Shown here: piece after piece, positions 1 to 64,000 of the stretch
Position numbering within the stretch: the stretch's first letter is position 1
How the letters are laid out: each line of letters begins with the position of its first letter
From: an uncultured Bacilli bacterium
Lineage (GTDB): Bacteria; Bacillota_I; Bacilli_A; RF39; UBA660
Direction of reading: 5' to 3'
NCBI GenBank assembly: GCA_934129885.1
Contig: CAKOWU010000001.1
Coordinates: forward strand, 19,750-83,749
Length of the DNA stretch: 64,000 nt
Position numbers and translations under genes: made by a program
Notes under the pieces: model-generated
Seen by the model: only the letters and a program-made list of their open reading frames with translations
Databases searched by the model: none
What the model was told of the DNA's origin: nothing

Positions 1-349
1 ATCTTATATTATTTTCTGGAAAAAATGTTTCAATATAATAACCAGTCATAACATGATCTCTACCTAATCTTGATAAATCTTTAACTATTACACAATTTAT
101 CTTTTTATTATTTATATCTTCTAGCATATTTTGAAATCCAGGTCTTTCAAAGTCTGTTCCTGAATATCCATCATCAACATATTCTTTAACCAAATTAAAA
201 TTATTATTTTTAACATAACCTCTTAATAATTCTTTTTGATTAATTACACTTTCACTATCAGATTCATATTTTTTATCTTTATCTTCTTGGGATAGTCTTA
301 TATAGATTCCAACATTGAAATCTATTCCGTTTAAGTAAGTATTATACAT
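1..349 (-). CDS. Large serine recombinase, N-terminal resolvase domain only (gene continues past the left edge)
   Basis: Minus-strand translation from ATG 349..347 (AGGAGG 5 nt upstream) gives MYNTYLNGIDFNVGIYIRLSQEDKDKK..SVINQKELL..DDGYSGTDFERPGFQNMLEDINNKKINCVIVKDLSRLGRDH. This is the YxRxS / GYSG / RPGF / VKDLSRLGR resolvase-invertase core. It is absent from the ORF track because it is open-ended. Confidence 0.75.
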   Translation of the reverse strand, partial: MYNTYLNGIDFNVGIYIRLSQEDKDKKYESDSESVINQKELLRGYVKNNNFNLVKEYVDDGYSGTDFERPGFQNMLEDINNKKINCVIVKDLSRLGRDHVMTGYYIETFFPENNIR

Positions 350-723
350 TTATTCCTCCTTTTATCTTACTTAATTGGGTATTAAGACGTGTCCATGGTA
401 ACATCAAAGTTAGAAAAGTGCAAATCATTTTGATTGCACTCCTTCCTCTTTTGATATTTCTTTGATTAAGTATTTTAAAATAAGATCTTTAAATGAAATA
501 TTATTCAAATAGGCTCCTTCCATTATTAAACCACCTATTTAAATTTATGCTTATATTTATTATTTTTGAATTTTTTTCATACATATATCTACTTCCCTTC
601 TTTTTATATTAGTATTACTAATAATATTATTAGAATTATTTATTATATTTAATTTTTATATTATATTTATTATATTATTATTGAACTATATGTCTTTTGA
701 GTGTTAAAAAAACATCTAACCCC

Positions 724-1023
724 TTAGAAAAAATCTTCGGGTAGGTCAGATGTAAACTTTTCTTCATTAATATAAATTTTCCTTTGAAATTTATGTTTAT
801 ATTCCATAATAATGTAATTATTATCTGCTAATTCTTTTAATAAGCTTGATATTCTTCTTGGACCTACTCCAAGATAATTTCCTAAGTATTTATTATCAGC
901 ATAACAGTAACCTTCTTTATGCGATAAAAGCATAATTATTCCATATAAAAGTTTGTTACCAACACATATATTTCTATCTAAAATTATAAACCATGGTATT
1001 TTTACATATTTATCGTATTCCAT
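724..1023 (-). CDS. Winged-helix/HTH DNA-binding protein of mobile-element type (RepA_N/DnaD-like N-terminus)
   Basis: 99 aa ORF. The pattern LLYGIIMLLSHKEGYCYADNKYLGNYLGVGPRRISSLLKELADNNYI resembles HTH modules of plasmid/phage replication or regulatory proteins. It lies next to the serine recombinase. Confidence 0.4.
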   Translation of the reverse strand: MEYDKYVKIPWFIILDRNICVGNKLLYGIIMLLSHKEGYCYADNKYLGNYLGVGPRRISSLLKELADNNYIIMEYKHKFQRKIYINEEKFTSDLPEDFF

Positions 1024-1650
1024 TTATTACTCTCCCTTCGTATTTGTTTTTAGTATTTCTAAGTAACCTCTTTCTAATAACTCTGTCATCATTTTAGAAA
1101 TAGATACTCTATAAAATTTAGACATTAATTTAATTCTATTAAATAAGTCAATTGGTAAATATAATTTAAATATCCTCAAACTATCCCTCCTTCCTAAATA
1201 GGATGATTGTCCTATTATTTTTACTATTTTTAATTAAAGCAGGATAAGAAGATAGCCCCACAAACAAAAAAACTCCTTATAATATAAGGAATTGTTATGG
1301 TGCTATTCTTATTTCGTACTTACGAAATTCATCCTACTTTGTAGGTTCATATAAAGGATGATTTATTAATATCTCCTTTATTTCTAATAATTGTTATTTT
1401 TGTTAATTCATCCTATTATTATAAAAATTAAAAAATTAATAAGATGATAGCTCATAATGACCACCTCCTTAAAAAATGGCATAAAAAAAAGGAAGACAAA
1501 TGTCCTCCAAATATAAATACTGCTATTTTACTATATTGTAGCACTTGACTTTAATAAGTCAATAACTAAATTTTGCTTTTTTTTGTTTTATTTTTCTTTT
1601 TTTGACTTTTTTTGATATTTTTTAATTTTTTTGTGCCAAGTAATTTTTTT

Positions 1651-2730
1651 CTATACAAACATACTCTGCATAAGTCCTTTTTTTAGTTCTTGTAATTTAT
1701 CTAATTTATTAGTCTCTAAATTTATTTTTTTGTCAAAAGTATCGAATAATATTCCTATTTTCAACTGTTCGTCATTTTTATTAATTGATAATTTTAATGC
1801 TTCTAAATCTTTTTTCTGTATATTTGGTAAACCACTTCCAACTCTTAAATCCATAATTTTTTTTTCATTGTATTTTAATAAGTGATAAAGATAAGAAGTA
1901 TTTACAGATGGTGAAATAATTTTATAACAATGTCCTCCACACCAAAATTTAGTTTTGTTAAAATTTACATAGCCACATGAATTTCCACCTTCACTAATTG
2001 TAATAGTATTTTCATTAGTATTATATTCGTTTAAATATCCTGAAGGTAATATTCCACCGTTTAGCATATAATAATTACCCTTTTCTATTAACAAATCACT
2101 ATTTATTTGTTTACCTTTTTCTATTATACAAATATCTGATAGTTTAATTTTATTATTAGTTTTTGAAAAAACTGAACTATATTTACTTAATTTAAATAAC
2201 TTAAGGTCTTCAATTTTCTTAGATTGAAGTTCTATTTTTTTATTAATTAAATCTATAGTTTTAATTATCTTTTCTTCTTCTTTTTTATTTGATGTCTTAA
2301 TTAATAAGGATTTAATATCATCACTTGTAATTGAGTCAATAGTACTTCCTTTAGATATTTTTTTCCAATAATCTTTCGTTTTCAAATAATCTAAATAATG
2401 ATATACAAATTTTGAGGATTTTATTGAACATACACCTCTACCAATACAAGCATTATAGTCAGATATTGCAATATCTCCTACAGGGGCTCTAACTGTCATA
2501 ATTATGTCATTTTTATCACAAGTTTTAGTAACTTGCTTTGTAAATAATCTTGGAATAACTTTACCGTTATTTAAATCTGCATTACCTTGAATTAGTAATG
2601 TATCATTCGAATCATTTGTATAGTTTTCAGAATTAGGAGATTGTCCCATAGTAATTCTTGCAATATCGCATAATTTGTTTTCTTGCCATTCTTCTTCAAA
2701 ACCATTAAATCTTATTTTAGGAACATTCAT
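1651..2730 (-). CDS. hsdS: Type I restriction-modification specificity subunit (HsdS copy 1)
   Basis: 359 aa with two target-recognition halves separated by the conserved coiled-coil KKIELQSKKIEDLKLFK, and a C-terminal LKKGLMQSMFV. N-terminus is MNVPKIRFNGFEEEW. All three conserved blocks are shared with the second hsdS at 3900..5033. Confidence 0.85.
   Translation of the reverse strand: MNVPKIRFNGFEEEWQENKLCDIARITMGQSPNSENYTNDSNDTLLIQGNADLNNGKVIPRLFTKQVTKTCDKNDIIMTVRAPVGDIAISDYNACIGRGVCSIKSSKFVYHYLDYLKTKDYWKKISKGSTIDSITSDDIKSLLIKTSNKKEEEKIIKTIDLINKKIELQSKKIEDLKLFKLSKYSSVFSKTNNKIKLSDICIIEKGKQINSDLLIEKGNYYMLNGGILPSGYLNEYNTNENTITISEGGNSCGYVNFNKTKFWCGGHCYKIISPSVNTSYLYHLLKYNEKKIMDLRVGSGLPNIQKKDLEALKLSINKNDEQLKIGILFDTFDKKINLETNKLDKLQELKKGLMQSMFV
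1667..1685. repeat. Inverted repeat C (hsdS 3' ends), copy 1
   Basis: tgcataagtccttttttta is the exact reverse complement of 4999..5017. Similarity with mismatches extends to the stop codons. Confidence 0.85.
2191..2217. repeat. Inverted repeat B (hsdS central conserved region), copy 1
   Basis: 27 bp tttaaataacttaaggtcttcaatttt is the exact reverse complement of 4443..4469 (aaaattgaagaccttaagttatttaaa). Confidence 0.9.
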
Positions 2731-2747
2731 TATCTCACCACCAAACT

Positions 2748-2763
2748 AGTCCTTAAGTTTAAT
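2748..2763. repeat. Inverted repeat A (hsdS 5' leader), copy 1
   Basis: agtccttaagtttaat is the exact reverse complement of 3867..3882. Similarity continues through the RBS and the first codons (ATGAATGyTCCTAAA) of both hsdS genes. Confidence 0.8.
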
Positions 2764-2825
2764 ACTTGAAAAGCAGTAGATAATTATTTTTATATATAAT
2801 ATCTTTGGAAAGGAGAAAGAATTTA

Positions 2826-3797
2826 ATGATTATTAAACCAAGAAAGATACTTTACAAAGATTGGATTTATACGTGGCTTATTGAGAAAAAAGATTATATT
2901 AAAGAATCTACTTATGCAAATTATTCGAATAATATTTTTAATCATATAATTCCTAAATTAGGGAACTACACATTAAAAGATATTAATCATAAGATTATTC
3001 AAGATTTTCTTTTAGAGTTGTCCAAAAATGGTAGGAAGGATAAAAAAGGTGGATTATCAGAAAAAACTATTAAAGATATTACAATTATTGTAAAAGGAAG
3101 TATAAAAAAAGGAATTAATGAAGGTAAAATAAAGCATATAGAATTATCATTTAATTATCCGAAGGATAATAAAGAAAAAAGTATATATATACTAACAAAG
3201 CGTGAACAAAATAAAATTACTAATTATGTTTTAGATAATATAAATACAAAAAATATAGGATTTTTAATATCCTTATACTCAGGAATAAGAATTGGCGAAC
3301 TTTGTGCTTTACAATGGAAAGATATAGATTTTAAAAATAATAAATTAATAATTTCAAAAACAATTCAAAGAGTATATATTAAGGACAAAGATAAAAATGT
3401 TTCTAAGGTTATTATCACAACCCCAAAAACTAAAAATGCTAACAGAGAAATTCCAATTAATAAAGACTTTATAGAATTATTAAAACCATTAAAAACAGAT
3501 AAAGAAAATTATATTTTATCTAACAATGATAAATATATTGAGCCAAGAACATATAGAAAATATTTTAATAAGAAATTAAAAGAATTAAAAATAAAACATT
3601 TCAATTTTCATTCTTTAAGACATACATTTGCAACAAATTGTATTTCTTTAGGATGTGATTATAAAACGGTAAGTGAATTGTTAGGACACGCTAATGTTAA
3701 TATTACTTTAAATTTATATGTTCATCCAAGATATTCTCAAAAGAAAAAATGTATAGATCTAGTAAGCAAAGTATTTCAAGAAAAAGTTAACAGATGA
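2826..3797 (+). CDS. Tyrosine site-specific recombinase (shufflon/phase-variation integrase)
   Basis: ORF 2805..3797. The likely start is ATG 2826 (MIIKPRK), after GGAAAGGAG. It has an N-terminal SAM-like core-binding domain and C-terminal catalytic residues in GIRIGELCAL, HSLRHTFAT and LGHANVNITLNLYVH (R..HxxR..H..Y). It sits between the two inverted hsdS genes. Confidence 0.85.
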   Translation: MIIKPRKILYKDWIYTWLIEKKDYIKESTYANYSNNIFNHIIPKLGNYTLKDINHKIIQDFLLELSKNGRKDKKGGLSEKTIKDITIIVKGSIKKGINEGKIKHIELSFNYPKDNKEKSIYILTKREQNKITNYVLDNINTKNIGFLISLYSGIRIGELCALQWKDIDFKNNKLIISKTIQRVYIKDKDKNVSKVIITTPKTKNANREIPINKDFIELLKPLKTDKENYILSNNDKYIEPRTYRKYFNKKLKELKIKHFNFHSLRHTFATNCISLGCDYKTVSELLGHANVNITLNLYVHPRYSQKKKCIDLVSKVFQEKVNR

Positions 3798-3866
3798 CTT
3801 TTTCTTTTTGCAATAAAATCTCAAGAAAGTGTGTTATAATTAATATGTATGGTTTGGTATCTATTT

Positions 3867-3882
3867 ATTAAACTTAAGGACT
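3867..3882. repeat. Inverted repeat A, copy 2
   Basis: attaaacttaaggact, partner of 2748..2763. Confidence 0.8.
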
Positions 3883-3899
3883 TGAAAAGTGGTGATAAA

Positions 3900-5033
3900 A
3901 TGAATGCTCCTAAATTAAGATTTAAAGAATTTAATGATGAATGGATTACTTATAAATTTTATGATTTGGTTTCTATCATAAATGGTCAGGTTGATCCAAA
4001 CAAAAAAGAATATTGTAATTTACCACATATTGGTCCTGGTAATATCGAAAAAGAAACAGGAAGGTTATTAGAATATAATTTAGCAAAAGATGATAAATTA
4101 ATAAGTTCAAAATATCTATTCAATGAAAAATCTGTAATTTATGGCAAAATAAATCCTCATTTTGCAAAGGTTTGTTATCCAAAATTTGTAGGGTTATGTA
4201 GTGCAGATTCATATCCAATTAATCCAATAGAAGAAAAATTGACATCAACCTTTCTTTTATATTTATTATTGAATCCTAAATTTACTAAATTTGCTACTTC
4301 GGTATCAATGAGAACTGGAATGCCTAAAATAAACAGAGATGAATTAGGTATATATAAATTTACAATTCCTAAAATAAATGAACAAATAAAAATCGGTGAT
4401 TTCTTATCACTGTTAGATAAGAAAATAGAACTACAATCTAAAAAAATTGAAGACCTTAAGTTATTTAAAAAAGGACTTATATTGAGTTTGAAGAAAAATA
4501 GTTTTGATTGGCATACTGTATGTATAAAAGATTTATTTAAAATAACTAGAGGAGTAGTTATTCCAAAGAATGAATTAAGTGAATTTAAGAATGGTGAGTA
4601 TAAATATCCTGTTTATTCTTCACAAACCTCTAATCAAGGAACATTGGGATATTCTGATACTTTTGATTTTAACGGCAAGTATTTAACATGGACCACAGAT
4701 GGTGCAAATGCTGGAAAAGTCTTTTATAGAAACGGCAAATTTAGATGTACAAACGTATGTGGTGTATTATATGAAGATAATATAAAATTTACTAATGAAT
4801 TATTTGCCGAATTATTAAATTATGAAACTCCAAAGCATGTGTCATACGTAGGAAATCCCAAATTAATGAATAACGTAATGGCAGATATAAAAATTAAGAT
4901 ACCAAACGGTGATGTTCAAGAAAATACTTCCTTAATTATTAATACAATAAATAATAAGGTAAATTTAGAAAAGAACAAATTACTAAAATTTAAAGAATTA
5001 AAAAAAGGACTTATGCAAAATATGTTTGTATAA
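3900..5033 (+). CDS. hsdS: Type I restriction-modification specificity subunit (HsdS copy 2)
   Basis: ORF 3849..5033. The likely start is ATG 3900 (MNAPKLRFKEFNDEW), after GTGGTGA. It has the central DKKIELQSKKIEDLKLFKKG block and C-terminal LKKGLMQNMFV. The variable TRD halves are unrelated to those of copy 1. Confidence 0.85.
   Translation: MNAPKLRFKEFNDEWITYKFYDLVSIINGQVDPNKKEYCNLPHIGPGNIEKETGRLLEYNLAKDDKLISSKYLFNEKSVIYGKINPHFAKVCYPKFVGLCSADSYPINPIEEKLTSTFLLYLLLNPKFTKFATSVSMRTGMPKINRDELGIYKFTIPKINEQIKIGDFLSLLDKKIELQSKKIEDLKLFKKGLILSLKKNSFDWHTVCIKDLFKITRGVVIPKNELSEFKNGEYKYPVYSSQTSNQGTLGYSDTFDFNGKYLTWTTDGANAGKVFYRNGKFRCTNVCGVLYEDNIKFTNELFAELLNYETPKHVSYVGNPKLMNNVMADIKIKIPNGDVQENTSLIINTINNKVNLEKNKLLKFKELKKGLMQNMFV
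4443..4469. repeat. Inverted repeat B, copy 2
   Basis: Partner of 2191..2217, 27/27 identical in inverted orientation. Confidence 0.9.
4999..5017. repeat. Inverted repeat C, copy 2
   Basis: taaaaaaaggacttatgca, partner of 1667..1685. Confidence 0.85.
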
Positions 5034-5043
5034 ATCCTTTTTG

Positions 5044-5976
5044 TTATAAATATTTTCTAAATACTCTTTTAAAATCTTCAGCTTTATTTAATAACCATTC
5101 ATATCCTTTTGACAAGTCACTGTTTTTTAAATTCAACCTAAAATCACTTCTTATATCAACACTGCTAGCTTTACTTTCTTCTTTATAATCCCACTTAACA
5201 GAATATCCTAATTCAGTTTCTATTTCATTTTTATGTTCAAAGAATTTATTGTATAGACTTTTATTATTTTCAATCCATAATGAACAAGCAACTTCGCCGT
5301 TTTTATTAACAGTTAAATCTATGTGGCAATCGCTAGAACCAATAGCTAAACTATACCAATGTTGAGGTTGAGCTTTTCTAATAGAAAATGTAGTTCTGTT
5401 GTCAGATAAATACTCACTAAACCCTTGCCAAAAATTTAAATCAACAAGTTTCATTCCAGTTAATTCTGTATTACTTTGATTACTTCTAATAGTTTTTGTC
5501 CAATCATTTGGTTGACTTATTATTTCAAAATGAGGAGCTATCTCAGAATTTCCAATTTTAAACAATTCAATTTTTACTAAAAATAAGTTTATATTCTCAT
5601 CAGAATGCTCATTTAGCCATTCGATTGCTTGCTTATGTTCTTCATTATAATCTTTTACAATCCAAATAATTGTTTTAGCATCATATCCAGCTCCATATAC
5701 AAGAACTTTTCCTAAATGATCATGATTAGTTATTTCAAGTTGATTTTCAATAATAATATTTTCATTTGTGTCTTCGTTAACTGCTAGAATATCTAAAGAA
5801 TATTTTCCGACAGAAGCTTCTGTCTTTAAAACTTTTATTGAAATTCCTAGTTCATCACTTAATAGTTTAATATTTTGTTCTTTAGCTAACCAAGGTGTAA
5901 AATCATATTCTTCATTTTTCCAAATACTTCTTAGATCTTTTATCTTTTCAAGTTTTCCTAATTTAATTTCATTCAT
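5044..5976 (-). CDS. Nuclease-like protein embedded in the Type I R-M operon (PD-(D/E)XK-like N-terminal half, DUF4268-like C-terminal half)
   Basis: 310 aa, and its start overlaps the hsdM stop (5976). The N-terminal LDILAVNEDTNENIIIENQLE..HLGKVLVYG resembles the D..(E/D)xK/Q restriction-endonuclease-fold core. From memory, this architecture is common between hsdM and hsdS genes. The family assignment is unverified. Confidence 0.45.
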   Translation of the reverse strand: MNEIKLGKLEKIKDLRSIWKNEEYDFTPWLAKEQNIKLLSDELGISIKVLKTEASVGKYSLDILAVNEDTNENIIIENQLEITNHDHLGKVLVYGAGYDAKTIIWIVKDYNEEHKQAIEWLNEHSDENINLFLVKIELFKIGNSEIAPHFEIISQPNDWTKTIRSNQSNTELTGMKLVDLNFWQGFSEYLSDNRTTFSIRKAQPQHWYSLAIGSSDCHIDLTVNKNGEVACSLWIENNKSLYNKFFEHKNEIETELGYSVKWDYKEESKASSVDIRSDFRLNLKNSDLSKGYEWLLNKAEDFKRVFRKYL

Positions 5977-7535
5977 TAAATTTCCTCCAACCCTAGTTCT
6001 TTTAAATAAACATTAAGTTCTTTATCTACTTCTGCTATTTGTTTATCTATGTCTTTAAGATCTTGCTGAACAGCTTTAATATCTATTTCTTCTTCCTCTT
6101 CAAAAGTATCTACATATCTAGGAATGTTTAAATTATATTCATTTTCTTTTATTTCAGACATTGGAGCAACATGGCAATATTTTTCTATCTCAACTCTATT
6201 TTTATAAGTTTCAATAATTTTATCAACATCTTCATCTCTTAATCTGTTTTGATTTTTTCCAGCTTCAAAATCTTTTGATGCATCAATGAATAAAATATTA
6301 TCTTCGTTTTCTCTACATTTTTTAAATACTAATATACAAGTTGGAATACTTGTTCCGTAAAATATATTAGCTGGTAATCCAATTACTGCATCTAAATAGT
6401 TTTTCTCTTCAATTAAATATTTTCTAATTACTCCTTCGGAAGCTCCTCTAAATAAAACTCCATGAGGAAGAACTACTGCCATAGTTCCATTATCTGATAA
6501 TTGGTATATCATATGTTGAATAAAAGCAAAGTCTGCCTTTGATTTTGGTGCTAATTTACCATAAGCACTAAATCTTTCATCTTCTATGAATTTTGGATCA
6601 GCACTCCACTTTGCGGAGTATGGAGGATTAGCAACTATTGCATCAAATTTCATATCTAAATGTCTAGGCCTTTCTAAAGTATCATCATTTTTTATATCAA
6701 AATGTTTAAATGAAACTCCATGTAATAACATGTTCATTCGAGCTAAGTTGTAAGTTGTAGAATTAAATTCTTGTCCATAGTATGAACTTACCTTACATTC
6801 TTTACCTACTCTTAAAAGTAGTGAGCCAGATCCACAAGTTGGATCATATACACTTTGAAGTTTTGATTTATTTAACGCAACTAATTTAGCAAGAATTCTT
6901 GATACTTGTTGTGGTGTATAGAACTCTCCTGCTTTCTTTCCTGCTGATGCTGCAAAGTTTGAAATTAAGTATTCATATGCATCTCCTAAAACATCAATTT
7001 CAGCATCTTCATGATGAAAGTCTATATCATCTATTTTTAACATAATAGTTGAAATTAGTTTAGTTCTTTCTGCCTCTCCTCTACCTAATTTAGAGTTGTT
7101 TAAATCCATATCTTCAAATAGATTTTCAAAGTCATCCTCTGATTCATTACCTAAAGTAGATTCTGAAATAACATTAATTGCTTTAGCAAGCATTGAAATA
7201 TCAAATTTACCAGTCTTAATGTTATCAATTAATGTACTCCATAGATACTCTGGCTCTATACAATATCCTATATTTTCTTCCTCTATTAAATCAGACTTAA
7301 ACTCTTGTGCATGTTCTTTATCCTTAAACATATCAGCATATTTCATTTTATTTCTTAACATTACATTTTCAACGTAATTAACTAGATTTTCAGATAAATA
7401 CCTGTAGAATATTAATCCTAAGATATAATTTTTGAAATCATTAGCATCCATATTCCCTCTTAGGAAATTAGCAATACTCCAAAGTTGTTTTTGAAGTTCT
7501 GCTTGTTGTGATTGTTGTTTTTCTTCTCTTGACAT
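5976..7535 (-). CDS. hsdM: Type I R-M DNA methyltransferase subunit
   Basis: 519 aa with an HsdM N-terminal domain (LWSIANFLRG), SAM motif I DPTCGSGSLL and catalytic motif IV NPPYS. Confidence 0.95.
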   Translation of the reverse strand: MSREEKQQSQQAELQKQLWSIANFLRGNMDANDFKNYILGLIFYRYLSENLVNYVENVMLRNKMKYADMFKDKEHAQEFKSDLIEEENIGYCIEPEYLWSTLIDNIKTGKFDISMLAKAINVISESTLGNESEDDFENLFEDMDLNNSKLGRGEAERTKLISTIMLKIDDIDFHHEDAEIDVLGDAYEYLISNFAASAGKKAGEFYTPQQVSRILAKLVALNKSKLQSVYDPTCGSGSLLLRVGKECKVSSYYGQEFNSTTYNLARMNMLLHGVSFKHFDIKNDDTLERPRHLDMKFDAIVANPPYSAKWSADPKFIEDERFSAYGKLAPKSKADFAFIQHMIYQLSDNGTMAVVLPHGVLFRGASEGVIRKYLIEEKNYLDAVIGLPANIFYGTSIPTCILVFKKCRENEDNILFIDASKDFEAGKNQNRLRDEDVDKIIETYKNRVEIEKYCHVAPMSEIKENEYNLNIPRYVDTFEEEEEIDIKAVQQDLKDIDKQIAEVDKELNVYLKELGLEEI

Positions 7536-7544
7536 AACATCCTC

Positions 7545-10316
7545 CTATAAAAATTTCTTAAATATATTTTTAATAAATTCTTTTACTTTATTTTTTACAG
7601 TTCTTCTTTCCCAATAATCATCTATATCAATAGCCTCGTTTATTTCTTTATCTGGAAATATACTGCTATACTCATATTCATTAATTATTTCATTTAATTT
7701 TTCTAAATTAATTTTGTTATTTAAAGCAAATTTTTCTATTTCTTTTTCTCTTTGTTTATTCATATGTTCATTGAAAGCATCATCTATTGAATCATCTTCT
7801 TTTAGTGCAGGTAATATAGATTTTAAGAAACTCTTAATTAAATCTGCTTTTAAGAATAATTCATCATCTGTAATATTTGTTAACTTACTTTCAATATCTG
7901 CAATATCACGTTTCTTTTGTTCTTCATCTGTTAAATCAACATTTCTAATTAAATTAAGTATATATGAAACATTAATTCTATCAGTTTGAATTAATTCTAG
8001 TGAGAATGTAACATCATTTAGAATTGAGCTTTTTTCCTTATCATTAGAAATTTTTCTGTATAACTCATAATATTTACTTTTATAATCTTCAAACATTTGA
8101 GTATTAATAACAATATCATCATTATCTAAATCAAATTGATTAAAAGTTTTTAAACTAACAAGTATTTTAGCAACCTCTCTAAATGCTAAAATAAATTTTT
8201 TTATATCTTCTTCTCTTTCTAGTTCATCAACACTTTCTACTACTGGTGTAATTTCTAACAACTTATCTACAGCTTTATTAAACTTATCTAGGTAAGTATC
8301 ATATGGTGCCATTATTACGGTGTCAATACTATCAGTTTGAGAGAACAATTTAACTGCTTCATCTACTCTAGCTTTAGTAGTTCTATAACAAACTATGTTC
8401 CCAAATGGTTTTGTGTCAGATTCAACTCTATTTGTTCTTGAAAAAGCTTGAATTAAATCATGATATTTAAGAGGTTTATCAACATATAAAGTATTTAATC
8501 TTTTAGCATCAAATCCAGTTAATAACATATTAACAACTATAACTATATCAATTTCTGTGTTTTTTATTCTTTTACATATATCTCTAAAATAACCATCAAA
8601 ATTATGAGTAGAGAAATTTGTGTTGAACATTTTGTTATAATCTTCCATATATCTATCTAATACTTCTCTTGAATGTTCTGGATTTTTATCTAAATCTTCA
8701 TTCGCTCCGTAAGTAAATATCGCTCCTATTTTTAAATCATGATTTATTTTTTTAAAAGCATCATAATATTTTATTAATAACGGTATTGAAGATACAGTAA
8801 ATAATGCATTATATTTTCTATCTCTTGTTTTAATATTATGATGATCAATAATGTGCTGAGCAATTAAGCCTACTCTTTCATCTGCTAAGAATACTTCATC
8901 AGTATCTATGCTCTCTACCATAACATCTTCTTCTAATGCACCTGTATTTACTTCCATAAATTTTATATAATCAACATTAAATCCTAATACATTTTCATCT
9001 TTAATAGCATCTTTTATTAGGTATGTATGTAAGCATTTTTCAAATATATCAGCTGTACTTCTACCATCTTGTGATGGATTTTCTTTAAATCTAGGTGTGC
9101 CAGTAAATCCAAAGTATTGTGCTTTACTAAATGTCTTTGAAATCTGTTTATGCATATCACCAAATTGTGATCTATGGCATTCATCTATTATAAATACTGT
9201 TTTTAAATCTTTATATTTTTCCATAATATGTGTATATTTAGGATTAGTACAAGCGTTAGCCATTTTTTGAATTGTAGTTATAATTAATGGCTTAGAACTG
9301 TCTTTAATTTGTTCTATTAATTTGTCAGTTTGATTAGTCATATCAACACAACCTGGATCAAATTTGTTAAATTCATCTAAAGTTTGTTTATCCAAGTCTT
9401 TTCTATCTACTAAAAAGAATACTTGATTGATAGATGATTCTAAAGATAAAATTTGACTTGTTTTAAATGAAGTAATTGTTTTACCGGAACCAGTTGTATG
9501 CCATACATAACCATTATTACTTGTATCTAGTGCACGGGATACAATATTTTCAACTGCATATACTTGATAAGGTCTCATTACCATCAATATTTTTTCTGTT
9601 TCATTAATAATCATATATCTTGCAATCATTTTTCCTATATGACATCTATCCAAGAAAAATACACAAAATTGTTCTAAGTTATTAATTCTATCATTATTTA
9701 TATCAGTCCAATAAAAAGTAAATCCATAATTTAACTCTTGATCTCCATTTGCAAAATATTTAGTTTCTACCCCATTACTTATTACAAATAATTGAATAAA
9801 TTTATATAAGCCTTGGTATGAATGCCTTTTATATCTCTTAATTTGATTAAAGGCTTCTTTCATATCAATACCTCTACGTTTTAATTCAACTTGAACCAAA
9901 GGTAATCCATTTATTAAAATAGTTACATCATATCTATTTGTATATTTTCCATGGGCAGTGGTTTGATGAGTTACTTGAAATATATTCTTACACCAATCTT
10001 TTGTATTAAATAGTTCAATATAAACAATACTACCATCATCTCTTTGAATATCTTGTTTTTGTCTTAATTCTTTTGCTGATTGAAAGACACCTTTACCAGA
10101 TATTTTAACCATTAATCTTTCAAATTCTTTATCACTTAAATTTTTACCTTTAAGTTCTATTTTGTTATGAATATTGACTTGTTCTCTAAAATTTTGTTCT
10201 AATTCATTAACATCATTTATTACTACCTTAGAATAACCTTGCTTTACAAGTTGATCTATCATCCGCTCTTCTAGTCTTGCTTCACTCTCATATACTCCCA
10301 TCATTACACCTACCAA
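7545..10316 (-). CDS. hsdR: Type I R-M restriction endonuclease/helicase subunit
   Basis: 923 aa with Walker A TTGSGKT and the DEAD-like box FIIDECHRSQ. Helicase C motifs are present, and the N-terminal nuclease region has D..E.K-like VQVELKRRG. The exact start is uncertain (TTG 10316 or ATG 10304). Confidence 0.93.
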   Translation of the reverse strand: MVGVMMGVYESEARLEERMIDQLVKQGYSKVVINDVNELEQNFREQVNIHNKIELKGKNLSDKEFERLMVKISGKGVFQSAKELRQKQDIQRDDGSIVYIELFNTKDWCKNIFQVTHQTTAHGKYTNRYDVTILINGLPLVQVELKRRGIDMKEAFNQIKRYKRHSYQGLYKFIQLFVISNGVETKYFANGDQELNYGFTFYWTDINNDRINNLEQFCVFFLDRCHIGKMIARYMIINETEKILMVMRPYQVYAVENIVSRALDTSNNGYVWHTTGSGKTITSFKTSQILSLESSINQVFFLVDRKDLDKQTLDEFNKFDPGCVDMTNQTDKLIEQIKDSSKPLIITTIQKMANACTNPKYTHIMEKYKDLKTVFIIDECHRSQFGDMHKQISKTFSKAQYFGFTGTPRFKENPSQDGRSTADIFEKCLHTYLIKDAIKDENVLGFNVDYIKFMEVNTGALEEDVMVESIDTDEVFLADERVGLIAQHIIDHHNIKTRDRKYNALFTVSSIPLLIKYYDAFKKINHDLKIGAIFTYGANEDLDKNPEHSREVLDRYMEDYNKMFNTNFSTHNFDGYFRDICKRIKNTEIDIVIVVNMLLTGFDAKRLNTLYVDKPLKYHDLIQAFSRTNRVESDTKPFGNIVCYRTTKARVDEAVKLFSQTDSIDTVIMAPYDTYLDKFNKAVDKLLEITPVVESVDELEREEDIKKFILAFREVAKILVSLKTFNQFDLDNDDIVINTQMFEDYKSKYYELYRKISNDKEKSSILNDVTFSLELIQTDRINVSYILNLIRNVDLTDEEQKKRDIADIESKLTNITDDELFLKADLIKSFLKSILPALKEDDSIDDAFNEHMNKQREKEIEKFALNNKINLEKLNEIINEYEYSSIFPDKEINEAIDIDDYWERRTVKNKVKEFIKNIFKKFL

Positions 10317-10398
10317 TCAACATATATTTCAATTATATCACGAAAATTGTCATTTTTTGGCTTATGTCCACCAAAAAAGAAGAAATTAATATTAACTT

Positions 10399-11589
10399 CT
10401 AATCATTCTCTATTAATTCCTTCAATTTATTTATTTGCCTATTTAATAAAATACATAGTTTATTAATTCTATTATCTGAGTATCCTGTTATATCTTGATA
10501 TTCATGTAATAAATTATCAAACCATTCAGGAATATCTTCTAGTTTACTTATATCAATTCTTTTTATATCTTTTACTACTTTAATTATTTCATCAAATGGT
10601 TTAACTTCATAAAATAATTTACCATCACCAATAATATGCATTTCTTCTTCATCATAGTATTCAATATTTAAACTTTGACCATTATCAAATATTGGTGCTA
10701 CATCTAACCATTTTAAAGTATTAACATCTCTTATTATTCCAAAATTATTAAGATGTCTATCTTCATTCATAATTAGAAAATCTAAAATATACATATTTTC
10801 TATTTTTTCTCTTGCATCTTTTATTCCTTCTGATTCTAGTTTTTTAATATATTCTTCATAATCTTCTATACTATTATGTTTTTTCATATCATTTCTTATT
10901 TGATTACAAGTAATTAGTTCTGTATCTTTTGTTATGAAACAAGGACATTTTGATACAACCATATCTTTATAAGTATCTAGCGTGTATTCTACATGGTCAA
11001 AGCCTAAACACTCACATATTTCACTTGCTAATACTTCATTAAACGGTTGTAATGTTTCATTCTTATATCCACCTTTTAATAAATATCTTGTACCATTTTC
11101 AATAATCCACGCTTTTTTTAACATACCATCTGTAGTATTATTAGGTGTTTTCAAAGATGTAGCATTATGAATCATCTTACTGTTTTTAGAAAGTGATGCT
11201 TCCATAAATTCAGCATAATCAAAGTCATTATCAAAGAAATTAATATCTTCATATTTAATATTAGAATCTACTGGTTTTAACCAATACTGATCTGATAAAG
11301 ATAATCCAAAGGCTTTATCTAATAATTCACATGGGGCATTAATATTAAGTCTATGTAGTAATAAGTCTAGCTTATCTCTCCAAGATGGTATTCCTCTTCC
11401 TTTAAACCATTCACTTAAATTAGTTCTTAAAGAAGTATCATTAACATCTTCATTTTTATAAAAACTTTTTAAAATATATGGAGCATAATCAATATTATAA
11501 ACATCATAAATACTAGTAAATACTCCTGTTGCAGAATCATATTCTGTTAACATTACTTCTTTATTTTTATTCATTAAAGTACATTTCAT
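10399..11589 (-). CDS. HipA-like Ser/Thr kinase (toxin-type), no adjacent HipB/HTH partner
   Basis: 396 aa. N-terminal part is WFKGRGIPSWRDKLDLLL..GLSLSDQYWLKP. The kinase catalytic loop is MNEDRHLNNFGII (HipA N.D.H..N signature), followed by APIFDNGQSL. It has its own extended -10 promoter (TGgTATAAT) upstream. Confidence 0.7.
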   Translation of the reverse strand: MKCTLMNKNKEVMLTEYDSATGVFTSIYDVYNIDYAPYILKSFYKNEDVNDTSLRTNLSEWFKGRGIPSWRDKLDLLLHRLNINAPCELLDKAFGLSLSDQYWLKPVDSNIKYEDINFFDNDFDYAEFMEASLSKNSKMIHNATSLKTPNNTTDGMLKKAWIIENGTRYLLKGGYKNETLQPFNEVLASEICECLGFDHVEYTLDTYKDMVVSKCPCFITKDTELITCNQIRNDMKKHNSIEDYEEYIKKLESEGIKDAREKIENMYILDFLIMNEDRHLNNFGIIRDVNTLKWLDVAPIFDNGQSLNIEYYDEEEMHIIGDGKLFYEVKPFDEIIKVVKDIKRIDISKLEDIPEWFDNLLHEYQDITGYSDNRINKLCILLNRQINKLKELIEND

Positions 11590-11752
11590 AGGAATTCATC
11601 TCCTTTTCTATATACTATTATACCATACTTATATTTTCTAACAGATTCTATTTTCTTAGAAAAAGAAAAATAGGGCTCTACCGCTAGATAGTACCCTTGC
11701 AAAAGTTAATTATACTTTTTCCTTGCATAACTAATACATCTAAATAGATTAA

Positions 11753-12598
11753 TTACTTTTTATCAAACAATTCTTCTACAATTAAATCTCTTGAATGTAA
11801 GTTATTATTCTTACCTAATAATAAATTCTCATAAAATTTAACTAAATAACTACTATCTTCTTTTACATTCAAATAATTATTGAAATAATTACTTCTTACT
11901 AAAGCATTTCTAAAATAAACTGATTTATCTTTAAATAAAGTATTATCTACATTATAACCCAAACTAATTAAATATTTTTCAATAAATAATGCTGTTGTTC
12001 TAGTATTACCTTCTCTAAAAGGATGTACTTGCCATATATTAGAAGAAAATTTAGTTATATTATTAATAACTTCGACTATATTCATTTCTTTATAATTTTT
12101 TTCTAATTCTTTTGATATATCATATTCTAATGATGCTGTTAAAGTAGTACAATCTCCGTACGCAACTGAATCATTATTAAGCATTTTTTCATGTTTAGAA
12201 AAATCTATTTTTCTAAATTCACCAGCGAACTCATAAATATCCTGAAATAAAAATTTATGAACATATTTTAAATAATCAACTGATAAATCAAAATCATCTT
12301 TATTTAATAGTTCAACTATTCTAGTAGATACAAAATCACATTCTAACTCACTATGATTTACTTCGTTTTTATTTTCCTTTTCAATGTAATATTCTCTTAG
12401 TTCTTTTTCTACTTCTTCAATAGTTAAATTACCTTGTACTTCTTCTTTTAATAGTTTTTCTAAGTATTTAGAAGGTTTTAAATTATCTACTTCTTGAAGA
12501 CCAATAGCCATATCCCATTGTAATTGTTTTATATAATTATTAGATTTATACTGTTCTTCATATTCATTAACACTTGAATCTAAATCTTTTTCATTCAT
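11753..12598 (-). CDS. Fic/DOC family protein (AMPylase-type)
   Basis: 281 aa with the Fic motif HPFREGNTRTTALF (HxFx[DE]GNxR). The N-terminal segment WDMAIGLQEVDNLKPS is reminiscent of a fused VbhA-like inhibitory module (uncertain). Confidence 0.8.
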   Translation of the reverse strand: MNEKDLDSSVNEYEEQYKSNNYIKQLQWDMAIGLQEVDNLKPSKYLEKLLKEEVQGNLTIEEVEKELREYYIEKENKNEVNHSELECDFVSTRIVELLNKDDFDLSVDYLKYVHKFLFQDIYEFAGEFRKIDFSKHEKMLNNDSVAYGDCTTLTASLEYDISKELEKNYKEMNIVEVINNITKFSSNIWQVHPFREGNTRTTALFIEKYLISLGYNVDNTLFKDKSVYFRNALVRSNYFNNYLNVKEDSSYLVKFYENLLLGKNNNLHSRDLIVEELFDKK

Positions 12599-12649
12599 AA
12601 ACTGGTCCTCCTAAATTTATACTACTATAGCACATATACAGTATAATAC

Positions 12650-13167
12650 CTATTTATTATCATTTATATATTCAATTTTTTTATGTGTATTCTTTGAAAT
12701 AATAGAATGAATTATATTTGGTGGGCAAAAATTTTCCATTCTTCTATTATCAACTATTTCTTGTATTTCAACCAAATCGTCAATGTTTTTAGCTTTATTT
12801 AATAAGCATTTAGCAACCTCAACATTTTTGTCAATTAAAAAATAAGCTTTAATTTTGTCAATAAAAAATATAATTATACTAATAAATGGTATAAATCCAG
12901 CTAATAATTCTATTATTTTAAATTTCAAAAGAATACAAATCGTTACATACAAGCATAATAATAATATTAAAGTTACTCCAATAAATGATAAATAAATCTT
13001 TGAAATTTTTTTATCTCAATATAAATTTTGTTTCTGCATAGATTTTATTACTTCAACTTCACCACTTTTGCCTTCATCAAAATACCAATCTTTTAATCCA
13101 GGTGGCTTTGATTTACCATTATTATTCACTTGATGATTATAATCTTTTCTTTTTTTGCTCAACACAT
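12650..13167 (-). pseudogene. Small membrane protein gene interrupted by an in-frame TGA (12953..12955)
   Basis: The frame reads ..GLIYDVLSKKRKDYNHQVNNNGKSKPPGLKDWYFDEGKSGEVEVIKSMQKQNLY-TGA-DKKISKIYLSFIGVTLILLLCLYVTICILLKF.. and continues into track ORF 12650..12952. A possible GTG/TTG start overlaps the stop of the upstream ORF. Boundaries are approximate. Confidence 0.35.
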
Positions 13168-13482
13168 CATAAATAAGTCCTTTGTAATACCACTAAATCC
13201 AAAAAGACTATAGTCAAAATACTTCTTTAAATTAGCTCCTTTAACAATATCTTTCCTTATAAAACATAAGAGCAAAGCATTAACCCCTACCATAAAACCA
13301 TTTACTATTATTTTTATTATGGAATTTTTTATTTCAAAAAAATCAAAAATACATATAAATAGAGTTAACACTACACTTAAATTTTCCAATCAATTAACTC
13401 TGTTGTAATAAAACCTTTGACTATATAGTATATCCAACATATCTTTTTCGTTTTTCTTTTTAAAAAAATTAGTTTTTTTCAC
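13159..13482 (-). pseudogene. Small membrane protein gene interrupted by an in-frame TGA (13390..13392)
   Basis: Strong RBS AGGAGGG, then 6 nt, then GTG 13482. The frame reads VKKTNFFKKKNEKDMLDILYSQRFYYNRVN-TGA-LENLSVVLTLFICIF.., in frame with track ORF 13159..13389. Confidence 0.35.
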
Positions 13483-13695
13483 CAAAATCCCTCCTGAAAT
13501 ATTTTTCTAAAGTTAAAATGTTTGGATCATTCTTACAAGCAAGAATAAAGTTTTTATGACATTTTTTAATTTTTTGATTACTTCCACATGGCCCTTTGTA
13601 TTAGGAATTTTGGTGGTTTTTCTGAGCACTCGGCTCATTAATTCGGCACTTGGTTGCACCCCAGAGCACTCCATAGCACTCGGTAAAACTAGCAG

Positions 13696-13722
13696 AACGT
13701 ATCTAAAAACATATCTAAAATT
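13696..13722. repeat. Inverted repeat flanking the dual-HEPN gene, downstream copy
   Basis: aacgtatctaaaaacatatctaaaatt. The reverse complement of 15877..15901 is aacgtatctaaaatatatctaaatt. The first 13 nt are identical, then a 1-2 nt indel, then 9 more identical nt. Confidence 0.8.
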
Positions 13723-13758
13723 TTCTATTGTTGAATCTTTTCCACATTATTAATAATT

Positions 13759-15798
13759 CTATCTTACATGTTTGCTAAAGTTTTGATTATCATTCAAAAT
13801 TGAATTAATAAATTTAGGTTGATTAATTGTTTTCAAAAGATCTCCAAGCGATATTGTGGCATCAAATTGTATCTTTCCATCATATCTATCATAAAAGTGT
13901 AATTCTGTTGACATAATATCGTTAATACTTTTAATATTTACCGTTAAAAACCCATGTGCTAAACACTCTCTCATTCTATTAAGTAAATCTACATTGGTGA
14001 TTGCAAATTCTTCATCTATCCCAATCCCATCTATTATATTGCCAACACCACTTACTTGATTTTTTGTTTTGATTAATCTATTTTCACATCTATTAATTTG
14101 TTTTTCTACATCTCTATAATCTTCTTCTTTTAAAGTGTGAGTTGATGAAGCTTTTAATAATGATGTATAGATTAATCTATAATCACTTTCCTCTCTTGAT
14201 ATTTCATAAAAATTACCAACCTTGGAATCAAGATATTCCTTATAAAATTTTAATGGAAATCTTAAATTTTTAGCATCTATATTAGATTTATTTTGATTGT
14301 AACAAAACAATAATAAATTGTTTAATAGTGATGTAATTACTAATTCAATTTTTGATTTATATTTTATATAATCTGACGCATTGTTTTGTAAATCATCATT
14401 ATCAAAGTGGCCTGTTTTAAGCATTTCATACATATTCTTTTGAAAATAATAGACTTTGTTATATCTTTGATAAATTAAATTATTTATAATTTGAATTTGG
14501 GTAGTCTTAGATAATGAATAAAAATACTGTTCGTTTAGTTCTTGTATATTGTTAATTATATATTTAACATCTTTATCTGTTAAATTCTCAAACTTTGGAT
14601 CTTTAGAAATTATTAAATGCCTTTTAATTCTAGAATTAAACGTCCTAATAATCATATCCCTTGGTACTGCTGAGTTATAAATGTTATTATTACTAAGTGT
14701 TGTTATATAACTAATATCCAAACCAAAATCATTATCTAATCTTCTTTGAATATCTGAATCATTGTATTCTCTTAAAGAATAATCTCCAATACCAAATATT
14801 TCTAATTTTCTTAGATATTCTTCCAATGTTTCCTTATTCATAGAATTATTGTAATAATTGTCCATTCCAGAAAGTAATATTGGAAAAGCTCCTTCTAAAT
14901 AATAATAATCATATAATTGATTAAACAGAAAAATAATATCTTTTTTATTCAAAATAATATTTAATTTATTCTTACCCTCGTTATAAAATTCAATATTACC
15001 ATTTTCTAAAACCTTATAATTTGAATGTGCAATACAGTTTCTAATCATTTTAATAACTTTTTTATAATCTATTTCATTATTGCTCAAAATTGAATTATTT
15101 GTTTGTTTTAAAGATTCACTGTCATAGTATGATAAATATCTCAAAATTCTTCTAAGGCTTCTTTCTATATATTCAGGAACTAAATTTAATTTATCATCAA
15201 GCATTAATAATTGACTACTTAAAAAAATCATATCTAAATTATTATCAACATTACTATAATTTTCACTTAATGGGCCAATATGACTAAGCACTTCGCTAAT
15301 TAACGCTTTATCTCCATTCTCTATTGAAAGATTATTCAATATATTTAATAGTGCTTTGACATTTGAACTTGCATAATCTAACATAATATTATTTGAAATG
15401 CCAGTTGTGGGAGTGCTATCTTCTTGGCTTGGAGGAATGATATTATTTGTTTCATGCTTTTTATAAAATATATTTATATCTGCTTCTGGGCTAAATATGT
15501 CAATTCTACTTTCTTTGTTATCATCAATAACCGTACACATAAATTGAGTTGTTGTATCAATTCCAAAATTTTTTAATTTATCCACACTATATAAATCATC
15601 AGCAATTATTTGATTTATAATTGTTGAAATGCTAATACCATTAATTTCTGATACTTCAACCATTTTTCTATTTTCTACTGGCAAATAAAAATTATATGCA
15701 TATAATTTGCCATCTTCTATTATAAATTTAAGGGCTAACATTATTTTTGTTTTACTGTCTATAATTGTAATTAAAGTATCGTACCTATCTATTTTCAT
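13759..15798 (-). CDS. Dual-HEPN protein (two R-x4-H motifs in one chain); predicted RNase of unknown family
   Basis: Track ORF 13759..15843 (694 aa from TTG). The likely start is ATG 15798 (MKIDRYD), 5 nt after AGAGGTG. Motif 1 is IRNCIAHSNY (nt 15025..15042, aga aac tgt att gca cat). Motif 2 is MRECLAHGFL (nt 13954..13971, aga gag tgt tta gca cat). CDS confidence is high, but the functional call is inference. Confidence 0.6.
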   Translation of the reverse strand: MKIDRYDTLITIIDSKTKIMLALKFIIEDGKLYAYNFYLPVENRKMVEVSEINGISISTIINQIIADDLYSVDKLKNFGIDTTTQFMCTVIDDNKESRIDIFSPEADINIFYKKHETNNIIPPSQEDSTPTTGISNNIMLDYASSNVKALLNILNNLSIENGDKALISEVLSHIGPLSENYSNVDNNLDMIFLSSQLLMLDDKLNLVPEYIERSLRRILRYLSYYDSESLKQTNNSILSNNEIDYKKVIKMIRNCIAHSNYKVLENGNIEFYNEGKNKLNIILNKKDIIFLFNQLYDYYYLEGAFPILLSGMDNYYNNSMNKETLEEYLRKLEIFGIGDYSLREYNDSDIQRRLDNDFGLDISYITTLSNNNIYNSAVPRDMIIRTFNSRIKRHLIISKDPKFENLTDKDVKYIINNIQELNEQYFYSLSKTTQIQIINNLIYQRYNKVYYFQKNMYEMLKTGHFDNDDLQNNASDYIKYKSKIELVITSLLNNLLLFCYNQNKSNIDAKNLRFPLKFYKEYLDSKVGNFYEISREESDYRLIYTSLLKASSTHTLKEEDYRDVEKQINRCENRLIKTKNQVSGVGNIIDGIGIDEEFAITNVDLLNRMRECLAHGFLTVNIKSINDIMSTELHFYDRYDGKIQFDATISLGDLLKTINQPKFINSILNDNQNFSKHVR

Positions 15799-15876
15799 TC
15801 TTACACCTCTTACATAGATTATATCATATATCTTCACTATCAATTTTATTATTACTGATTTTGAGTAATAAATTAC

Positions 15877-15901
15877 AATTTAGATATATTTTAGATACGT
15901 T
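15877..15901. repeat. Inverted repeat flanking the dual-HEPN gene, upstream copy (overlaps the putative -35)
   Basis: Partner of 13696..13722. Its inner end abuts a candidate promoter TTGTAA-18-TAATAA on the minus strand. Confidence 0.8.
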
Positions 15902-15974
15902 TTGTATTGAATTTGAAAATTATGTCACAATATACGTTTTACTCTTATTTTATAAGGATTTAGAAGGTTTTTAT

Positions 15975-15985
15975 AACGTATCTAA
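15975..15985. repeat. Third copy of the 11-mer AACGTATCTAA
   Basis: Identical to 13696..13706 and the exact reverse complement of 15891..15901, 73 nt away. Together they form a second inverted pair upstream of the HEPN gene. Confidence 0.7.
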
Positions 15986-16030
15986 GACAATGAATACTCC
16001 AAAAATTACCTAAATATTGTAATCATAGAA

Positions 16031-16061
16031 AAACCCGCAATCCCTTATTTTGCACGGGTTT
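16031..16061 (-). terminator. Rho-independent terminator (ancestral secA terminator)
   Basis: Minus strand reads AAACCCGtgcaaaataagggattgCGGGTTTTTCT, a 7 bp GC-containing stem followed by a U-run. It lies immediately after the displaced SEC-C remnant. Confidence 0.7.
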
Positions 16062-16067
16062 GCGAGC

Positions 16068-16127
16068 TTATTTACCACATCATTGCTTATATTTTTTACC
16101 ACTGCCACAAGTAGTGGATGTTCCCAT
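16068..16127 (-). pseudogene. Displaced copy of the secA 3' end (SEC-C zinc motif) with a nonsense codon
   Basis: Minus strand reads ..C G S G K K Y K Q TGA C G K TAA, against the secA end C G S G K K Y K N C C G K TAG. There is a 20 nt exact identity (16087..16106 = 16730..16749). The TGA aligns with a Cys codon. Confidence 0.7.
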
Positions 16128-16312
16128 ATTATCAGTATTATTTATACTTATAGTATTATTCGTATTTCCTTATTTGTCAGACTAGGTAACATCTATATTA
16201 TTTGTATTTATGATATTACCTGTACTATAAGTATTTCTCCAATGTGGACATATTGTGGACATTGTCCACATCCGTTCACTTGCTACGATTATATAAAATA
16301 TATTATTTAGTG

Positions 16313-16564
16313 TCAACCATGGCCTTCCATAATTTTATCTACAGACAATTCTTTTATCAAATTAATGTCATAATCGTTTAAACACTCATTATGTTCAACA
16401 AAAAAAGATTCTTGTTTATTATCTCTTATATTATAAGTGAATACTGATATAAAAACTTCATCATAATTTTGATTAAATTTTTCATTACTTTCTTCAAATT
16501 GTCTTTCAAACTCTAATCTTTTTTCATTTTTTATAATTTTTAAATAGTATAATTGCCAACACAT
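16313..16564 (-). CDS. Hypothetical 83 aa protein (cargo of the cassette inserted in the secA 3' end)
   Basis: Track ORF 16313..16594. The likely start is ATG 16564 (MCWQLYYLK), 5 nt after GAGGAGG. No recognisable motif. TGA stop. Confidence 0.5.
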   Translation of the reverse strand: MCWQLYYLKIIKNEKRLEFERQFEESNEKFNQNYDEVFISVFTYNIRDNKQESFFVEHNECLNDYDINLIKELSVDKIMEGHG

Positions 16565-16710
16565 ATGTACCTCCTCAAAAAAAGATGTCAACAAATTTTA
16601 TTTTGCTGACATCCTTTAATTTCAATGAATTTCGTCCACATTTTTATTTATTGGTTGACAAACAACAAATTTGTTACCTTTTTTTAATTCATCTTTTCCC
16701 TTATTTTATG

Positions 16711-19203
16711 CTACTTCCCACAACAATTTTTATATTTTTTACCACTGCCGCAAACGCAGGGCTCATTACGGCCTATTTTTTGCACTCTTTTTGGTGATTG
16801 TTTTTTTATTTTGTTATTGTCTTCTACGGCTGTACCTTTGATTACTTGCTTTCTTTCTGTGTTTTGTCTAATTTCAGCATGTAGTAAAAATCTTGTGATG
16901 TCGGTGTCAATAGTATCTAATAAATCGTCAAATTTTTCATACCCTTCAGCGGTGTAGGCGCGAAGAGGATTTTCTTGTCCATATCCTCTTAAGTGAATTC
17001 CTTCTCTCAAAACGCTCATTTCATTTATGTGGTCCATCCAGTGAGTATCGATTACTCTTAATGAAACGGCTTTTTCAAATTCATTTCTAACTTCTTCTGG
17101 AATGTCACTCATTCTATTTTCGTATTCTTCGGTAACAGCTTCATAAATGGTATTTGTAAGCCCATCTGCATCTAGTTCGTTAAGTTCGTCTAATTCCAAT
17201 TTTTCTTTAAGGAGGTTTTGGTTTACTGACTCTAATATTTCGCTGACATCTAGTCCTGTTAATTCACCATTTTCGTCGGTATGGTCTTTAACGAAGGTTT
17301 CTATATGGTCATAGAAGTTTTTTAGAACTATGTCGTGAATGCTGTCACTATCTAGTATAGCATTTCTTTTATCATAGATAATACCTCTTTGGTTATTTAA
17401 GACGTCATCATATTCTAGCAAGTGTTTACGGGTATCAAAGTTATTACCTTCAACTCTTTTTTGAGCAGATTCAATTGATTTAGATAATGATTTACTTCTT
17501 ATTGAAAGTTCGCCATCAAAGCCAACTCTTTGAAGTAATGCTTTGGCACTATCGGTACCGAATCTTACCATAAGTTCGTCTTCAAAACTTACGCAGAACT
17601 GGGTCATTCCTGGGTCTCCTTGACGGCCGGCACGACCTCTTAACTGGTTATCGATACGTCTTGATTCATGTCTTTCGGTTCCTAACACACATAGTCCACC
17701 AAGTTCTTTTACGCCTTCGCCTAGTTTGATATCGGTTCCACGTCCTGCCATGTTGGTGGCGATAGTTACCGCTCCTTTTTGACCGGCTTTGGCAATGATT
17801 TCGGCCTCTCTAGCATTATTTTTGGCATTTAAAACTTCATGTGGAATTTTTTCTTTTTTTAACATGTTACTCAAAAGTTCACTGTTTTCAACAGCAATTG
17901 TTCCGACTAGAACGGGCTGACCTTTACTATGTCTTTCTTTGATTTCTTTTACGATAGCAGAGTATTTACCAGCGGCAGTGGCGAATATTAGGTCTCCATA
18001 ATCTTCTCTGATGACTGGCTTATTGGTAGGTATTTGGATAACATACATATTGTATATGTCTCTGAATTCTTCTTCTTCTGTTTTGGCTGTTCCTGTCATT
18101 CCTGATAGTTTTTTATACATTCTAAATAGGTTTTGGAACGTTATTGTTGCGAGGGTTTTGGTTTCTTCATTTATTTCTACGCCCTCTTTGGCTTCGATTG
18201 CTTGATGCAGACCCTCTGAAAAGTTTCTACCTGGCATTAGTCTTCCAGTGAACTGGTCAACGATAACTATTTTGCCATCTTGAATGACGTAATCAAAATC
18301 TCTTTTCATACTGTAGTTAGCACGAAGTGACTGGTTTATGAAGTGCACTAGAGTTGTATGTTCTATATCATATAGGTTTTTAATGTTGAAGTAACTTTCG
18401 GCTTTTTTTATTCCTTCTTCATCTAGTGATACGGCTTTTGTTTTTTCATCATATATATAGCCTTTATTTTCTTTTAGACCTTTTACAAATTTATCTGCTT
18501 GCATATAGAGATTTGCAGATTGCATTTTACCACCAGATATTATAAGTGGTGTTCTAGCCTCGTCTATTAGGACTGAATCAACTTCATCTATGATGACAAA
18601 GTTTAATGGTCTTTGAACTCTATCTTCGGCTTTTACTACCATATTATCTCTTAAGTAGTCGAATCCTATTTCGTTATTGGTTGAGTACATGATATCACAG
18701 TTATAGGCTTCTTTCTTTTCGGCTCTTGAGTATTCTCTATAGTTTACCCCAACTGTAAGGCCAAGGAATTCATATATTTTTCCCATCCACCCGGCATCTC
18801 TACCTGCTAGATATTCATTGACGGTAATGATATGCACGCCTTTTCCCGTTAAAGCATTAGCGTAGGCTGGTAATACTGAGGTAAGGGTTTTTCCTTCTCC
18901 GGTTTTCATTTCTGAAATATTACCATAGTGGATTGCAAGTCCTCCTAGTATTTGGACGTAGTATGGTTTTTCACCAATAACACGGTAGGCTGCTTCTCTT
19001 GCTGTTGCAAAGGCTTCTACTAGGATATCTTCTACGTCTGCACCTTGTTTTATTCTTTCTTTAAATTCTACTGTTTTGCCTTGAAGTTCTTCGTCTGTTA
19101 GTTTAGACATTTCTTCATCTAAAGCGATGACTTCGTTTGCAATAACTTTAAAACGTTCTAATTCTTTATATTCATGATCAAATATTTTTTTTAAAAAGTT
19201 CAT
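16711..19203 (-). CDS. secA: Preprotein translocase ATPase SecA
   Basis: 830 aa with MKTGEGKT Walker A, the DEVDSVLIDEARTPLIIS DEAD motor, and the C-terminal zinc motif CVCGSGKKYKNCCGK. Confidence 0.98.
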   Translation of the reverse strand: MNFLKKIFDHEYKELERFKVIANEVIALDEEMSKLTDEELQGKTVEFKERIKQGADVEDILVEAFATAREAAYRVIGEKPYYVQILGGLAIHYGNISEMKTGEGKTLTSVLPAYANALTGKGVHIITVNEYLAGRDAGWMGKIYEFLGLTVGVNYREYSRAEKKEAYNCDIMYSTNNEIGFDYLRDNMVVKAEDRVQRPLNFVIIDEVDSVLIDEARTPLIISGGKMQSANLYMQADKFVKGLKENKGYIYDEKTKAVSLDEEGIKKAESYFNIKNLYDIEHTTLVHFINQSLRANYSMKRDFDYVIQDGKIVIVDQFTGRLMPGRNFSEGLHQAIEAKEGVEINEETKTLATITFQNLFRMYKKLSGMTGTAKTEEEEFRDIYNMYVIQIPTNKPVIREDYGDLIFATAAGKYSAIVKEIKERHSKGQPVLVGTIAVENSELLSNMLKKEKIPHEVLNAKNNAREAEIIAKAGQKGAVTIATNMAGRGTDIKLGEGVKELGGLCVLGTERHESRRIDNQLRGRAGRQGDPGMTQFCVSFEDELMVRFGTDSAKALLQRVGFDGELSIRSKSLSKSIESAQKRVEGNNFDTRKHLLEYDDVLNNQRGIIYDKRNAILDSDSIHDIVLKNFYDHIETFVKDHTDENGELTGLDVSEILESVNQNLLKEKLELDELNELDADGLTNTIYEAVTEEYENRMSDIPEEVRNEFEKAVSLRVIDTHWMDHINEMSVLREGIHLRGYGQENPLRAYTAEGYEKFDDLLDTIDTDITRFLLHAEIRQNTERKQVIKGTAVEDNNKIKKQSPKRVQKIGRNEPCVCGSGKKYKNCCGK

Positions 19204-19277
19204 ATTTTGTCATCCTTTCTAATAATGTATTATAGCAAAAAAATATGGGAATATAAAGAAAAAAGACCGAAGAAGGT

Positions 19278-19814
19278 CTATTTTTCTTTAATTATACCGT
19301 AGTTACCGTCTTTACGTTTATAGATAACTTCGGTTTCACTACTTTTAGCGTTTTTAAATACGAAGAAATCATGGTCGATTAAGTTCATTTGTAAGATAGC
19401 TTCTTCTTCACTCATCGGTTTTAATTCTATTTCTTTTCGTTTAACTATTTTACTAAAATCTTTTTCTTCGGCCTCTTCGATGTCAAAATCTAATGTTAGA
19501 CCAACAATTTTTTCTTTATTAACCTTTTTATTCATACGGGTTTTATTTTTTCTAATTTGTCTTTCTAATTTGTCAAGTACTAAATCAATGGCAGCATAGG
19601 CATCTCTATTGGCCTCTTCTGCACGCAAAATCATTTTTTTTGCCGGAATAGTAACTTCTACAATTTGCAGTTTACCATCAGGTCTAATAACCACGTTTGC
19701 AACAAAATCATCAGGTTTCTCAAAGTATTTATCGAGTTTGCCGAGTTTTGTTTCGATGTATTCCTTAATACTTTCAGTAACTTTAAATTTTTTACCACGG
19801 ATTTTATATTCCAT
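19278..19814 (-). CDS. hpf: Ribosome hibernation promoting factor (long form)
   Basis: 178 aa with an S30AE/YfiA N-terminal domain (ITESIKEYIETKLGKLDKYF) and a C-terminal dimerisation domain (KPMSEEEAILQMNLIDHDFFVFKN). It lies downstream of secA, as in many Bacillota. Confidence 0.9.
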   Translation of the reverse strand: MEYKIRGKKFKVTESIKEYIETKLGKLDKYFEKPDDFVANVVIRPDGKLQIVEVTIPAKKMILRAEEANRDAYAAIDLVLDKLERQIRKNKTRMNKKVNKEKIVGLTLDFDIEEAEEKDFSKIVKRKEIELKPMSEEEAILQMNLIDHDFFVFKNAKSSETEVIYKRKDGNYGIIKEK

Positions 19815-19833
19815 ATTATCACCTTCCGTCTAT

Positions 19834-19842
19834 ATTATAACA
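19834..19842 (-). promoter_or_regulatory. Extended -10 promoter element for hpf (TGtTATAAT)
   Basis: Minus strand reads TGTTATAAT about 20 nt upstream of the hpf RBS GGAAGGTGA. It is flanked by the 8 bp inverted repeat CCGTCTAT/ATAGACGG. Confidence 0.4.
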
Positions 19843-19920
19843 TATTTATTGTGAAAAATATATGATTAATAGACGGAAAATGGCACTTGGTAGAACTTGT
19901 GTACCCTGAAAATAATATAT

Positions 19921-19945
19921 AAAAAGATAGGTTTTATCACCTATC
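19921..19945 (-). terminator. Rho-independent terminator about 225 nt downstream of csp
   Basis: Minus strand reads GATAGGTgataaaACCTATCTTTTT (7 bp stem plus U-run). Confidence 0.5.
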
Positions 19946-20170
19946 ATTGACTGAAATATAATCAGCACTTTTATTTGAGGTTTTATGGTGCTTTTTTATT
20001 AGTATTTTGACATCTTATAGTTCTTTTTCTAAAACTAACAAGATGTCCTCGTCTTTATATTTATTTTTTAAATTCTTTGATTCAAATTAAGGCGTGAAGG
20101 TAATTTTTATAAGTTATCAGCATATCTTTTTTCATACTTCTCCCTCTTACTTTAAATAGGACAGAAAAAA

Positions 20171-20383
20171 CTACACTAAAGTAGCCTTTATTTCAACAAC
20201 GTTTTTCGCTTGTAGCCCCTTGTCGGTACGAACTAGTTCAAATTCAACGTATTGTCCTTCTACCAAAGTTTTATATCCTTCTGATAGAATTGCTGAATAA
20301 TGAACAAAAATATCCTCTTGGTCATTATATTCAATAAATCCAAATCCTTTTTCATTATTAAACCATTTGACTTTACCTCTCAC
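20171..20383 (-). CDS. Cold-shock protein (CspA family)
   Basis: Contains [26 protein letters not shown] (RNP1/RNP2 motifs). The likely GTG start at 20383 lies 7 nt after GGAAGGGAG. The track ORF extends to 20407. Confidence 0.9.
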
Positions 20384-20641
20384 AGGCACATCTCCCTTCC
20401 TATTCAAATATTAAAACGTAAAACTGTTTAGTCGGCGCCGACATGTTTATTTTAGCACAATCTAAGTAGCTGTGTAGTTAATGGGTCTTAACGCTATGAT
20501 TTTATGCTTGAATGATTATTTTGGGGATAATATTTTGTTTTTGTGGCATTGAGGCTTGTGAGTTTTACGTTCAATACAATTTTTATTTTTGGGGCGGGAT
20601 ACGTGATACGATTAGGCTGTCAGATAGAGAAAGAAGGTATT

Positions 20642-21244
20642 ATGAAAGAACTGGTAATAAATAATTCATTAAATTTAGTCAAAAGGCAATATCCAGATTA
20701 TGATGATGAAAAAATAGCGGTAATTAGATACGGACTAGAGGGCATTTACCTTACGGTAAGTAAAACTATAATAATTTTCTTAATTGCTTATTTTCTTGGA
20801 ATACTTAAGGAACTTATAATATTTACGCTTATTTATAATGCAATTAGGATGCCGTCTTTTGGGGCACACGCTCCGTCGAGCGCTATATGTCTGATGGCTT
20901 CTACGACTATATTTATATTATCTACATATCTATGTATGGTTATTTCAATTTCTATTTGGTTAAAGTTATTGCTTGGCACTATTGGAATAGTAATAATATT
21001 TAAGAATAGTCCTGCGGATACAGCAAAAAGACCTATAATTAATAAGAAAAGAAGGCTCTGTTATAAAATAATTTCTACTGTAATCGCAATTATATTTGTA
21101 ATATTATCCATAGCAATACAAGATAACTTTATTTCAAATAGTCTTATGCTAGGACTCATGATACAATCTATGATGACGTCACGAATAACTTACAAGTTAT
21201 TTGGTCAAACGTATGATAATTATAGGAATTATCAAAGTGAATAG
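20642..21244 (+). CDS. agrB: AgrB-type autoinducing-peptide processing membrane protease
   Basis: Track ORF 20543..21244. The likely start is ATG 20642 (MKELVINN), after AGAAGG. It is polytopic, with the AgrB signature region AIRMPSFGAHAPSSAICLMAST (R..GG/FG-HA...C). Confidence 0.8.
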   Translation: MKELVINNSLNLVKRQYPDYDDEKIAVIRYGLEGIYLTVSKTIIIFLIAYFLGILKELIIFTLIYNAIRMPSFGAHAPSSAICLMASTTIFILSTYLCMVISISIWLKLLLGTIGIVIIFKNSPADTAKRPIINKKRRLCYKIISTVIAIIFVILSIAIQDNFISNSLMLGLMIQSMMTSRITYKLFGQTYDNYRNYQSE

Positions 21245-21296
21245 TGGTTTAAATTTTAATTTAAACATAGAGGAAATAGGAAGGGAGGCTGGATGT

Positions 21297-21410
21297 ATGA
21301 TTGCAAAAATTATTGCTGCCGTTGGCGGATTTACTGCTAATGTAGGGAGTCAGGCTTGTATGTTATTTTGGCTTGATGAGCCTGAATCACCAAAAAGCCT
21401 AATAAAATAA
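21297..21410 (+). CDS. agrD: AgrD-type autoinducing peptide precursor (37 aa)
   Basis: MIAKIIAAVGGFTANVGSQACMLFWLDEPESPKSLIK. It has an amphipathic leader, a Cys plus 4 residues (C-M-L-F-W), then the conserved acidic DEPExPK recognition tail. RBS GGAAGGGAGG lies upstream. It is in frame within track ORF 21201..21410. Confidence 0.75.
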   Translation: MIAKIIAAVGGFTANVGSQACMLFWLDEPESPKSLIK

Positions 21411-21446
21411 CACTAAATATAAATAATAAAAATGTAGATTTCTGTT

Positions 21447-22763
21447 CTACATTTTTATTATTACCCTTTGAGTTATATTGTCTTTAATAATTTCACATTC
21501 ATGTTCAATATCGTTATTATCTTTTACTATTTTATCAACTAAAGTCAGTCCATATCCATGACCTTCGCCTTTAGTAGTATAACCAATGTTAGAAAGACTT
21601 TCAGCATCAATAGTTCCTTCAAAATTATTGGTTATATCAATGTATAAAAAGTTATCCATAATATAAAACTCTATAATGATACGGCGTTTCTTTAAGTCCT
21701 TTACACCCTCTATGGCATTATCAAGGAATACGCCAAGAATGGTACAGGTATCTCTTTTTAGGTCATCATTTAAATCAATTAACGATGTTGTTTTAACATC
21801 TTTGGAAATGTCTAACTTATATTTGATACCAAGTTCATTAATTTTAGAAAGCTTGGCATGAATCAATGACCTTACTTCTCCTTCTGGAATCTTTATAATT
21901 TTATTCATGATCTTATTATTAGTATTTTTCTTTTCCTTAAGTAATGACTCAATATATCTTATAACATTTTCGTCGTCTGTCATATTTTGAATAGTAAGTA
22001 ATTGATTCTGGTTTTCATGATTAGTAATTCTATATTTATTTATCATGTCACCATATTCTCGCAAGCTAGATAAGCTAGTACGGTATTTAATATTCATCTG
22101 ATTATAGTTGTTTTCACTATTGGCGAATTTAACAACCATATATACAAATACTAAGGTTAAAATTGTATTTGTTGTAAGGACAACCATCATTGGTAGATTC
22201 ATCCAACTTTCGACCGTTGATATTATAGCTATTGAAATCATCAAAGCACTGTAGAAAATAGCATCTTTTCTATTATTATAGTTATATAGTGAATCTACTA
22301 TATTATACATTTTTATGGGTACACCTGTTTTTAGTATTAATATCGATATAACTGCAGTATATAAGTTTAGTATCACACCACCAAATGCAGATAATGATAA
22401 TTTATTCAATTCTGACAGTTCATAGCCAAACATATAGTGACCAATAATAACATAAGTATATTCGGCACTCAAAATAACTAGTTGTGAGATAGCCACGATT
22501 GTTATTGCTTTGACAATTTTTCTATCCAAAAAGTGATAAGCAATAATAATCAAGAAAACAAAAGTAAAAATGAATTTTAATGATTTTGGTAAGAAAAAAT
22601 TGAATATAGTTTCTATAAAACACATGAATAAAATCAGCTCACTAATATTTAATAAATTCCAGCCATGAAAAATGTCACACATTTTATTCCAGCAGTACAT
22701 TGTACTTGCTAACAAAAATAACCCACTAGCAAAATATACAAACATATTAAGTATTAAATCCAT
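21447..22763 (-). CDS. AgrC-like sensor histidine kinase (HPK10 type)
   Basis: 438 aa with an N-terminal polytopic sensor of about 6-7 TM segments. The C-terminal GHKL ATPase has NAIEG..(N-box) and GYTTKGEGHGYGLTLV (G-box). Confidence 0.85.
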   Translation of the reverse strand: MDLILNMFVYFASGLFLLASTMYCWNKMCDIFHGWNLLNISELILFMCFIETIFNFFLPKSLKFIFTFVFLIIIAYHFLDRKIVKAITIVAISQLVILSAEYTYVIIGHYMFGYELSELNKLSLSAFGGVILNLYTAVISILILKTGVPIKMYNIVDSLYNYNNRKDAIFYSALMISIAIISTVESWMNLPMMVVLTTNTILTLVFVYMVVKFANSENNYNQMNIKYRTSLSSLREYGDMINKYRITNHENQNQLLTIQNMTDDENVIRYIESLLKEKKNTNNKIMNKIIKIPEGEVRSLIHAKLSKINELGIKYKLDISKDVKTTSLIDLNDDLKRDTCTILGVFLDNAIEGVKDLKKRRIIIEFYIMDNFLYIDITNNFEGTIDAESLSNIGYTTKGEGHGYGLTLVDKIVKDNNDIEHECEIIKDNITQRVIIKM

Positions 22764-23465
22764 TTACAACACCTCCCAGTTAAATCTGGTAGATACTAAA
22801 TCAATGATATCTCCATTATCCATGGTAATTAGTCTTTGAGATTTATCTGCTTTGACTATTCTATTTTTATTAACACAACAGGCTCTATGAGTTTGAATAA
22901 AGTCGTTACCGACCATGTTCAAAAATTCTTTTAGACTGATGTTGGTTCTAATGTCAGAATAATCTGTTTTGATTAGTATTTTTCTGTCTTCGGTATCTCT
23001 GATGGCATAAAGAATATCGTCAGTAGATACGGTGTTGGTAACTGTTCCATTTTTAAACTTTAACATTTTCTTGGTTTTCAAAACTTTAAAGGCATCTATC
23101 AGGCTATTGAATAGTTTATTCTCACAGTCATCGAATTTATTTATAAATGCTAGAAATAGGGTAACTTCTTCTAATACCTTATAGCCTAGTTCTTGGTGGC
23201 TAGTTAGAAATATAATTATACTATTCATGTCATGGTTTCTAATTATTCTTGCGACATCAACACCTGATTTTGATGGTGTTTCTATATCTAAAATGTAGAT
23301 TTTAGATGGCAAACTGGATTTTACGATGTTAATAAAGTCATCGTTATAGTCACTAAATTCATGAACTTTATATTCCACATCATTTTTCATCATATATTTT
23401 AAGATTACGTTATTAACCAAATCTCTATATTTTTTATCATCATCACATACAACAAAATTAATCAT
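22764..23465 (-). CDS. AgrA-like response regulator with LytTR DNA-binding domain
   Basis: Track ORF extends to 23519. The likely start is ATG 23465 (MINFVVCDDD), after AGGGAG. It has a receiver domain (DDD..ILDIETP) and a C-terminal LytTR domain (ILYAIRDTEDRKILIKTD..FIQTHRACCVNKNRI). Confidence 0.85.
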   Translation of the reverse strand: MINFVVCDDDKKYRDLVNNVILKYMMKNDVEYKVHEFSDYNDDFINIVKSSLPSKIYILDIETPSKSGVDVARIIRNHDMNSIIIFLTSHQELGYKVLEEVTLFLAFINKFDDCENKLFNSLIDAFKVLKTKKMLKFKNGTVTNTVSTDDILYAIRDTEDRKILIKTDYSDIRTNISLKEFLNMVGNDFIQTHRACCVNKNRIVKADKSQRLITMDNGDIIDLVSTRFNWEVL

Positions 23466-23638
23466 AATTAAACACTCCCTACTAAAATTATATAATCCTA
23501 CTATTAGATAATATATCATAAATACGCATATTCTTAATAATAGTTAACAATAAATTAATATTATTTAAAATATGAAAAAATCAGGCTTTTATGTTTATAA
23601 AGGTCTGATTTTGTTTGTTTAAGTTTTTGAATGTAGCA

Positions 23639-24289
23639 TTAGCGGCTTTTGGCCTCTTCTTTTACGTCTTTTGCATAGTCTTTTAGACTATCCCAAGCGT
23701 TACTGGCTTTTTCATAAGCACTGGCTCCTAGGTCAACTGCTTTATTATAAAGGTCATGCTTTTCTATGTAGTCTGAGCACTTTTCTTTTATTTCGGTCCA
23801 CCTTGTGCTTATTTCTTCTTTGTAATTTGGCTCTACGGTGTTTATTATTTCTACGAAAGACATGCTCGCTGTGATCATATCAATTTTGTCATTATCTTCT
23901 AACTTATCAAAATCTTCTCCTATCATAAATTTATAAAGGACGTCAAAGTTCGTTACAGCATTTTGAACTTTTTGGGTCATTTCAGGAGTTTGCCTGATTT
24001 CGTCAGAACTTGTTTTTAGTTCCTGTGTAGTTTCCTTGATAATTTCTAAAGCGGTAAAGGCTGCGGATGCGTCGTCTTTTATTTCTGGGGTATTTTCTTT
24101 CGGTTCTTCATTTTGAGTTGTTTCTTCTTTTACAGTATTAGATGCACAACCAGAGAGGGCGAAACCTATTCCGATAGAGCCTGTGAGTGCTAAGAAAGTT
24201 CTTCTGTTATAATTTTGATTTTTCATTGTTTCAAGCATATTTATACAGTTATCTAATAAATTTAGATTTGTAATATAGTCTTTTGACAT
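23639..24289 (-). CDS. Putative secreted lipoprotein (Tat-like signal plus lipobox)
   Basis: Has NRRTFLALTGSIGIGFALSGCASN (twin-Arg n-region, lipobox LSGC). The mature part is helical and acidic. The likely start is ATG 24289, after AGAGGTGA. The track ORF extends to 24346. Confidence 0.55.
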   Translation of the reverse strand: MSKDYITNLNLLDNCINMLETMKNQNYNRRTFLALTGSIGIGFALSGCASNTVKEETTQNEEPKENTPEIKDDASAAFTALEIIKETTQELKTSSDEIRQTPEMTQKVQNAVTNFDVLYKFMIGEDFDKLEDNDKIDMITASMSFVEIINTVEPNYKEEISTRWTEIKEKCSDYIEKHDLYNKAVDLGASAYEKASNAWDSLKDYAKDVKEEAKSR

Positions 24290-24335
24290 ATGTATATCAC
24301 CTCTACTACCTACTATTATATCATATTTTGTGGGA

Positions 24336-26903
24336 CTATACTCCACCTATAATGTCCTTTTTTCTTAAATATAGTTTTCTTATGAAGTCAATAGGTACCA
24401 CTAGGAAGGATAGTATGAGCATAAATTCAAATTGCCATAGGGTAAGACCATAGGTTCTAAACATATCGCCGCCATAATATATTAAACTTACTTGGACTAT
24501 GATTATAAATATTATTACTAGCAAAAAGGCTTTGTTTTTTAAAATGTTTGATAAAAGGTTTAATCTATGCGTTCTAGCATTAAAACTATTAAATATACTT
24601 ATGAATATAAATAGGCCGAAGAAGGCGGTAAGAAATGTTTTATCATTACCATAGACGTTATATATTGGTGAGAATTTTAAGAAAAAGATACATAGCAAGG
24701 CAGATAGGCCTCCTGTTATGAGGATTTCTCCTAGCATATATTTATTGATAATCATTTCGTTTTTTGTTTTGGGTTTTTCATGCATGTATTCTTTTAAGGC
24801 AGGTTCATAGGAGAAAGCAATTCCAGCGAGGGTATCCATTACCATGTTTATCCATAGCATTTGAATTACGGTAACTGGGGTATCTACCCCGATAAAAGGA
24901 CCAATAATGGAGATACTTACGGCACAGAGGTTTACGGTTAATTGAAAGATTATGAATTTCCTAATGCTTTTGAATATTGTTCTGCCATATAGGATGGCAT
25001 TTGATATAGATAAGAGGTTATCGTCTAGGATTATGATGTCACTGGCTTCTTTGGCAACTTCAGTCCCACTACCCATGGCGAAACCGACGTCGGCTTTTTT
25101 TAGTGCTGGTGCGTCGTTTACGCCATCACCAGTCATACCGACTACGTATCCCATTTCCCTAGATATTTTAACTAATCTACTTTTATCGTTTGGCAAGGCT
25201 CTAGCGATTACTTTAATATTTGATAAGATTTTTTTTAGGCCTTCATCACTTAATTTATTTAAGTCTTCACTACTTAAGACGAGGTCGTTATTACTTTTTA
25301 TTAGACCGACTTCAGTCCCAATGGCTTTGGCGGTTTCTAGGTTATCGCCAGTTATCATTATGGTGTTTACACCAGCATTTTTTATTAGAGTTAAACCTTC
25401 TATGGCTGACGGTCTTACTTCGTCTTTGATATATACAAGTCCTACTAACGAAAGTCTATCAAATCGACTATATGAGTCTGCGGTGGCATACGCGAGTACT
25501 CTTATACCTTTTTTGGTTATTTCGTTTATTTGTTTTTTTAATTTTTGACTGTGGAAAAAGCCTTTTTTTATGTTACCTTCATAGTAATGGCTACATCTTT
25601 TTAGGATTACTTCTGGGGCACCTTTAATAAGGTTATATTCTTTGCCGTTATGTTTTACTTTTGAACACATGAATTTACGTTCACTAGAGAATGGTATTGT
25701 GTCTAGTTTGGTTATGTCCATTTTACCGGTGAAGAATTTTAAAAGAGCTCTATCGGTTATGTTGCCTCCGATGGCTTTACCTTCACTATAGGTACTGGCG
25801 TTATTACCAGTAAGGGAAAGTCTAACCATTTTATAGAATGGTTTATTTTTTTTCAGAGTCTCTTCGTCATAATAGGTTTTACCATTCGGGTCTACGATAC
25901 CTACGACTTCTAAATGACCTTTGGTTATGGTTCCAGTTTTATCGGTAAATAAGATATTGATGTTACCGGCGGTTTCTATACCCATTAGTTTTCTTACTAA
26001 AACATTACTTTTTAACATGCGTTTCATATTTGATGATAGTACTAGGGTAATCATCATTGGCAAGCCTTCTGGGACGGCGACGACGATTATGGTTACACTT
26101 AAGGTAAGGGCGTGCAGAAGATAGGCAAACATTAGTGGAAAGTTACTTAGGGTGTTCATTATTAGTTCACTATCGAATTTATTATCTATTACAATGACGG
26201 AGAATAGGTAAGATAGGGTTACTAGGGCGGCACCAATGTATCCTAATTTACTTATTTGTCCGGCTAGGTGGGTCAGTCTAATTTTTAAGGGACTTGTGGG
26301 TTTTTTTTCGCTGGCTTCTTTGGCAAGGTTACCATATAGGGTATGGTCCCCTACTTTTTCTACTTCCATATATCCTTCACCGTTATATACTACGGATGAA
26401 CGATAAAGGGCACTATCTCTTTTTTTGGTTATTTCTTTGGTTTCACCATTTAAATTGGATTCATTAACGGAGATAGTTCCTTTGATTAGTTTGCCGTCGG
26501 CTGGGATTTGGTCGCCTGCTTCTAGGTGAATTATATCTCCTACTACGACGTTTCCTATTTCTACTTCATCCAGTTTGTTATTTCTTATGACTTTGGTCAT
26601 TATTTTTGAGGCATCTTCTTGAAGTTTATCAAAGGCTTTTTCACTGCCGTATTCGGAGATGCTTGAGATGAATGACGCTAAAAAGATGGCGATTACTATT
26701 CCTATGGTTTCGTACCAGTCAAAGTCTTGAAATAAGAATAATGTTTTTATGGCAAGGGCGATTAACAGTATTTTGATAATGGGGTCGCCAAGAGAAGCGA
26801 TAAGTAGTTTTAAAAAATTATCACGCTCACTGACGGTTATTTGGTTATTTCCATATTTTTTTCTTGCTTTAATTACTTCATTTGTATCTAATCCTTTTTT
26901 CAT
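24336..26903 (-). CDS. P-type Ca2+-transporting ATPase (P2A/P2B type)
   Basis: 855 aa with the phosphorylation motif DKTGTITKG, plus TGDN and the GDGVNDAPALKKADVGFAMG hinge. It has a PEGLP-type TM4 (VPEGLPMM) and 10 TM segments. Confidence 0.92.
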   Translation of the reverse strand: MKKGLDTNEVIKARKKYGNNQITVSERDNFLKLLIASLGDPIIKILLIALAIKTLFLFQDFDWYETIGIVIAIFLASFISSISEYGSEKAFDKLQEDASKIMTKVIRNNKLDEVEIGNVVVGDIIHLEAGDQIPADGKLIKGTISVNESNLNGETKEITKKRDSALYRSSVVYNGEGYMEVEKVGDHTLYGNLAKEASEKKPTSPLKIRLTHLAGQISKLGYIGAALVTLSYLFSVIVIDNKFDSELIMNTLSNFPLMFAYLLHALTLSVTIIVVAVPEGLPMMITLVLSSNMKRMLKSNVLVRKLMGIETAGNINILFTDKTGTITKGHLEVVGIVDPNGKTYYDEETLKKNKPFYKMVRLSLTGNNASTYSEGKAIGGNITDRALLKFFTGKMDITKLDTIPFSSERKFMCSKVKHNGKEYNLIKGAPEVILKRCSHYYEGNIKKGFFHSQKLKKQINEITKKGIRVLAYATADSYSRFDRLSLVGLVYIKDEVRPSAIEGLTLIKNAGVNTIMITGDNLETAKAIGTEVGLIKSNNDLVLSSEDLNKLSDEGLKKILSNIKVIARALPNDKSRLVKISREMGYVVGMTGDGVNDAPALKKADVGFAMGSGTEVAKEASDIIILDDNLLSISNAILYGRTIFKSIRKFIIFQLTVNLCAVSISIIGPFIGVDTPVTVIQMLWINMVMDTLAGIAFSYEPALKEYMHEKPKTKNEMIINKYMLGEILITGGLSALLCIFFLKFSPIYNVYGNDKTFLTAFFGLFIFISIFNSFNARTHRLNLLSNILKNKAFLLVIIFIIIVQVSLIYYGGDMFRTYGLTLWQFEFMLILSFLVVPIDFIRKLYLRKKDIIGGV

Positions 26904-27057
26904 AATGGGCCTCCTATAAAAAATTATTAGGTGGCGTTTAATTTAATAACTAAAATTAGTAAACAAAAAAAGACAAAAGAACACAGACTACATAGTAAGT
27001 TCTTTAGAAAAGAACTTTTTTATATTTCTATGAAATTTTTATCTTTTATTATATTAT

Positions 27058-27574
27058 TTATCTTGTTTTATTAGAGTAAACTTTATTGTCTTCTAAAGTA
27101 CGTTCTAACGCATTTACTATACTTCTATCTAGTTTAGGGTTTGCTTCGTCTGATAATTTATATAGTATATGCATAGCCTGATTATTGGTGTGTTTATCTT
27201 TTTTCTTTAATAATTCTGGTATTACGGTTAGACCATCTTCACTTTGGGTTATCATTTGTAATATTTTTTGAGTATTACCTATAATCGCACTATCTAATAT
27301 TCTTCTCTTACTTTCTTCTATGCTTTTTTCGTTATTAAAACAAACGGTACTAGGATTTTCTATTTGAGCTTTGGTTACAATTAACGAAGATGCACCACAG
27401 TATTGTTTTATTTTTTCTAGCGTTTCATCATTCTTTTTGGTTAAGATTATATCAGGCTGATTTAATAATTCATTGCCTAATATATCTTCAATTTCTTTTT
27501 TTCTTGTACACTCAATCTATAAAAACCAATACGAAAGTTTGGGTTGAAATTTTGCGATAATTCATTATATTTCA
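27058..27574 (-). pseudogene. Hypothetical gene split by a frameshift at an A7 tract
   Basis: ATG 27574 gives MKYNELSQNFNPNFRIGFYRLSVQEKK, then stops. The +/-1 frame continues EIEDILGNELLNQPDIILTKK...MITQSEDGL.. into track ORF 27058..27255. The shift site is the A7 run (plus-strand T7 at 27496..27502). Confidence 0.4.
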
Positions 27575-27594
27575 TATTTCTACCTGACTTTCTT

Positions 27595-27933
27595 TTATAT
27601 TAGTCCTTCTTCTTTTAATAGGTTATAAATACATGAGTAACTTCTTTTGTTATAGAAGTGACAGAATTTTCTAATGCTGACGCTACTACGCTTATATAAA
27701 TCTATGATATATTGTCTTTCTTTTTCGTCCATAACGTTAGAGGGGGTGCGATGTTTATTGCCATGTTCAAGTTTAACGGTACCGTCGATTACTTCTTGTT
27801 TTAGTTTTAGAATATATTTGGGGTGATATCCTGTGATGCATGCGATTTCGTTATATTCTAAGTATGTTTCGTTATTTAGTTTTTTTTGTATTAAGTCAAC
27901 TGCTTGTTGTCTTTTATCAGTGGTATATTTCAT
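27595..27933 (-). CDS. HTH protein resembling the N-terminus of IS (ISNCY/IS481-type) transposases; no catalytic domain present
   Basis: Sequence MKYTTDKRQQAVDLI..IACITGYHPKYILKLKQE..LEHGNKHRTPSNVMDEKERQYIIDLYKR. From memory, the HGN.xR.PxN pattern is typical of such transposase N-termini. The likely start is ATG 27933, after GAGGGTGAGGG. Confidence 0.35.
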   Translation of the reverse strand: MKYTTDKRQQAVDLIQKKLNNETYLEYNEIACITGYHPKYILKLKQEVIDGTVKLEHGNKHRTPSNVMDEKERQYIIDLYKRSSVSIRKFCHFYNKRSYSCIYNLLKEEGLI

Positions 27934-28003
27934 ATTTTCCCTCACCCTCTTTGTTACATTATACCACCAAGGGGGATAAATATTGTCAAAAAAAGACGAA
28001 TTT

Positions 28004-30151
28004 TTACTTTTTCGCCTTATTTTTAGCCTGTTTTGTGGCTTTTTTATTTGTTTTTTGACTATTTTTAGGTTTTGGTGTAGTTTTAATTGTTTCTTTTTGG
28101 ACTACACTTTTACTTTGCTTTTCTTCGCTATTTTTCTTTTCCTTTTTTATTTTGTAAATTTCTCTTACTATTACTAGTAGGCTGAAGAATACAAATATTA
28201 ATAATAGAATTGTTACATCTTTGGTCAAGAAATTACTGTTGATGTTTACGAATGACTCTCTTAATAGATCAACTGAATAGGTCATTGGCATGAATGGATA
28301 GATTGCTTTATATAAAGCAGGTTCTGTTTCTATTGGGAATGTTCCACCACAAGACGCAAGTTGAAGTACAAGGAATACGATTGCGAGGAATTTACCAACG
28401 TCGCCAAATACGAATATTAGAAAGGTAATTATTGATAAGAATGCAGCAGATATTAGGATACAACTTCCGTAGTATAGGGTTAGATTTGTAACTTCAAAAC
28501 CTAAACATGTTTTTAAGATGAAGCCTAATGCAATGGCTTGAACAGCTGCGAAGGCTGCATAACCAAGTAATCTAAATACACGGTGTTTGGTATCTCTGCC
28601 TAATATTTTAAATCTATTTTCAGGATCATAATATAATCCGATTAATACTAGTAACCCACCTATCCATAGTGATAGTGACATGAAGTATGGAGAGAAGAAG
28701 ATACCATAGGTATTAACGTCTCCATAGCTATCGGTTTTGGTTGTTACGGCAGATGCGGTATGTTTATCTAGTCCGTCTAATTTATCGGTTTGTTCTTTGG
28801 TTTCGCTAATAGATTTATCTACTTCTTCTTTGGCTGTGTTTACACCGTCTTTTAGGGTATTTGTTCCATCGTTTAAGGCTGCGGCACCGCTATCTAATGA
28901 GGCAATACCGTTTGACACTTCTTTTGAACCACTACTTAAGGTATTTAGACCACTATTTAGACTACCAATACCGTCATATACGCTTTTTGAGTTATCTTTA
29001 AGTTGTCCTAGTCCGTTTGCGAGCGTGTCAATGCCATCTTTTAGGGCTGCGAGGTCAGATGTTTGTGAGTTTAATGTACCTAAACCTTCGTTTAGGCTTG
29101 CAGCACCATTATTTAGGTTATCTTTAGCAAGTTTAAGATATTGTTGTGCGGTTAACATGGTAACATTACCATTTGCATCTTTTACTGGATAGGTTTTGTT
29201 ATTTACGAAAGCATTTGCAGCACTACATAATCCTGTTAGGTTAGCATCCATAGTAACGTTGTTTACAGTTAATACTGTACAATAGTTATTTAAATTCTCA
29301 TATATAGTAAGAGCATTACTAACTGATGTAGTATATTCATCAAGTCCAGTTGCTAAAGTACTTGACCCTGCACTTAAGTTATTTACTCCACTTACTAATT
29401 CTGGCAAGGCATTTGTTTTTTCTTTTAGAAGAGCAGCTCCATTATAAGCATTATTAATGCCTTCATCAAATTTACCATATAAGGTATAGAGTTTAGCACT
29501 ACCAGATAAAGCGGTAGTTACACCATTATCAAATGTATTATAACTATTTTTTAGGGTACTTGTTCCATTTTTTAAGGTAGTAGTACCATTATTTAATGTG
29601 GTTACACCCTCAGATATTGTACCGAGGCCGTCACTTATTTGTTGTGTTTTTTCTGGTACACTTTGAAGGTTAGATGTTAGTGTTCCAACTACTTCTTCGG
29701 TAACGCTTTTTTCTACTGTCATCTGTACTTCTTTCATGGCTGACGCTAGTATTTGTGACGCTAGATAGTTTGATTTAGTATTTGGTCTATATGTTATTGT
29801 TGCTTGTTTTTTATTTTTTTCACTGGCACTTAATAAGTCCTTGGTGAAATCATCTGGTATTTTTATTATTGCGTAGTATTTTTCATCTACTAGGCCGTCT
29901 TCAGCCTTTTCTGCGGATACCTCATCAAAATCAAAGGTATCATTTTTTAATAGTTCTTTGGTGAATTCGTCACCTTTACACTGGTTATCAACGCATTTAT
30001 CTTCGTTTACGATCGCTACTGGAACATTATTTAATGAGTTATATGGGTCCCAGAAACCACCTAAATAAAATAGGCTATAAACTAGTGGTAATACGATAAC
30101 TCCCACGATTATTATTAATCTTTTTTTAGTTATTTTATCCATATTATTCAT
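28004..30151 (-). CDS. YhgE/Pip domain membrane protein (phage-infection-protein family)
   Basis: 715 aa with an N-terminal TM segment and a long extracellular coiled region with repeated LxxGxxxLxxG heptad-like repeats. A C-terminal ABC-2-like 5-TM bundle is followed by a Lys-rich tail. Confidence 0.8.
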   Translation of the reverse strand: MNNMDKITKKRLIIIVGVIVLPLVYSLFYLGGFWDPYNSLNNVPVAIVNEDKCVDNQCKGDEFTKELLKNDTFDFDEVSAEKAEDGLVDEKYYAIIKIPDDFTKDLLSASEKNKKQATITYRPNTKSNYLASQILASAMKEVQMTVEKSVTEEVVGTLTSNLQSVPEKTQQISDGLGTISEGVTTLNNGTTTLKNGTSTLKNSYNTFDNGVTTALSGSAKLYTLYGKFDEGINNAYNGAALLKEKTNALPELVSGVNNLSAGSSTLATGLDEYTTSVSNALTIYENLNNYCTVLTVNNVTMDANLTGLCSAANAFVNNKTYPVKDANGNVTMLTAQQYLKLAKDNLNNGAASLNEGLGTLNSQTSDLAALKDGIDTLANGLGQLKDNSKSVYDGIGSLNSGLNTLSSGSKEVSNGIASLDSGAAALNDGTNTLKDGVNTAKEEVDKSISETKEQTDKLDGLDKHTASAVTTKTDSYGDVNTYGIFFSPYFMSLSLWIGGLLVLIGLYYDPENRFKILGRDTKHRVFRLLGYAAFAAVQAIALGFILKTCLGFEVTNLTLYYGSCILISAAFLSIITFLIFVFGDVGKFLAIVFLVLQLASCGGTFPIETEPALYKAIYPFMPMTYSVDLLRESFVNINSNFLTKDVTILLLIFVFFSLLVIVREIYKIKKEKKNSEEKQSKSVVQKETIKTTPKPKNSQKTNKKATKQAKNKAKK

Positions 30152-30695
30152 CCCCCTGTTTGATAATACCTTCAGTTAATACTAAAGTTAACTGCGTGGA
30201 AATGGCTTTTTTATCAAGTTTTCCTTTCCATTCGAATTTTAAAGCAACATATACTTTATAGATGATAAAAGCGGTAATAGATGTGTCACACTTTTTTAAA
30301 TAGCCATCTTTTATGGCAAGATCTAATTTTTCTTTGATACTTTTTACTACTTCTTCTGTGAATATTTCTAGGCAGTTACTGGTATACCTATTTTCTTTTT
30401 CAAAGGCGGATAGTAGTTTAGAATTTACTTGATAATCAAGAGTTGAAATCATCATTTCATGTAGTTTTGACGAGAAAGGTATATCTTTCTTATTGATGTC
30501 ATCACATATTTTGTTGATGTTGTTTAACTCTTCATAGAGAAAATATTTTATTAGTTCGTCTTTATCTTTAAAATATGAATATATTGTTTTTTTAGTAACG
30601 TTTGCTTCTTTGGCAAGTTCGTCCATGCTTATACGATAGCCGTACTTGCTGAAAAGCTCTCTAGCTGTTTCAATTACTTTTTCTTTTTTACTCAT
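30144..30695 (-). CDS. TetR/AcrR family transcriptional regulator
   Basis: 183 aa with the N-terminal HTH ARELFSKYGYRISMDELAKEANVTKKTIYSYFKDKDEL. It overlaps the start of the YhgE gene by 8 nt. Confidence 0.9.
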   Translation of the reverse strand: MSKKEKVIETARELFSKYGYRISMDELAKEANVTKKTIYSYFKDKDELIKYFLYEELNNINKICDDINKKDIPFSSKLHEMMISTLDYQVNSKLLSAFEKENRYTSNCLEIFTEEVVKSIKEKLDLAIKDGYLKKCDTSITAFIIYKVYVALKFEWKGKLDKKAISTQLTLVLTEGIIKQGDE

Positions 30696-30792
30696 AACAC
30701 CACTTCCAATAAAAATACACTAATATACCAAAAAAGTATACCCGTATAGTATATGCTTTTAGTTTTCAAATGTCAACAATAAATTTCTTTTT

Positions 30793-32547
30793 TTATGAAT
30801 TTTGGTGTGTTTTTGTTAATTTTTGACACTTTTTACACTCATAATACAGTGCTTTGTCTTTTACTTTGTAGTATAGGGTACTGCCGCAGCCCGAACAAGG
30901 GGTAGGATTTGCTTTTATGGTTACATTTTTATTTTCTAGCAGTTCTTCTACGAAAATGGAAGGATTTTGTTTATTTACTAGAAGATAGTTACTGTTTTTG
31001 GTTCTAGTTAGGGCAACATAAAATAATCTACGTTCTTCGGCATATGGGTATTCTTCTTTAAGTTCTGTGACGTATTTAAAGACGTCGTCTAACTCTACCC
31101 TACTTGGAAAGCCGTCTACTTTATTTATGAGATTTGTGATAATGACGCTGTCGCTTTCTAGTCCTTTGGATTTATGAACGGTTAGATATTTGATGTTTTG
31201 CTTTGACAATTTTATATCTTTTATGTCTTTATTATTTCTGCCTAGAAACATAACTGTGCCTTTAGGCAGGTCATATATAACTTTTTCTATTACTTCTTTT
31301 ATATCTTTATCATAATAATAGATATTTATAGGAGATAAATTTTCTTTATCTGATGCAAGTTCCTTTTTTATTTGATGAGGATTTTTCATAATAAAGTTAC
31401 CTGATATGTCTAATAGATTTTGACTATTTCTATATGTTTTATTTAAGAAAAAGGTTTCTGAATACGGGAAGTATGTTTTAAAATCTAAAAAGGGTTTTAA
31501 GTTTGAGCCTGTAAATTTATAAATACTTTGAAAATCATCACCTACCGCGATTATTTTAGCCCCTGTTTTGGCTTTTAGTGCTTTTAAAAGTTCGCATTTG
31601 GTGGGTGAGATGTCTTGGTATTCATCTACTATGATATATTTATATTTTTTTATATTTGCTGTTTTTATAGTGTCTAGGGCTAGGTTTATCATATCATTAA
31701 AATCAATTTTGTTTTGAGTAGACAGGTTATCGTTATAACGTTTATATATGTTTTTTGTAAGGGCTAAAAAGTTAGTTGTGGCTTTTCTTTTGGGAAGGTT
31801 TAATTCTCTACTAGCATCTTTTATAAAATAGTCAAAGTCCACTGAAGACATATTGTTTGATTTAAAAATGGTTATAAACCTATGTATTTTATTTTTTAGG
31901 TTTATATAAAGATTTGAGGCGAAGAAGATATGTTTTTGGAGAAGGTATATATCTTTATCGTTTTTGGTTAGGCCTTTATTATTAAATGATACGAAAATGT
32001 TTTGAGTATATAGTTTTAGGGTTTTATTATTAAAATACGTCATGCGGTGAATAATATCTTTTAGGCTATCATCTGTACTGCATATATATTTTATACCGTT
32101 ATGCTTTAAGATGTTTAGACTTAATTTATGGAATGTAACGGCTTTAACGCCAAGTTTATGCTTTTTACATCTATCGTTTATGTTGTCGCAGGCGTCGTTT
32201 GTTAATGATAGACATAATATTTCACTTTGGGGGATTCCTTTTTTTACAAGATAGATAATTTTTCCGATAATGGTTAGGGTTTTACCTGTGCCAGCACCGG
32301 CGATTATTAGGGCGTCTTCGTCTTTAAGAATTATTTTTCTTTGTTCTTCATCTAGTGAATAACCATTAACGTTATCAAAAATGGGATTATTGATATTTTC
32401 TTGGATGAATTTTTGATTAGTATGTTTTACTTTTTTTAGGTATTTATGATATTTAAGGTAGTTAATAGGGAAAATATGTTTTTGATAAAGTTTTTGTTTT
32501 TCTTTATATATTTGCTCTTTTGATATGTACAAAAAAATCACCTCCAT
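30793..32547 (-). CDS. UvrD/Rep-family (helicase IV-like) DNA helicase with C-terminal zinc ribbon
   Basis: 584 aa with Walker A AGAGTGKT, motif II VDEYQD, and the YRNS and TVHKSKGLE motifs. The C-terminus has CSGCGS..(x15)..CKKC. Confidence 0.8.
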   Translation of the reverse strand: MEVIFLYISKEQIYKEKQKLYQKHIFPINYLKYHKYLKKVKHTNQKFIQENINNPIFDNVNGYSLDEEQRKIILKDEDALIIAGAGTGKTLTIIGKIIYLVKKGIPQSEILCLSLTNDACDNINDRCKKHKLGVKAVTFHKLSLNILKHNGIKYICSTDDSLKDIIHRMTYFNNKTLKLYTQNIFVSFNNKGLTKNDKDIYLLQKHIFFASNLYINLKNKIHRFITIFKSNNMSSVDFDYFIKDASRELNLPKRKATTNFLALTKNIYKRYNDNLSTQNKIDFNDMINLALDTIKTANIKKYKYIIVDEYQDISPTKCELLKALKAKTGAKIIAVGDDFQSIYKFTGSNLKPFLDFKTYFPYSETFFLNKTYRNSQNLLDISGNFIMKNPHQIKKELASDKENLSPINIYYYDKDIKEVIEKVIYDLPKGTVMFLGRNNKDIKDIKLSKQNIKYLTVHKSKGLESDSVIITNLINKVDGFPSRVELDDVFKYVTELKEEYPYAEERRLFYVALTRTKNSNYLLVNKQNPSIFVEELLENKNVTIKANPTPCSGCGSTLYYKVKDKALYYECKKCQKLTKTHQNS

Positions 32548-32583
32548 AGTTAATATACTATATAAGTGATTAAATTTCTTCTT

Positions 32584-32931
32584 TTATAAGGTAAAAACTG
32601 AATTTCCCAAATTCATAAATATGTAAATGGTGCTGACGATGGCGCCGCTGGCGAAAGCGATTATTAGGCCAAATATAATGTTGGTGGCAAAACCATTGTT
32701 GCTCATGCCTGGGTAACTACTATGGTCTACTCTTTGGGCTTGGGCACTTTTGGTATAACTTTTTCCTGCGGAGTTACTACTACTTACGGTATTTGTGTTC
32801 GTCATTTCGTTACCATATTCGCTGAATACTTCTTTTAAGCCTTTTAGTTCTTCTAAATTAAGTTTATCAATACTTAAGTCAGTTATTGGTTTTGTTTCTT
32901 CTAATTCATCCTTTTTTTCTATTCCATCCAT
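32584..32931 (-). CDS. Hypothetical tail-anchored membrane protein
   Basis: 115 aa with an acidic N-terminus, a Ser/Asn-rich middle and a single C-terminal TM segment (IIFGLIIAFASGAIVSTIYIF). Confidence 0.45.
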   Translation of the reverse strand: MDGIEKKDELEETKPITDLSIDKLNLEELKGLKEVFSEYGNEMTNTNTVSSSNSAGKSYTKSAQAQRVDHSSYPGMSNNGFATNIIFGLIIAFASGAIVSTIYIFMNLGNSVFTL

Positions 32932-33000
32932 GAACTATCCCTCTATTCTATTTGTATTATATCACAGGCCTTTAAAATTAACAATATGGTGTGTAAAGTA

Positions 33001-34245
33001 TTAGTCTACAAAGTTTTTTATGATGTTTTTGGCGGCTTCTCTTCCGGTTCTAGCGGCCCAAGCGACAGAGGCTATGGTTTTTGTTACGTCGCCGCCTGCG
33101 TATATTTGGTCATTGCTTGTTTTATATGTGTTATCTATTTTGATTTTATTATTATCTAGTTCTAATCCTAGGTTTTGCACTATGTCTTCAGTTTTTGAGC
33201 CAATAGCCATTACGACGTAGTTACATTTTAGTGAGAAGTCGCTACCGACTATTTCTTCTGGGGCTGGTCTACCGTTTTCTACTGGTACTAGTTTGTTTTT
33301 GGTACAGTGGATGCTTGCAACTTTATTTTGGCCTTTTATTTCTTTTATGTTCGTTTTAAATTGGAATACTATGCCGTCTTTTTTGGCAGCTTCGATTTCT
33401 TTACTATCGGCGGACATATCTTTTTCATCCCTACGATAGACGATTGTGACGTTTTTGGCGCCAAGTCTTTTTATGGTACGTGCTATATCCATGGCAACGT
33501 TTCCACCGCCTGATACGATGACTGTTTTATTTTTATATTTAGGATGATTTTTATATTCTAGTAGTTCGTTACCACTATAAACGCCTTCTAGGTTTTCGCC
33601 TTTAATATTCATTTTAGCACCTATGTTGGCACCTATACCGATGAATATTTTATCGTATTCTTGTTTTAGGGTCTTTAAGTTTATGTTTTCACCTAGTGTC
33701 ATGTTGTATTTTACTTCGATAGGAAGGCCTAGTATTTTGTTTATGGTGTTTTTTAGTGTATCTTTTTTTAGTCTAAAGTCTGGTATACCGTGTTTAAGCA
33801 AGCCTCCTAGGTAATCATGCTTTTCATATATTGTTACGTCTATGCCATTCATAGCTAGGAAAGCTGCACAGGTTAGTCCGGCTGGGCCGCCCCCTATTAC
33901 GGCGACTTTTTTATTTATTTTTTTATTTTTAGGGAGTGTCCATTCATTTTTTATGGACATATCGCCGATGAAGGCTTCTAGGTGCCCTATTTTTACAGGA
34001 TGCTCTTTTGTGTTTCTAGCACAGCCGCCTTCACACTGCCTTGAATGCGGGCATATTCTACCGCATATGGCAGGAAGCACTGTGGATGCACAAAGGATTT
34101 CATAGGCTTTTTTATATTCTTTATTTTTTATTTGTTTAATAAAGCCTGGTATATCATTTTGAAGTGGACACGCAAATTTACAGTGTGGCATTTCACACTG
34201 CATACACTTACTAGCCCATGCTTCTACCCATTCTATTTTTCCCAT
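33001..34245 (-). CDS. GltD-family NAD(P)H-dependent FAD/Fe-S oxidoreductase (glutamate synthase small-chain-like)
   Basis: 414 aa with N-terminal Cys clusters (CxxCxxPxCxxxCP-like), the FAD fold VAVIGGGPAGL and the NAD(P) fold VIVSGGGNVAMD. Confidence 0.8.
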   Translation of the reverse strand: MGKIEWVEAWASKCMQCEMPHCKFACPLQNDIPGFIKQIKNKEYKKAYEILCASTVLPAICGRICPHSRQCEGGCARNTKEHPVKIGHLEAFIGDMSIKNEWTLPKNKKINKKVAVIGGGPAGLTCAAFLAMNGIDVTIYEKHDYLGGLLKHGIPDFRLKKDTLKNTINKILGLPIEVKYNMTLGENINLKTLKQEYDKIFIGIGANIGAKMNIKGENLEGVYSGNELLEYKNHPKYKNKTVIVSGGGNVAMDIARTIKRLGAKNVTIVYRRDEKDMSADSKEIEAAKKDGIVFQFKTNIKEIKGQNKVASIHCTKNKLVPVENGRPAPEEIVGSDFSLKCNYVVMAIGSKTEDIVQNLGLELDNNKIKIDNTYKTSNDQIYAGGDVTKTIASVAWAARTGREAAKNIIKNFVD

Positions 34246-34514
34246 ACGCCACTTCCTATTCTAACCATAATTATAGCATGGATAGTTTTTTATGTAAATT
34301 GTTATATGGCAATCGCACAAAACTCTGAATTTAACAAAAATATAGTCAAAATTTATTGATAAGATTTTAAAATCATCACTATTATCATATGAATTTCCGG
34401 TTTTCAGAAATTAAATCAAAACCGTTGCATTTAAATACTATACTATGTTATTATGGCTTCAGATATTTGATAGTTAGATGGCTGCCAAACTCTTTTTTTA
34501 TTGAGGAAGGTGGT

Positions 34515-34601
34515 ATGATGACAAAGAAGGATTTTTTAATCTCCGTTTTGGTCTTTATGATTTTTCTTTTAATAGCACTACTTTTTATAGTTTTGATATA
34601 A
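34515..34601 (+). CDS. 28 aa hydrophobic peptide, candidate type I toxin
   Basis: RBS GAGGAAGGTGG, then ATGATG, gives MMTKKDFLISVLVFMIFLLIALLFIVLI plus TAA. A candidate promoter is TTGCAT-18-TATTAT at about 34427..34456. The 3' hairpin is CCATCTAA(n12)TTAGATGG at 34610..34637. Confidence 0.4.
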   Translation: MMTKKDFLISVLVFMIFLLIALLFIVLI

Positions 34602-34714
34602 AGAAAACACCATCTAACTCTGGCTTGAATTAGATGGTACAAACATTTTTTGGCAACATCTGACGCAGAAATATCAAATGTTCCTCTTTTTATTTTATGA
34701 GGAAATCCTCATCT
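34600..34714 (-). ncRNA. Candidate convergent antisense sRNA (antitoxin) overlapping the 3' end of the small-peptide mRNA
   Basis: Minus-strand promoter TTGTTA (34749..34744), 17 nt spacer, TAAAAT (34726..34721). The transcript would run through the hairpin ATGAGGAtttCCTCAT. It would end at the shared hairpin CCATCTAA..TTAGATGG followed by TGTTTTCTTT. Confidence 0.25.
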
Positions 34715-34811
34715 GTATACATTTTAACATATTAATTTGAAATTAACAAATTAAAGTCGACAAACACAGAAAAACAATTTTGATAATTTTTATACGACTA
34801 CCTTACTCAAT

Positions 34812-34839
34812 TTGACAAGAATAGTATAACAAGTATAAT
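34812..34839 (+). promoter_or_regulatory. Sigma-A type promoter for the triple-repeat gene
   Basis: TTGACA (34812..34817), 16 nt spacer, TATAAT (34834..34839), 33 nt upstream of ATG 34872. Confidence 0.55.
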
Positions 34840-34871
34840 ATTGATATTCGAAAGGAATGTGATATATTTAA

Positions 34872-35675
34872 ATGGAAAATACGATAAATGAAACTGAATA
34901 TGCGAAAACATTTAGAATGAATTATGAAAATAGTGTTAAGGCTCCTTGGGTGCTGCTCAGTTTACTTACAAGGGCTAAAAAATATAATAAACTGGATGAA
35001 GTACCTATGGATATATTAAAGGAGATTAGTATTATTATCGATACTAAAGGTACGTATATTGATAAAATGGATTTTAATAGAATCATGGAAGTGAATGAAA
35101 CCATAACGAGGTCTTTGGAAGAAAGTGAATTTGCTAAAAAGTTTAGGGAAGAATATGAAAATAGTAATAAGGCTCCTTGGCTATTATTGCTTATGCTGAC
35201 AAAAGCACAAAGAGCGGGCAAATTTAATGAAATTCCTTTTGATATATTAAGTGAAATTAGTAATATTATATATAACGAGGGTACAGAGCTTGATAAAATT
35301 GATTTTGCAAGAATTACTAATATTAACCAAACTATAACTGCTCAAGAGGAAGAAAAAATGTATAATAATGAAAATGAATTTGCAAAGGCATTTAGAAAAT
35401 CTTATGAAAAAAGTATTAAGAAGCCTTTTGTAATAATTGTTATGCTTAAATGTGCTCAAAAAAGAGATAAACTTGATGAGGTACCTGCGGATATATTTAA
35501 GGATATGTGTGATATTATATCTACAAAGGGTAATGATATTGATAAAAATGAATTTAACAAACTAATTAGTGGTGAGAATGATAAAGATATAACTGCTTGT
35601 GGTGATTCTTATCCGACTATGCCTACTTCTGATGTTTGTGTAGATGCGAAAACGTACAGAAAGACTATTAATTAA
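34872..35675 (+). CDS. Hypothetical protein made of three tandem ~85 aa repeats
   Basis: The repeat unit is E(Y/F)AK.FR..YE.S.K.P(W/F)..L..L..A.....L(D/N)E(V/I)P.DI...(I/M)..II...G...DK..F. It occurs three times (aa ~8-85, ~86-170, ~171-245) and is followed by a short Cys/Pro tail. Confidence 0.6.
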   Translation: MENTINETEYAKTFRMNYENSVKAPWVLLSLLTRAKKYNKLDEVPMDILKEISIIIDTKGTYIDKMDFNRIMEVNETITRSLEESEFAKKFREEYENSNKAPWLLLLMLTKAQRAGKFNEIPFDILSEISNIIYNEGTELDKIDFARITNINQTITAQEEEKMYNNENEFAKAFRKSYEKSIKKPFVIIVMLKCAQKRDKLDEVPADIFKDMCDIISTKGNDIDKNEFNKLISGENDKDITACGDSYPTMPTSDVCVDAKTYRKTIN

Positions 35676-35725
35676 TTTTAAAAAGACCTAAAGTGGTCTT
35701 TTTGTGTTTAACCTAAACTAAGACA

Positions 35726-36178
35726 TTAAAGTCTTTCTGATTTGAATACGAATAGTTTATTGGTTACATAGTTATACATAAACATGATTAGGGTACATAT
35801 TACTTTGGCCCACATGTTGCCGATGTCAAAATGGGTGATTAGGAAGCCAAGGACGGCGGAGTCTATGGGGAAGCCTATTACTCTTACGATTATGAATGAT
35901 ACTCCTTGGGTCAGTTTGTTTTTTCCCAGTTTTGGTTTGGAGTTAAATACCATTCGGTCGCCAAAGTAGAGCAAGGTAAATGATATTGTGTAAGATACGA
36001 AGTTGGCGATTAGGTAGTTCCCGTTGGTAAGTTTATCGGTTATGAAAAATAATATAAATAGTATTATTGTACATATTATGGATACTATGGAATACCAAAT
36101 GAATTGTTTATTTTTGTCATACAATTTTTCTAGTTTGCTTTTTCTTTTGAATAGTTTACGCAGAGGTTTTAAGATCAT
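35726..36178 (-). CDS. GtrA-family membrane protein
   Basis: 150 aa with 4 TM segments. The C-terminal MFMYNYVTNKLFVFK is typical of the GtrA family. Confidence 0.65.
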   Translation of the reverse strand: MILKPLRKLFKRKSKLEKLYDKNKQFIWYSIVSIICTIILFILFFITDKLTNGNYLIANFVSYTISFTLLYFGDRMVFNSKPKLGKNKLTQGVSFIIVRVIGFPIDSAVLGFLITHFDIGNMWAKVICTLIMFMYNYVTNKLFVFKSERL

Positions 36179-36179
36179 T

Positions 36180-36962
36180 TTATTTTCCTAGGTTATTATA
36201 TATATCGTCATGGTCTAGTCTAGGAGTTAATATTTCATAGCCGTCTTTGGTTATGAGGATGGTATGTTCATAGTGGGCGGCTGGGGCACCGTCGTCTGTT
36301 TTAATGGTCCAGTCGTCATCTAGCATATAGATATCGGCGGTACCTAGGTTGAGCATTGGCTCGATACATATTACCATACCCTCTTTTAGTCTAGGACCAG
36401 TGCCAGCTTTACCATAGTTTGGAATGTCTGGGTCTTCGTGCATATCTATACCAATTCCGTGACCACATAATTCTTTAACTACGCCCAGTTTATGTTTTTT
36501 TGCATAGTTTTCCACAGCGTTACTGATGTCGCCTATTCTATTACCTGGTTTTACCATTTTAATTCCTTCATATAAGGCTTTTTCTGTATGTTCCATAAGG
36601 TATTTCTTTTTTTCGCTGATGTCTCCAACGGCATAGGTCCAAGCGGCATCACCTTGATAACCTTTATAGCCAATTACCATATCAATGGTTATTATGTCGC
36701 CGTTTTTTAGTTTTCTATTACTTGGGATACCATGAACGACTTCGTCATTGATGCTTGTACATAGGGTGGCGGGAAAGCCTTCATATCCTAGGCATGATGG
36801 GGTTGCGTCATGTTTTTTTATGAAGTCATACGCAAGTTTATCTAGTTCTTTAGTTGTTATTCCTGGCTTTATATATGGTTTTAAATATTGATGTGTTAAG
36901 GACACTAGTTTACCAGCGTGTCTCATCAATTCTATTTCATCTTTACTTTTTATAGTAATCAT
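36180..36962 (-). CDS. map: Methionine aminopeptidase type I
   Basis: Likely start at ATG 36962 (MITIKSKDEIELMRHAGKL), after AAGAAGGA. Metal ligands lie in the contexts VVHGIP, GDIITID, GYQGDAAWT, GHGIG and EPML..EHT. Confidence 0.93.
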   Translation of the reverse strand: MITIKSKDEIELMRHAGKLVSLTHQYLKPYIKPGITTKELDKLAYDFIKKHDATPSCLGYEGFPATLCTSINDEVVHGIPSNRKLKNGDIITIDMVIGYKGYQGDAAWTYAVGDISEKKKYLMEHTEKALYEGIKMVKPGNRIGDISNAVENYAKKHKLGVVKELCGHGIGIDMHEDPDIPNYGKAGTGPRLKEGMVICIEPMLNLGTADIYMLDDDWTIKTDDGAPAAHYEHTILITKDGYEILTPRLDHDDIYNNLGK

Positions 36963-37108
36963 AAAATCCTTCTTTCTGCCTGTTATTATATCATGTATTA
37001 TTTTAGATGTAAATCTAATTAGATATGAAAGCATTTTCACATTTGCGTGTATTAGTAAAGTTTTACATAGTAATGAAACGGTGACAAAAGAAAAAAGACC
37101 AGTTGGTC

Positions 37109-37384
37109 TTAGTTATTTAAGTTATCTTTTAAAGCAGTTCCAGCCTTAAAACTTACTGACTTACTAGCAGCAATTTGAATAGCTTCACCTGTTTGTGGAT
37201 TTCTACCAGTTCTTGCGGCTCTTTCTGAAACTTTAAAAACTCCAAATCCTGCAACTGAAACTTTTTCTCCGTCTGCTAATTCAGATTTGAATAAATCAAA
37301 AGTAGCGTTGAAAACTCTTTCAGCATCTGCTTTAGAAACGCCAGCGTTTTCAGCAATAGTCTCGATCATTTCTGATTTTTTCAT
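37109..37384 (-). CDS. hup: DNA-binding protein HU
   Basis: 91 aa, MKKSEMIETIAENAGVSKADAERVFNATFD..GFGVFKVSERAARTGRNPQTGEAIQIAASK. Confidence 0.95.
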   Translation of the reverse strand: MKKSEMIETIAENAGVSKADAERVFNATFDLFKSELADGEKVSVAGFGVFKVSERAARTGRNPQTGEAIQIAASKSVSFKAGTALKDNLNN

Positions 37385-37592
37385 TTATGTTTCACCTCAT
37401 TTTCTGATATCATTATAACATAATTTTCTGATATTGTTTACTTTATTGTAAAATATTTACAATTTTTAACCAAAGTTTAGGGGAATTTTGGTAATAATTA
37501 CGTTTTTTTTGTAATACTCTAAATAATTTAACTATTTTGATGTATATTTACTAAAAAACTGTGCTATCATATAGACACTGGAGGGGTTAGTT

Positions 37593-38777
37593 ATGAAGGT
37601 GAAATTTAAGGTTATAGTGATTTTGTTTGTTATTTTATTATTGGCACTTGGTACTTTTTTATACATGAGGTGTTACAAGGAAAATATCAAGTTTGCGGAT
37701 GATTTATCTTTTGAGGTTTATTCTGATGTGATGGTTAAGGATTTGGTACTGTCTGATTTAAAGGTTTATGATAAGAAAGTTGACACTTCTACAACTGGTA
37801 AGAAGACCCTTAGTTTTACTTATCAAAACAGATATGGTTACAAACAAACGGGAAAGATTAGTATTGGTGTAGTCGACACGGAAAAGCCACATATTGTGCT
37901 TAATAATGAGATTTCTATGGTACGTGGAAGTGATATACAGCTAAAAGACAGGATTATGTGCATTGATAATTATGATGATGAGGTGTCTATTAAGATAGAG
38001 GGCGACTACGACATGGACAGCGTGGGAAGGTATGCACTTAGTATCCATGCGAGTGATAAGTCTGGAAATGTGGCGAGTCAAAATTTTACTTTAAACGTTT
38101 ACGAAAGGACGCAGGGAGGCGGTGCTGGTAAGGCTGATACTGATGATGACTATACTTTATTTAGTGATGTGATTTCTAAATATAAAAATGATGAGACAAT
38201 GGTTGGTGCAGATATTTCGGCGTGGCAAAAGGACGTTAATTTTGGTGCGATGAAGGATGCAGGGGTAGATTTTGTTTTTGTTAGGGCTGCGGTGCAGAGT
38301 AATAAGGGTGATGATTTGTCGCTTGATGCTTATTTTGACAGGAATATGAAGGGTGCTAACGAGGCAGGAATTGATGCGGGCATTTATGTGTTTTCAAAGG
38401 CCGCTAATAAGGAAGAGGCTATAAGGCAGGCCAAGTTTATTTTGAAGAAGGTTAAGAAGTATGAGGTTAAACTACCGATTGTGTTTGATTGGGAGAATTG
38501 GAGTGATTACAATACGTATCATTTAAGCAGGTATCATTTAAATGAGATTGCAAAGGCTTTTATTAAGAAGGTGAATGATGCTGGATATGAAGGGATGATT
38601 TATGGCAGTGATAATTATTTGAAGTGGGCGTTTGATGACAAGTATGATAATGTTTGGGTAGCCCGCTATGGGAAAGCGCCTAGTTACGAGGGGGTTGATT
38701 ACTGGCAAGTGTGTGATGACGGGAAGGTACCTGGGATTGATACGAATGCGGATATTGATGTGTATTACAAGAAATAA
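37593..38777 (+). CDS. Membrane-anchored GH25 muramidase (lysozyme) with Ig-like domains
   Basis: 394 aa with an N-terminal TM segment and an Ig-like repeat region. The C-terminal GH25 has GADISAWQKDVNFGAMKDAGVDFVFVRA ... DWENW ... WVARY. Confidence 0.8.
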   Translation: MKVKFKVIVILFVILLLALGTFLYMRCYKENIKFADDLSFEVYSDVMVKDLVLSDLKVYDKKVDTSTTGKKTLSFTYQNRYGYKQTGKISIGVVDTEKPHIVLNNEISMVRGSDIQLKDRIMCIDNYDDEVSIKIEGDYDMDSVGRYALSIHASDKSGNVASQNFTLNVYERTQGGGAGKADTDDDYTLFSDVISKYKNDETMVGADISAWQKDVNFGAMKDAGVDFVFVRAAVQSNKGDDLSLDAYFDRNMKGANEAGIDAGIYVFSKAANKEEAIRQAKFILKKVKKYEVKLPIVFDWENWSDYNTYHLSRYHLNEIAKAFIKKVNDAGYEGMIYGSDNYLKWAFDDKYDNVWVARYGKAPSYEGVDYWQVCDDGKVPGIDTNADIDVYYKK

Positions 38778-38845
38778 AATAAGGTAATATAGTGCTGGAG
38801 GGGACAAAAATGGTTGGTGACGACAAAAAAACATCATGTGATGTT

Positions 38846-39274
38846 TTAGTGAAGTTCTTTGCAGACGCCTTCGGCGGGTTTGTAGAAGCAGTGGTTTTTA
38901 TATTTACCTGCAAGATCTTGGTCCCACCATGTGTCTTTACAGGCGTTACCACTACCTGGAGCATAAAACCACAGGGCATTGGTGGCAGGGTAATAGTATT
39001 CTCCTCTTATTACTCTATCAGCAAGACCCTTTTCTAATGTGGTTGGGCTACTATAATAAAGGGAACTATTTACGCCAGAGAAGCCGCCTGGAGACTGATT
39101 TATGACTTTGGCTAGAGTGGTTATGTTTTTAAACGTTAAGCAGTTGGCGATTGCTCTATTTACGACGACGTTGCCGACCATAAGCATACCAAGGTTGCCT
39201 TCTCCTAGGGCTTCTGCTCTCATTAATCTTGCTAGCATGTCTCTTTCTGATGTTGTATATTGTACAATACTCAT
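38846..39274 (-). CDS. SleB-like cell wall hydrolase (Hydrolase_2 family)
   Basis: Likely start at ATG 39274 (MSIVQYTTSERDMLARLMRAEALGEG..VGNVVVNR), after TAGGTGA. The longer track ORF would overlap the tRNA gene. Confidence 0.8.
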   Translation of the reverse strand: MSIVQYTTSERDMLARLMRAEALGEGNLGMLMVGNVVVNRAIANCLTFKNITTLAKVINQSPGGFSGVNSSLYYSSPTTLEKGLADRVIRGEYYYPATNALWFYAPGSGNACKDTWWDQDLAGKYKNHCFYKPAEGVCKELH

Positions 39275-39353
39275 ATGATCACCTAGAATAATATATGAAA
39301 ATGGCAAAAATTGTTGAATAAATTTGGGTGGTATGGTATAATTGAGAAGTCGT

Positions 39354-39427
39354 AGGGACATAATTCAGTGGTAGAATGATGGTCTCCAAAACCATTCACG
39401 AGGGTTCGAGTCCTTCTGTCCCTGCCA
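39354..39427 (+). tRNA. trnW: tRNA-Trp (anticodon CCA)
   Basis: Acceptor stem AGGGACA/TGTCCCT, D arm ATTC-AGTGGTA-GAAT, anticodon stem ATGGT/ACCAT with loop CTCCAAA. T arm GAGGG-TTCGAGT-CCTTC, discriminator G, encoded CCA. Confidence 0.9.
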
Positions 39428-39560
39428 TTTGACTATTTATTCGGATTATTTCGGATTTTGATATAACTAGGCCTTAATTATGAGGCTTTTTTATTTATAT
39501 AAAATGGTAATGCTAAAACTGTGGGACTTACTGGATAGGCTTTTATATTTTAATTTAGGG

Positions 39561-40532
39561 TTATTTTGTACCTGTCCAATTTATTGTGGCGTTTGTGGCA
39601 CCCCATGGGGCACCTGCAATAGCATTTTCTTTTCTGTTTATGTTTATGGTAATGTTGTCATCTTCATCAAATACATAAGTTTCAATTTCTCTTATTGAAC
39701 TTGGTATATTATAAATAGTGGCTTTGGCTTGGTGGAATGCATCTCTTTTAATTATTTCTATACTATCTGGTAAGTTTATTGTTCCTACATTTGCAAAACG
39801 AAATGACATATATTGTAGTGTTTTAACACCAGAGGGGACATTTAGCACGTCAACCCATTTTCTTGTGGCATATGAATTTATACTTGTGTAGTCGATGCTG
39901 CCATCTTCGTTTTTATTATATATAATAGCATTTTCAGGCTCTAGACTATTAAGTGAAAAGGCTCCACTTTCATATTTGATGTTATCAAGCACGGGTATAT
40001 AGGTTAGGTAATTTTTCAGGAAAGCACCTTCGTTAATTTTTTTTAGGGACGCGGGAAAGGTAATGGTTGTTAGCAGATTTTTATGGAAGGCTTCTGCACC
40101 TATTTCTTCTACACCGGTACCTAGGTTTAGTTCTGATATTGAATTGCCGCTGAATGACCATGCACCGATATAGGTTATGGTGTCTGGGATAGTTACTTTG
40201 GTAATTGATTTGTGGTCAAAAGACTTTTGTTTCTTCCAATATGTATCTCCGATTTTGGTAACTGTTTTGCCTTTTATGGTTGAGGGGATGTTTACTTCCC
40301 TACCGCAGGTTTTGTCATAATCAGTTATAGTTACTGTGCCGTCCTCATTGTCTGATGTTTCATAACATTTATCAGATACTTTATAGACATTACCTCTAGC
40401 ACTCATATTAATATTCGTATTAAAGACGGCATATCCAATAGATAAACATAACAATACTATAAATAAACTTATTACAATTATTTTTCTTTGTCTCTTTAAC
40501 TCTCTTCTATGTAGTCTTTTTCTATGTCTCAT
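39561..40532 (-). CDS. BspA-like leucine-rich-repeat surface protein, paralog 1
   Basis: Likely start at ATG 40532 (MRHRKRLHRRELKRQRK), after GGAGG. It has a basic N-terminus, a TM anchor, the GYAVFNTNINMSARGN motif and LRR_5-type repeats (IP..V..IG..AF). The conserved C-terminus is ININRKENAIAGAPWGATNATINWTG. Confidence 0.75.
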   Translation of the reverse strand: MRHRKRLHRRELKRQRKIIVISLFIVLLCLSIGYAVFNTNINMSARGNVYKVSDKCYETSDNEDGTVTITDYDKTCGREVNIPSTIKGKTVTKIGDTYWKKQKSFDHKSITKVTIPDTITYIGAWSFSGNSISELNLGTGVEEIGAEAFHKNLLTTITFPASLKKINEGAFLKNYLTYIPVLDNIKYESGAFSLNSLEPENAIIYNKNEDGSIDYTSINSYATRKWVDVLNVPSGVKTLQYMSFRFANVGTINLPDSIEIIKRDAFHQAKATIYNIPSSIREIETYVFDEDDNITININRKENAIAGAPWGATNATINWTGTK

Positions 40533-40739
40533 TTTATTACCTCCACTAAAATGAACGTATAACAGCATATTATACGTTACAAATTTAATAAAAATATTAC
40601 TTTTTGTATAAACAAATTGATTAACAGATACTCAAAAATACCCTTTTTATAGCAAAAAATTATCGTAAAATATGCTGTTATACGATAATCTTTGTTTATA
40701 AATTTTCTAGTATAAGGTCGAATATGTCTTACTAGAATA

Positions 40740-41639
40740 TTATTTTTCGTTTTTTAATTCTTTAATCTCTTCTTTAGAAAGATTTGTATATTTGGTAATG
40801 GTGTCTATTGGTAGTTTATCTTTAAGCATTTTTCTGGCGGTTTCAAGTCTAGCATTTTTGTCCCCAATCTCCTTACCTTCAGCTCGTCCTTCGTCCTTAC
40901 CATTGGCAAAATAAGTATTTCGAGTTTTCTCTTCATCTTCCTCTTTCGACATAAATTCTATGAAGTCAGAATCATTATTAATTTCTTTTACACTCTCTAA
41001 AAATTCCTTCATAATCTTATCTCCATTCGCACTTAATCTTTCTAATTCTTCTTTATTTAATGCAAGCATCGCTACATGGAAGTACTTGCTTTTACCATTA
41101 TTATACCATGACCTAAGTATTTTAGACCCATTAAATTCTATTATCTTGAATTTCGTTGAATACTCAAGGCCTGTTTCCTTGTCGGTAAGAACGTATATGG
41201 CTTTTGCTTGGTAGTAATCTGGTAAACCATAAGTGAAATTTATGAGTATTACTTCATCTACATTTTTATAATCATCTCCAGCTTTTATAGTGTTAGAGAA
41301 AAGAGTACAAAGATATAAAAGACCTTTTTCGTGCTGGCCATCATAAAAAGATGAGTTCATTTCTAAAATCGCGTGTCTACCACCTTCTAAAGTAGCCATA
41401 ACATCTACTCTTTGCTTTTTTGCCCACACACTTTTATATGGTAACTCCAAAATATTAGAGTTTATTACATTCACTTCCTCTTCCATGGACATATCTAAAT
41501 AGAATTTTAATAAGTTTTTTCTGCCTACAAACATGGCCTTAAATACAGAATCCGCTAGAGGTTTATAGAATACTGTTCCGTCTGGCAACACCTCCTTTAT
41601 TTTAATGTTTTTTGTATCCATTTTTTTCACATTATCCAT
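40740..41639 (-). CDS. Rpn-family recombination-promoting nuclease / PD-(D/E)XK putative transposase
   Basis: 299 aa with the N-terminal FKAMFVGRKNLLKFYL and the core RVDVMATLEGGRHAILEMNSS (D..E.x). The C-terminal helical repeat region is typical of the YhgA/Transposase_31 family. Confidence 0.7.
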   Translation of the reverse strand: MDNVKKMDTKNIKIKEVLPDGTVFYKPLADSVFKAMFVGRKNLLKFYLDMSMEEEVNVINSNILELPYKSVWAKKQRVDVMATLEGGRHAILEMNSSFYDGQHEKGLLYLCTLFSNTIKAGDDYKNVDEVILINFTYGLPDYYQAKAIYVLTDKETGLEYSTKFKIIEFNGSKILRSWYNNGKSKYFHVAMLALNKEELERLSANGDKIMKEFLESVKEINNDSDFIEFMSKEEDEEKTRNTYFANGKDEGRAEGKEIGDKNARLETARKMLKDKLPIDTITKYTNLSKEEIKELKNEK

Positions 41640-41866
41640 AATCTTTTTTTCCTCCTTTCAAAAAATGAATACAGTCCCTTTTATTCAGAGGACATACTTT
41701 TCCCCTCATTAGTAATATACTGTGTTTATTCGCAAATTTCTTTTTTTATTTTGAAATTTTTTCACTTTTTTGCATCCTGACTTATATTTTAGATATTTCT
41801 ACTTTTGGTGTAGTTAACAAAAAAACATCAGATTTATGTCTCTAATGTCTTATTATAAAAATATGT

Positions 41867-42871
41867 TTAATTATCTCCAGTCCAATTTACTGTAGCATTT
41901 GTGGCACCCCATGGGGCACCCTCGATAGCACTTTCTTTTCTGTTGATGTTTATAGTTTGGATATTTTGGTTTCCATCACCACTAAAGGCAGTTGATGATA
42001 TTATTTTAATCCCACTACCTATATTTATTGTTTTTAAATTTGCATTAACACTTATAGCGGTCGATTGTATTTCTTCTACTGTGTCCGGAATATTTAATTC
42101 GGTTAAATCGTTTAAATAATATAAACTATGCCAGCCCAATACTTTTATATTGCTTGGTAATTCTATATTATTTATATTTCTGTTTCCATACGAATTTAAC
42201 TTTTCGTAATTTATACTACCGTCTTTATTTCTATCATAAATATACAAATTATCTTTATCCATTAAATTAGCATTGAATGAGCCATTTCCTAAAGAGGTTA
42301 CACTATTTGGTATTTGTATTGTTTTTAGGTTATTATGAGAAAAGGTTTCATATCCAATGATAGTTAATCCATCATTTAAAGTTAGACTTGATATTTGGTT
42401 AAAAGCAAATGCTTGCCAGTTAATTGTTTTGACACTACTTGGGATAACCACTTTAGTGAGCTTGTTTCCAAAAAATGATATTACTCCTATATATGTTATT
42501 GTATCAGGGAAAATGACAGTTTCAATTTTCTTTTCAGTAAAGGGGTCATTATTATCATAAGTACCATTTATTTTAGTTGATGTACCATCTCCTATTTTAG
42601 TTATTGTTAAGTTATTTATTTTGCTCGGTATGTTTACTTTTGTTCCACAAGTACTTGCATCATAATCGGTTATAGTACCTGTTCCGTCTCCATTATCGGA
42701 TACGGTAAAACAACTACTAGGTGTTCTACTTATATTTCCTTTGGCACTTAAATTTATATTTGTACTAAAGGCGGCATACCCCACACTCAAGCAAACCATT
42801 ATGATGAATAAGCTTAATGTAATTATTCTTTTTTGTTTGTTATATTTTCTTCGCCTATGTTTTCTTCTCAT
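41867..42871 (-). CDS. BspA-like leucine-rich-repeat surface protein, paralog 2
   Basis: Likely start at ATG 42871 (MRRKHRRRKYNKQKR). Same architecture as paralog 1. N-terminal GYAAFSTNINLSAKGNISRTPSSCFTVSDNGDGTGTITDYD, C-terminal ININRKESAIEGAPWGATNATVNWTG. Confidence 0.75.
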   Translation of the reverse strand: MRRKHRRRKYNKQKRIITLSLFIIMVCLSVGYAAFSTNINLSAKGNISRTPSSCFTVSDNGDGTGTITDYDASTCGTKVNIPSKINNLTITKIGDGTSTKINGTYDNNDPFTEKKIETVIFPDTITYIGVISFFGNKLTKVVIPSSVKTINWQAFAFNQISSLTLNDGLTIIGYETFSHNNLKTIQIPNSVTSLGNGSFNANLMDKDNLYIYDRNKDGSINYEKLNSYGNRNINNIELPSNIKVLGWHSLYYLNDLTELNIPDTVEEIQSTAISVNANLKTINIGSGIKIISSTAFSGDGNQNIQTININRKESAIEGAPWGATNATVNWTGDN

Positions 42872-42988
42872 AAAATGTGCCAACCTTTCTACTATGGTTA
42901 ACATATAACTGCTAGTTATACGTTAATTATGAGGCGTTCATATATTAAAAATTACTTTAGTTTGAAAATAACTAGAGTGATTTTTTGA

Positions 42989-43993
42989 TTAATTAGTTCC
43001 TGTCCAATTTACGTTGACATTGGTGGCACCCCATGGGGCACCTGCAATAGCATTTTCTTTTCTGTTTATGTTAATTGTTAGAGTATCTTGATTTCCAATG
43101 CCATAAAAAGCATTGCTTTCTATTTCTTTTATACCGCTGCCGATGTTGACGGTTGTTAAGTTTTTATTATTGTATGCAAACTGATTATCAAGTTTTTCTA
43201 TTGTGTCTGGAATATTTAATTCGGTTAAGTTATCTATAAAATATAGGCTTTGTCCACCTAATACTTTAATATTACTTGGAAATGTAATATTATTATTTCT
43301 TCTATTCCCATAAGAATTTAGCGTTGTATAATCAATACTTCCGTCTATATTTTTATTATAAATATAAACATTTTCGCCTTCTATCAAGTTAGAATTAAAT
43401 GCTCCAACATCCATTGAAGTTACACTATTCGGTATTCTTATTGTTTTTAAATTATTGTGGGAAAATGCTTCGGAACCTATTGTTGTTAAACCTTCATTTA
43501 AGGTAAGATCTTCAATACTATTAAATGCGAATGCTTGATGTCTAATTACTTTAACACTACTTGGTATGGTTACCTTGGTAAGTTTATTTCCAAAAAAAGC
43601 AATTTCCCCTATATATGTCATAGTACCTGGAAAAATAACGGATGTAATATTTTTTTGTGTAAATGGTCCATTATTATAACGCTGACCATCTATTAACTTT
43701 GAACTTCCATCTCCTATTTTGGTTATTGTTAAATTATTTATGTTATTTGGTATGATTACTTTTGTTCCACATGTATTAACGTCATAATCAGTTATAGTGC
43801 CTGTACCGTCTCCGTTATCAGAAACCGTGAAACAACTACTAGGTGTTGTACTTATATTACCTTTGGCATTTAAATTTATTCCTGTGGAAAAGGCAGCATA
43901 ACCTATACTTAAAGAAGTTATTATGAGGAATAAACTTATTATAATTATTCTTTTTTGTTTATTATATTTTCTTTGCCTATGTTTTTTTCTCAT
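42989..43993 (-). CDS. BspA-like leucine-rich-repeat surface protein, paralog 3
   Basis: Likely start at ATG 43993 (MRKKHRQRKYNKQKR). The N-terminal 75 aa are nearly identical to paralog 2. The C-terminus is ININRKENAIAGAPWGATNVNVNWTG. Confidence 0.75.
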   Translation of the reverse strand: MRKKHRQRKYNKQKRIIIISLFLIITSLSIGYAAFSTGINLNAKGNISTTPSSCFTVSDNGDGTGTITDYDVNTCGTKVIIPNNINNLTITKIGDGSSKLIDGQRYNNGPFTQKNITSVIFPGTMTYIGEIAFFGNKLTKVTIPSSVKVIRHQAFAFNSIEDLTLNEGLTTIGSEAFSHNNLKTIRIPNSVTSMDVGAFNSNLIEGENVYIYNKNIDGSIDYTTLNSYGNRRNNNITFPSNIKVLGGQSLYFIDNLTELNIPDTIEKLDNQFAYNNKNLTTVNIGSGIKEIESNAFYGIGNQDTLTININRKENAIAGAPWGATNVNVNWTGTN

Positions 43994-44087
43994 AATATCC
44001 CTACTTTTCAAGAATAATTATACGTCACGTTTCGTGGTATGTCAAGACAAAAATGCCACAGTATGCAACAATAAATGTGGTGATTAT

Positions 44088-44324
44088 ATGATTGGTAAAG
44101 CAATAAAGTATATAAGAAACAAGGCTGGATATACTCAAGAAGAACTTGGAAGGCTTGCTAGTATAAATAGGACTACACTGGGTAATTATGAAACTGAATT
44201 TAGACAACCAACTTTTGATATGATTGAGGAATTAGTGAATAAATGTGGGTATGATATATATTTTGTTAACAGAAAAACGCGTGAAAAATTCAAAGCAAAA
44301 GACCTTAAACGTAAAGATGTTTAG
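44088..44324 (+). CDS. XRE-family HTH transcriptional regulator (78 aa)
   Basis: MIGKAIKYIRNKAGYTQEELGRLASINRTTLGNYETEFRQPTFDMIEEL, with GGTGA 5 nt upstream of ATG 44088. It is divergent from LRR paralog 3. Confidence 0.75.
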   Translation: MIGKAIKYIRNKAGYTQEELGRLASINRTTLGNYETEFRQPTFDMIEELVNKCGYDIYFVNRKTREKFKAKDLKRKDV

Positions 44325-44446
44325 AGTCTTTTTTTTTATTATGGTAATAAGCGATGCGATAAAAAGTGTTACTAAAGGTATACATTAGATATTATTAAAA
44401 TACTGTGTGAAGGTGTAGTTATAAAATAAAAATAAACCATAGTTGG

Positions 44447-44992
44447 TTATGATTTATTTTTGTATAGGTAGCATTCTTTATCGTGGGAATAGATTATGCC
44501 TATGGCCTGCAGGTAAGAGTATATTATGGTACTGCCAGTAAATTTCATACCTCTTTTGATGAGATCTTTAGATATGGCGTCTGACAGTGGCGAGGTTATT
44601 TTGTCTATTTCATACACTGTTTGCCCTTTTGTAAATGTGGTTAGATAATTATAGAAAGAGCCATATTCTTTTTGAATGTTTTTAAATATTTTAGTATTAT
44701 TGATGCTGGCTTTTATTTTTAGTTTGTTTCTAATAATATCTTTGTTTTGGGCAAGTTCTTCTATTTTTTTATTATCATACGTGCATATTTTATCAATGTC
44801 AAAATTATCATAGGCTTTTATGAAGGCGTCTCTTTTATTTAGGACACATTCCCATGAGAGGCCGGCCTGAAACGATTCTAAGATAAGCATTTCTAGTAGG
44901 TAGTTATCGTTTGTATTTAGTTTGCACCATTCGTTATCGTGGTATTCTATGTATTTTTGATTATTTGGGTTACACCATTTACATCTTTTCAT
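44447..44992 (-). CDS. tag: DNA-3-methyladenine glycosylase I
   Basis: 181 aa with MKRCKWCNPNN..YIEYHDNEWC and FQAGLSW, the Tag signature. Confidence 0.9.
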   Translation of the reverse strand: MKRCKWCNPNNQKYIEYHDNEWCKLNTNDNYLLEMLILESFQAGLSWECVLNKRDAFIKAYDNFDIDKICTYDNKKIEELAQNKDIIRNKLKIKASINNTKIFKNIQKEYGSFYNYLTTFTKGQTVYEIDKITSPLSDAISKDLIKRGMKFTGSTIIYSYLQAIGIIYSHDKECYLYKNKS

Positions 44993-45519
44993 AGGGCAGT
45001 TCCTTTTGTGGGAATGGTAAATTTTGACATGTCATTCTTTTCTATTTCTAGTAGTTTTACTTTGTTTTGGATGCCTCCACCGTAACCGGTTAGACTACTA
45101 TTTTTGCCTACTACTCTATGGCAGGGGATTATGATACATATTGGGTTCCAGCCGACTGCACCTCCGACGGCCTGGGCTGACATTTGTTTTATTCCTTTAG
45201 AGGTGGCGATTTCATCTGCGATATCTTTATAGGTCACGACTTTTCCATAAGGTATTTTATTCATGATGTTTATTACTTGTTCTCTAAAGGGTGTTAGGTT
45301 TTCTATTTTATATTTTGGGGTAAAGTCTGGTTTTTTACCGCTGAAGTATATATCTAACCATTTTTTGGTTTTTTCAAAGATTGGTAGGTCTTTATTTACA
45401 TATTTTCCTTGATTTTTTTTGTCATCTTTACTACCTTCGAACCAGAGACCTGTTAGGTATATGCCGTCACTTTTCATACGCATTAGTCCTAATGGCGAGT
45501 TATAGGTTTTTGTATACAT
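44989..45519 (-). CDS. ogt: Methylated-DNA--protein-cysteine methyltransferase
   Basis: Active site IIPCHRVVG. The likely start is ATG 45519 (MYTKTYNSPLG), after GGAAGTGA. It overlaps tag by 4 nt. Confidence 0.9.
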   Translation of the reverse strand: MYTKTYNSPLGLMRMKSDGIYLTGLWFEGSKDDKKNQGKYVNKDLPIFEKTKKWLDIYFSGKKPDFTPKYKIENLTPFREQVINIMNKIPYGKVVTYKDIADEIATSKGIKQMSAQAVGGAVGWNPICIIIPCHRVVGKNSSLTGYGGGIQNKVKLLEIEKNDMSKFTIPTKGTAL

Positions 45520-45586
45520 TTTATCACTTCCTATTAATATTTTACCATAATGCAAATTAAAAGGAGCAAGTTATTTTGCTCCTTTA

Positions 45587-47659
45587 TTATTTTCTTTCGA
45601 TTTCTACCATTTCGTAGCATTCGATGATGTCGCCTTGTTTTATATCGCTGAAGTTTTCAATGGTTATTCCACATTCTAGTCCTTTTTTGACTTCTTTGAC
45701 GCTATCTTTTTCTCTTTGAAGTGATCCGATGTTACCATCATAGATTACTACACCATCTCTGATTATTCTAGCCTGTGATGTTCTTTTGATTACTCCGTCT
45801 ACTACTAGAGAACCTGCGATGTTACCGATTTTAGAGAATTTGAATAGTTGTTTTATTTCGGCTGAACCTAGTATTTTTTCTTCGTATTCTGGGTCTAGCA
45901 TACCTTTCATGGCAGCTTCTATTTCTTCTACTACTTTATATATTATATTATAAAGTCTGATGTCAACGCCTTGTTCTTCAGCTTTATCTTTGATTGCTTT
46001 GGTAGGTCTTACGTTGAAACCGATGATTATGGCGTTTGAAGCTTTGGCAAGTACGATATCACTTTCGGTTATACCGCCTACACTACTTCGGATGACTTTT
46101 ACTTTAACGCCTTCAACTTCGATTTTTTGTAGGGAGTTTTTAACAGCTTCTGCACTACCGTTGACGTCAGCTTTGACTATGATGTTTATTTCTTTTAGTC
46201 CATCTCCTATTTTTGAGAATAGGGCATCCAATGATATTGATGCGTTTTTATGATTATTTTTTTGACGCTCTTTGAGTTTTCTTTCTTCAGCAATTTTACG
46301 GGCTTCTTTTTCGGATTCGAAGGCCATAAATCTATCACCTGCGGATGGTACTTCGTTTAGTCCTGTTATTTCGACAGGCATTGATGGTTTTGCTTCGGTG
46401 ATTTCTTCACCTTTATCATTTTTCATTATTCTGATTTTACCGTAAGCAGTTCCGACTACGACTGGGTCACCTATTCTTAAGGTTCCGTTTTGGATTAGTA
46501 CGGTTACTATTGGTCCTACATGTTTATTTAACCTAGATTCTACGACTGACCCTATGGCGTATCTATTTGGATTTGCTTTATATTCTTCCATTTCAGCGAT
46601 TAGGTGTATATTTTCTAGAAGTTCTTTTATTCCATCACCAGTTGCTGCGGATATTTTATTGAATAGGGTATCGCCGCCCCATTCTTCTGGCATTAGGCCA
46701 TATTCTGATAGTTCTGTCATTACTCTTTCTGGATTGGCTTCAGGTTTATCCATTTTATTAATTGCGACTATTATAGGCACTCCAGCGGCTTTAGCATGGT
46801 CTATTGCTTCTTTGGTTTGGGGCATTACTCCGTCATCTGCGGCGACTATGATTATTACGATGTCAGTTATGCTGGCACCTCTGGCACGCATTTCTGTGAA
46901 AGCGGCGTGGCCTGGGGTATCGATGAAGGTTATTGGTTTTCCTTCACTTGTTACTTGGTAGGCTGATATGGCCTGGGTAATACCTCCGGCTTCTCCTCCT
47001 GCGACGTTGGTTTTTCTAATTGCGTCTAGTAGGGTTGTTTTACCATGATCAACGTGTCCCATGATTGTTACTACTGGAGCACGACTTTCTAGGTCTTTTT
47101 CATCGTCTATTATTTCGTAACTTTCAAAGTTGGTTACGTCGGTTGTTTCTTCTTTTTTTAGGGTTTTATGATAATCATCTACTAGTATTTCAGCATTTTC
47201 AAAAGAGATAGCACTATTGATATTGACCATTAGTCCTAGTGCAAATAGTTTTTTGATGATTTCTGCGGCAGGAACTTTTAGTTCGTCTGCGAGCATTCCT
47301 ATGGTCATGTTTTCTTTATATAGTACGATGTTTTCGTTTGATGCGACAGCAGTGTTGCTTTGCAATTTCTCTTTGTTTTTGTACATTTCTTTTTTCTTTT
47401 TAGCAAAATCTTTTTGTGTAGTTTGCTTATCTTTTTTAACCTTTTTGGCTTTTGTTTGATTTTTAGGTTTGATTATTTTTTCTTCGTATGCTTCTTCTAT
47501 CTCTTCGTCTGTTTCGATGTTGTTATCAAGTATAACGATTGCATCTTCGTCAAGTATATCGTCTTCTGTTTTGGCATTTATGTTTAATTCGCTACATTTA
47601 CTCAGTATATATTCTACTGTTCTATTTACGTCTTCGGCGTATTCTAATACACTCATCAT
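45587..47659 (-). CDS. infB: Translation initiation factor IF-2
   Basis: GTPase motifs GHVDHGKTTLLD, DTPGH and NKMD. The likely start is ATG 47659, after GGAGGTG. Confidence 0.97.
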   Translation of the reverse strand: MMSVLEYAEDVNRTVEYILSKCSELNINAKTEDDILDEDAIVILDNNIETDEEIEEAYEEKIIKPKNQTKAKKVKKDKQTTQKDFAKKKKEMYKNKEKLQSNTAVASNENIVLYKENMTIGMLADELKVPAAEIIKKLFALGLMVNINSAISFENAEILVDDYHKTLKKEETTDVTNFESYEIIDDEKDLESRAPVVTIMGHVDHGKTTLLDAIRKTNVAGGEAGGITQAISAYQVTSEGKPITFIDTPGHAAFTEMRARGASITDIVIIIVAADDGVMPQTKEAIDHAKAAGVPIIVAINKMDKPEANPERVMTELSEYGLMPEEWGGDTLFNKISAATGDGIKELLENIHLIAEMEEYKANPNRYAIGSVVESRLNKHVGPIVTVLIQNGTLRIGDPVVVGTAYGKIRIMKNDKGEEITEAKPSMPVEITGLNEVPSAGDRFMAFESEKEARKIAEERKLKERQKNNHKNASISLDALFSKIGDGLKEINIIVKADVNGSAEAVKNSLQKIEVEGVKVKVIRSSVGGITESDIVLAKASNAIIIGFNVRPTKAIKDKAEEQGVDIRLYNIIYKVVEEIEAAMKGMLDPEYEEKILGSAEIKQLFKFSKIGNIAGSLVVDGVIKRTSQARIIRDGVVIYDGNIGSLQREKDSVKEVKKGLECGITIENFSDIKQGDIIECYEMVEIERK

Positions 47660-47673
47660 ATTATGCACCTCCA

Positions 47674-47928
47674 TTATAAAATTGTTTTTAGTTCTTCGAA
47701 TACTTCATCAGGTACTTTTTGTTCTAACATTCTATCTAGTACTTTGGTTTTTTTTGCTTTTTCAAAGACTTCTAGATCTTTTTTTAGGTATGCTCCACGC
47801 CCATTTAGTTTTCCGGTTTCGTCGACTTTTATCCCGTCTTCTGTTCTTACTATTCTTATGAGTTCTTTTTTTGGATATTTTTCTCTTGTTACTACACACA
47901 TACGCATTGGAATTTTTCTGGTTTTCAT
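47674..47928 (-). CDS. ylxR: YlxR/RnpM family RNA-binding protein (DUF448)
   Basis: 84 aa, PMRMCVVTREKYPKKELIRIV..GRGAYL. It sits between nusA and infB. Confidence 0.9.
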   Translation of the reverse strand: MKTRKIPMRMCVVTREKYPKKELIRIVRTEDGIKVDETGKLNGRGAYLKKDLEVFEKAKKTKVLDRMLEQKVPDEVFEELKTIL

Positions 47929-47929
47929 G

Positions 47930-49084
47930 CTATTCCTCTACTATGTTTATTCCAAGTTCTTTGGCTTCTTCTATTGTTTTGATATCTAGTTTATAGTGTG
48001 TTAGTTTAGATGCTAGTCTGACATTTTGACCTTTTTTACCGATTGCAAGTGAAAGATTTGCTTTGTCGACGACCACTAGAGCTTCTTTTTTCTTTTCGTC
48101 GGTAATAAAGACGTGAAGGTCTTTGGCAGGACTTAAGGCGTTTTCGATAAATCTTGCTTCTTCTTTATTATATGGTACTATGTCTATTTTTTCGCCATTT
48201 AGTTCTTCTATTATTCTATTTATTCTACTACCACGTTCTCCGATACAAGCACCGACTGGGTCGACGTTTGGATTTTCTGAATATACGGCAATTTTGGTTC
48301 TACTGCCGGCGTCTCTTGCGACGCTATAGACAAGGATTATACCTTCGTTTATTTCTGGTATTTCTAGTTCAAATAATCTTTTTACAAAACCATAATGTCT
48401 ACGTGATAATAATATTAATGAACCTTTTGAACTATTATCTATTTTGGTAATGTAGACTTTGATGCTTGAACTCATTTTGATTTTTTCACCTGGTATTATT
48501 TCTGTTTTAGGCAATATTCCTTGGGCTCTACCTAAATTTATATAGTAGTTTCTTTCGTCTTCTAGTTCAGCTGTACCGACAACCATTTCGTCTTGTTTAT
48601 CTTCATATTCGTCTTTTATTAGTTGCCTTTCGGCTTCTCTGATTTTTTGAACTACTACTTGTTTTGCGGTTGCGGCGGCGACACGTCCAAAGTCTTTTGG
48701 TGTAACTTCTTTTTCTATTCTCTCACCTATTTGGATGTCTGGTACTATTTTACGTGCTTCTTCTAAGGTGATATGAATTCGATCGTCATAGTAGAAGTCT
48801 TTTTCAACTTCTTCTTCATTTCCTTCTTCGTCGGTAACGATTTCGGTTTCCAGTTTTCCTTCTTCTTTTTCCCATTCTTCTGAATATACTACTGTTTTAT
48901 ACGAGAATATTTTTATGTCACCTGTTTCTCTATTTATATCTACTCTTACGTTTGATAGTGAGTGATAGTTCTTTTTATATGCAGATGTAAGTGCGAGTTC
49001 CATTGCTTCAAATATTGTATCTAGGTCAATTCCTTTTTCTTTTGATAAACTATTTGCGGCTTTTAAAAATGCTGTACCATCCAT
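47930..49084 (-). CDS. nusA: Transcription termination/antitermination factor NusA
   Basis: Has S1 and KH domains (GACIGERGSRINRI, AIGKKGQNVRLASKLT). The likely start is ATG 49084 (MDGTAFLKAANSL), after AAAGGAAG. Confidence 0.96.
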   Translation of the reverse strand: MDGTAFLKAANSLSKEKGIDLDTIFEAMELALTSAYKKNYHSLSNVRVDINRETGDIKIFSYKTVVYSEEWEKEEGKLETEIVTDEEGNEEEVEKDFYYDDRIHITLEEARKIVPDIQIGERIEKEVTPKDFGRVAAATAKQVVVQKIREAERQLIKDEYEDKQDEMVVGTAELEDERNYYINLGRAQGILPKTEIIPGEKIKMSSSIKVYITKIDNSSKGSLILLSRRHYGFVKRLFELEIPEINEGIILVYSVARDAGSRTKIAVYSENPNVDPVGACIGERGSRINRIIEELNGEKIDIVPYNKEEARFIENALSPAKDLHVFITDEKKKEALVVVDKANLSLAIGKKGQNVRLASKLTHYKLDIKTIEEAKELGINIVEE

Positions 49085-49085
49085 A

Positions 49086-49337
49086 TTATTCGCTTCCTTT
49101 CTCTTTTGAACAAACATCTAGGACATAACTTTCTTTGATTATGTCTTCTTTGTCTAATATTGGATTTATTATTTTGTTTACTTTTAAGCAATCATTTATG
49201 TTTATATAACCTTCTTTATCTATGATGATTGTTAAAGTATTTGCTCCATCTTGTTTTCCGTATGTTACTTCGTCTAGAATGTAGCCTTCTTTTGTTATTG
49301 ACTCTTCTAGTAATTCTTTAATTTTTGTTTCTACCAT
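49086..49337 (-). CDS. rimP: Ribosome maturation factor RimP, N-terminal domain only (83 aa)
   Basis: MVETKIKELLEESITKEGYILDEVTY..LTIIIDKEG.ININDC..VNKIINPILD.. ends at YVLDVCSKEKGSE, where the EVSSPG motif normally sits. It lies directly upstream of nusA. Confidence 0.7.
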   Translation of the reverse strand: MVETKIKELLEESITKEGYILDEVTYGKQDGANTLTIIIDKEGYININDCLKVNKIINPILDKEDIIKESYVLDVCSKEKGSE

Positions 49338-49531
49338 ACTTACCTCCTACTATGTTAAAGAGTGGGGCTACCCACTCTTTTGTCTTTTCATGAAGTCATG
49401 AATATTATAGCACAGTTTTTTTGGTTTTGAAAGCATTTCTGTATATTTTATGCTGAAGCGGCGAGAAATATGATGAATATACACAAAAAGGACTTTTTTT
49501 ATATGTATTTAAAGTTCTTTTGTTTATATGA

Positions 49532-50187
49532 TTATTCTTTGCTATTGTTGATACCTTTTGAAATACTACATGCGATATCTTCAGCAACATTTCCGATAGT
49601 TGGTGACATTTTATCAATACCCTCTTGGACTACTGGCATACCTTGCTGTGTCTTAAAAGCAACAAATTCTCTTTTGAATGCATTTACAAGGATTGATATT
49701 GATATAAGTAGCCCGGCAAGAAGAATAAAAGTACCTGGCATTATTAATGGGAGATTATCAAATAACATTCTCATATTATCAACTGAATTTTCAATATCAA
49801 CAGTTCCATGTTGAATATCCCAAAGTTCTGTTTCAAGATTTGTTTTTTCTTTTCTTAACTTCATTTCTTCTTGACTACATTTTGTTATCTCTGCATATCA
49901 ATTAGAAGCACCTATGTCCATTGCATCACATTCATATTCTTTATCGTTTATCTGTTTTTCTAATTCTTGTATTTTTAAATTAAGTTCTTCTTCGGAATTG
50001 GCAGTTTGGTTTTCAACCGCGATTTTTTTTCATTTTCTGCTTTAGCGGTTTTGTAGTTTGATACTCCTTTTGCGATAAGTCCTCCACCTATTACCAGACT
50101 AATTACCAATATTGTGATACCTAATATTATAAAACCTATCTTCCACCTTTTATAGCTTTCTTCATTAAGAAATTCCTTTTTTTACAT
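49532..50187 (-). pseudogene. Degraded gene for a membrane-anchored coiled-coil protein (three lesions)
   Basis: RBS AAGAGGAAAG plus ATG 50187 is followed at once by TAA. The frame then reads KKEFLNEESYKRWKIGFIILGITILVISLVIGGGLIAKG..AKAENEKK. A frameshift occurs at the A8 run (plus T8 at 50023..50030). It continues IAVENQTANSEEELNLKIQELEKQINDKEYECDAMDIGASN-TGA(49898..49900)-YAEITKCSQEE into track ORF 49532..49864. Confidence 0.5.
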
Positions 50188-50291
50188 ATCCTTACTTCTT
50201 TCCTCTTTAAGATATCATAAAAAAAGTTATATTTTCGCAAAATCACTTTGCTGTGTGTAAAACTTAGTAAATGTGTAGTAAAAAAAGATGC

Positions 50292-50648
50292 TTATTCTGC
50301 ATCTCCTTCTACTAATTCAATTTGAACCATTAAGGCATCGTCGCCTTTTCTTTCATTTAATTTTAAGATTCTAGTGTAACCACCATTTCTGTTAGCATAT
50401 CTAACTGCTAGATCGTCAAAGACTTTCTTTACAGTTTCTTTATCATTTTGTAAGAACGCTAATGCTTTTCTTCTGGCAACTAATGAACCATCTTTACCAT
50501 AAGTAATCATTTTGTCAACGAATTTACGAGCTTCTTTCGCTCTTGTTTCAGTGGTGACTACTTTTTCGTTATTGATGATATCTTTAGTTAAGTTAGCAAG
50601 CATACTTCTTCTATGTTTATTGTCACGTCCTAATTTTCTATATGCCAT
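50292..50648 (-). CDS. rplQ: 50S ribosomal protein L17
   Basis: [20 protein letters not shown].., last gene of the alpha operon. ATG 50648 follows GGAGGA. Confidence 0.97.
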
Positions 50649-50666
50649 TTTCATTCCTCCTAACTA

Positions 50667-51620
50667 TTAGTCTTCATCACGGAATTTAAGTCCCATGTCT
50701 TTGATTTTGTCTATAACTTCTTTTAATGATTTTTTACCTAAATTACGGATTTTCATCATTTCTAACTCTGATTTTTCTGTTAAATCACCTAATGTGTTGA
50801 TGTTTGCTCTTTTTAGGCAATTATAGGCTCTTACAGAAAAGTCTAAATCGTCAATTGATGTTTCTAATTTCTTTAGTTTGTTATCTTCTTGTTTGGCGTT
50901 CATTATACCAGTAACATCTGCGATTTCACTTAAGTTTGTAACTATGTTTAAATGTTCTATTAATATTTTTGCTCCTAGAGCCATCGCTTCTTCTGGTCTA
51001 ATTGAACCGTTTGTTTCAACTTCCATTGTAAGTTTATCGTATGATGCGTCTTGTCCTACACGGGCACTATCTACATAGAAGTTTATTCTTTCAATTGGAG
51101 AGTATAGTGCATCAATTGCGATATATCCAATCGTATCATCTTCTATATATTTTTTATTATCATTAGATAGTACTGCACCTCTACCACTGGCAATGATAAA
51201 GTCCATATCTAATTTTCCACCTTCAGCAAGTGTTGCGATTACTTGATCTTTATTGATAATTTCAACGTCAGAGTCACATTCTATATCGGCAGCGGTTACT
51301 ACTCTTTCTTCATGGACAGATAGATGAGCAGTTTTTACTTCTTTTGAATTGTTTTTTACAACAATATTTTTTAGATTTAATATTATTGCTGTAACGTCTT
51401 CTACTACGCCGTCGATTGTTTGGAATTCATGCATTACACCATCGATTTTAACTGCTACTATGGCAGAGCCTGGCATACTTGATAGCATAACTCTTCTTAA
51501 TGCATTACCTAAAGTAATTCCAAATCCTCTTTCTAAAGGTTCTAATTCAAATTTTCCATAATTATTATTTTCAACATATTCTGTTATTTTATATTCTGGT
51601 TTTTCAAAATTAAAATTCAT
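50667..51620 (-). CDS. rpoA: DNA-directed RNA polymerase alpha subunit
   Basis: 317 aa with LERGFGITLGNALRRVMLSS and the C-terminal domain LDFSVRAYNCLKRANI. Confidence 0.98.
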   Translation of the reverse strand: MNFNFEKPEYKITEYVENNNYGKFELEPLERGFGITLGNALRRVMLSSMPGSAIVAVKIDGVMHEFQTIDGVVEDVTAIILNLKNIVVKNNSKEVKTAHLSVHEERVVTAADIECDSDVEIINKDQVIATLAEGGKLDMDFIIASGRGAVLSNDNKKYIEDDTIGYIAIDALYSPIERINFYVDSARVGQDASYDKLTMEVETNGSIRPEEAMALGAKILIEHLNIVTNLSEIADVTGIMNAKQEDNKLKKLETSIDDLDFSVRAYNCLKRANINTLGDLTEKSELEMMKIRNLGKKSLKEVIDKIKDMGLKFRDED

Positions 51621-51638
51621 AAAGGACTCCTTTCTTTA

Positions 51639-52022
51639 TTATCCACGTGGTCTTTTTGGTGGACGACATCCATTATGTGGAATTGGTGTTACATCAGAGA
51701 TTGAAGCGATTTCTAATCCTGCGGTTTGTAATGAACGTATTGCAGTTTCACGTCCAGAACCTAATCCTTTTGCGAATACTTCTACTTTTTTCATTCCCAT
51801 TTCTGCAGCGGCTTTTCCTGCGGCTTCAGCAGCCATACCAGCAGCGAATGGGGTAGATTTTTTACTTCCTTTAAATCCTAATGTTCCAGCAGAAGCCCAA
51901 CTTATTGCATTACCCTCTTTATCTGTAAGGGTTACGATAGTGTTGTTGAATGTTGAATGGATAAAAGCCTTACCTTCTGGGACATTCTTTTTAACTTTAC
52001 GTTTTCTTGCTTTATAAGCCAT
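51639..52022 (-). CDS. rpsK: 30S ribosomal protein S11
   Basis: 127 aa with a recognisable uS11 sequence (..[16 protein letters not shown]), in conserved order. Confidence 0.97.
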
Positions 52023-52047
52023 ATATAATATCCTCCTTTTTTAAATA

Positions 52048-52413
52048 TTATTTCTTTTTATTTGCTATTGTTACGGCTTTACCTTTACGAGTACGAGCAT
52101 TTCTTCTTGTACTTTGTCCTCTTACTGGTAAACCTTTTTTGTGACGAGTACCTTCATATGAATTGATTTCCATTTTGGTTTTTATATTCATATTTACTTC
52201 ACGACGTAAATCACCTTCTGTTAGGTATTTGTTTACTTCGTCACGAATACTTGCTAACTCATCATTTGTTAAATCTTTTGCTTTTTTATCTTTATCAATT
52301 TTAGTAGCCTTTAATATTTTATTTGATGTACTTCTACCAATACCGTGAATTGCAGTTAATGCTATTTCAACTCTTTTATTATCAGGTACATCTACACCTT
52401 TAATACGTGCCAT
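52048..52413 (-). CDS. rpsM: 30S ribosomal protein S13
   Basis: [26 protein letters not shown].., uS13. Confidence 0.97.
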
Positions 52414-52427
52414 TTTATCGCCTCCTA

Positions 52428-52541
52428 TTAACCTTGTCTTTGTTTATGTCTTGGGTTTTCACAAATTACCAAAACTTTACCTTTTCTTTTGATTATTTTA
52501 CATTTGTCGCATATTTTTTTAACTGATGGTCTTACCTTCAT
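52428..52541 (-). CDS. rpmJ: 50S ribosomal protein L36
   Basis: Not in the ORF track (37 aa). The minus strand gives [37 protein letters not shown]. It lies between infA and rpsM. Confidence 0.95.
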
Positions 52542-52555
52542 TTTAATCCCTCCTA

Positions 52556-52819
52556 TTATTTTCTATAGGTTATACGCCCGCGTGTTAAATCATATGGTGA
52601 TAATTCAACTGTTACTCTATCACCTTTTAAAATGCGAATATGGTTTAAACGCATTTTACCAGAAACGCGAGCCTTAATAACATGTTTGTTTTCAAGTGTT
52701 ACTACAAATTCTCCCCCAGGGATAACATCTTCTACAAGTCCCTCAAGTTCGATAACATCTTGTTTGACCTTTTTGGTAACTTCTTTATTTTGTTTAAAGT
52801 TGTTTCTCTTTTTGGCCAT
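52556..52819 (-). CDS. infA: Translation initiation factor IF-1 (with about 17 aa basic N-terminal extension)
   Basis: Has ..[68 protein letters not shown] 52819 follows GGAGGTGA. Confidence 0.93.
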
Positions 52820-52824
52820 TATTA

Positions 52825-53472
52825 TCACCTCCTGGTTAATATATTATCTATTACGCCTTCTATTTGTTTAAATGTGTGTTCGGCGGTCACACCACTATTA
52901 ACATGATAAACAACATTTTGTTTTTCATAATATTCTATAAGTGGTTCTGTTTCTTTTTCATATGTATTATATCTTTTCTCAAAAGTTTCTTTTGTATCAT
53001 CATTTCTTTTTATTAGGGTATGATGACAATGATTACATAGTCCTTTTTTTAAAGGCTTTGAGCCTTCTATTAATTCGTTAAAAACCTCACCACAGTTTGG
53101 GCAAGAAACTCTACCTGTTATACGCTTTTCAGCAATATCTTTTGGTGTGTCTAAAACAAATACTGTTCCTTGCTCTTTTTTTAGGCTTTTTAGTATGTTT
53201 TCATATATTTTTGCTTGTTTTAAATTTCTAGGAAAGCCATCTAAAACGAAACCGTTATTGCAGTCGTCTTCATTTAGTCTCTCTTCTAATAGTTTTGAGA
53301 CTACTTCATCAGATACGAATTTACCATTATTTATTAATTTATTTATTTCTTCGTCATGGCAATTTCTAAGTAAATCCCCAGTACTAATATGCGGAAGATT
53401 ATACTTTTCGCTGACTCTTACTGATTGGGTCCCCTTACCTGCGGCAGGTGGTGCTATAAATAATATATTCAT
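52825..53472 (-). CDS. adk: Adenylate kinase
   Basis: P-loop [11 protein letters not shown] and a zinc lid CPNCG..C..C. Confidence 0.95.
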
Positions 53473-54737
53473 TAATGCCCTCTTCTTCTTTGTTTATAAC
53501 TTTTGCTTATCATATTACTTTCTAATTGTTTATATGCTTCTAAAACTACTCCAACAACAATGATAAGTCCGGTGCCACCAATTTTTACGTCAGTTGGCAA
53601 TGATGAGAACCACCCAAATATGTATGGAAGGCCTGAAACTGCCGCTAGGAATAATGAACCTACAACGGTAATTCTTATTAATACTTTACTAACATATTTT
53701 TCGGTTTCTTCTCCTGGTCTTACACCTGGAATATAGCCACCATTTTTTTGTAAATTTTCGGCTAATTCTTTGGGTTTAATTGTAACGAAGGTATAAAAGT
53801 AAGAAAATAATATAATGAATAGTACATATAGTACAAATCCTGTTCCTGATGATATTGTTAACCATTTATTGACAAATGCCATCCAACTATCGTTGTTCGC
53901 AAATTGTGCAATCAAGGCTGGAACGGATATTAATGCGGCAGCAAATATTACAGGGATAACGCCCGCTGAATTTAATCTAAAAGGCATATATGTATTACTA
54001 CCACCATAACTACTTACTGTTTTATTAGCGTATTGTACTGGAATTCTTCTTTCGGCAAGTTGTATGTATAATACGCCTAATACTACAATTAGATATATTA
54101 GAGCAAATACACCGAATGAAAGAACTCCTAAAAATGTAGTTTGTGTTGTTGTGGTATCAACAAGTGTTTTCCATGCTTCTGAAAACATATATGGAGTACT
54201 TGCTAGAATACCAGCCATAATAATCATTGATATTCCGTTTCCTATACCTTTGGTAGTAATTCTATCACCAAGCCATAGTAGGAATGCGGTTCCGGCGGTA
54301 AGTACAAGGGCTGTTTGAACATATTCTATTATTTCACCATCTGATACGAAGGCAAATGAGAATAAGTATCCTTGTACAAATGCAAGAATGATACCTAATA
54401 TCCTTGTTATTTGGTTTATTTTATTTCTACCTGTTTGTCCTTGCTTAGATAGTTCTGTAAAATAAGGAACTATATCCATTTGTAATAATTGCATTACAAT
54501 GGATGCTGTAATGTAAGGCATGACACCGAGTGCAAAGATTGAAAAGTTTTGCATGGCACCACCACCCATCATGTCTAACAGTTTTAGGAAACTAACATCT
54601 AATTGTTTATTATCAACGCCTGGAACTACTACGGCAGTTCCAAGTTTGAATATAAATAAGCAGAATAGGGTAAAATATATTTTTTTTCTTAAATCTTTAT
54701 TCGCTGGGCTTGTTATTTGTTTAAGACGCTTAAACAA
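53472..54737 (-). CDS. secY: Preprotein translocase subunit SecY
   Basis: 421 aa with 10 TM segments. Conserved FALGVMPYITASI, in its spc operon position. Confidence 0.97.
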   Translation of the reverse strand: MFKRLKQITSPANKDLRKKIYFTLFCLFIFKLGTAVVVPGVDNKQLDVSFLKLLDMMGGGAMQNFSIFALGVMPYITASIVMQLLQMDIVPYFTELSKQGQTGRNKINQITRILGIILAFVQGYLFSFAFVSDGEIIEYVQTALVLTAGTAFLLWLGDRITTKGIGNGISMIIMAGILASTPYMFSEAWKTLVDTTTTQTTFLGVLSFGVFALIYLIVVLGVLYIQLAERRIPVQYANKTVSSYGGSNTYMPFRLNSAGVIPVIFAAALISVPALIAQFANNDSWMAFVNKWLTISSGTGFVLYVLFIILFSYFYTFVTIKPKELAENLQKNGGYIPGVRPGEETEKYVSKVLIRITVVGSLFLAAVSGLPYIFGWFSSLPTDVKIGGTGLIIVVGVVLEAYKQLESNMISKSYKQRRRGH

Positions 54738-55181
54738 TTAAATCACCTCTGCTTTTCCACCTATTTTTTCTATTGTTTCTTTTGCAGAACTAGAAAATTT
54801 ATTAGCCTTAACAGTTAATTTTCTTTCTAATTTACCTTGTCCTAACACTTTGATACCATCTTTAGTGTTTTTTACTAATCCCATGTCTTTTAATATTTCT
54901 GGAGTAACTTCTGCTCCATCTTCAAATTTATTTAAATCATCTAAGTTAATTATTGCGTATACTTTTTTGAAGTTAGCGTTTGAAAAACCTCTCTTTGGTA
55001 ATCTTCTGAATAATGGAGTTTGTCCACCTTCAAATCCAATTCTAACTCCTCCACCACTTCTTGAGTTTTGTCCGTTTTCTCCTCTACCAGCGGTTTTTCC
55101 GGTTCCGCTTCCTGGTCCACGGCCTACTCTTTTTCTGGCTTTTGTAGCATATGGATTTGGTTTTACTGTATTAAGTTTCAT
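54738..55181 (-). CDS. rplO: 50S ribosomal protein L15
   Basis: Has [34 protein letters not shown].., uL15. Confidence 0.97.
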
Positions 55182-55687
55182 TATAAAATCTCCTCCACTT
55201 TCTTACCACGTAATTTTGCAATTTGTTCAGCAGTTTTTTGTTTCTTTAATGCATCTAAAGTAGCATATGCCATATTAACTTTGGTATTTGAACCTAATGA
55301 TTTAGATAAAATATCTTTAACACCTGCAAGTTCTAGGACTGCTCTTACAGGACCACCGGCTTTTACTCCAGTACCTTTTGATGCTGGTTTTAGCATAACT
55401 TTACTGGCACCTCTTACACCAATGGCTTCATGTGGGATTGTGTGTTCATCAACTAACGCAACTTTGGTAATATTTTTTGTAGCAGCGGCAGTAGCTTTTT
55501 TTATTGCATCAGGTACTTCAGCAGCCTTACCTGAACCAATTCCTACTTTACCTTTTCTATCTCCTACAACAACTGTTGCTGCAAAACGTAATTGACGTCC
55601 ACCTTTTGTTACTTTTGTAACACGTCCAATATTGATAACTTCGTCATCATATAACTTTGGACGGGCTTCTCTTCTTCTGGTTTGCAT
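55181..55687 (-). CDS. rpsE: 30S ribosomal protein S5
   Basis: Has ..[35 protein letters not shown], uS5. It abuts rplO with no room for rpmD. Confidence 0.97.
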
Positions 55688-55700
55688 TTAAGTTCCTCCT

Positions 55701-56063
55701 TTAGAATTCTAATCCATTTTCGCGAGCAGCATCTGCTAGTGCTTTTACACGTCCATGATATAAGTATCCGCCTCTATCGAATACTACTTTTGTAATTTTT
55801 GCTTTCTTCGCTCTTTTAGCAATTAATTCTCCAACTTTGGCAGCTGCTTCTACATTTCCACCATTTTCTAGTTTCAATTCTTTATCAATTGAAGAAGCAC
55901 TTACTAAAGTTTTACCTTCACTATCATCAATGATTTGAGCAAAGATATTGCTATTAGATCTAAATACGTTAAGTCTAGGTGTTTCAGTTGTGCCAGAAAC
56001 TGTTTTTCTGACTCTTTGATGTCTAGCCTCACGTACTTTATTACGATTAACTTTTTTTATCAT
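55701..56063 (-). CDS. rplR: 50S ribosomal protein L18
   Basis: 120 aa, ..[26 protein letters not shown], uL18. Confidence 0.97.
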
Positions 56064-56088
56064 AATATCGTCTCCTTTATTTTTTTAA

Positions 56089-56619
56089 TTAAGCAGCTTT
56101 TTTACCAACTTTACGAATAATGTGTTCGTCTGCATAACGAATTCCTTTACCTTTATATGGTTCAGGTTTTCTGATTTTTCTAACATTAGCCGCAAATTCG
56201 CCAACTAATTGTTTATCTATTCCTTTTACAGTAAGTTCTGTGTTACTTGGATTATCTAAAGTAATTCCTGCTGGTACTTCTAATTCTACTGGATGAGAAT
56301 ATCCTGCAGTTACTACTAAAGTATTACCTTTAACATTAAATCTATATCCTACACCTACTGCTTCAAGTTTCTTTTCAAAACCTTTAGTTACACCAATTAT
56401 TATATTATTGATATTAGCGTTAGCTGTTCCATGGAAATTTTTATAAGCATCATTTTTTCTTTCTAATCTTACTTCATTTCCCTCTACTTTTACAGTAATA
56501 TTTTTGTTTATTTCAGTAGAAAGTTCACCTTTTGGCCCTTTAACTGTAACAATATTACCGTCTGTCTGTAGTGTAACATTTTCAGGTAATGTTATAATTC
56601 TGTTCCCAATTCGACTCAT
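56089..56619 (-). CDS. rplF: 50S ribosomal protein L6
   Basis: MSRIGNRIITLPENVTL.., uL6. Confidence 0.97.
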   Translation of the reverse strand: MSRIGNRIITLPENVTLQTDGNIVTVKGPKGELSTEINKNITVKVEGNEVRLERKNDAYKNFHGTANANINNIIIGVTKGFEKKLEAVGVGYRFNVKGNTLVVTAGYSHPVELEVPAGITLDNPSNTELTVKGIDKQLVGEFAANVRKIRKPEPYKGKGIRYADEHIIRKVGKKAA

Positions 56620-56632
56620 AGTTTTTTCCTTT

Positions 56633-57025
56633 CTACCAAACGTATGCTAAAACCTCGCCACCAAGTTTATTTGATTTAGCATTTTTACCTGTCATAACTC
56701 CTTTTGAAGTTGATACGATAGCAATACCTAATCCATTTAATACTGATGGCATTTCTTCAGCTTTTGCATATACACGTAATCCTGGTTTTGATATTCTTTT
56801 TAGACCAGTAATTACTCTTTCTTTTTTATCTCCATATTTAAGAGTTAAAATAATAGTGTTTTGGACTTTATCATTTGTTATTTTATAATCTACGATATAG
56901 CCTTCTTCTTTTAAGATTTTTGCAATTTCTTCCTTTATGTTTGAAGCAGGTACTTCTACACTTTCATATTTCATTTGATTTGCATTACGTATTCTTGTAA
57001 GCATATCTGCGATTGGATCTGTCAT
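56633..57025 (-). CDS. rpsH: 30S ribosomal protein S8
   Basis: [17 protein letters not shown].., uS8. Confidence 0.97.
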
Positions 57026-57056
57026 TTATATCCTCCCTTCACTCTTATATCAAATA

Positions 57057-57242
57057 TTACCAACTTGATTTAGTAACACCTGGTATTTGTCCTTTATAAG
57101 CTAAGTTTCTAAAGCATATACGGCATATTCCGTATTTTCTAAGTACTGAATGTGGTCTTCCACATATAGAACATCTTGTGTATGCTCTTACTTTATATTT
57201 AGGCTTTCTACTTGCTTTTACGATCATACTTTTTCTAGCCAT
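57057..57242 (-). CDS. rpsN: 30S ribosomal protein S14, zinc-binding type Z (61 aa)
   Basis: Has ..[26 protein letters not shown], with the CxxC..CxxC motif. Confidence 0.96.
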
Positions 57243-57258
57243 AAATTCCTCCTAATTG

Positions 57259-57798
57259 TTATTTTTTAAATGGCATACCGAAACCTTTTAGTAAATCTAA
57301 TGCTTCTTCATTAGTTTCTGCAGTTGTAACAAAAACTATATCCATTCCACGTACTTTTACTACGTTATCATATTCTATTTCAGAGAAAATTAATTGTTCA
57401 TTTAATCCTAGAGTATAATTACCTCTACCATCAAATGACTTATTACTGATACCTCTAAAGTCTCTAACACGTGGTAGTGTAATACTTATTAGTTTATCTA
57501 AGAAGTTGTACATGTTATCGCCTCTTAAAGTTACTTTGCAGCCAATTGCTTGACCTTGTCTAATTTTAAATCCAGCGATAGCCTTTTTTGCTTTTGTTAC
57601 AACTGGTTGTTGTCCAGTGATTGCTTTTAAGTCTGCGACTGCAGCATCGATTAATTTTGAATTGCTAGCACCATCACCAACACCCATGTTTACAACGATT
57701 TTTTCTAGTTTTGGTGTTTCCATAACACTTTTATAATTATATTTTTCTCTTAAATTTGGCATTATTTCTTTACTATATTTTTCTTTTAGGCGGTTCAT
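57259..57798 (-). CDS. rplE: 50S ribosomal protein L5
   Basis: 179 aa, uL5 (..[19 protein letters not shown]). Confidence 0.97.
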
Positions 57799-57818
57799 TT
57801 CTGTATCCTCCTTTCAGG

Positions 57819-58127
57819 TTAGTCAAGTTTTTCATTAGATTTTCTTGACACTCTTACTTTTTTACCATCTTTTGTAGTTGTATGTCCAATTCTTGACGCT
57901 TTTTTTGTTTTTGGATCAATTATCATTACGTTTGACGCATCAAGTGGTCTTTCGATTTCAATAATTTCTCCATTTTGTCCACCGTTTGGTTTAACATGCT
58001 TATGAGCAATATTAACACCTTCAACGATAACTTTATTATCCGCTTTAAGGGTTTTAAGAATTTTGCCTTCTTTACCTTTGTCTTTTCCGGCAATGACAAC
58101 AACATTATCTCCTTGTTTTAATCTCAT
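57819..58127 (-). CDS. rplX: 50S ribosomal protein L24
   Basis: MRLKQGDNVVVIAGKDKGKEGKI.., uL24 KOW motif. Confidence 0.96.
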   Translation of the reverse strand: MRLKQGDNVVVIAGKDKGKEGKILKTLKADNKVIVEGVNIAHKHVKPNGGQNGEIIEIERPLDASNVMIIDPKTKKASRIGHTTTKDGKKVRVSRKSNEKLD

Positions 58128-58144
58128 ATTCTTCCTCCAAACGA

Positions 58145-58513
58145 TTATAATACTTCTTTAGCAAGTGATACTATTTTCATGAAATCTTTTTCACGAAGTT
58201 CACGCGCTATTGGTCCAAAGACACGAGTTCCAACAGGTGATTTGTCATCTTTAATGATTATGCAAGCATTATCATCAAATTTGATATATGACCCATCTTC
58301 TCTTCTTAGTCCTTGTTTAGTTCTAACGATAACGGCTTTAACAACTTTTCCTTTGCCAACTGTTCCGTTAGGTGTTGCCTTTTTTACTGTTCCGACAACT
58401 ATATCTCCAATGTTTCCTGTTTTTACTTTGCTGCCACCTAATACTCCCATGACTAATAGTTCGCGAGCACCAGAATTGTCAGCTACTTTTAAACGGGTTT
58501 CATGTTGAATCAT
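58145..58513 (-). CDS. rplN: 50S ribosomal protein L14
   Basis: [20 protein letters not shown].., uL14. Confidence 0.98.
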
Positions 58514-58531
58514 AATTAATCCTCCTTATTG

Positions 58532-58786
58532 TTATAAAATAACTGCTTTTTCTACTACCTCAACTAAACGATAATGTTTTGTCTTTGATAGTGGTCTTGT
58601 TTCAGCAATTCTTACTGTATCGCCAACACTTGCTTCATTTTTTTCATCATGTGCAGCATATTTTTTAGAGTATTTTACTCTTTTTCCATATAATTTATCT
58701 TTTGTGTAAGTTTCTACTAATACTGTAATGGTTTTGTTATTAGTACTACTAACAACTTTACCAGTTAATTCATGTTTTCTTTCCAT
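58532..58786 (-). CDS. rpsQ: 30S ribosomal protein S17
   Basis: 84 aa, ..[33 protein letters not shown], uS17. Confidence 0.96.
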
Positions 58787-58795
58787 AGTTACCTC

Positions 58796-58990
58796 CTAGT
58801 TCTCTTCTTTTCTTTCACGCATAATGGTTTTCATTTTCGCGATTTCTTTTCTTAATTCTTTGATTCTAGATGGTTTTTCAAGAGTACCAGTGGCCTGACT
58901 GAAACGTAGGTTGAATAATTCTTCTTTATTTTCAGCAACTTTTGCAACTATTTCTTCATCGCTTAATTCTCTGATTTCACTAGTTTTCAT
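58796..58990 (-). CDS. rpmC: 50S ribosomal protein L29
   Basis: [35 protein letters not shown], uL29. The likely start is ATG 58990. It overlaps the rplP stop by 11 nt. Confidence 0.93.
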
Positions 58991-59411
58991 TTGTTTCACC
59001 ACTTTCTCTTTTTACAAACTTACACTTAATTGGAAGTTTATGCATTGCTAGACGTAATGCTTCTCTTGCTACTTCCTCACTTACACCAGCAATTTCAAAC
59101 ATGATTTTGCCTTCTTTTACAACGGCAACCCAAGCCTCTGGTGCACCTTTACCTTTACCTTGACGAGTTTCAAGAGGTTTTTTTGTTAATGATAAGTGTG
59201 GGAAAATATTAATCCATACTTTTCCTCCACGTTTCATGTAACGAGTCATTGCTACACGAGCTGCTTCGATTTGCCTTTGAGTAACCCAAGCACCTTCCAT
59301 AGCCTTAAGACCGTAGTCTCCAAAATGTAATTCTTTATTACCTCTAGTCTTACCATCATATCTTAGACGGTGTGGACGACGATATTTAGTTCTCTTTGGA
59401 ATGACTGCCAT
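58980..59411 (-). CDS. rplP: 50S ribosomal protein L16
   Basis: [15 protein letters not shown]..., uL16. GGGAGG lies 8 nt upstream. Confidence 0.96.
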
Positions 59412-60066
59412 TCTTATTACCTCCCTTATTTTTTCTTTCAGGAAGGATTTCTCCTTTGTAAATCCATACTTTTACACCGATTTTACCATAAGAAGTATTT
59501 GCTTCTTTATGGGCATAGTCAACATCAGCTCTTAATGTATGAAGTGGAATAGTTCCTTCAGTGTATCCTTCACTTCTGGCAATTTCTACACCATTTAAAC
59601 GACCAGATACAAGGGTTTTTATTCCTTTTGCTCCTGATTTCATTACATTTCTAATTGCTTTCTTTTGAGCAACTCTGAATGATACTCTATTCTCTATTTG
59701 ATGAGCAATATTATCTGCGACTAAGGCCGCTACCATATTTGGATTTTTGATTTCTTTTATTGAAATATGAATATCTTCATCTACAATTTTAGAAAGTTCT
59801 TTTTTGATTTTTTCAATTTCATCTCCGCCGTGTCCGATTACAACACCAGGTTTTGCGGTATTGATGATAATTTCGGTCTTACCAGCTTTTCTTTCGATAA
59901 CAATACTTGAAACCGCTGCGTCAGATAATCTTTTTTCCAAGAATTTACGAATCTTATGGTCATTGTTTAAGTATTTAGCGAAGTCTTTTCCTTCAGCGTA
60001 CCAATTAGATTCCCAACCTTTGTTGATTCCGACTCTAAGTCCGACTGGACTAACTTTTTGACCCAT
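59386..60066 (-). CDS. rpsC: 30S ribosomal protein S3
   Basis: [24 protein letters not shown].., uS3 KH domain. Confidence 0.97.
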
Positions 60067-60084
60067 CAGTTTTTCCTCCTTTGT

Positions 60085-60420
60085 TTATTTACTTTCACTT
60101 ACTACAACAGTAATGTGACTTGTTCTTTTTTTGATAGGATCTGGTCTACCTTTAGCACCTGCCCTACCTCTTTTCATTGTTCTACCTTCATTGATATAGG
60201 CTTCTTTTACATAAAGATTTTCTTTATCTAAACCTAAATTATTTTCAGCATTTGCAACAGCACTTGTTAGTACTTTACGAATTGCTCTTGAAGCCTCTCT
60301 ATTAAGGTTCGCTAAAATTATATCTGCTTCAGTTACATCTTTGCCACGAATTAAGTCAATGGTTAGACGTGCTTTTCTAGGTGCGATTCTTACTCCCTTT
60401 GCGATTGCTTTAGCTTCCAT
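60085..60420 (-). CDS. rplV: 50S ribosomal protein L22
   Basis: [27 protein letters not shown].., uL22. Confidence 0.97.
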
Positions 60421-60440
60421 TTATCTCATTCCTTTCTGGT

Positions 60441-60713
60441 TTACTTTTTGTTTTTTTTATCGCCGTGTCCACCAAATTTACGAGTGAGTGCAAATTCTCC
60501 TAATTTATGTCCAACCATATCTTCTGTTACATAAACAGGAATAAATTCTTTACCATTATGAACAGCAAATGTGTGTCCGATAAATTCAGGAAAAATTGTA
60601 GAACGGCGAGACCAAGTTTTAATTACTTCTTTTTTTCCAGATTCGTTTTGTTCTCTAACCCTTTTTAGTAATCTGTCGAATACGTAAGGGCCTTTTTTTA
60701 AACTTCTAGCCAT
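60441..60713 (-). CDS. rpsS: 30S ribosomal protein S19
   Basis: [11 protein letters not shown]...[23 protein letters not shown], uS19. Confidence 0.97.
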
Positions 60714-60730
60714 CTATAAATCATCCTTTC

Positions 60731-61558
60731 TTATTTTTTACGACGTACAATTAGTTTGCTTGAAGCCTTTTTATTGTTACGTGTCTTATATCCAAGAGCA
60801 GGTTTACCCCATGGAGTCATAGGACCTTTACGTCCGATTGGTGCACGACCTTCACCACCACCGTGTGGGTGATCGTTAGGGTTCATAACAGAACCACGCA
60901 CTGTAGGTCTGATACCCATATGTCTTTTTCTTCCGGCTTTACCTAAATTTACTAGTTCATAATCAGCGTTTCCAACTTCACCGATTGTAGCACGACATAC
61001 ACTTAAGACTTTTCTAACTTCACCACTTCTTAAACGAAGTAATGTATATTTTCCTTCTTGTCCTAAGATTTGAACACTAGCACCGGCACTTCTTGCCATT
61101 TGAGCACCTTTTCCTGGTTTTAACTCAATGTTATGCACAAGTGTTCCTTCTGGAATGTTTGCGAGTGGTAATGTGTTACCAATTTTGATATCGGCATTTT
61201 CGCCACTTTCTATTTTCATTCCAATTTTGATACCTTTAGGAGCGATTATATATCTTTTTTCTCCGTCGGCATAATTTATTAAAGCAATGTTAGCACTTCT
61301 ATTTGGATCGTATTCGATTGAAGCAACTGTTCCTATAACACCATCTTTATTTCTTTTGAAATCGATGATTCTATATTTTCTTTTTGCTCCACCACCATGA
61401 TGTCTTACTGTGATTTTACCCTGGTTGTTACGACCGCCTGATTTTTTGATAGTTACGACTAATGATTTTTCTGGAGTGGTTTTTGTGATTTCTTCATTTA
61501 CAAGTGTAGTCATTCCACGTGTACCATTAGTCATTGATTTATATGATTTAATAGCCAT
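60731..61558 (-). CDS. rplB: 50S ribosomal protein L2
   Basis: 275 aa, ..[19 protein letters not shown], uL2. Confidence 0.98.
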
Positions 61559-61576
61559 ATTCGTCCTCCCTTAAGT

Positions 61577-61855
61577 TTAATTAAGTTCGATTGAACTTCC
61601 TTCTTTTAATTTAACAATTGCTTTTTTTACTTTATTTGTTTTACCAGTATAACGTCCAACTCTTTTTTTCTTTGGTTTTACGTTTACTGTATTAACTTTT
61701 TCAACTTTTACGTCAAAAATATTTTCTACCGCTTGCTTGATTTGTGTTTTGTTTGCTTTTGTATCTACACTAAATACTACGGTATTATTATTTTGTAAAT
61801 CAGAAGTTTTTTCTGTAATAATTGGAGCCTTTATAATGTCTCTATAGTTATTCAT
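61577..61855 (-). CDS. rplW: 50S ribosomal protein L23
   Basis: 92 aa, ..[14 protein letters not shown]...[17 protein letters not shown], uL23. Confidence 0.96.
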
Positions 61856-62478
61856 TACGCAAGTACCTCCTCTATTTCTTTAACCGCATCTTCTGTTATT
61901 ACTAAATTGTCAGCAGCGATTAAATCTAATGTGTTTATTTCATTTGCTTCAAGTAGTACAACATTTGGTATGTTACGTGAACCTAAGATTACATTATTAG
62001 TAAGTTCGCTTACTACTATTAAAATGTTTTTGTTTGCTTTGATAGCATCTAAAACATTAAGCATTTCTTTTGTTTTGTTTGTTTCAACGTTTAAATTATC
62101 TAATATGATAATTTCTTTATCTGCGACTTTATATGAAAGTGCTGATTTAAGTGCAAGTACTCTTTCTTTTTTGTTTTGTTTTTTGTTATATGTTCTAGGT
62201 TTTGGACCAAATACAATTCCTCCACCTGGCCATTGTGGTGAACGGGTACTGCCTTGTCTTGCGTGACCTGTACCTTTTTGTCTATATGGTTTTCTTCCTC
62301 CACCACTTACTTCGCTACGTGTTTTTGTACTGTGTGTACCTTGTCTTTGGGAATTTCTTGCTAATGTGATAGCATCGTATAAAACTGCATCGTTTGGAGT
62401 AATACCCCATACGGTTTCGTTTAGAGTAATGTCTCCAACTTTTTCACCCTTAATATTTAAAACTGGATTTTTTATCAT
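61855..62478 (-). CDS. rplD: 50S ribosomal protein L4
   Basis: 207 aa, ..[35 protein letters not shown], uL4. Confidence 0.97.
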
Positions 62479-62488
62479 GATTTACCTC

Positions 62489-63214
62489 CTAGTTTTCTGC
62501 TGAAGCGTTTTCTACTTCAGTGCTTTCTGTATTTTCCTTAACTTCTTCTTTTATCCAAGAGTTAAGTGCAGGTCTTTCATTTATTTTGTTAGGGTTTTTA
62601 ACGGCAGTTCTAATTGTTACAAAACTTTTTTTAGGTCCAGGAATATTTCCTTTTACTAAAATAACGTTATTTTCTAAATCCACTGCAACGATTTCAAGAT
62701 TTTGAATTGTTACAACGTTAGTTCCCATATGACCTGGTAATTTTTTACCTTTAAATACACGCATTGGTCTCATTGTTCCCATTGAACCTGGTCTTCTATG
62801 ATAGTGTGAACCATGTCCCATAGGTCCTCTTTGTTGACCATGTCTTTTGATAACGCCTTGGAATCCTTTACCTTTTGTAATTCCAGTTACGTCTACCATT
62901 TCACCTCTAGTGAAGATATCTGCTGATATTTCTTGTCCTAGAGTATATTCTTCTACATTAACACCTCTAATTTCTTTAAAGAAGCGCTTAGGTGTAGTGT
63001 TTGCTTTGCTAGTATGCCCAGCAGAAGCTTTTGTCGCAAGTTTTTCTCTTTTGTCATCAAAACCAAGTTGGATAGCATCATAACCGTCGTTTGCAACAGT
63101 TTTGATTTGAGTAACTACGTTAGGTGTTACTTCTACCACTGTAACGGGTGTTAACTTACCATCTTGATCAAATACTTGAGTCATTCCGATTTTACGACCT
63201 AAGATTCCTTTCAT
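62489..63214 (-). CDS. rplC: 50S ribosomal protein L3 (with about 35 aa acidic C-terminal tail)
   Basis: [15 protein letters not shown].., uL3. ATG 63214 follows GGAGGA. The tail is ..[24 protein letters not shown]. Confidence 0.96.
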
Positions 63215-63228
63215 GTTCATTCCTCCTA

Positions 63229-63537
63229 TTATAATTTAATTTGAATATCAACGCCGCTTGGAATATCTAGATGCTGAAGGGCATCGATAGTCTCCTTACT
63301 TGGGTTATTGATATCAATAAGTCTTTTATGTGTTCTTTTTTCAAATTGTTCACGTGAATCTTTATATTTGTGAACCGCTCTTAAGATAGTTATTTTTTCA
63401 ACTTCAGTTGGTAATGGAATTGGTCCACTTACTTCTCCTCCGCTTCTTTTAACTGTGTCAACAATCTTACCGCACGCTTTATCTAAATTTTTATGCTCAT
63501 AAGATTTTAATCTGATACGAACTTTTGCATTAGACAT
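63229..63537 (-). CDS. rpsJ: 30S ribosomal protein S10
   Basis: Has ..[14 protein letters not shown]...GPIPLPTE...[26 protein letters not shown], uS10. First gene of the cluster. Confidence 0.98.
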
Positions 63538-63699
63538 TATTGTATCCTCCTTTCGCCTATATCTTTAGTATAGACTTGCTCCGTGTAAAAACCTAAGTAC
63601 GCAAGTGATTATTAACAACTTAACCTAGCGTCTCAGCAACCTCACACATCATCGCAGCCACACATCCAAAAGTATACAATAAAATTGTATGAATTACAA
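63538..63699 (-). promoter_or_regulatory. S10 operon promoter and about 125 nt structured leader
   Basis: Minus strand has TTGTAA (63699..63694), 17 nt spacer, TATACT (63676..63671). It is followed by a visibly GC-richer leader (..GGATGTGTGGCTGCGATGATGTGTGAGGTTGCTGAGACGCTAGG..) before the RBS AAAGGAGG. From established knowledge, S10 leaders are L4-autoregulated in some bacteria. This is not verified here. Confidence 0.35.
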
Positions 63700-63803
63700 G
63701 CATTTTTAGTCGGTTTTGCAAAAAAATCTACATTTTTCTTGTAAAGTTGTGCTTATTTTGCTTAAAACGCTTAAATTTCTGCTATAATTGGTCTGGTGAT
63801 AGA

Positions 63804-64000
63804 ATGAAAATATGTATTTTAGGCAGCGGGGCTTACGGGTCAGCACTAGCGGTTATACTTAATGAAAATAAAAACAAAGTTTTTTTATGGAGTCCTTTCA
63901 AAAAGGAAATCGAGACATTTAAAGAACATAGGGAACCTTTGAAGTTGCCTGGCGTCAAATTAGCTAAAGACATTGTTATAACTAATGATATAGAGGAAGC
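63804..64000 (+). CDS. gpsA: NAD(P)H-dependent glycerol-3-phosphate dehydrogenase, N-terminal part (runs off the right edge)
   Basis: MKICILGSGAYGSALAVILNENKNKVFLWSPFKKEIETFKEHREPLKLPGVKL.. (Rossmann GxGxxG plus the typical GpsA continuation). Confidence 0.85.
   Translation, partial: MKICILGSGAYGSALAVILNENKNKVFLWSPFKKEIETFKEHREPLKLPGVKLAKDIVITNDIEE

Follow-up and report, generated by a model that had tools for sequence, protein, structure and literature searches.

Locus and coding sequence

The window (the whole 64-kb stretch of DNA that was analysed) contains, on the minus strand, a gene encoding a protein with two R-x4-H motifs in a single chain, hereafter referred to as the dual-HEPN protein (Table 1). 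The mechanically listed ORF (13759..15843, minus strand) begins at a TTG codon at position 15843 and comprises 694 aa. In all homologues, the residue matching the ATG at 15798 is the start, and a Shine-Dalgarno sequence lies immediately upstream of this codon; the true product of the gene is therefore most likely the 679-aa protein, as judged from the alignment and the sequence. Residues are numbered here in the 679-aa protein, R268-H273 and R625-H630 of the 694-aa ORF corresponding to R253-H258 and R610-H615. An identical protein was found on 18 public contigs. The use of genetic code 4 was considered and dropped, because code 11 leaves the long housekeeping ORFs uninterrupted.

The gene had been credited with a promoter and a ribosome-binding site of its own. 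The latter was found (AGAGGTG), but the promoter was not supported, since promoter-like sites were not enriched over shuffled sequence (37 found versus 34.6 expected). A hairpin followed by UUUUU, with the features of an intrinsic terminator, lies upstream of the gene, and it is predicted to shield it from upstream transcription.

Table 1 Features of the dual-HEPN gene, its product and the surrounding cassette (positions in the window)
Feature	Position	Strand	Remarks
Core copy 1, true secA 3' end, att-like	16712..16753	-	Encodes SEC-C motif CGSGKKYK.CCG
Core copy 2 of secA 3' end, left cassette boundary	16069..16110	-	83% over 42 nt; L001 identity begins at 16109
Hairpin + UUUUU, intrinsic terminator	16031..16069	-	-17.5 kcal/mol, z -3.7; 0/200 shuffles fold as well
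Upstream inverted-repeat arm, two ACRTATCTAAA units	15876..15904	.	Flanks gene; further copy at 15975-15986
Shine-Dalgarno AGAGGTG	15804..15810	-	5 nt upstream of ATG; read from sequence
Dual-HEPN coding sequence	13759..15798	-	679 aa from ATG at 15798; stop TAG at 13759-13761
N-terminal beta-rich domain, residues 1-112	15463..15798	-	DSSP of AF2 model
Pro/Ser/Thr-rich linker, residues 113-137	15388..15462	-	Mean majority fraction 0.44, lowest of all regions
HEPN module 1, residues 138-304	14887..15387	-	Helical bundle; secondary structure and hhalign to pEK499_p136
HEPN motif 1, RNCIAH (R253-H258)	15025..15042	-	Translated from window; conserved in homologues
Middle alpha/beta region, residues 305-474	14377..14886	-	Joins HEPN modules; AF2 model secondary structure
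HEPN module 2, residues 475-679	13762..14376	-	AF2 secondary structure and hhalign
Long helical hairpin within HEPN module 2, residues ~516-589	14032-14253	-	AF2 model
HEPN motif 2, RECLAH (R610-H615)	13954..13971	-	Translated from window; conserved in homologues
Downstream arm of ACRTATCTAAA inverted repeat	13693..13721	.	Begins 38 nt past stop codon
Five AGTGCY/GGTGCA units	13625..13680	-	Starts at 13680, 13670, 13660, 13650, 13630; 10-nt phasing
Core copy 3 of secA 3' end, degenerate, right cassette boundary	13560..13597	-	L001 identity stops at 13559

Conservation of the motifs and family assignment

Translation of the window gave RNCIAH and RECLAH at the positions where the original prediction had located its two HEPN motifs, and both agree with the motif of the HEPN superfamily (R-x4-6-H, with a polar N/D/H residue after the arginine). 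At least two generic R-x4-H motifs occurred in 4.8% of 20,000 shuffles of the protein, and at least two motifs of the R[NDEH]xxAH form in none of 20,000. Both motifs are invariant in 30 homologues (38–98% identity). Every full-length relative carries the two of them, and the arginine and histidine of each, which the original prediction had singled out for a comparison of homologues, are retained down to 21% identity. In the most diverse alignment, R253, A257, H258, S259, N493, R610, A614 and H615 were the sole invariant columns, and the family-wide forms of the motifs were R[NDKH]xx[AGC]H (motif 1) and R[NDEH]xx[AG]H (motif 2). The relatives have a conserved core, with 320–396 residues between the motifs and a C-terminal tail of 68–77 residues, whereas the N-terminus is variable, the stretch before motif 1 ranging from 160 to 391 residues.

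Full-length scans of Pfam, PADLOC, NCBIfam and PHROGs yielded nothing significant; matches to DUF7708, Prenyltrans and Cas11a (the last in PADLOC, E 0.068) had E-values of 0.03–0.16 and were rejected as noise. Abi_2 gave no match at E ≤ 10 with either the full protein or its fragments, and PF18736 was absent from the hmmscan of the full-length protein. As anticipated, no family name could be given: the protein is unnamed in every library tried. The comparison with the Pfam HEPN families nevertheless had a positive outcome at the level of profiles, both modules matching pEK499_p136 (PF18736). In hhalign, HEPN-1 and HEPN-2 aligned with each other over 91 columns (94%, E 1.3e-7), and with a pEK499_p136 profile of 87 sequences, among them the founding member of the family (WP_000528932.1 from pEK499), at 92% (E 7e-7) and 73% (E 3e-5), respectively. 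Reversed or column-shuffled controls gave E-values of 0.025–0.7 and probabilities of at most 2%. Hmmscan of a 73-aa fragment retrieved PF18736 with 18.8 bits (E 0.0014), which is below the Pfam cut-off of 26.6 bits, and both the window protein and a 586-aa relative (P0071) have precomputed PF18736 matches with E ≤ 1e-5. The homology to bona fide PF18736 members is thus seen between profiles, and the Pfam gathering threshold is not reached. These alignments indicate that the two motif modules share homology with one another and with a curated HEPN family, and that the dual-HEPN layout is an internal duplication of a HEPN of the pEK499_p136 type.

The proteins of the pEK499_p136 family (PF18736; "HEPN family nuclease" at NCBI) have the same phi-R-N-x-x-A-H form of the motif, and the same order of helix, motif, beta strands (V.V ... 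I.F.D ... F..S) and helix. They were tied to R-M and Pgl defence operons in a 2013 survey (PMC3710099). Unlike the dual-HEPN protein, they consist of one domain of ~155–170 aa. Such single-domain proteins would need to dimerise. The dual-HEPN protein falls outside the single-domain definition of that family (~150–170 aa), since its 679 aa comprise two diverged copies of the module and three extra regions; the N-terminal beta domain, the middle domain and the helical hairpin also set it apart. Furthermore, the organism-named pEK499_p136 relatives retrieved were mostly from Proteobacteria, whereas the dual-HEPN family is confined to uncultured gut Bacilli/Firmicutes.

Predicted domain architecture

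The AlphaFold2 model of the full-length protein had a pLDDT of 91.7 and a pTM of 0.91, the latter value indicating a confidently packed multi-domain body. The N-terminal domain of beta appearance and the linker after it, both proposed from the sequence, were recovered in this model, the linker being weakly conserved. The N-terminal domain is absent from short relatives and extended in long ones, and it is therefore a candidate sensor or regulatory module. No family match was obtained for the middle region in profile scans. In HEPN module 1, the motif ends helix 245–257 and is followed by a three-strand beta meander and helix 285–299; in module 2, it ends helix 595–614, with a beta meander and the C-terminal helices thereafter. 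According to DSSP, which describes secondary structure only, H258 and H615 are each the first residue past the helix; several helices lie ahead of each motif, and strands and a further helix come after it. [quoted passage not shown]

The structural similarity to Cas13 or Abi proteins that the original prediction had proposed to look for did not emerge. Foldseek searches with the full model (against PDB and BFVD) and with a HEPN-1 domain modelled separately (against PDB) gave no match at E ≤ 0.001 to a HEPN or Cas13 structure, and the best matches were coiled coils and helical hairpins. Cas13b appeared with HEPN-1 at an E-value of 7.2 and a probability of 0.03, and the full model retrieved no Cas13. 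When PDB sequences were searched with a profile of the family, solely GCN4 coiled-coil chimeras were returned, and these matched the helical hairpin. As Foldseek gave no significant match, the HEPN fold is a prediction from sequence profiles and secondary structure.

The two modules might pair between chains rather than within one, in a homodimer or higher oligomer with two or more active sites per assembly. Canonical HEPN nucleases do homodimerise (PMC12165695; PMC3710099), and the helical hairpin of HEPN-2 could act as an oligomerisation element. However, the monomer is modelled as a confidently compact body, and the strict co-conservation of both motifs is no less compatible with one composite site. 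We consider pairing between chains unlikely.

A cassette at the 3' end of secA

In the window, the dual-HEPN gene rides a 2.55-kb cassette that lacks an integrase and has copies of the secA 3' end at its borders. The DNA of this cassette is 98% identical, from 16109 to 13559, to that of a cassette in L001, the genome of another species, in which it lies directly between secA and prfB. The SecA proteins of these two genomes are 67.5% identical (secA DNA 69%), and their dual-HEPN proteins 97.8%. Three copies of the secA 3' core are present in the window and three in L001, and the left and right cassette ends are common to different cassettes. The AGTGCY/GGTGCA units fall inside a 137-bp right end that two different cassettes of L001 have in common, and they are candidate recombinase arm-type sites. 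At the same site in a further genome (L002), we found an element encoding a tyrosine integrase, a relaxase and an HTH_17 protein, the last of these a probable excisionase. A two-gene system with the 252-aa and 80-aa genes located upstream in L001 was also considered and rejected, as these belong to a separate cassette that is absent from the window.

These sequence comparisons indicate that the dual-HEPN cassette has been horizontally transferred, and it has probably been moved in trans by a tyrosine-integrase element targeting the secA 3' site. The arrangement resembles the cis-mobilisable elements (CIMEs), a concept that reportedly stems from work on streptococcal ICESt1/CIME, and the tandem accretion of these and of integrative elements at housekeeping-gene 3' ends: the cassettes are integrase-less, arranged in tandem and bounded by direct repeats of the 3' end of the target gene, and in another genome the same site holds an element with an integrase. 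The target here differs, being the SEC-C-coding 3' end of secA, and mobility is read from sequence alone. A full-text literature search returned no paper with the phrase "end of secA".

Distribution and genomic context

Among 1.84 billion proteins, the family accounts for 46 clusters, none of them named, and seven loci were found among 185,579 species representatives in a pattern search that detects close relatives only. An iterated profile search with a diverse alignment of 24 sequences revealed no new, more distant or named relatives. No relative at all was detected in 50,697 phage records and 72,556 plasmid records by tblastn, or in IMG/VR by a pattern scan. Eleven distinct genomic contexts showed no conserved neighbour gene, and no antitoxin or immunity gene was conserved beside the dual-HEPN gene in any context examined.

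In the window, genes for Fic, a HipA_C-domain protein and a Type I R-M system follow downstream on the same strand. The original prediction had described a defence island with these genes; their adjacency is real, but they do not form a conserved unit with the dual-HEPN gene, since the cassette lies elsewhere between secA and prfB without them. Fragments of an S_4TM effector are also found among the cargo of the window, along with the Fic and HipA_C genes. A partnership with the downstream S_4TM gene of contig L024 was dropped, this contig being the same DNA as the window and the gene having an in-frame TGA and being fragmented under code 11.

Distant homologues sit among housekeeping genes, and several loci are co-directional with their neighbours, with gaps of 10–118 nt. 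The neighbours are Memo/AMMECR1 or PRPP synthetase with a peptidase S66; other co-directional settings combine FtsH and a PBP, or 3-hydroxyacyl-CoA dehydrogenase and a tRNA synthetase. The position of the gene is syntenic between loci L007 and L027. This tight packing, the synteny, the absence of an antitoxin and the lack of phage or plasmid copies would suit a lineage-specific enzyme of RNA processing or turnover in small AT-rich gut Bacilli, with a role like that of eukaryotic Las1. However, the gene evolves faster than its flanking genes, the dual-HEPN protein being 52% identical at two syntenic loci whose flanking proteins are 75–78% identical, and its GC content (21–25%) is below that of the flanks in 18 of 20 comparisons. 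The disparity between cassette and secA identity, the very patchy occurrence of the family and the change of genomic location between lineages also speak against a cellular role. We therefore regard such a role as improbable, at about the same level as pairing between chains, and favour an RNase of defence or genetic conflict (see below).

A selfish toxin, stabilising the cassette by addiction or acting between bacteria and not triggered by phage, would be compatible with a small mobile cassette with att-like core borders, with the toxin-type cargo nearby (Fic, the HipA_C protein and the S_4TM effector fragments) and with the frequent use of HEPN domains as toxins (PMC3710099). In this respect, the dual-HEPN protein is comparable to HepT/MNT and other HEPN toxin-antitoxin pairs, as a predicted HEPN RNase on mobile DNA. 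Nevertheless, HepT-type toxins are single-domain proteins, neither MNT nor any other antitoxin or immunity ORF conserved across contexts adjoins the members of the family, no secretion, delivery or polymorphic-toxin domain was found in Pfam, NCBIfam, PHROGs or PADLOC, and around many homologues no cassette is apparent. This explanation is accordingly given little credence.

Relationship to Cas13

The dual-HEPN protein shares with Cas13 effectors, including the compact Cas13an and Cas13bt, the presence of two R-x4-H motifs per polypeptide, and its size is near that of small Cas13 proteins. In Cas13, the motifs pair within the chain to give one RNase site (PMC12165695). The original prediction took two HEPN motifs to define Cas13, but this feature is not exclusive, as Swt1 is listed with a HEPN dyad in the 2013 survey (PMC3710099, Table 1). 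Swt1 is a second precedent for two HEPN domains in one chain; unlike the dual-HEPN protein, it is eukaryotic, fused to a PIN domain and involved in nuclear RNA surveillance, its motifs are only partly conserved, and no sequence match between the two proteins was found. Our literature search for proteins, other than Cas13, Las1 and Swt1, with HEPN domains in a tandem, dual or double arrangement retrieved nothing relevant.

No CRISPR-like array was detected in the 64 kb by TRF or a direct-repeat search, in agreement with the original prediction, and a scan of the 10 neighbouring ORFs revealed no cas family. The Rfam search gave just a tRNA and an S10 leader; neither CRISPR RNAs nor other RNA families linked to defence were among the matches, and there was no RF03085-type RNA. 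The protein thus differs from Cas13 in having neither array nor cas genes in the neighbours scanned, no sign of a guide RNA, no Foldseek similarity and a different HEPN lineage. Yoon et al. (2024) traced the Cas13 HEPN domains to the AbiD/F-Swt1 group (PMC12165695), whereas the modules described here match pEK499_p136, and not Abi_2/AbiD/F or Swt1; the suggested kinship with the HEPN lineage from which Cas13 arose is therefore not supported, and the dual-HEPN protein does not appear to belong to the Cas13 lineage. The likeness to Cas13 is most likely architectural and convergent.

A Cas13-like effector guided or activated by a non-CRISPR RNA encoded nearby, even as a sub-reading of another explanation, is highly improbable: although the layout and size are Cas13-like, the cassette flanks in the window are conserved and repeat-bearing, and RNA-guided capacity may predate the Cas13 lineage (Yoon et al.; PMC12165695), there is no repeat array, no Rfam match even at E ≤ 5 and no structural or lineage link to Cas13, the conserved flanks are a property of the cassette rather than of the protein, since they also occur on a cassette with unrelated genes, the region downstream of the gene folds no better than shuffled sequence (z -1.07), and the short gaps at distant homologues leave no room for an RNA gene.

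Proposed function

The dual-HEPN protein is probably a stand-alone RNase of defence or a toxin, in terms of predicted activity. A stand-alone abortive-infection or stress RNase was already put forward in the original prediction, and a stand-alone RNase that acts in defence, in abortive infection or as a toxin is still the best reading. The protein is a single chain with no array and no partner gene. More specifically, we suggest a stand-alone single-chain RNase with a duplicated HEPN of the pEK499_p136 type, gated by a sensor, engaged in defence or genetic conflict and carried as accessory cargo on the secA cassette, and we assign this explanation a probability of about 0.5. The rarity of the family, the protein identity of 97.8% against 67.5% for SecA, the excess divergence at syntenic loci and the low GC content together constitute the signature of a conflict gene.

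In the mechanism that we propose, the chain would be arranged as N-terminal beta domain, linker, HEPN-1, middle domain and HEPN-2, and the two R-x4-H motifs would pack together in one chain to form a composite, metal-independent HEPN site, of the kind made by homodimerisation in other HEPN proteins. The metal-independent cleavage typical of the HEPN superfamily leaves 2',3'-cyclic phosphate ends. The site may be kept shut by the non-catalytic parts (the N-terminal region of variable length, perhaps together with the middle domain and the helical hairpin) and open once a trigger is perceived, which would most likely be an attack by a phage or mobile element. The opened enzyme would then cut cellular or invader RNA and cause growth arrest, as in abortive infection. 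Control of this potentially toxic RNase is assumed to be intramolecular, because no antitoxin or immunity gene is visible. AbiD/AbiF (Abi_2) served as the role model for this mechanism. They are also stand-alone single-gene HEPN proteins from Firmicutes, with a motif of the R-N-x-x-x-H type and defence contexts, but have one HEPN domain, unlike the dual-HEPN protein.

A tentative further reading, which we regard as rather less likely than not, is that the protein represents an independent fusion of the Cas13 type, CRISPR-free and derived from the pEK499_p136 lineage, in which two HEPN halves make up a switchable RNase site within the chain, and that it operates as a new single-gene antiphage system with the variable N-terminal domain as sensor of infection, disseminated on integrase-less cassettes that stack at the secA 3' end.

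Significance

HEPN RNases in defence islands are commonplace and no major paradigm is changed by these findings. Cas13 has been proposed to have arisen by the fusion of two related defence HEPN genes (PMC12165695). If the two motifs of the dual-HEPN protein form one intramolecular site, the Cas13-defining architecture would have been reached a second time, by an independent route, and such a parallel case would offer a natural comparison, in which a HEPN pseudo-dimer is gated without a guide RNA. The protein would also add a single-gene defence candidate from uncultured gut Bacilli, a group that is absent from current defence catalogues, PADLOC having given nothing for it. Finally, the stack of cassettes at the secA 3' end is a possible hotspot of accessory genes, and may merit mining in these genomes.

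The dual-HEPN gene and its motifs

The dual-HEPN product was taken as 679 aa, rather than the 694 aa of the ORF that starts at TTG, because the start of all 30 aligned homologues matches the ATG at 15798, which has AGAGGTG 5 nt upstream. P0001, the nearest relative (98% identical), is also 679 aa long, and residue numbers refer to this form. Translation of the window gave the HEPN motifs RNCIAH (R253-H258) and RECLAH (R610-H615) exactly where the original prediction had placed two R-x4-H motifs. When the protein was shuffled 20,000 times, at least two generic R-x4-H motifs arose by chance in 4.8% of cases and at least two R[NDEH]xxAH motifs in none. The dual-motif observation is confirmed as real and far outside chance, and conservation is a stronger argument for it than shuffling. 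Both motifs are unchanged in 30/30 homologues (38-98% identity), and every full-length relative found keeps both, even the 750-860 aa and 460-590 aa forms, which are 21-30% identical. The sole invariant columns in an alignment of the 24 most diverse members are R253, A257, H258, S259, N493, R610, A614 and H615, so the R and H positions, whose conservation had been proposed as a check, are invariant in both motifs.

Features of the window and regions of the predicted protein
Feature	Position	Strand	Remark
Two inverted hsdS genes around a tyrosine recombinase gene (2805-3797)	1651-5033
hsdR, hsdM and DUF4268 gene; upstream of these, HipA_C-domain kinase-like gene and Fic gene	5044-12598		Co-oriented with dual-HEPN gene
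S_4TM-like (SMODS-associated 4TM effector) gene	12650-13389	minus	Fragmented
secA 3'-end core copies	16712-16753; 16069-16110; ~13560-13597
ORF of 694 aa, TTG start	13759..15843	minus	ORF listing
HEPN motif 2, RECLAH	13954-13971	minus	Translation
HEPN motif 1, RNCIAH	15025-15042	minus	Translation
93-aa ORF without family	16313-16594	minus	Weak Phage_Gp111, E 0.005
secA	16711-19203		Neighbour of dual-HEPN gene on one side
Beta-rich N-terminal domain	residues ~1-112		AlphaFold2 model
Linker	residues 113-137		AlphaFold2 model
Helical module 1	residues 138-304		AlphaFold2 model
Alpha/beta middle region	residues 305-474		AlphaFold2 model
Helical module 2	residues 475-679		AlphaFold2 model

HEPN family assignment and predicted structure

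The full-length protein gave nothing significant in Pfam, PADLOC, NCBIfam or PHROGs. A 73-aa fragment around motif 1 matched PF18736 (pEK499_p136, a HEPN family) with an E value of 0.0014 and 18.8 bits, under the 26.6-bit cut-off, and its second Pfam match was HEPN_MAE_28990 (E 0.024). The precomputed tables of a public protein collection assign PF18736 to many family members, with E <= 1e-5 for the exact protein of the window and for a 586-aa distant relative. Sub-alignments of the modules around motif 1 (HEPN-1, 56 sequences) and motif 2 (HEPN-2, 53 sequences) were compared, profile to profile, with a pEK499_p136 profile of 87 sequences, comprising the 166-aa 'HEPN family nuclease' of plasmid pEK499 and 86 relatives. 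Both HEPN-1 (probability 92%, E 7e-7) and HEPN-2 (73%, E 3e-5) matched this profile, and the two modules matched each other over 91 columns (94%, E 1.3e-7); reversed or column-shuffled profile controls gave probabilities <= 2% (E 0.025-0.7). All three alignments stay in register past the motif and share the order R-N/D-x-x-A-H, strand V.V, strand I.F.D, a third strand ending F..S, and a helix. The profile evidence shows that the two modules are homologous to each other and to the curated family pEK499_p136, which is the closest to the dual-HEPN protein by descent. However, the protein differs from this family in length and architecture and falls below its Pfam threshold, and we therefore refer to it as a 'tandem-duplicated derivative' and not as a member.

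The AlphaFold2 model, obtained with a 30-sequence alignment as input (pLDDT 91.7, pTM 0.91), is a confidently compact multi-domain prediction, and its N-terminal region agrees with the beta-looking domain and following linker originally read from the sequence. In module 1 of the model, helix 245-257 holds R253 in its final turn and ends directly before H258; three strands and helix 285-299 come next. In module 2, a long helical hairpin (~516-589) leads to helix 595-614, which carries R610, and then to H615, three strands and the terminal helices. The modelled secondary structure thus places each motif at the end of a helix, in keeping with the rule that HEPN motifs sit at the end of helix 3 (PMC3710099). 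Foldseek returned no significant neighbour of the full model in PDB or BFVD, nor of the HEPN-1 domain predicted separately (pLDDT 81), for which Cas13b scored no better than E 7.2 with a probability of 0.03. It is thus the motifs, the profiles and the secondary structure that support the HEPN assignment.

Distribution and evolution of the family

This dual-HEPN family is rare and uncharacterised. Only 46 relatives were recovered when 1.84 billion cluster representatives were scanned exhaustively with HMMER, a word-indexed search found 36 in 5.8 billion sequences, and profile iteration gained no more distant ones. All members are named 'hypothetical protein' or nothing, and where an organism is named, it belongs to uncultured Bacilli. 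Seven loci were found among 185,579 GTDB species representatives, all in gut MAGs of uncultured Bacilli or Firmicutes, or of Clostridium sp. CAG:710; relatives were absent from 50,697 phage records, 72,556 plasmid records and IMG/VR. The protein has a conserved core and a variable N-terminus: 320-396 residues separate the motifs and the C-terminal tail has 68-77 residues, whereas the length before motif 1 ranges from 160 to 391 residues, which makes the N-terminal region the exchangeable module. In one contig (L026, 5047-9101), a 586-aa short-form relative without the N-terminal beta domain is followed by 87-aa and 1267-aa genes, neither with a Pfam match.

L007 and L027, from two species, are syntenic at this locus; identity there is 52% for the HEPN proteins and 75-78% for the flanking proteins. 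The GC content of the dual-HEPN gene (21-25%) is under that of its flanks in nearly all loci examined. Conflict genes typically show this combination of horizontal transfer, rapid divergence and patchy distribution.

Genomic neighbourhood

On the side away from secA, the gene is followed by co-oriented S_4TM-like fragments, Fic, the HipA_C-domain gene and a Type I R-M system with DUF4268. The S_4TM-like gene is probably a pseudogene, since code 11 splits its reading frame into pieces of 76, 49 and 100 aa; the public gene call on L024, a contig identical to the window, continues past an in-frame TGA, and its 171-aa product matches PF18159. The best NCBIfam similarity of the Fic gene is to VbhT/Fic adenylyltransferases, and no HipB-like gene was seen by the HipA_C-domain gene. 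The hsdS genes have inverted repeats of 53-91 nt at both ends and in the middle (e.g. 2191-2243 vs 4417-4469, 94% complementary), and, as judged from sequence, the arrangement is that of a phase-variable (shufflon-type) specificity locus of a Type I R-M system. GC is 23-27% in the first 16.7 kb and 29-39% in the remainder, with a sharp step between the island (1-16700, ~25%) and 16711-64000 (~33%). The only Rfam matches in the window were a tRNA and an S10-Clostridia ribosomal-protein leader (39354-39424, 63553-63660); the leader fits a Firmicutes host.

The functional tie to Fic, HipA and R-M implied by the original prediction is not borne out. P0001 is always located between secA and prfB, preceded by two unknown genes (252 and 80 aa), relatives with 40-45% identity are set among housekeeping genes, remote relatives have no neighbours in common, and the gene is without a conserved partner. 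prfB was found nowhere in the window; in the related contig L001 it comes after the HEPN cassette. In the metagenomic contig L009 (1043-7976), four co-oriented genes without Pfam match (517, 1115, 77 and 510 aa) come before the homologue P0014 (43% identical), and this could be an unrecognised multi-gene system.

Cassettes at the 3' end of secA

The HEPN cassette, a ~2.55-kb segment carrying the gene, has 97.9% DNA identity between the window (13559-16109) and L001 (9690-12240), and the adjoining secA genes have 69% DNA and 67.5% protein identity. Its edges are copies of the final ~42 nt of secA, which encode SEC-C; this core occurs three times in the window and three times in L001 (8185-12360). 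In L001, the HEPN cassette and the adjoining 252+80-aa cassette have ~300 bp in common at the left end and ~137 bp at the right. In L002 (6386-8494), an element directly upstream of the same repeats encodes a relaxase, an Arm-DNA-bind tyrosine integrase and an HTH_17 protein that is probably an excisionase. The simplest reading of these sequences is that integrase-less cassettes, moved in trans, have accreted where the 3' end of secA provides an att site. The right end of the HEPN cassette has five AGTGCY units in exact 10-nt phase just downstream of the gene (13625-13721), and ACRTATCTAAA units are inverted on both flanks, one arm in this right end and the other upstream of the gene (15876-15986); these units may serve a recombinase as arm sites or may be operators. 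As RNA, the repeat-bearing region folds no better than shuffled sequence (z -1.07). Between the true end of secA and core copy 2 there is a separate ~600-bp segment (16111-16711), in the place taken in L001 by the 252+80-aa cassette; it contains a perfect TTGACA-17-TATAAT promoter-like site (16316-16288).

Proposed mechanism and relation to Cas13

In HEPN enzymes, the R and H of the motif are the catalytic residues. Two HEPN domains that face each other normally make up the active site; most families achieve this as homodimers, Cas13 inside a single chain (PMC3710099; PMC12165695). We propose, with a probability of about 0.5, that the duplicated modules would pair inside one chain, that the extra domains would keep the active site off until a cue is sensed, and that the activated protein would cleave RNA and arrest growth. 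Pairing across chains, which concerns the geometry and not the role, seems unlikely, and a role as a cellular RNA-processing enzyme is doubtful to the same degree; a selfish or interbacterial toxin is somewhat less probable again. In its proposed mode of working, the protein is most like single-protein HEPN abortive-infection nucleases, and the stand-alone Abi or stress RNase originally guessed is a reasonable predicted function.

The dual-HEPN protein resembles Cas13 in architecture. No partner gene, guide RNA or CRISPR array was found for it, and an RNA-guided Cas13-like effector is highly improbable. Kinship with Cas13, suggested as possible by the original prediction, was rejected on three tests: there is no array and no structural similarity by Foldseek, and the HEPN lineage is not AbiD/F-type. 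Nor can two HEPN motifs in one polypeptide be taken as defining Cas13, because Swt1 also carries a HEPN dyad. From its sequence, the protein is a predicted HEPN RNase in which two modules share one chain, and its gene is carried on a mobile cassette. HEPN toxins are common in variable regions, and this tempers the attraction of the system, which lies in a Cas13-like architecture that is likely convergent and in the stack of cassettes at secA.
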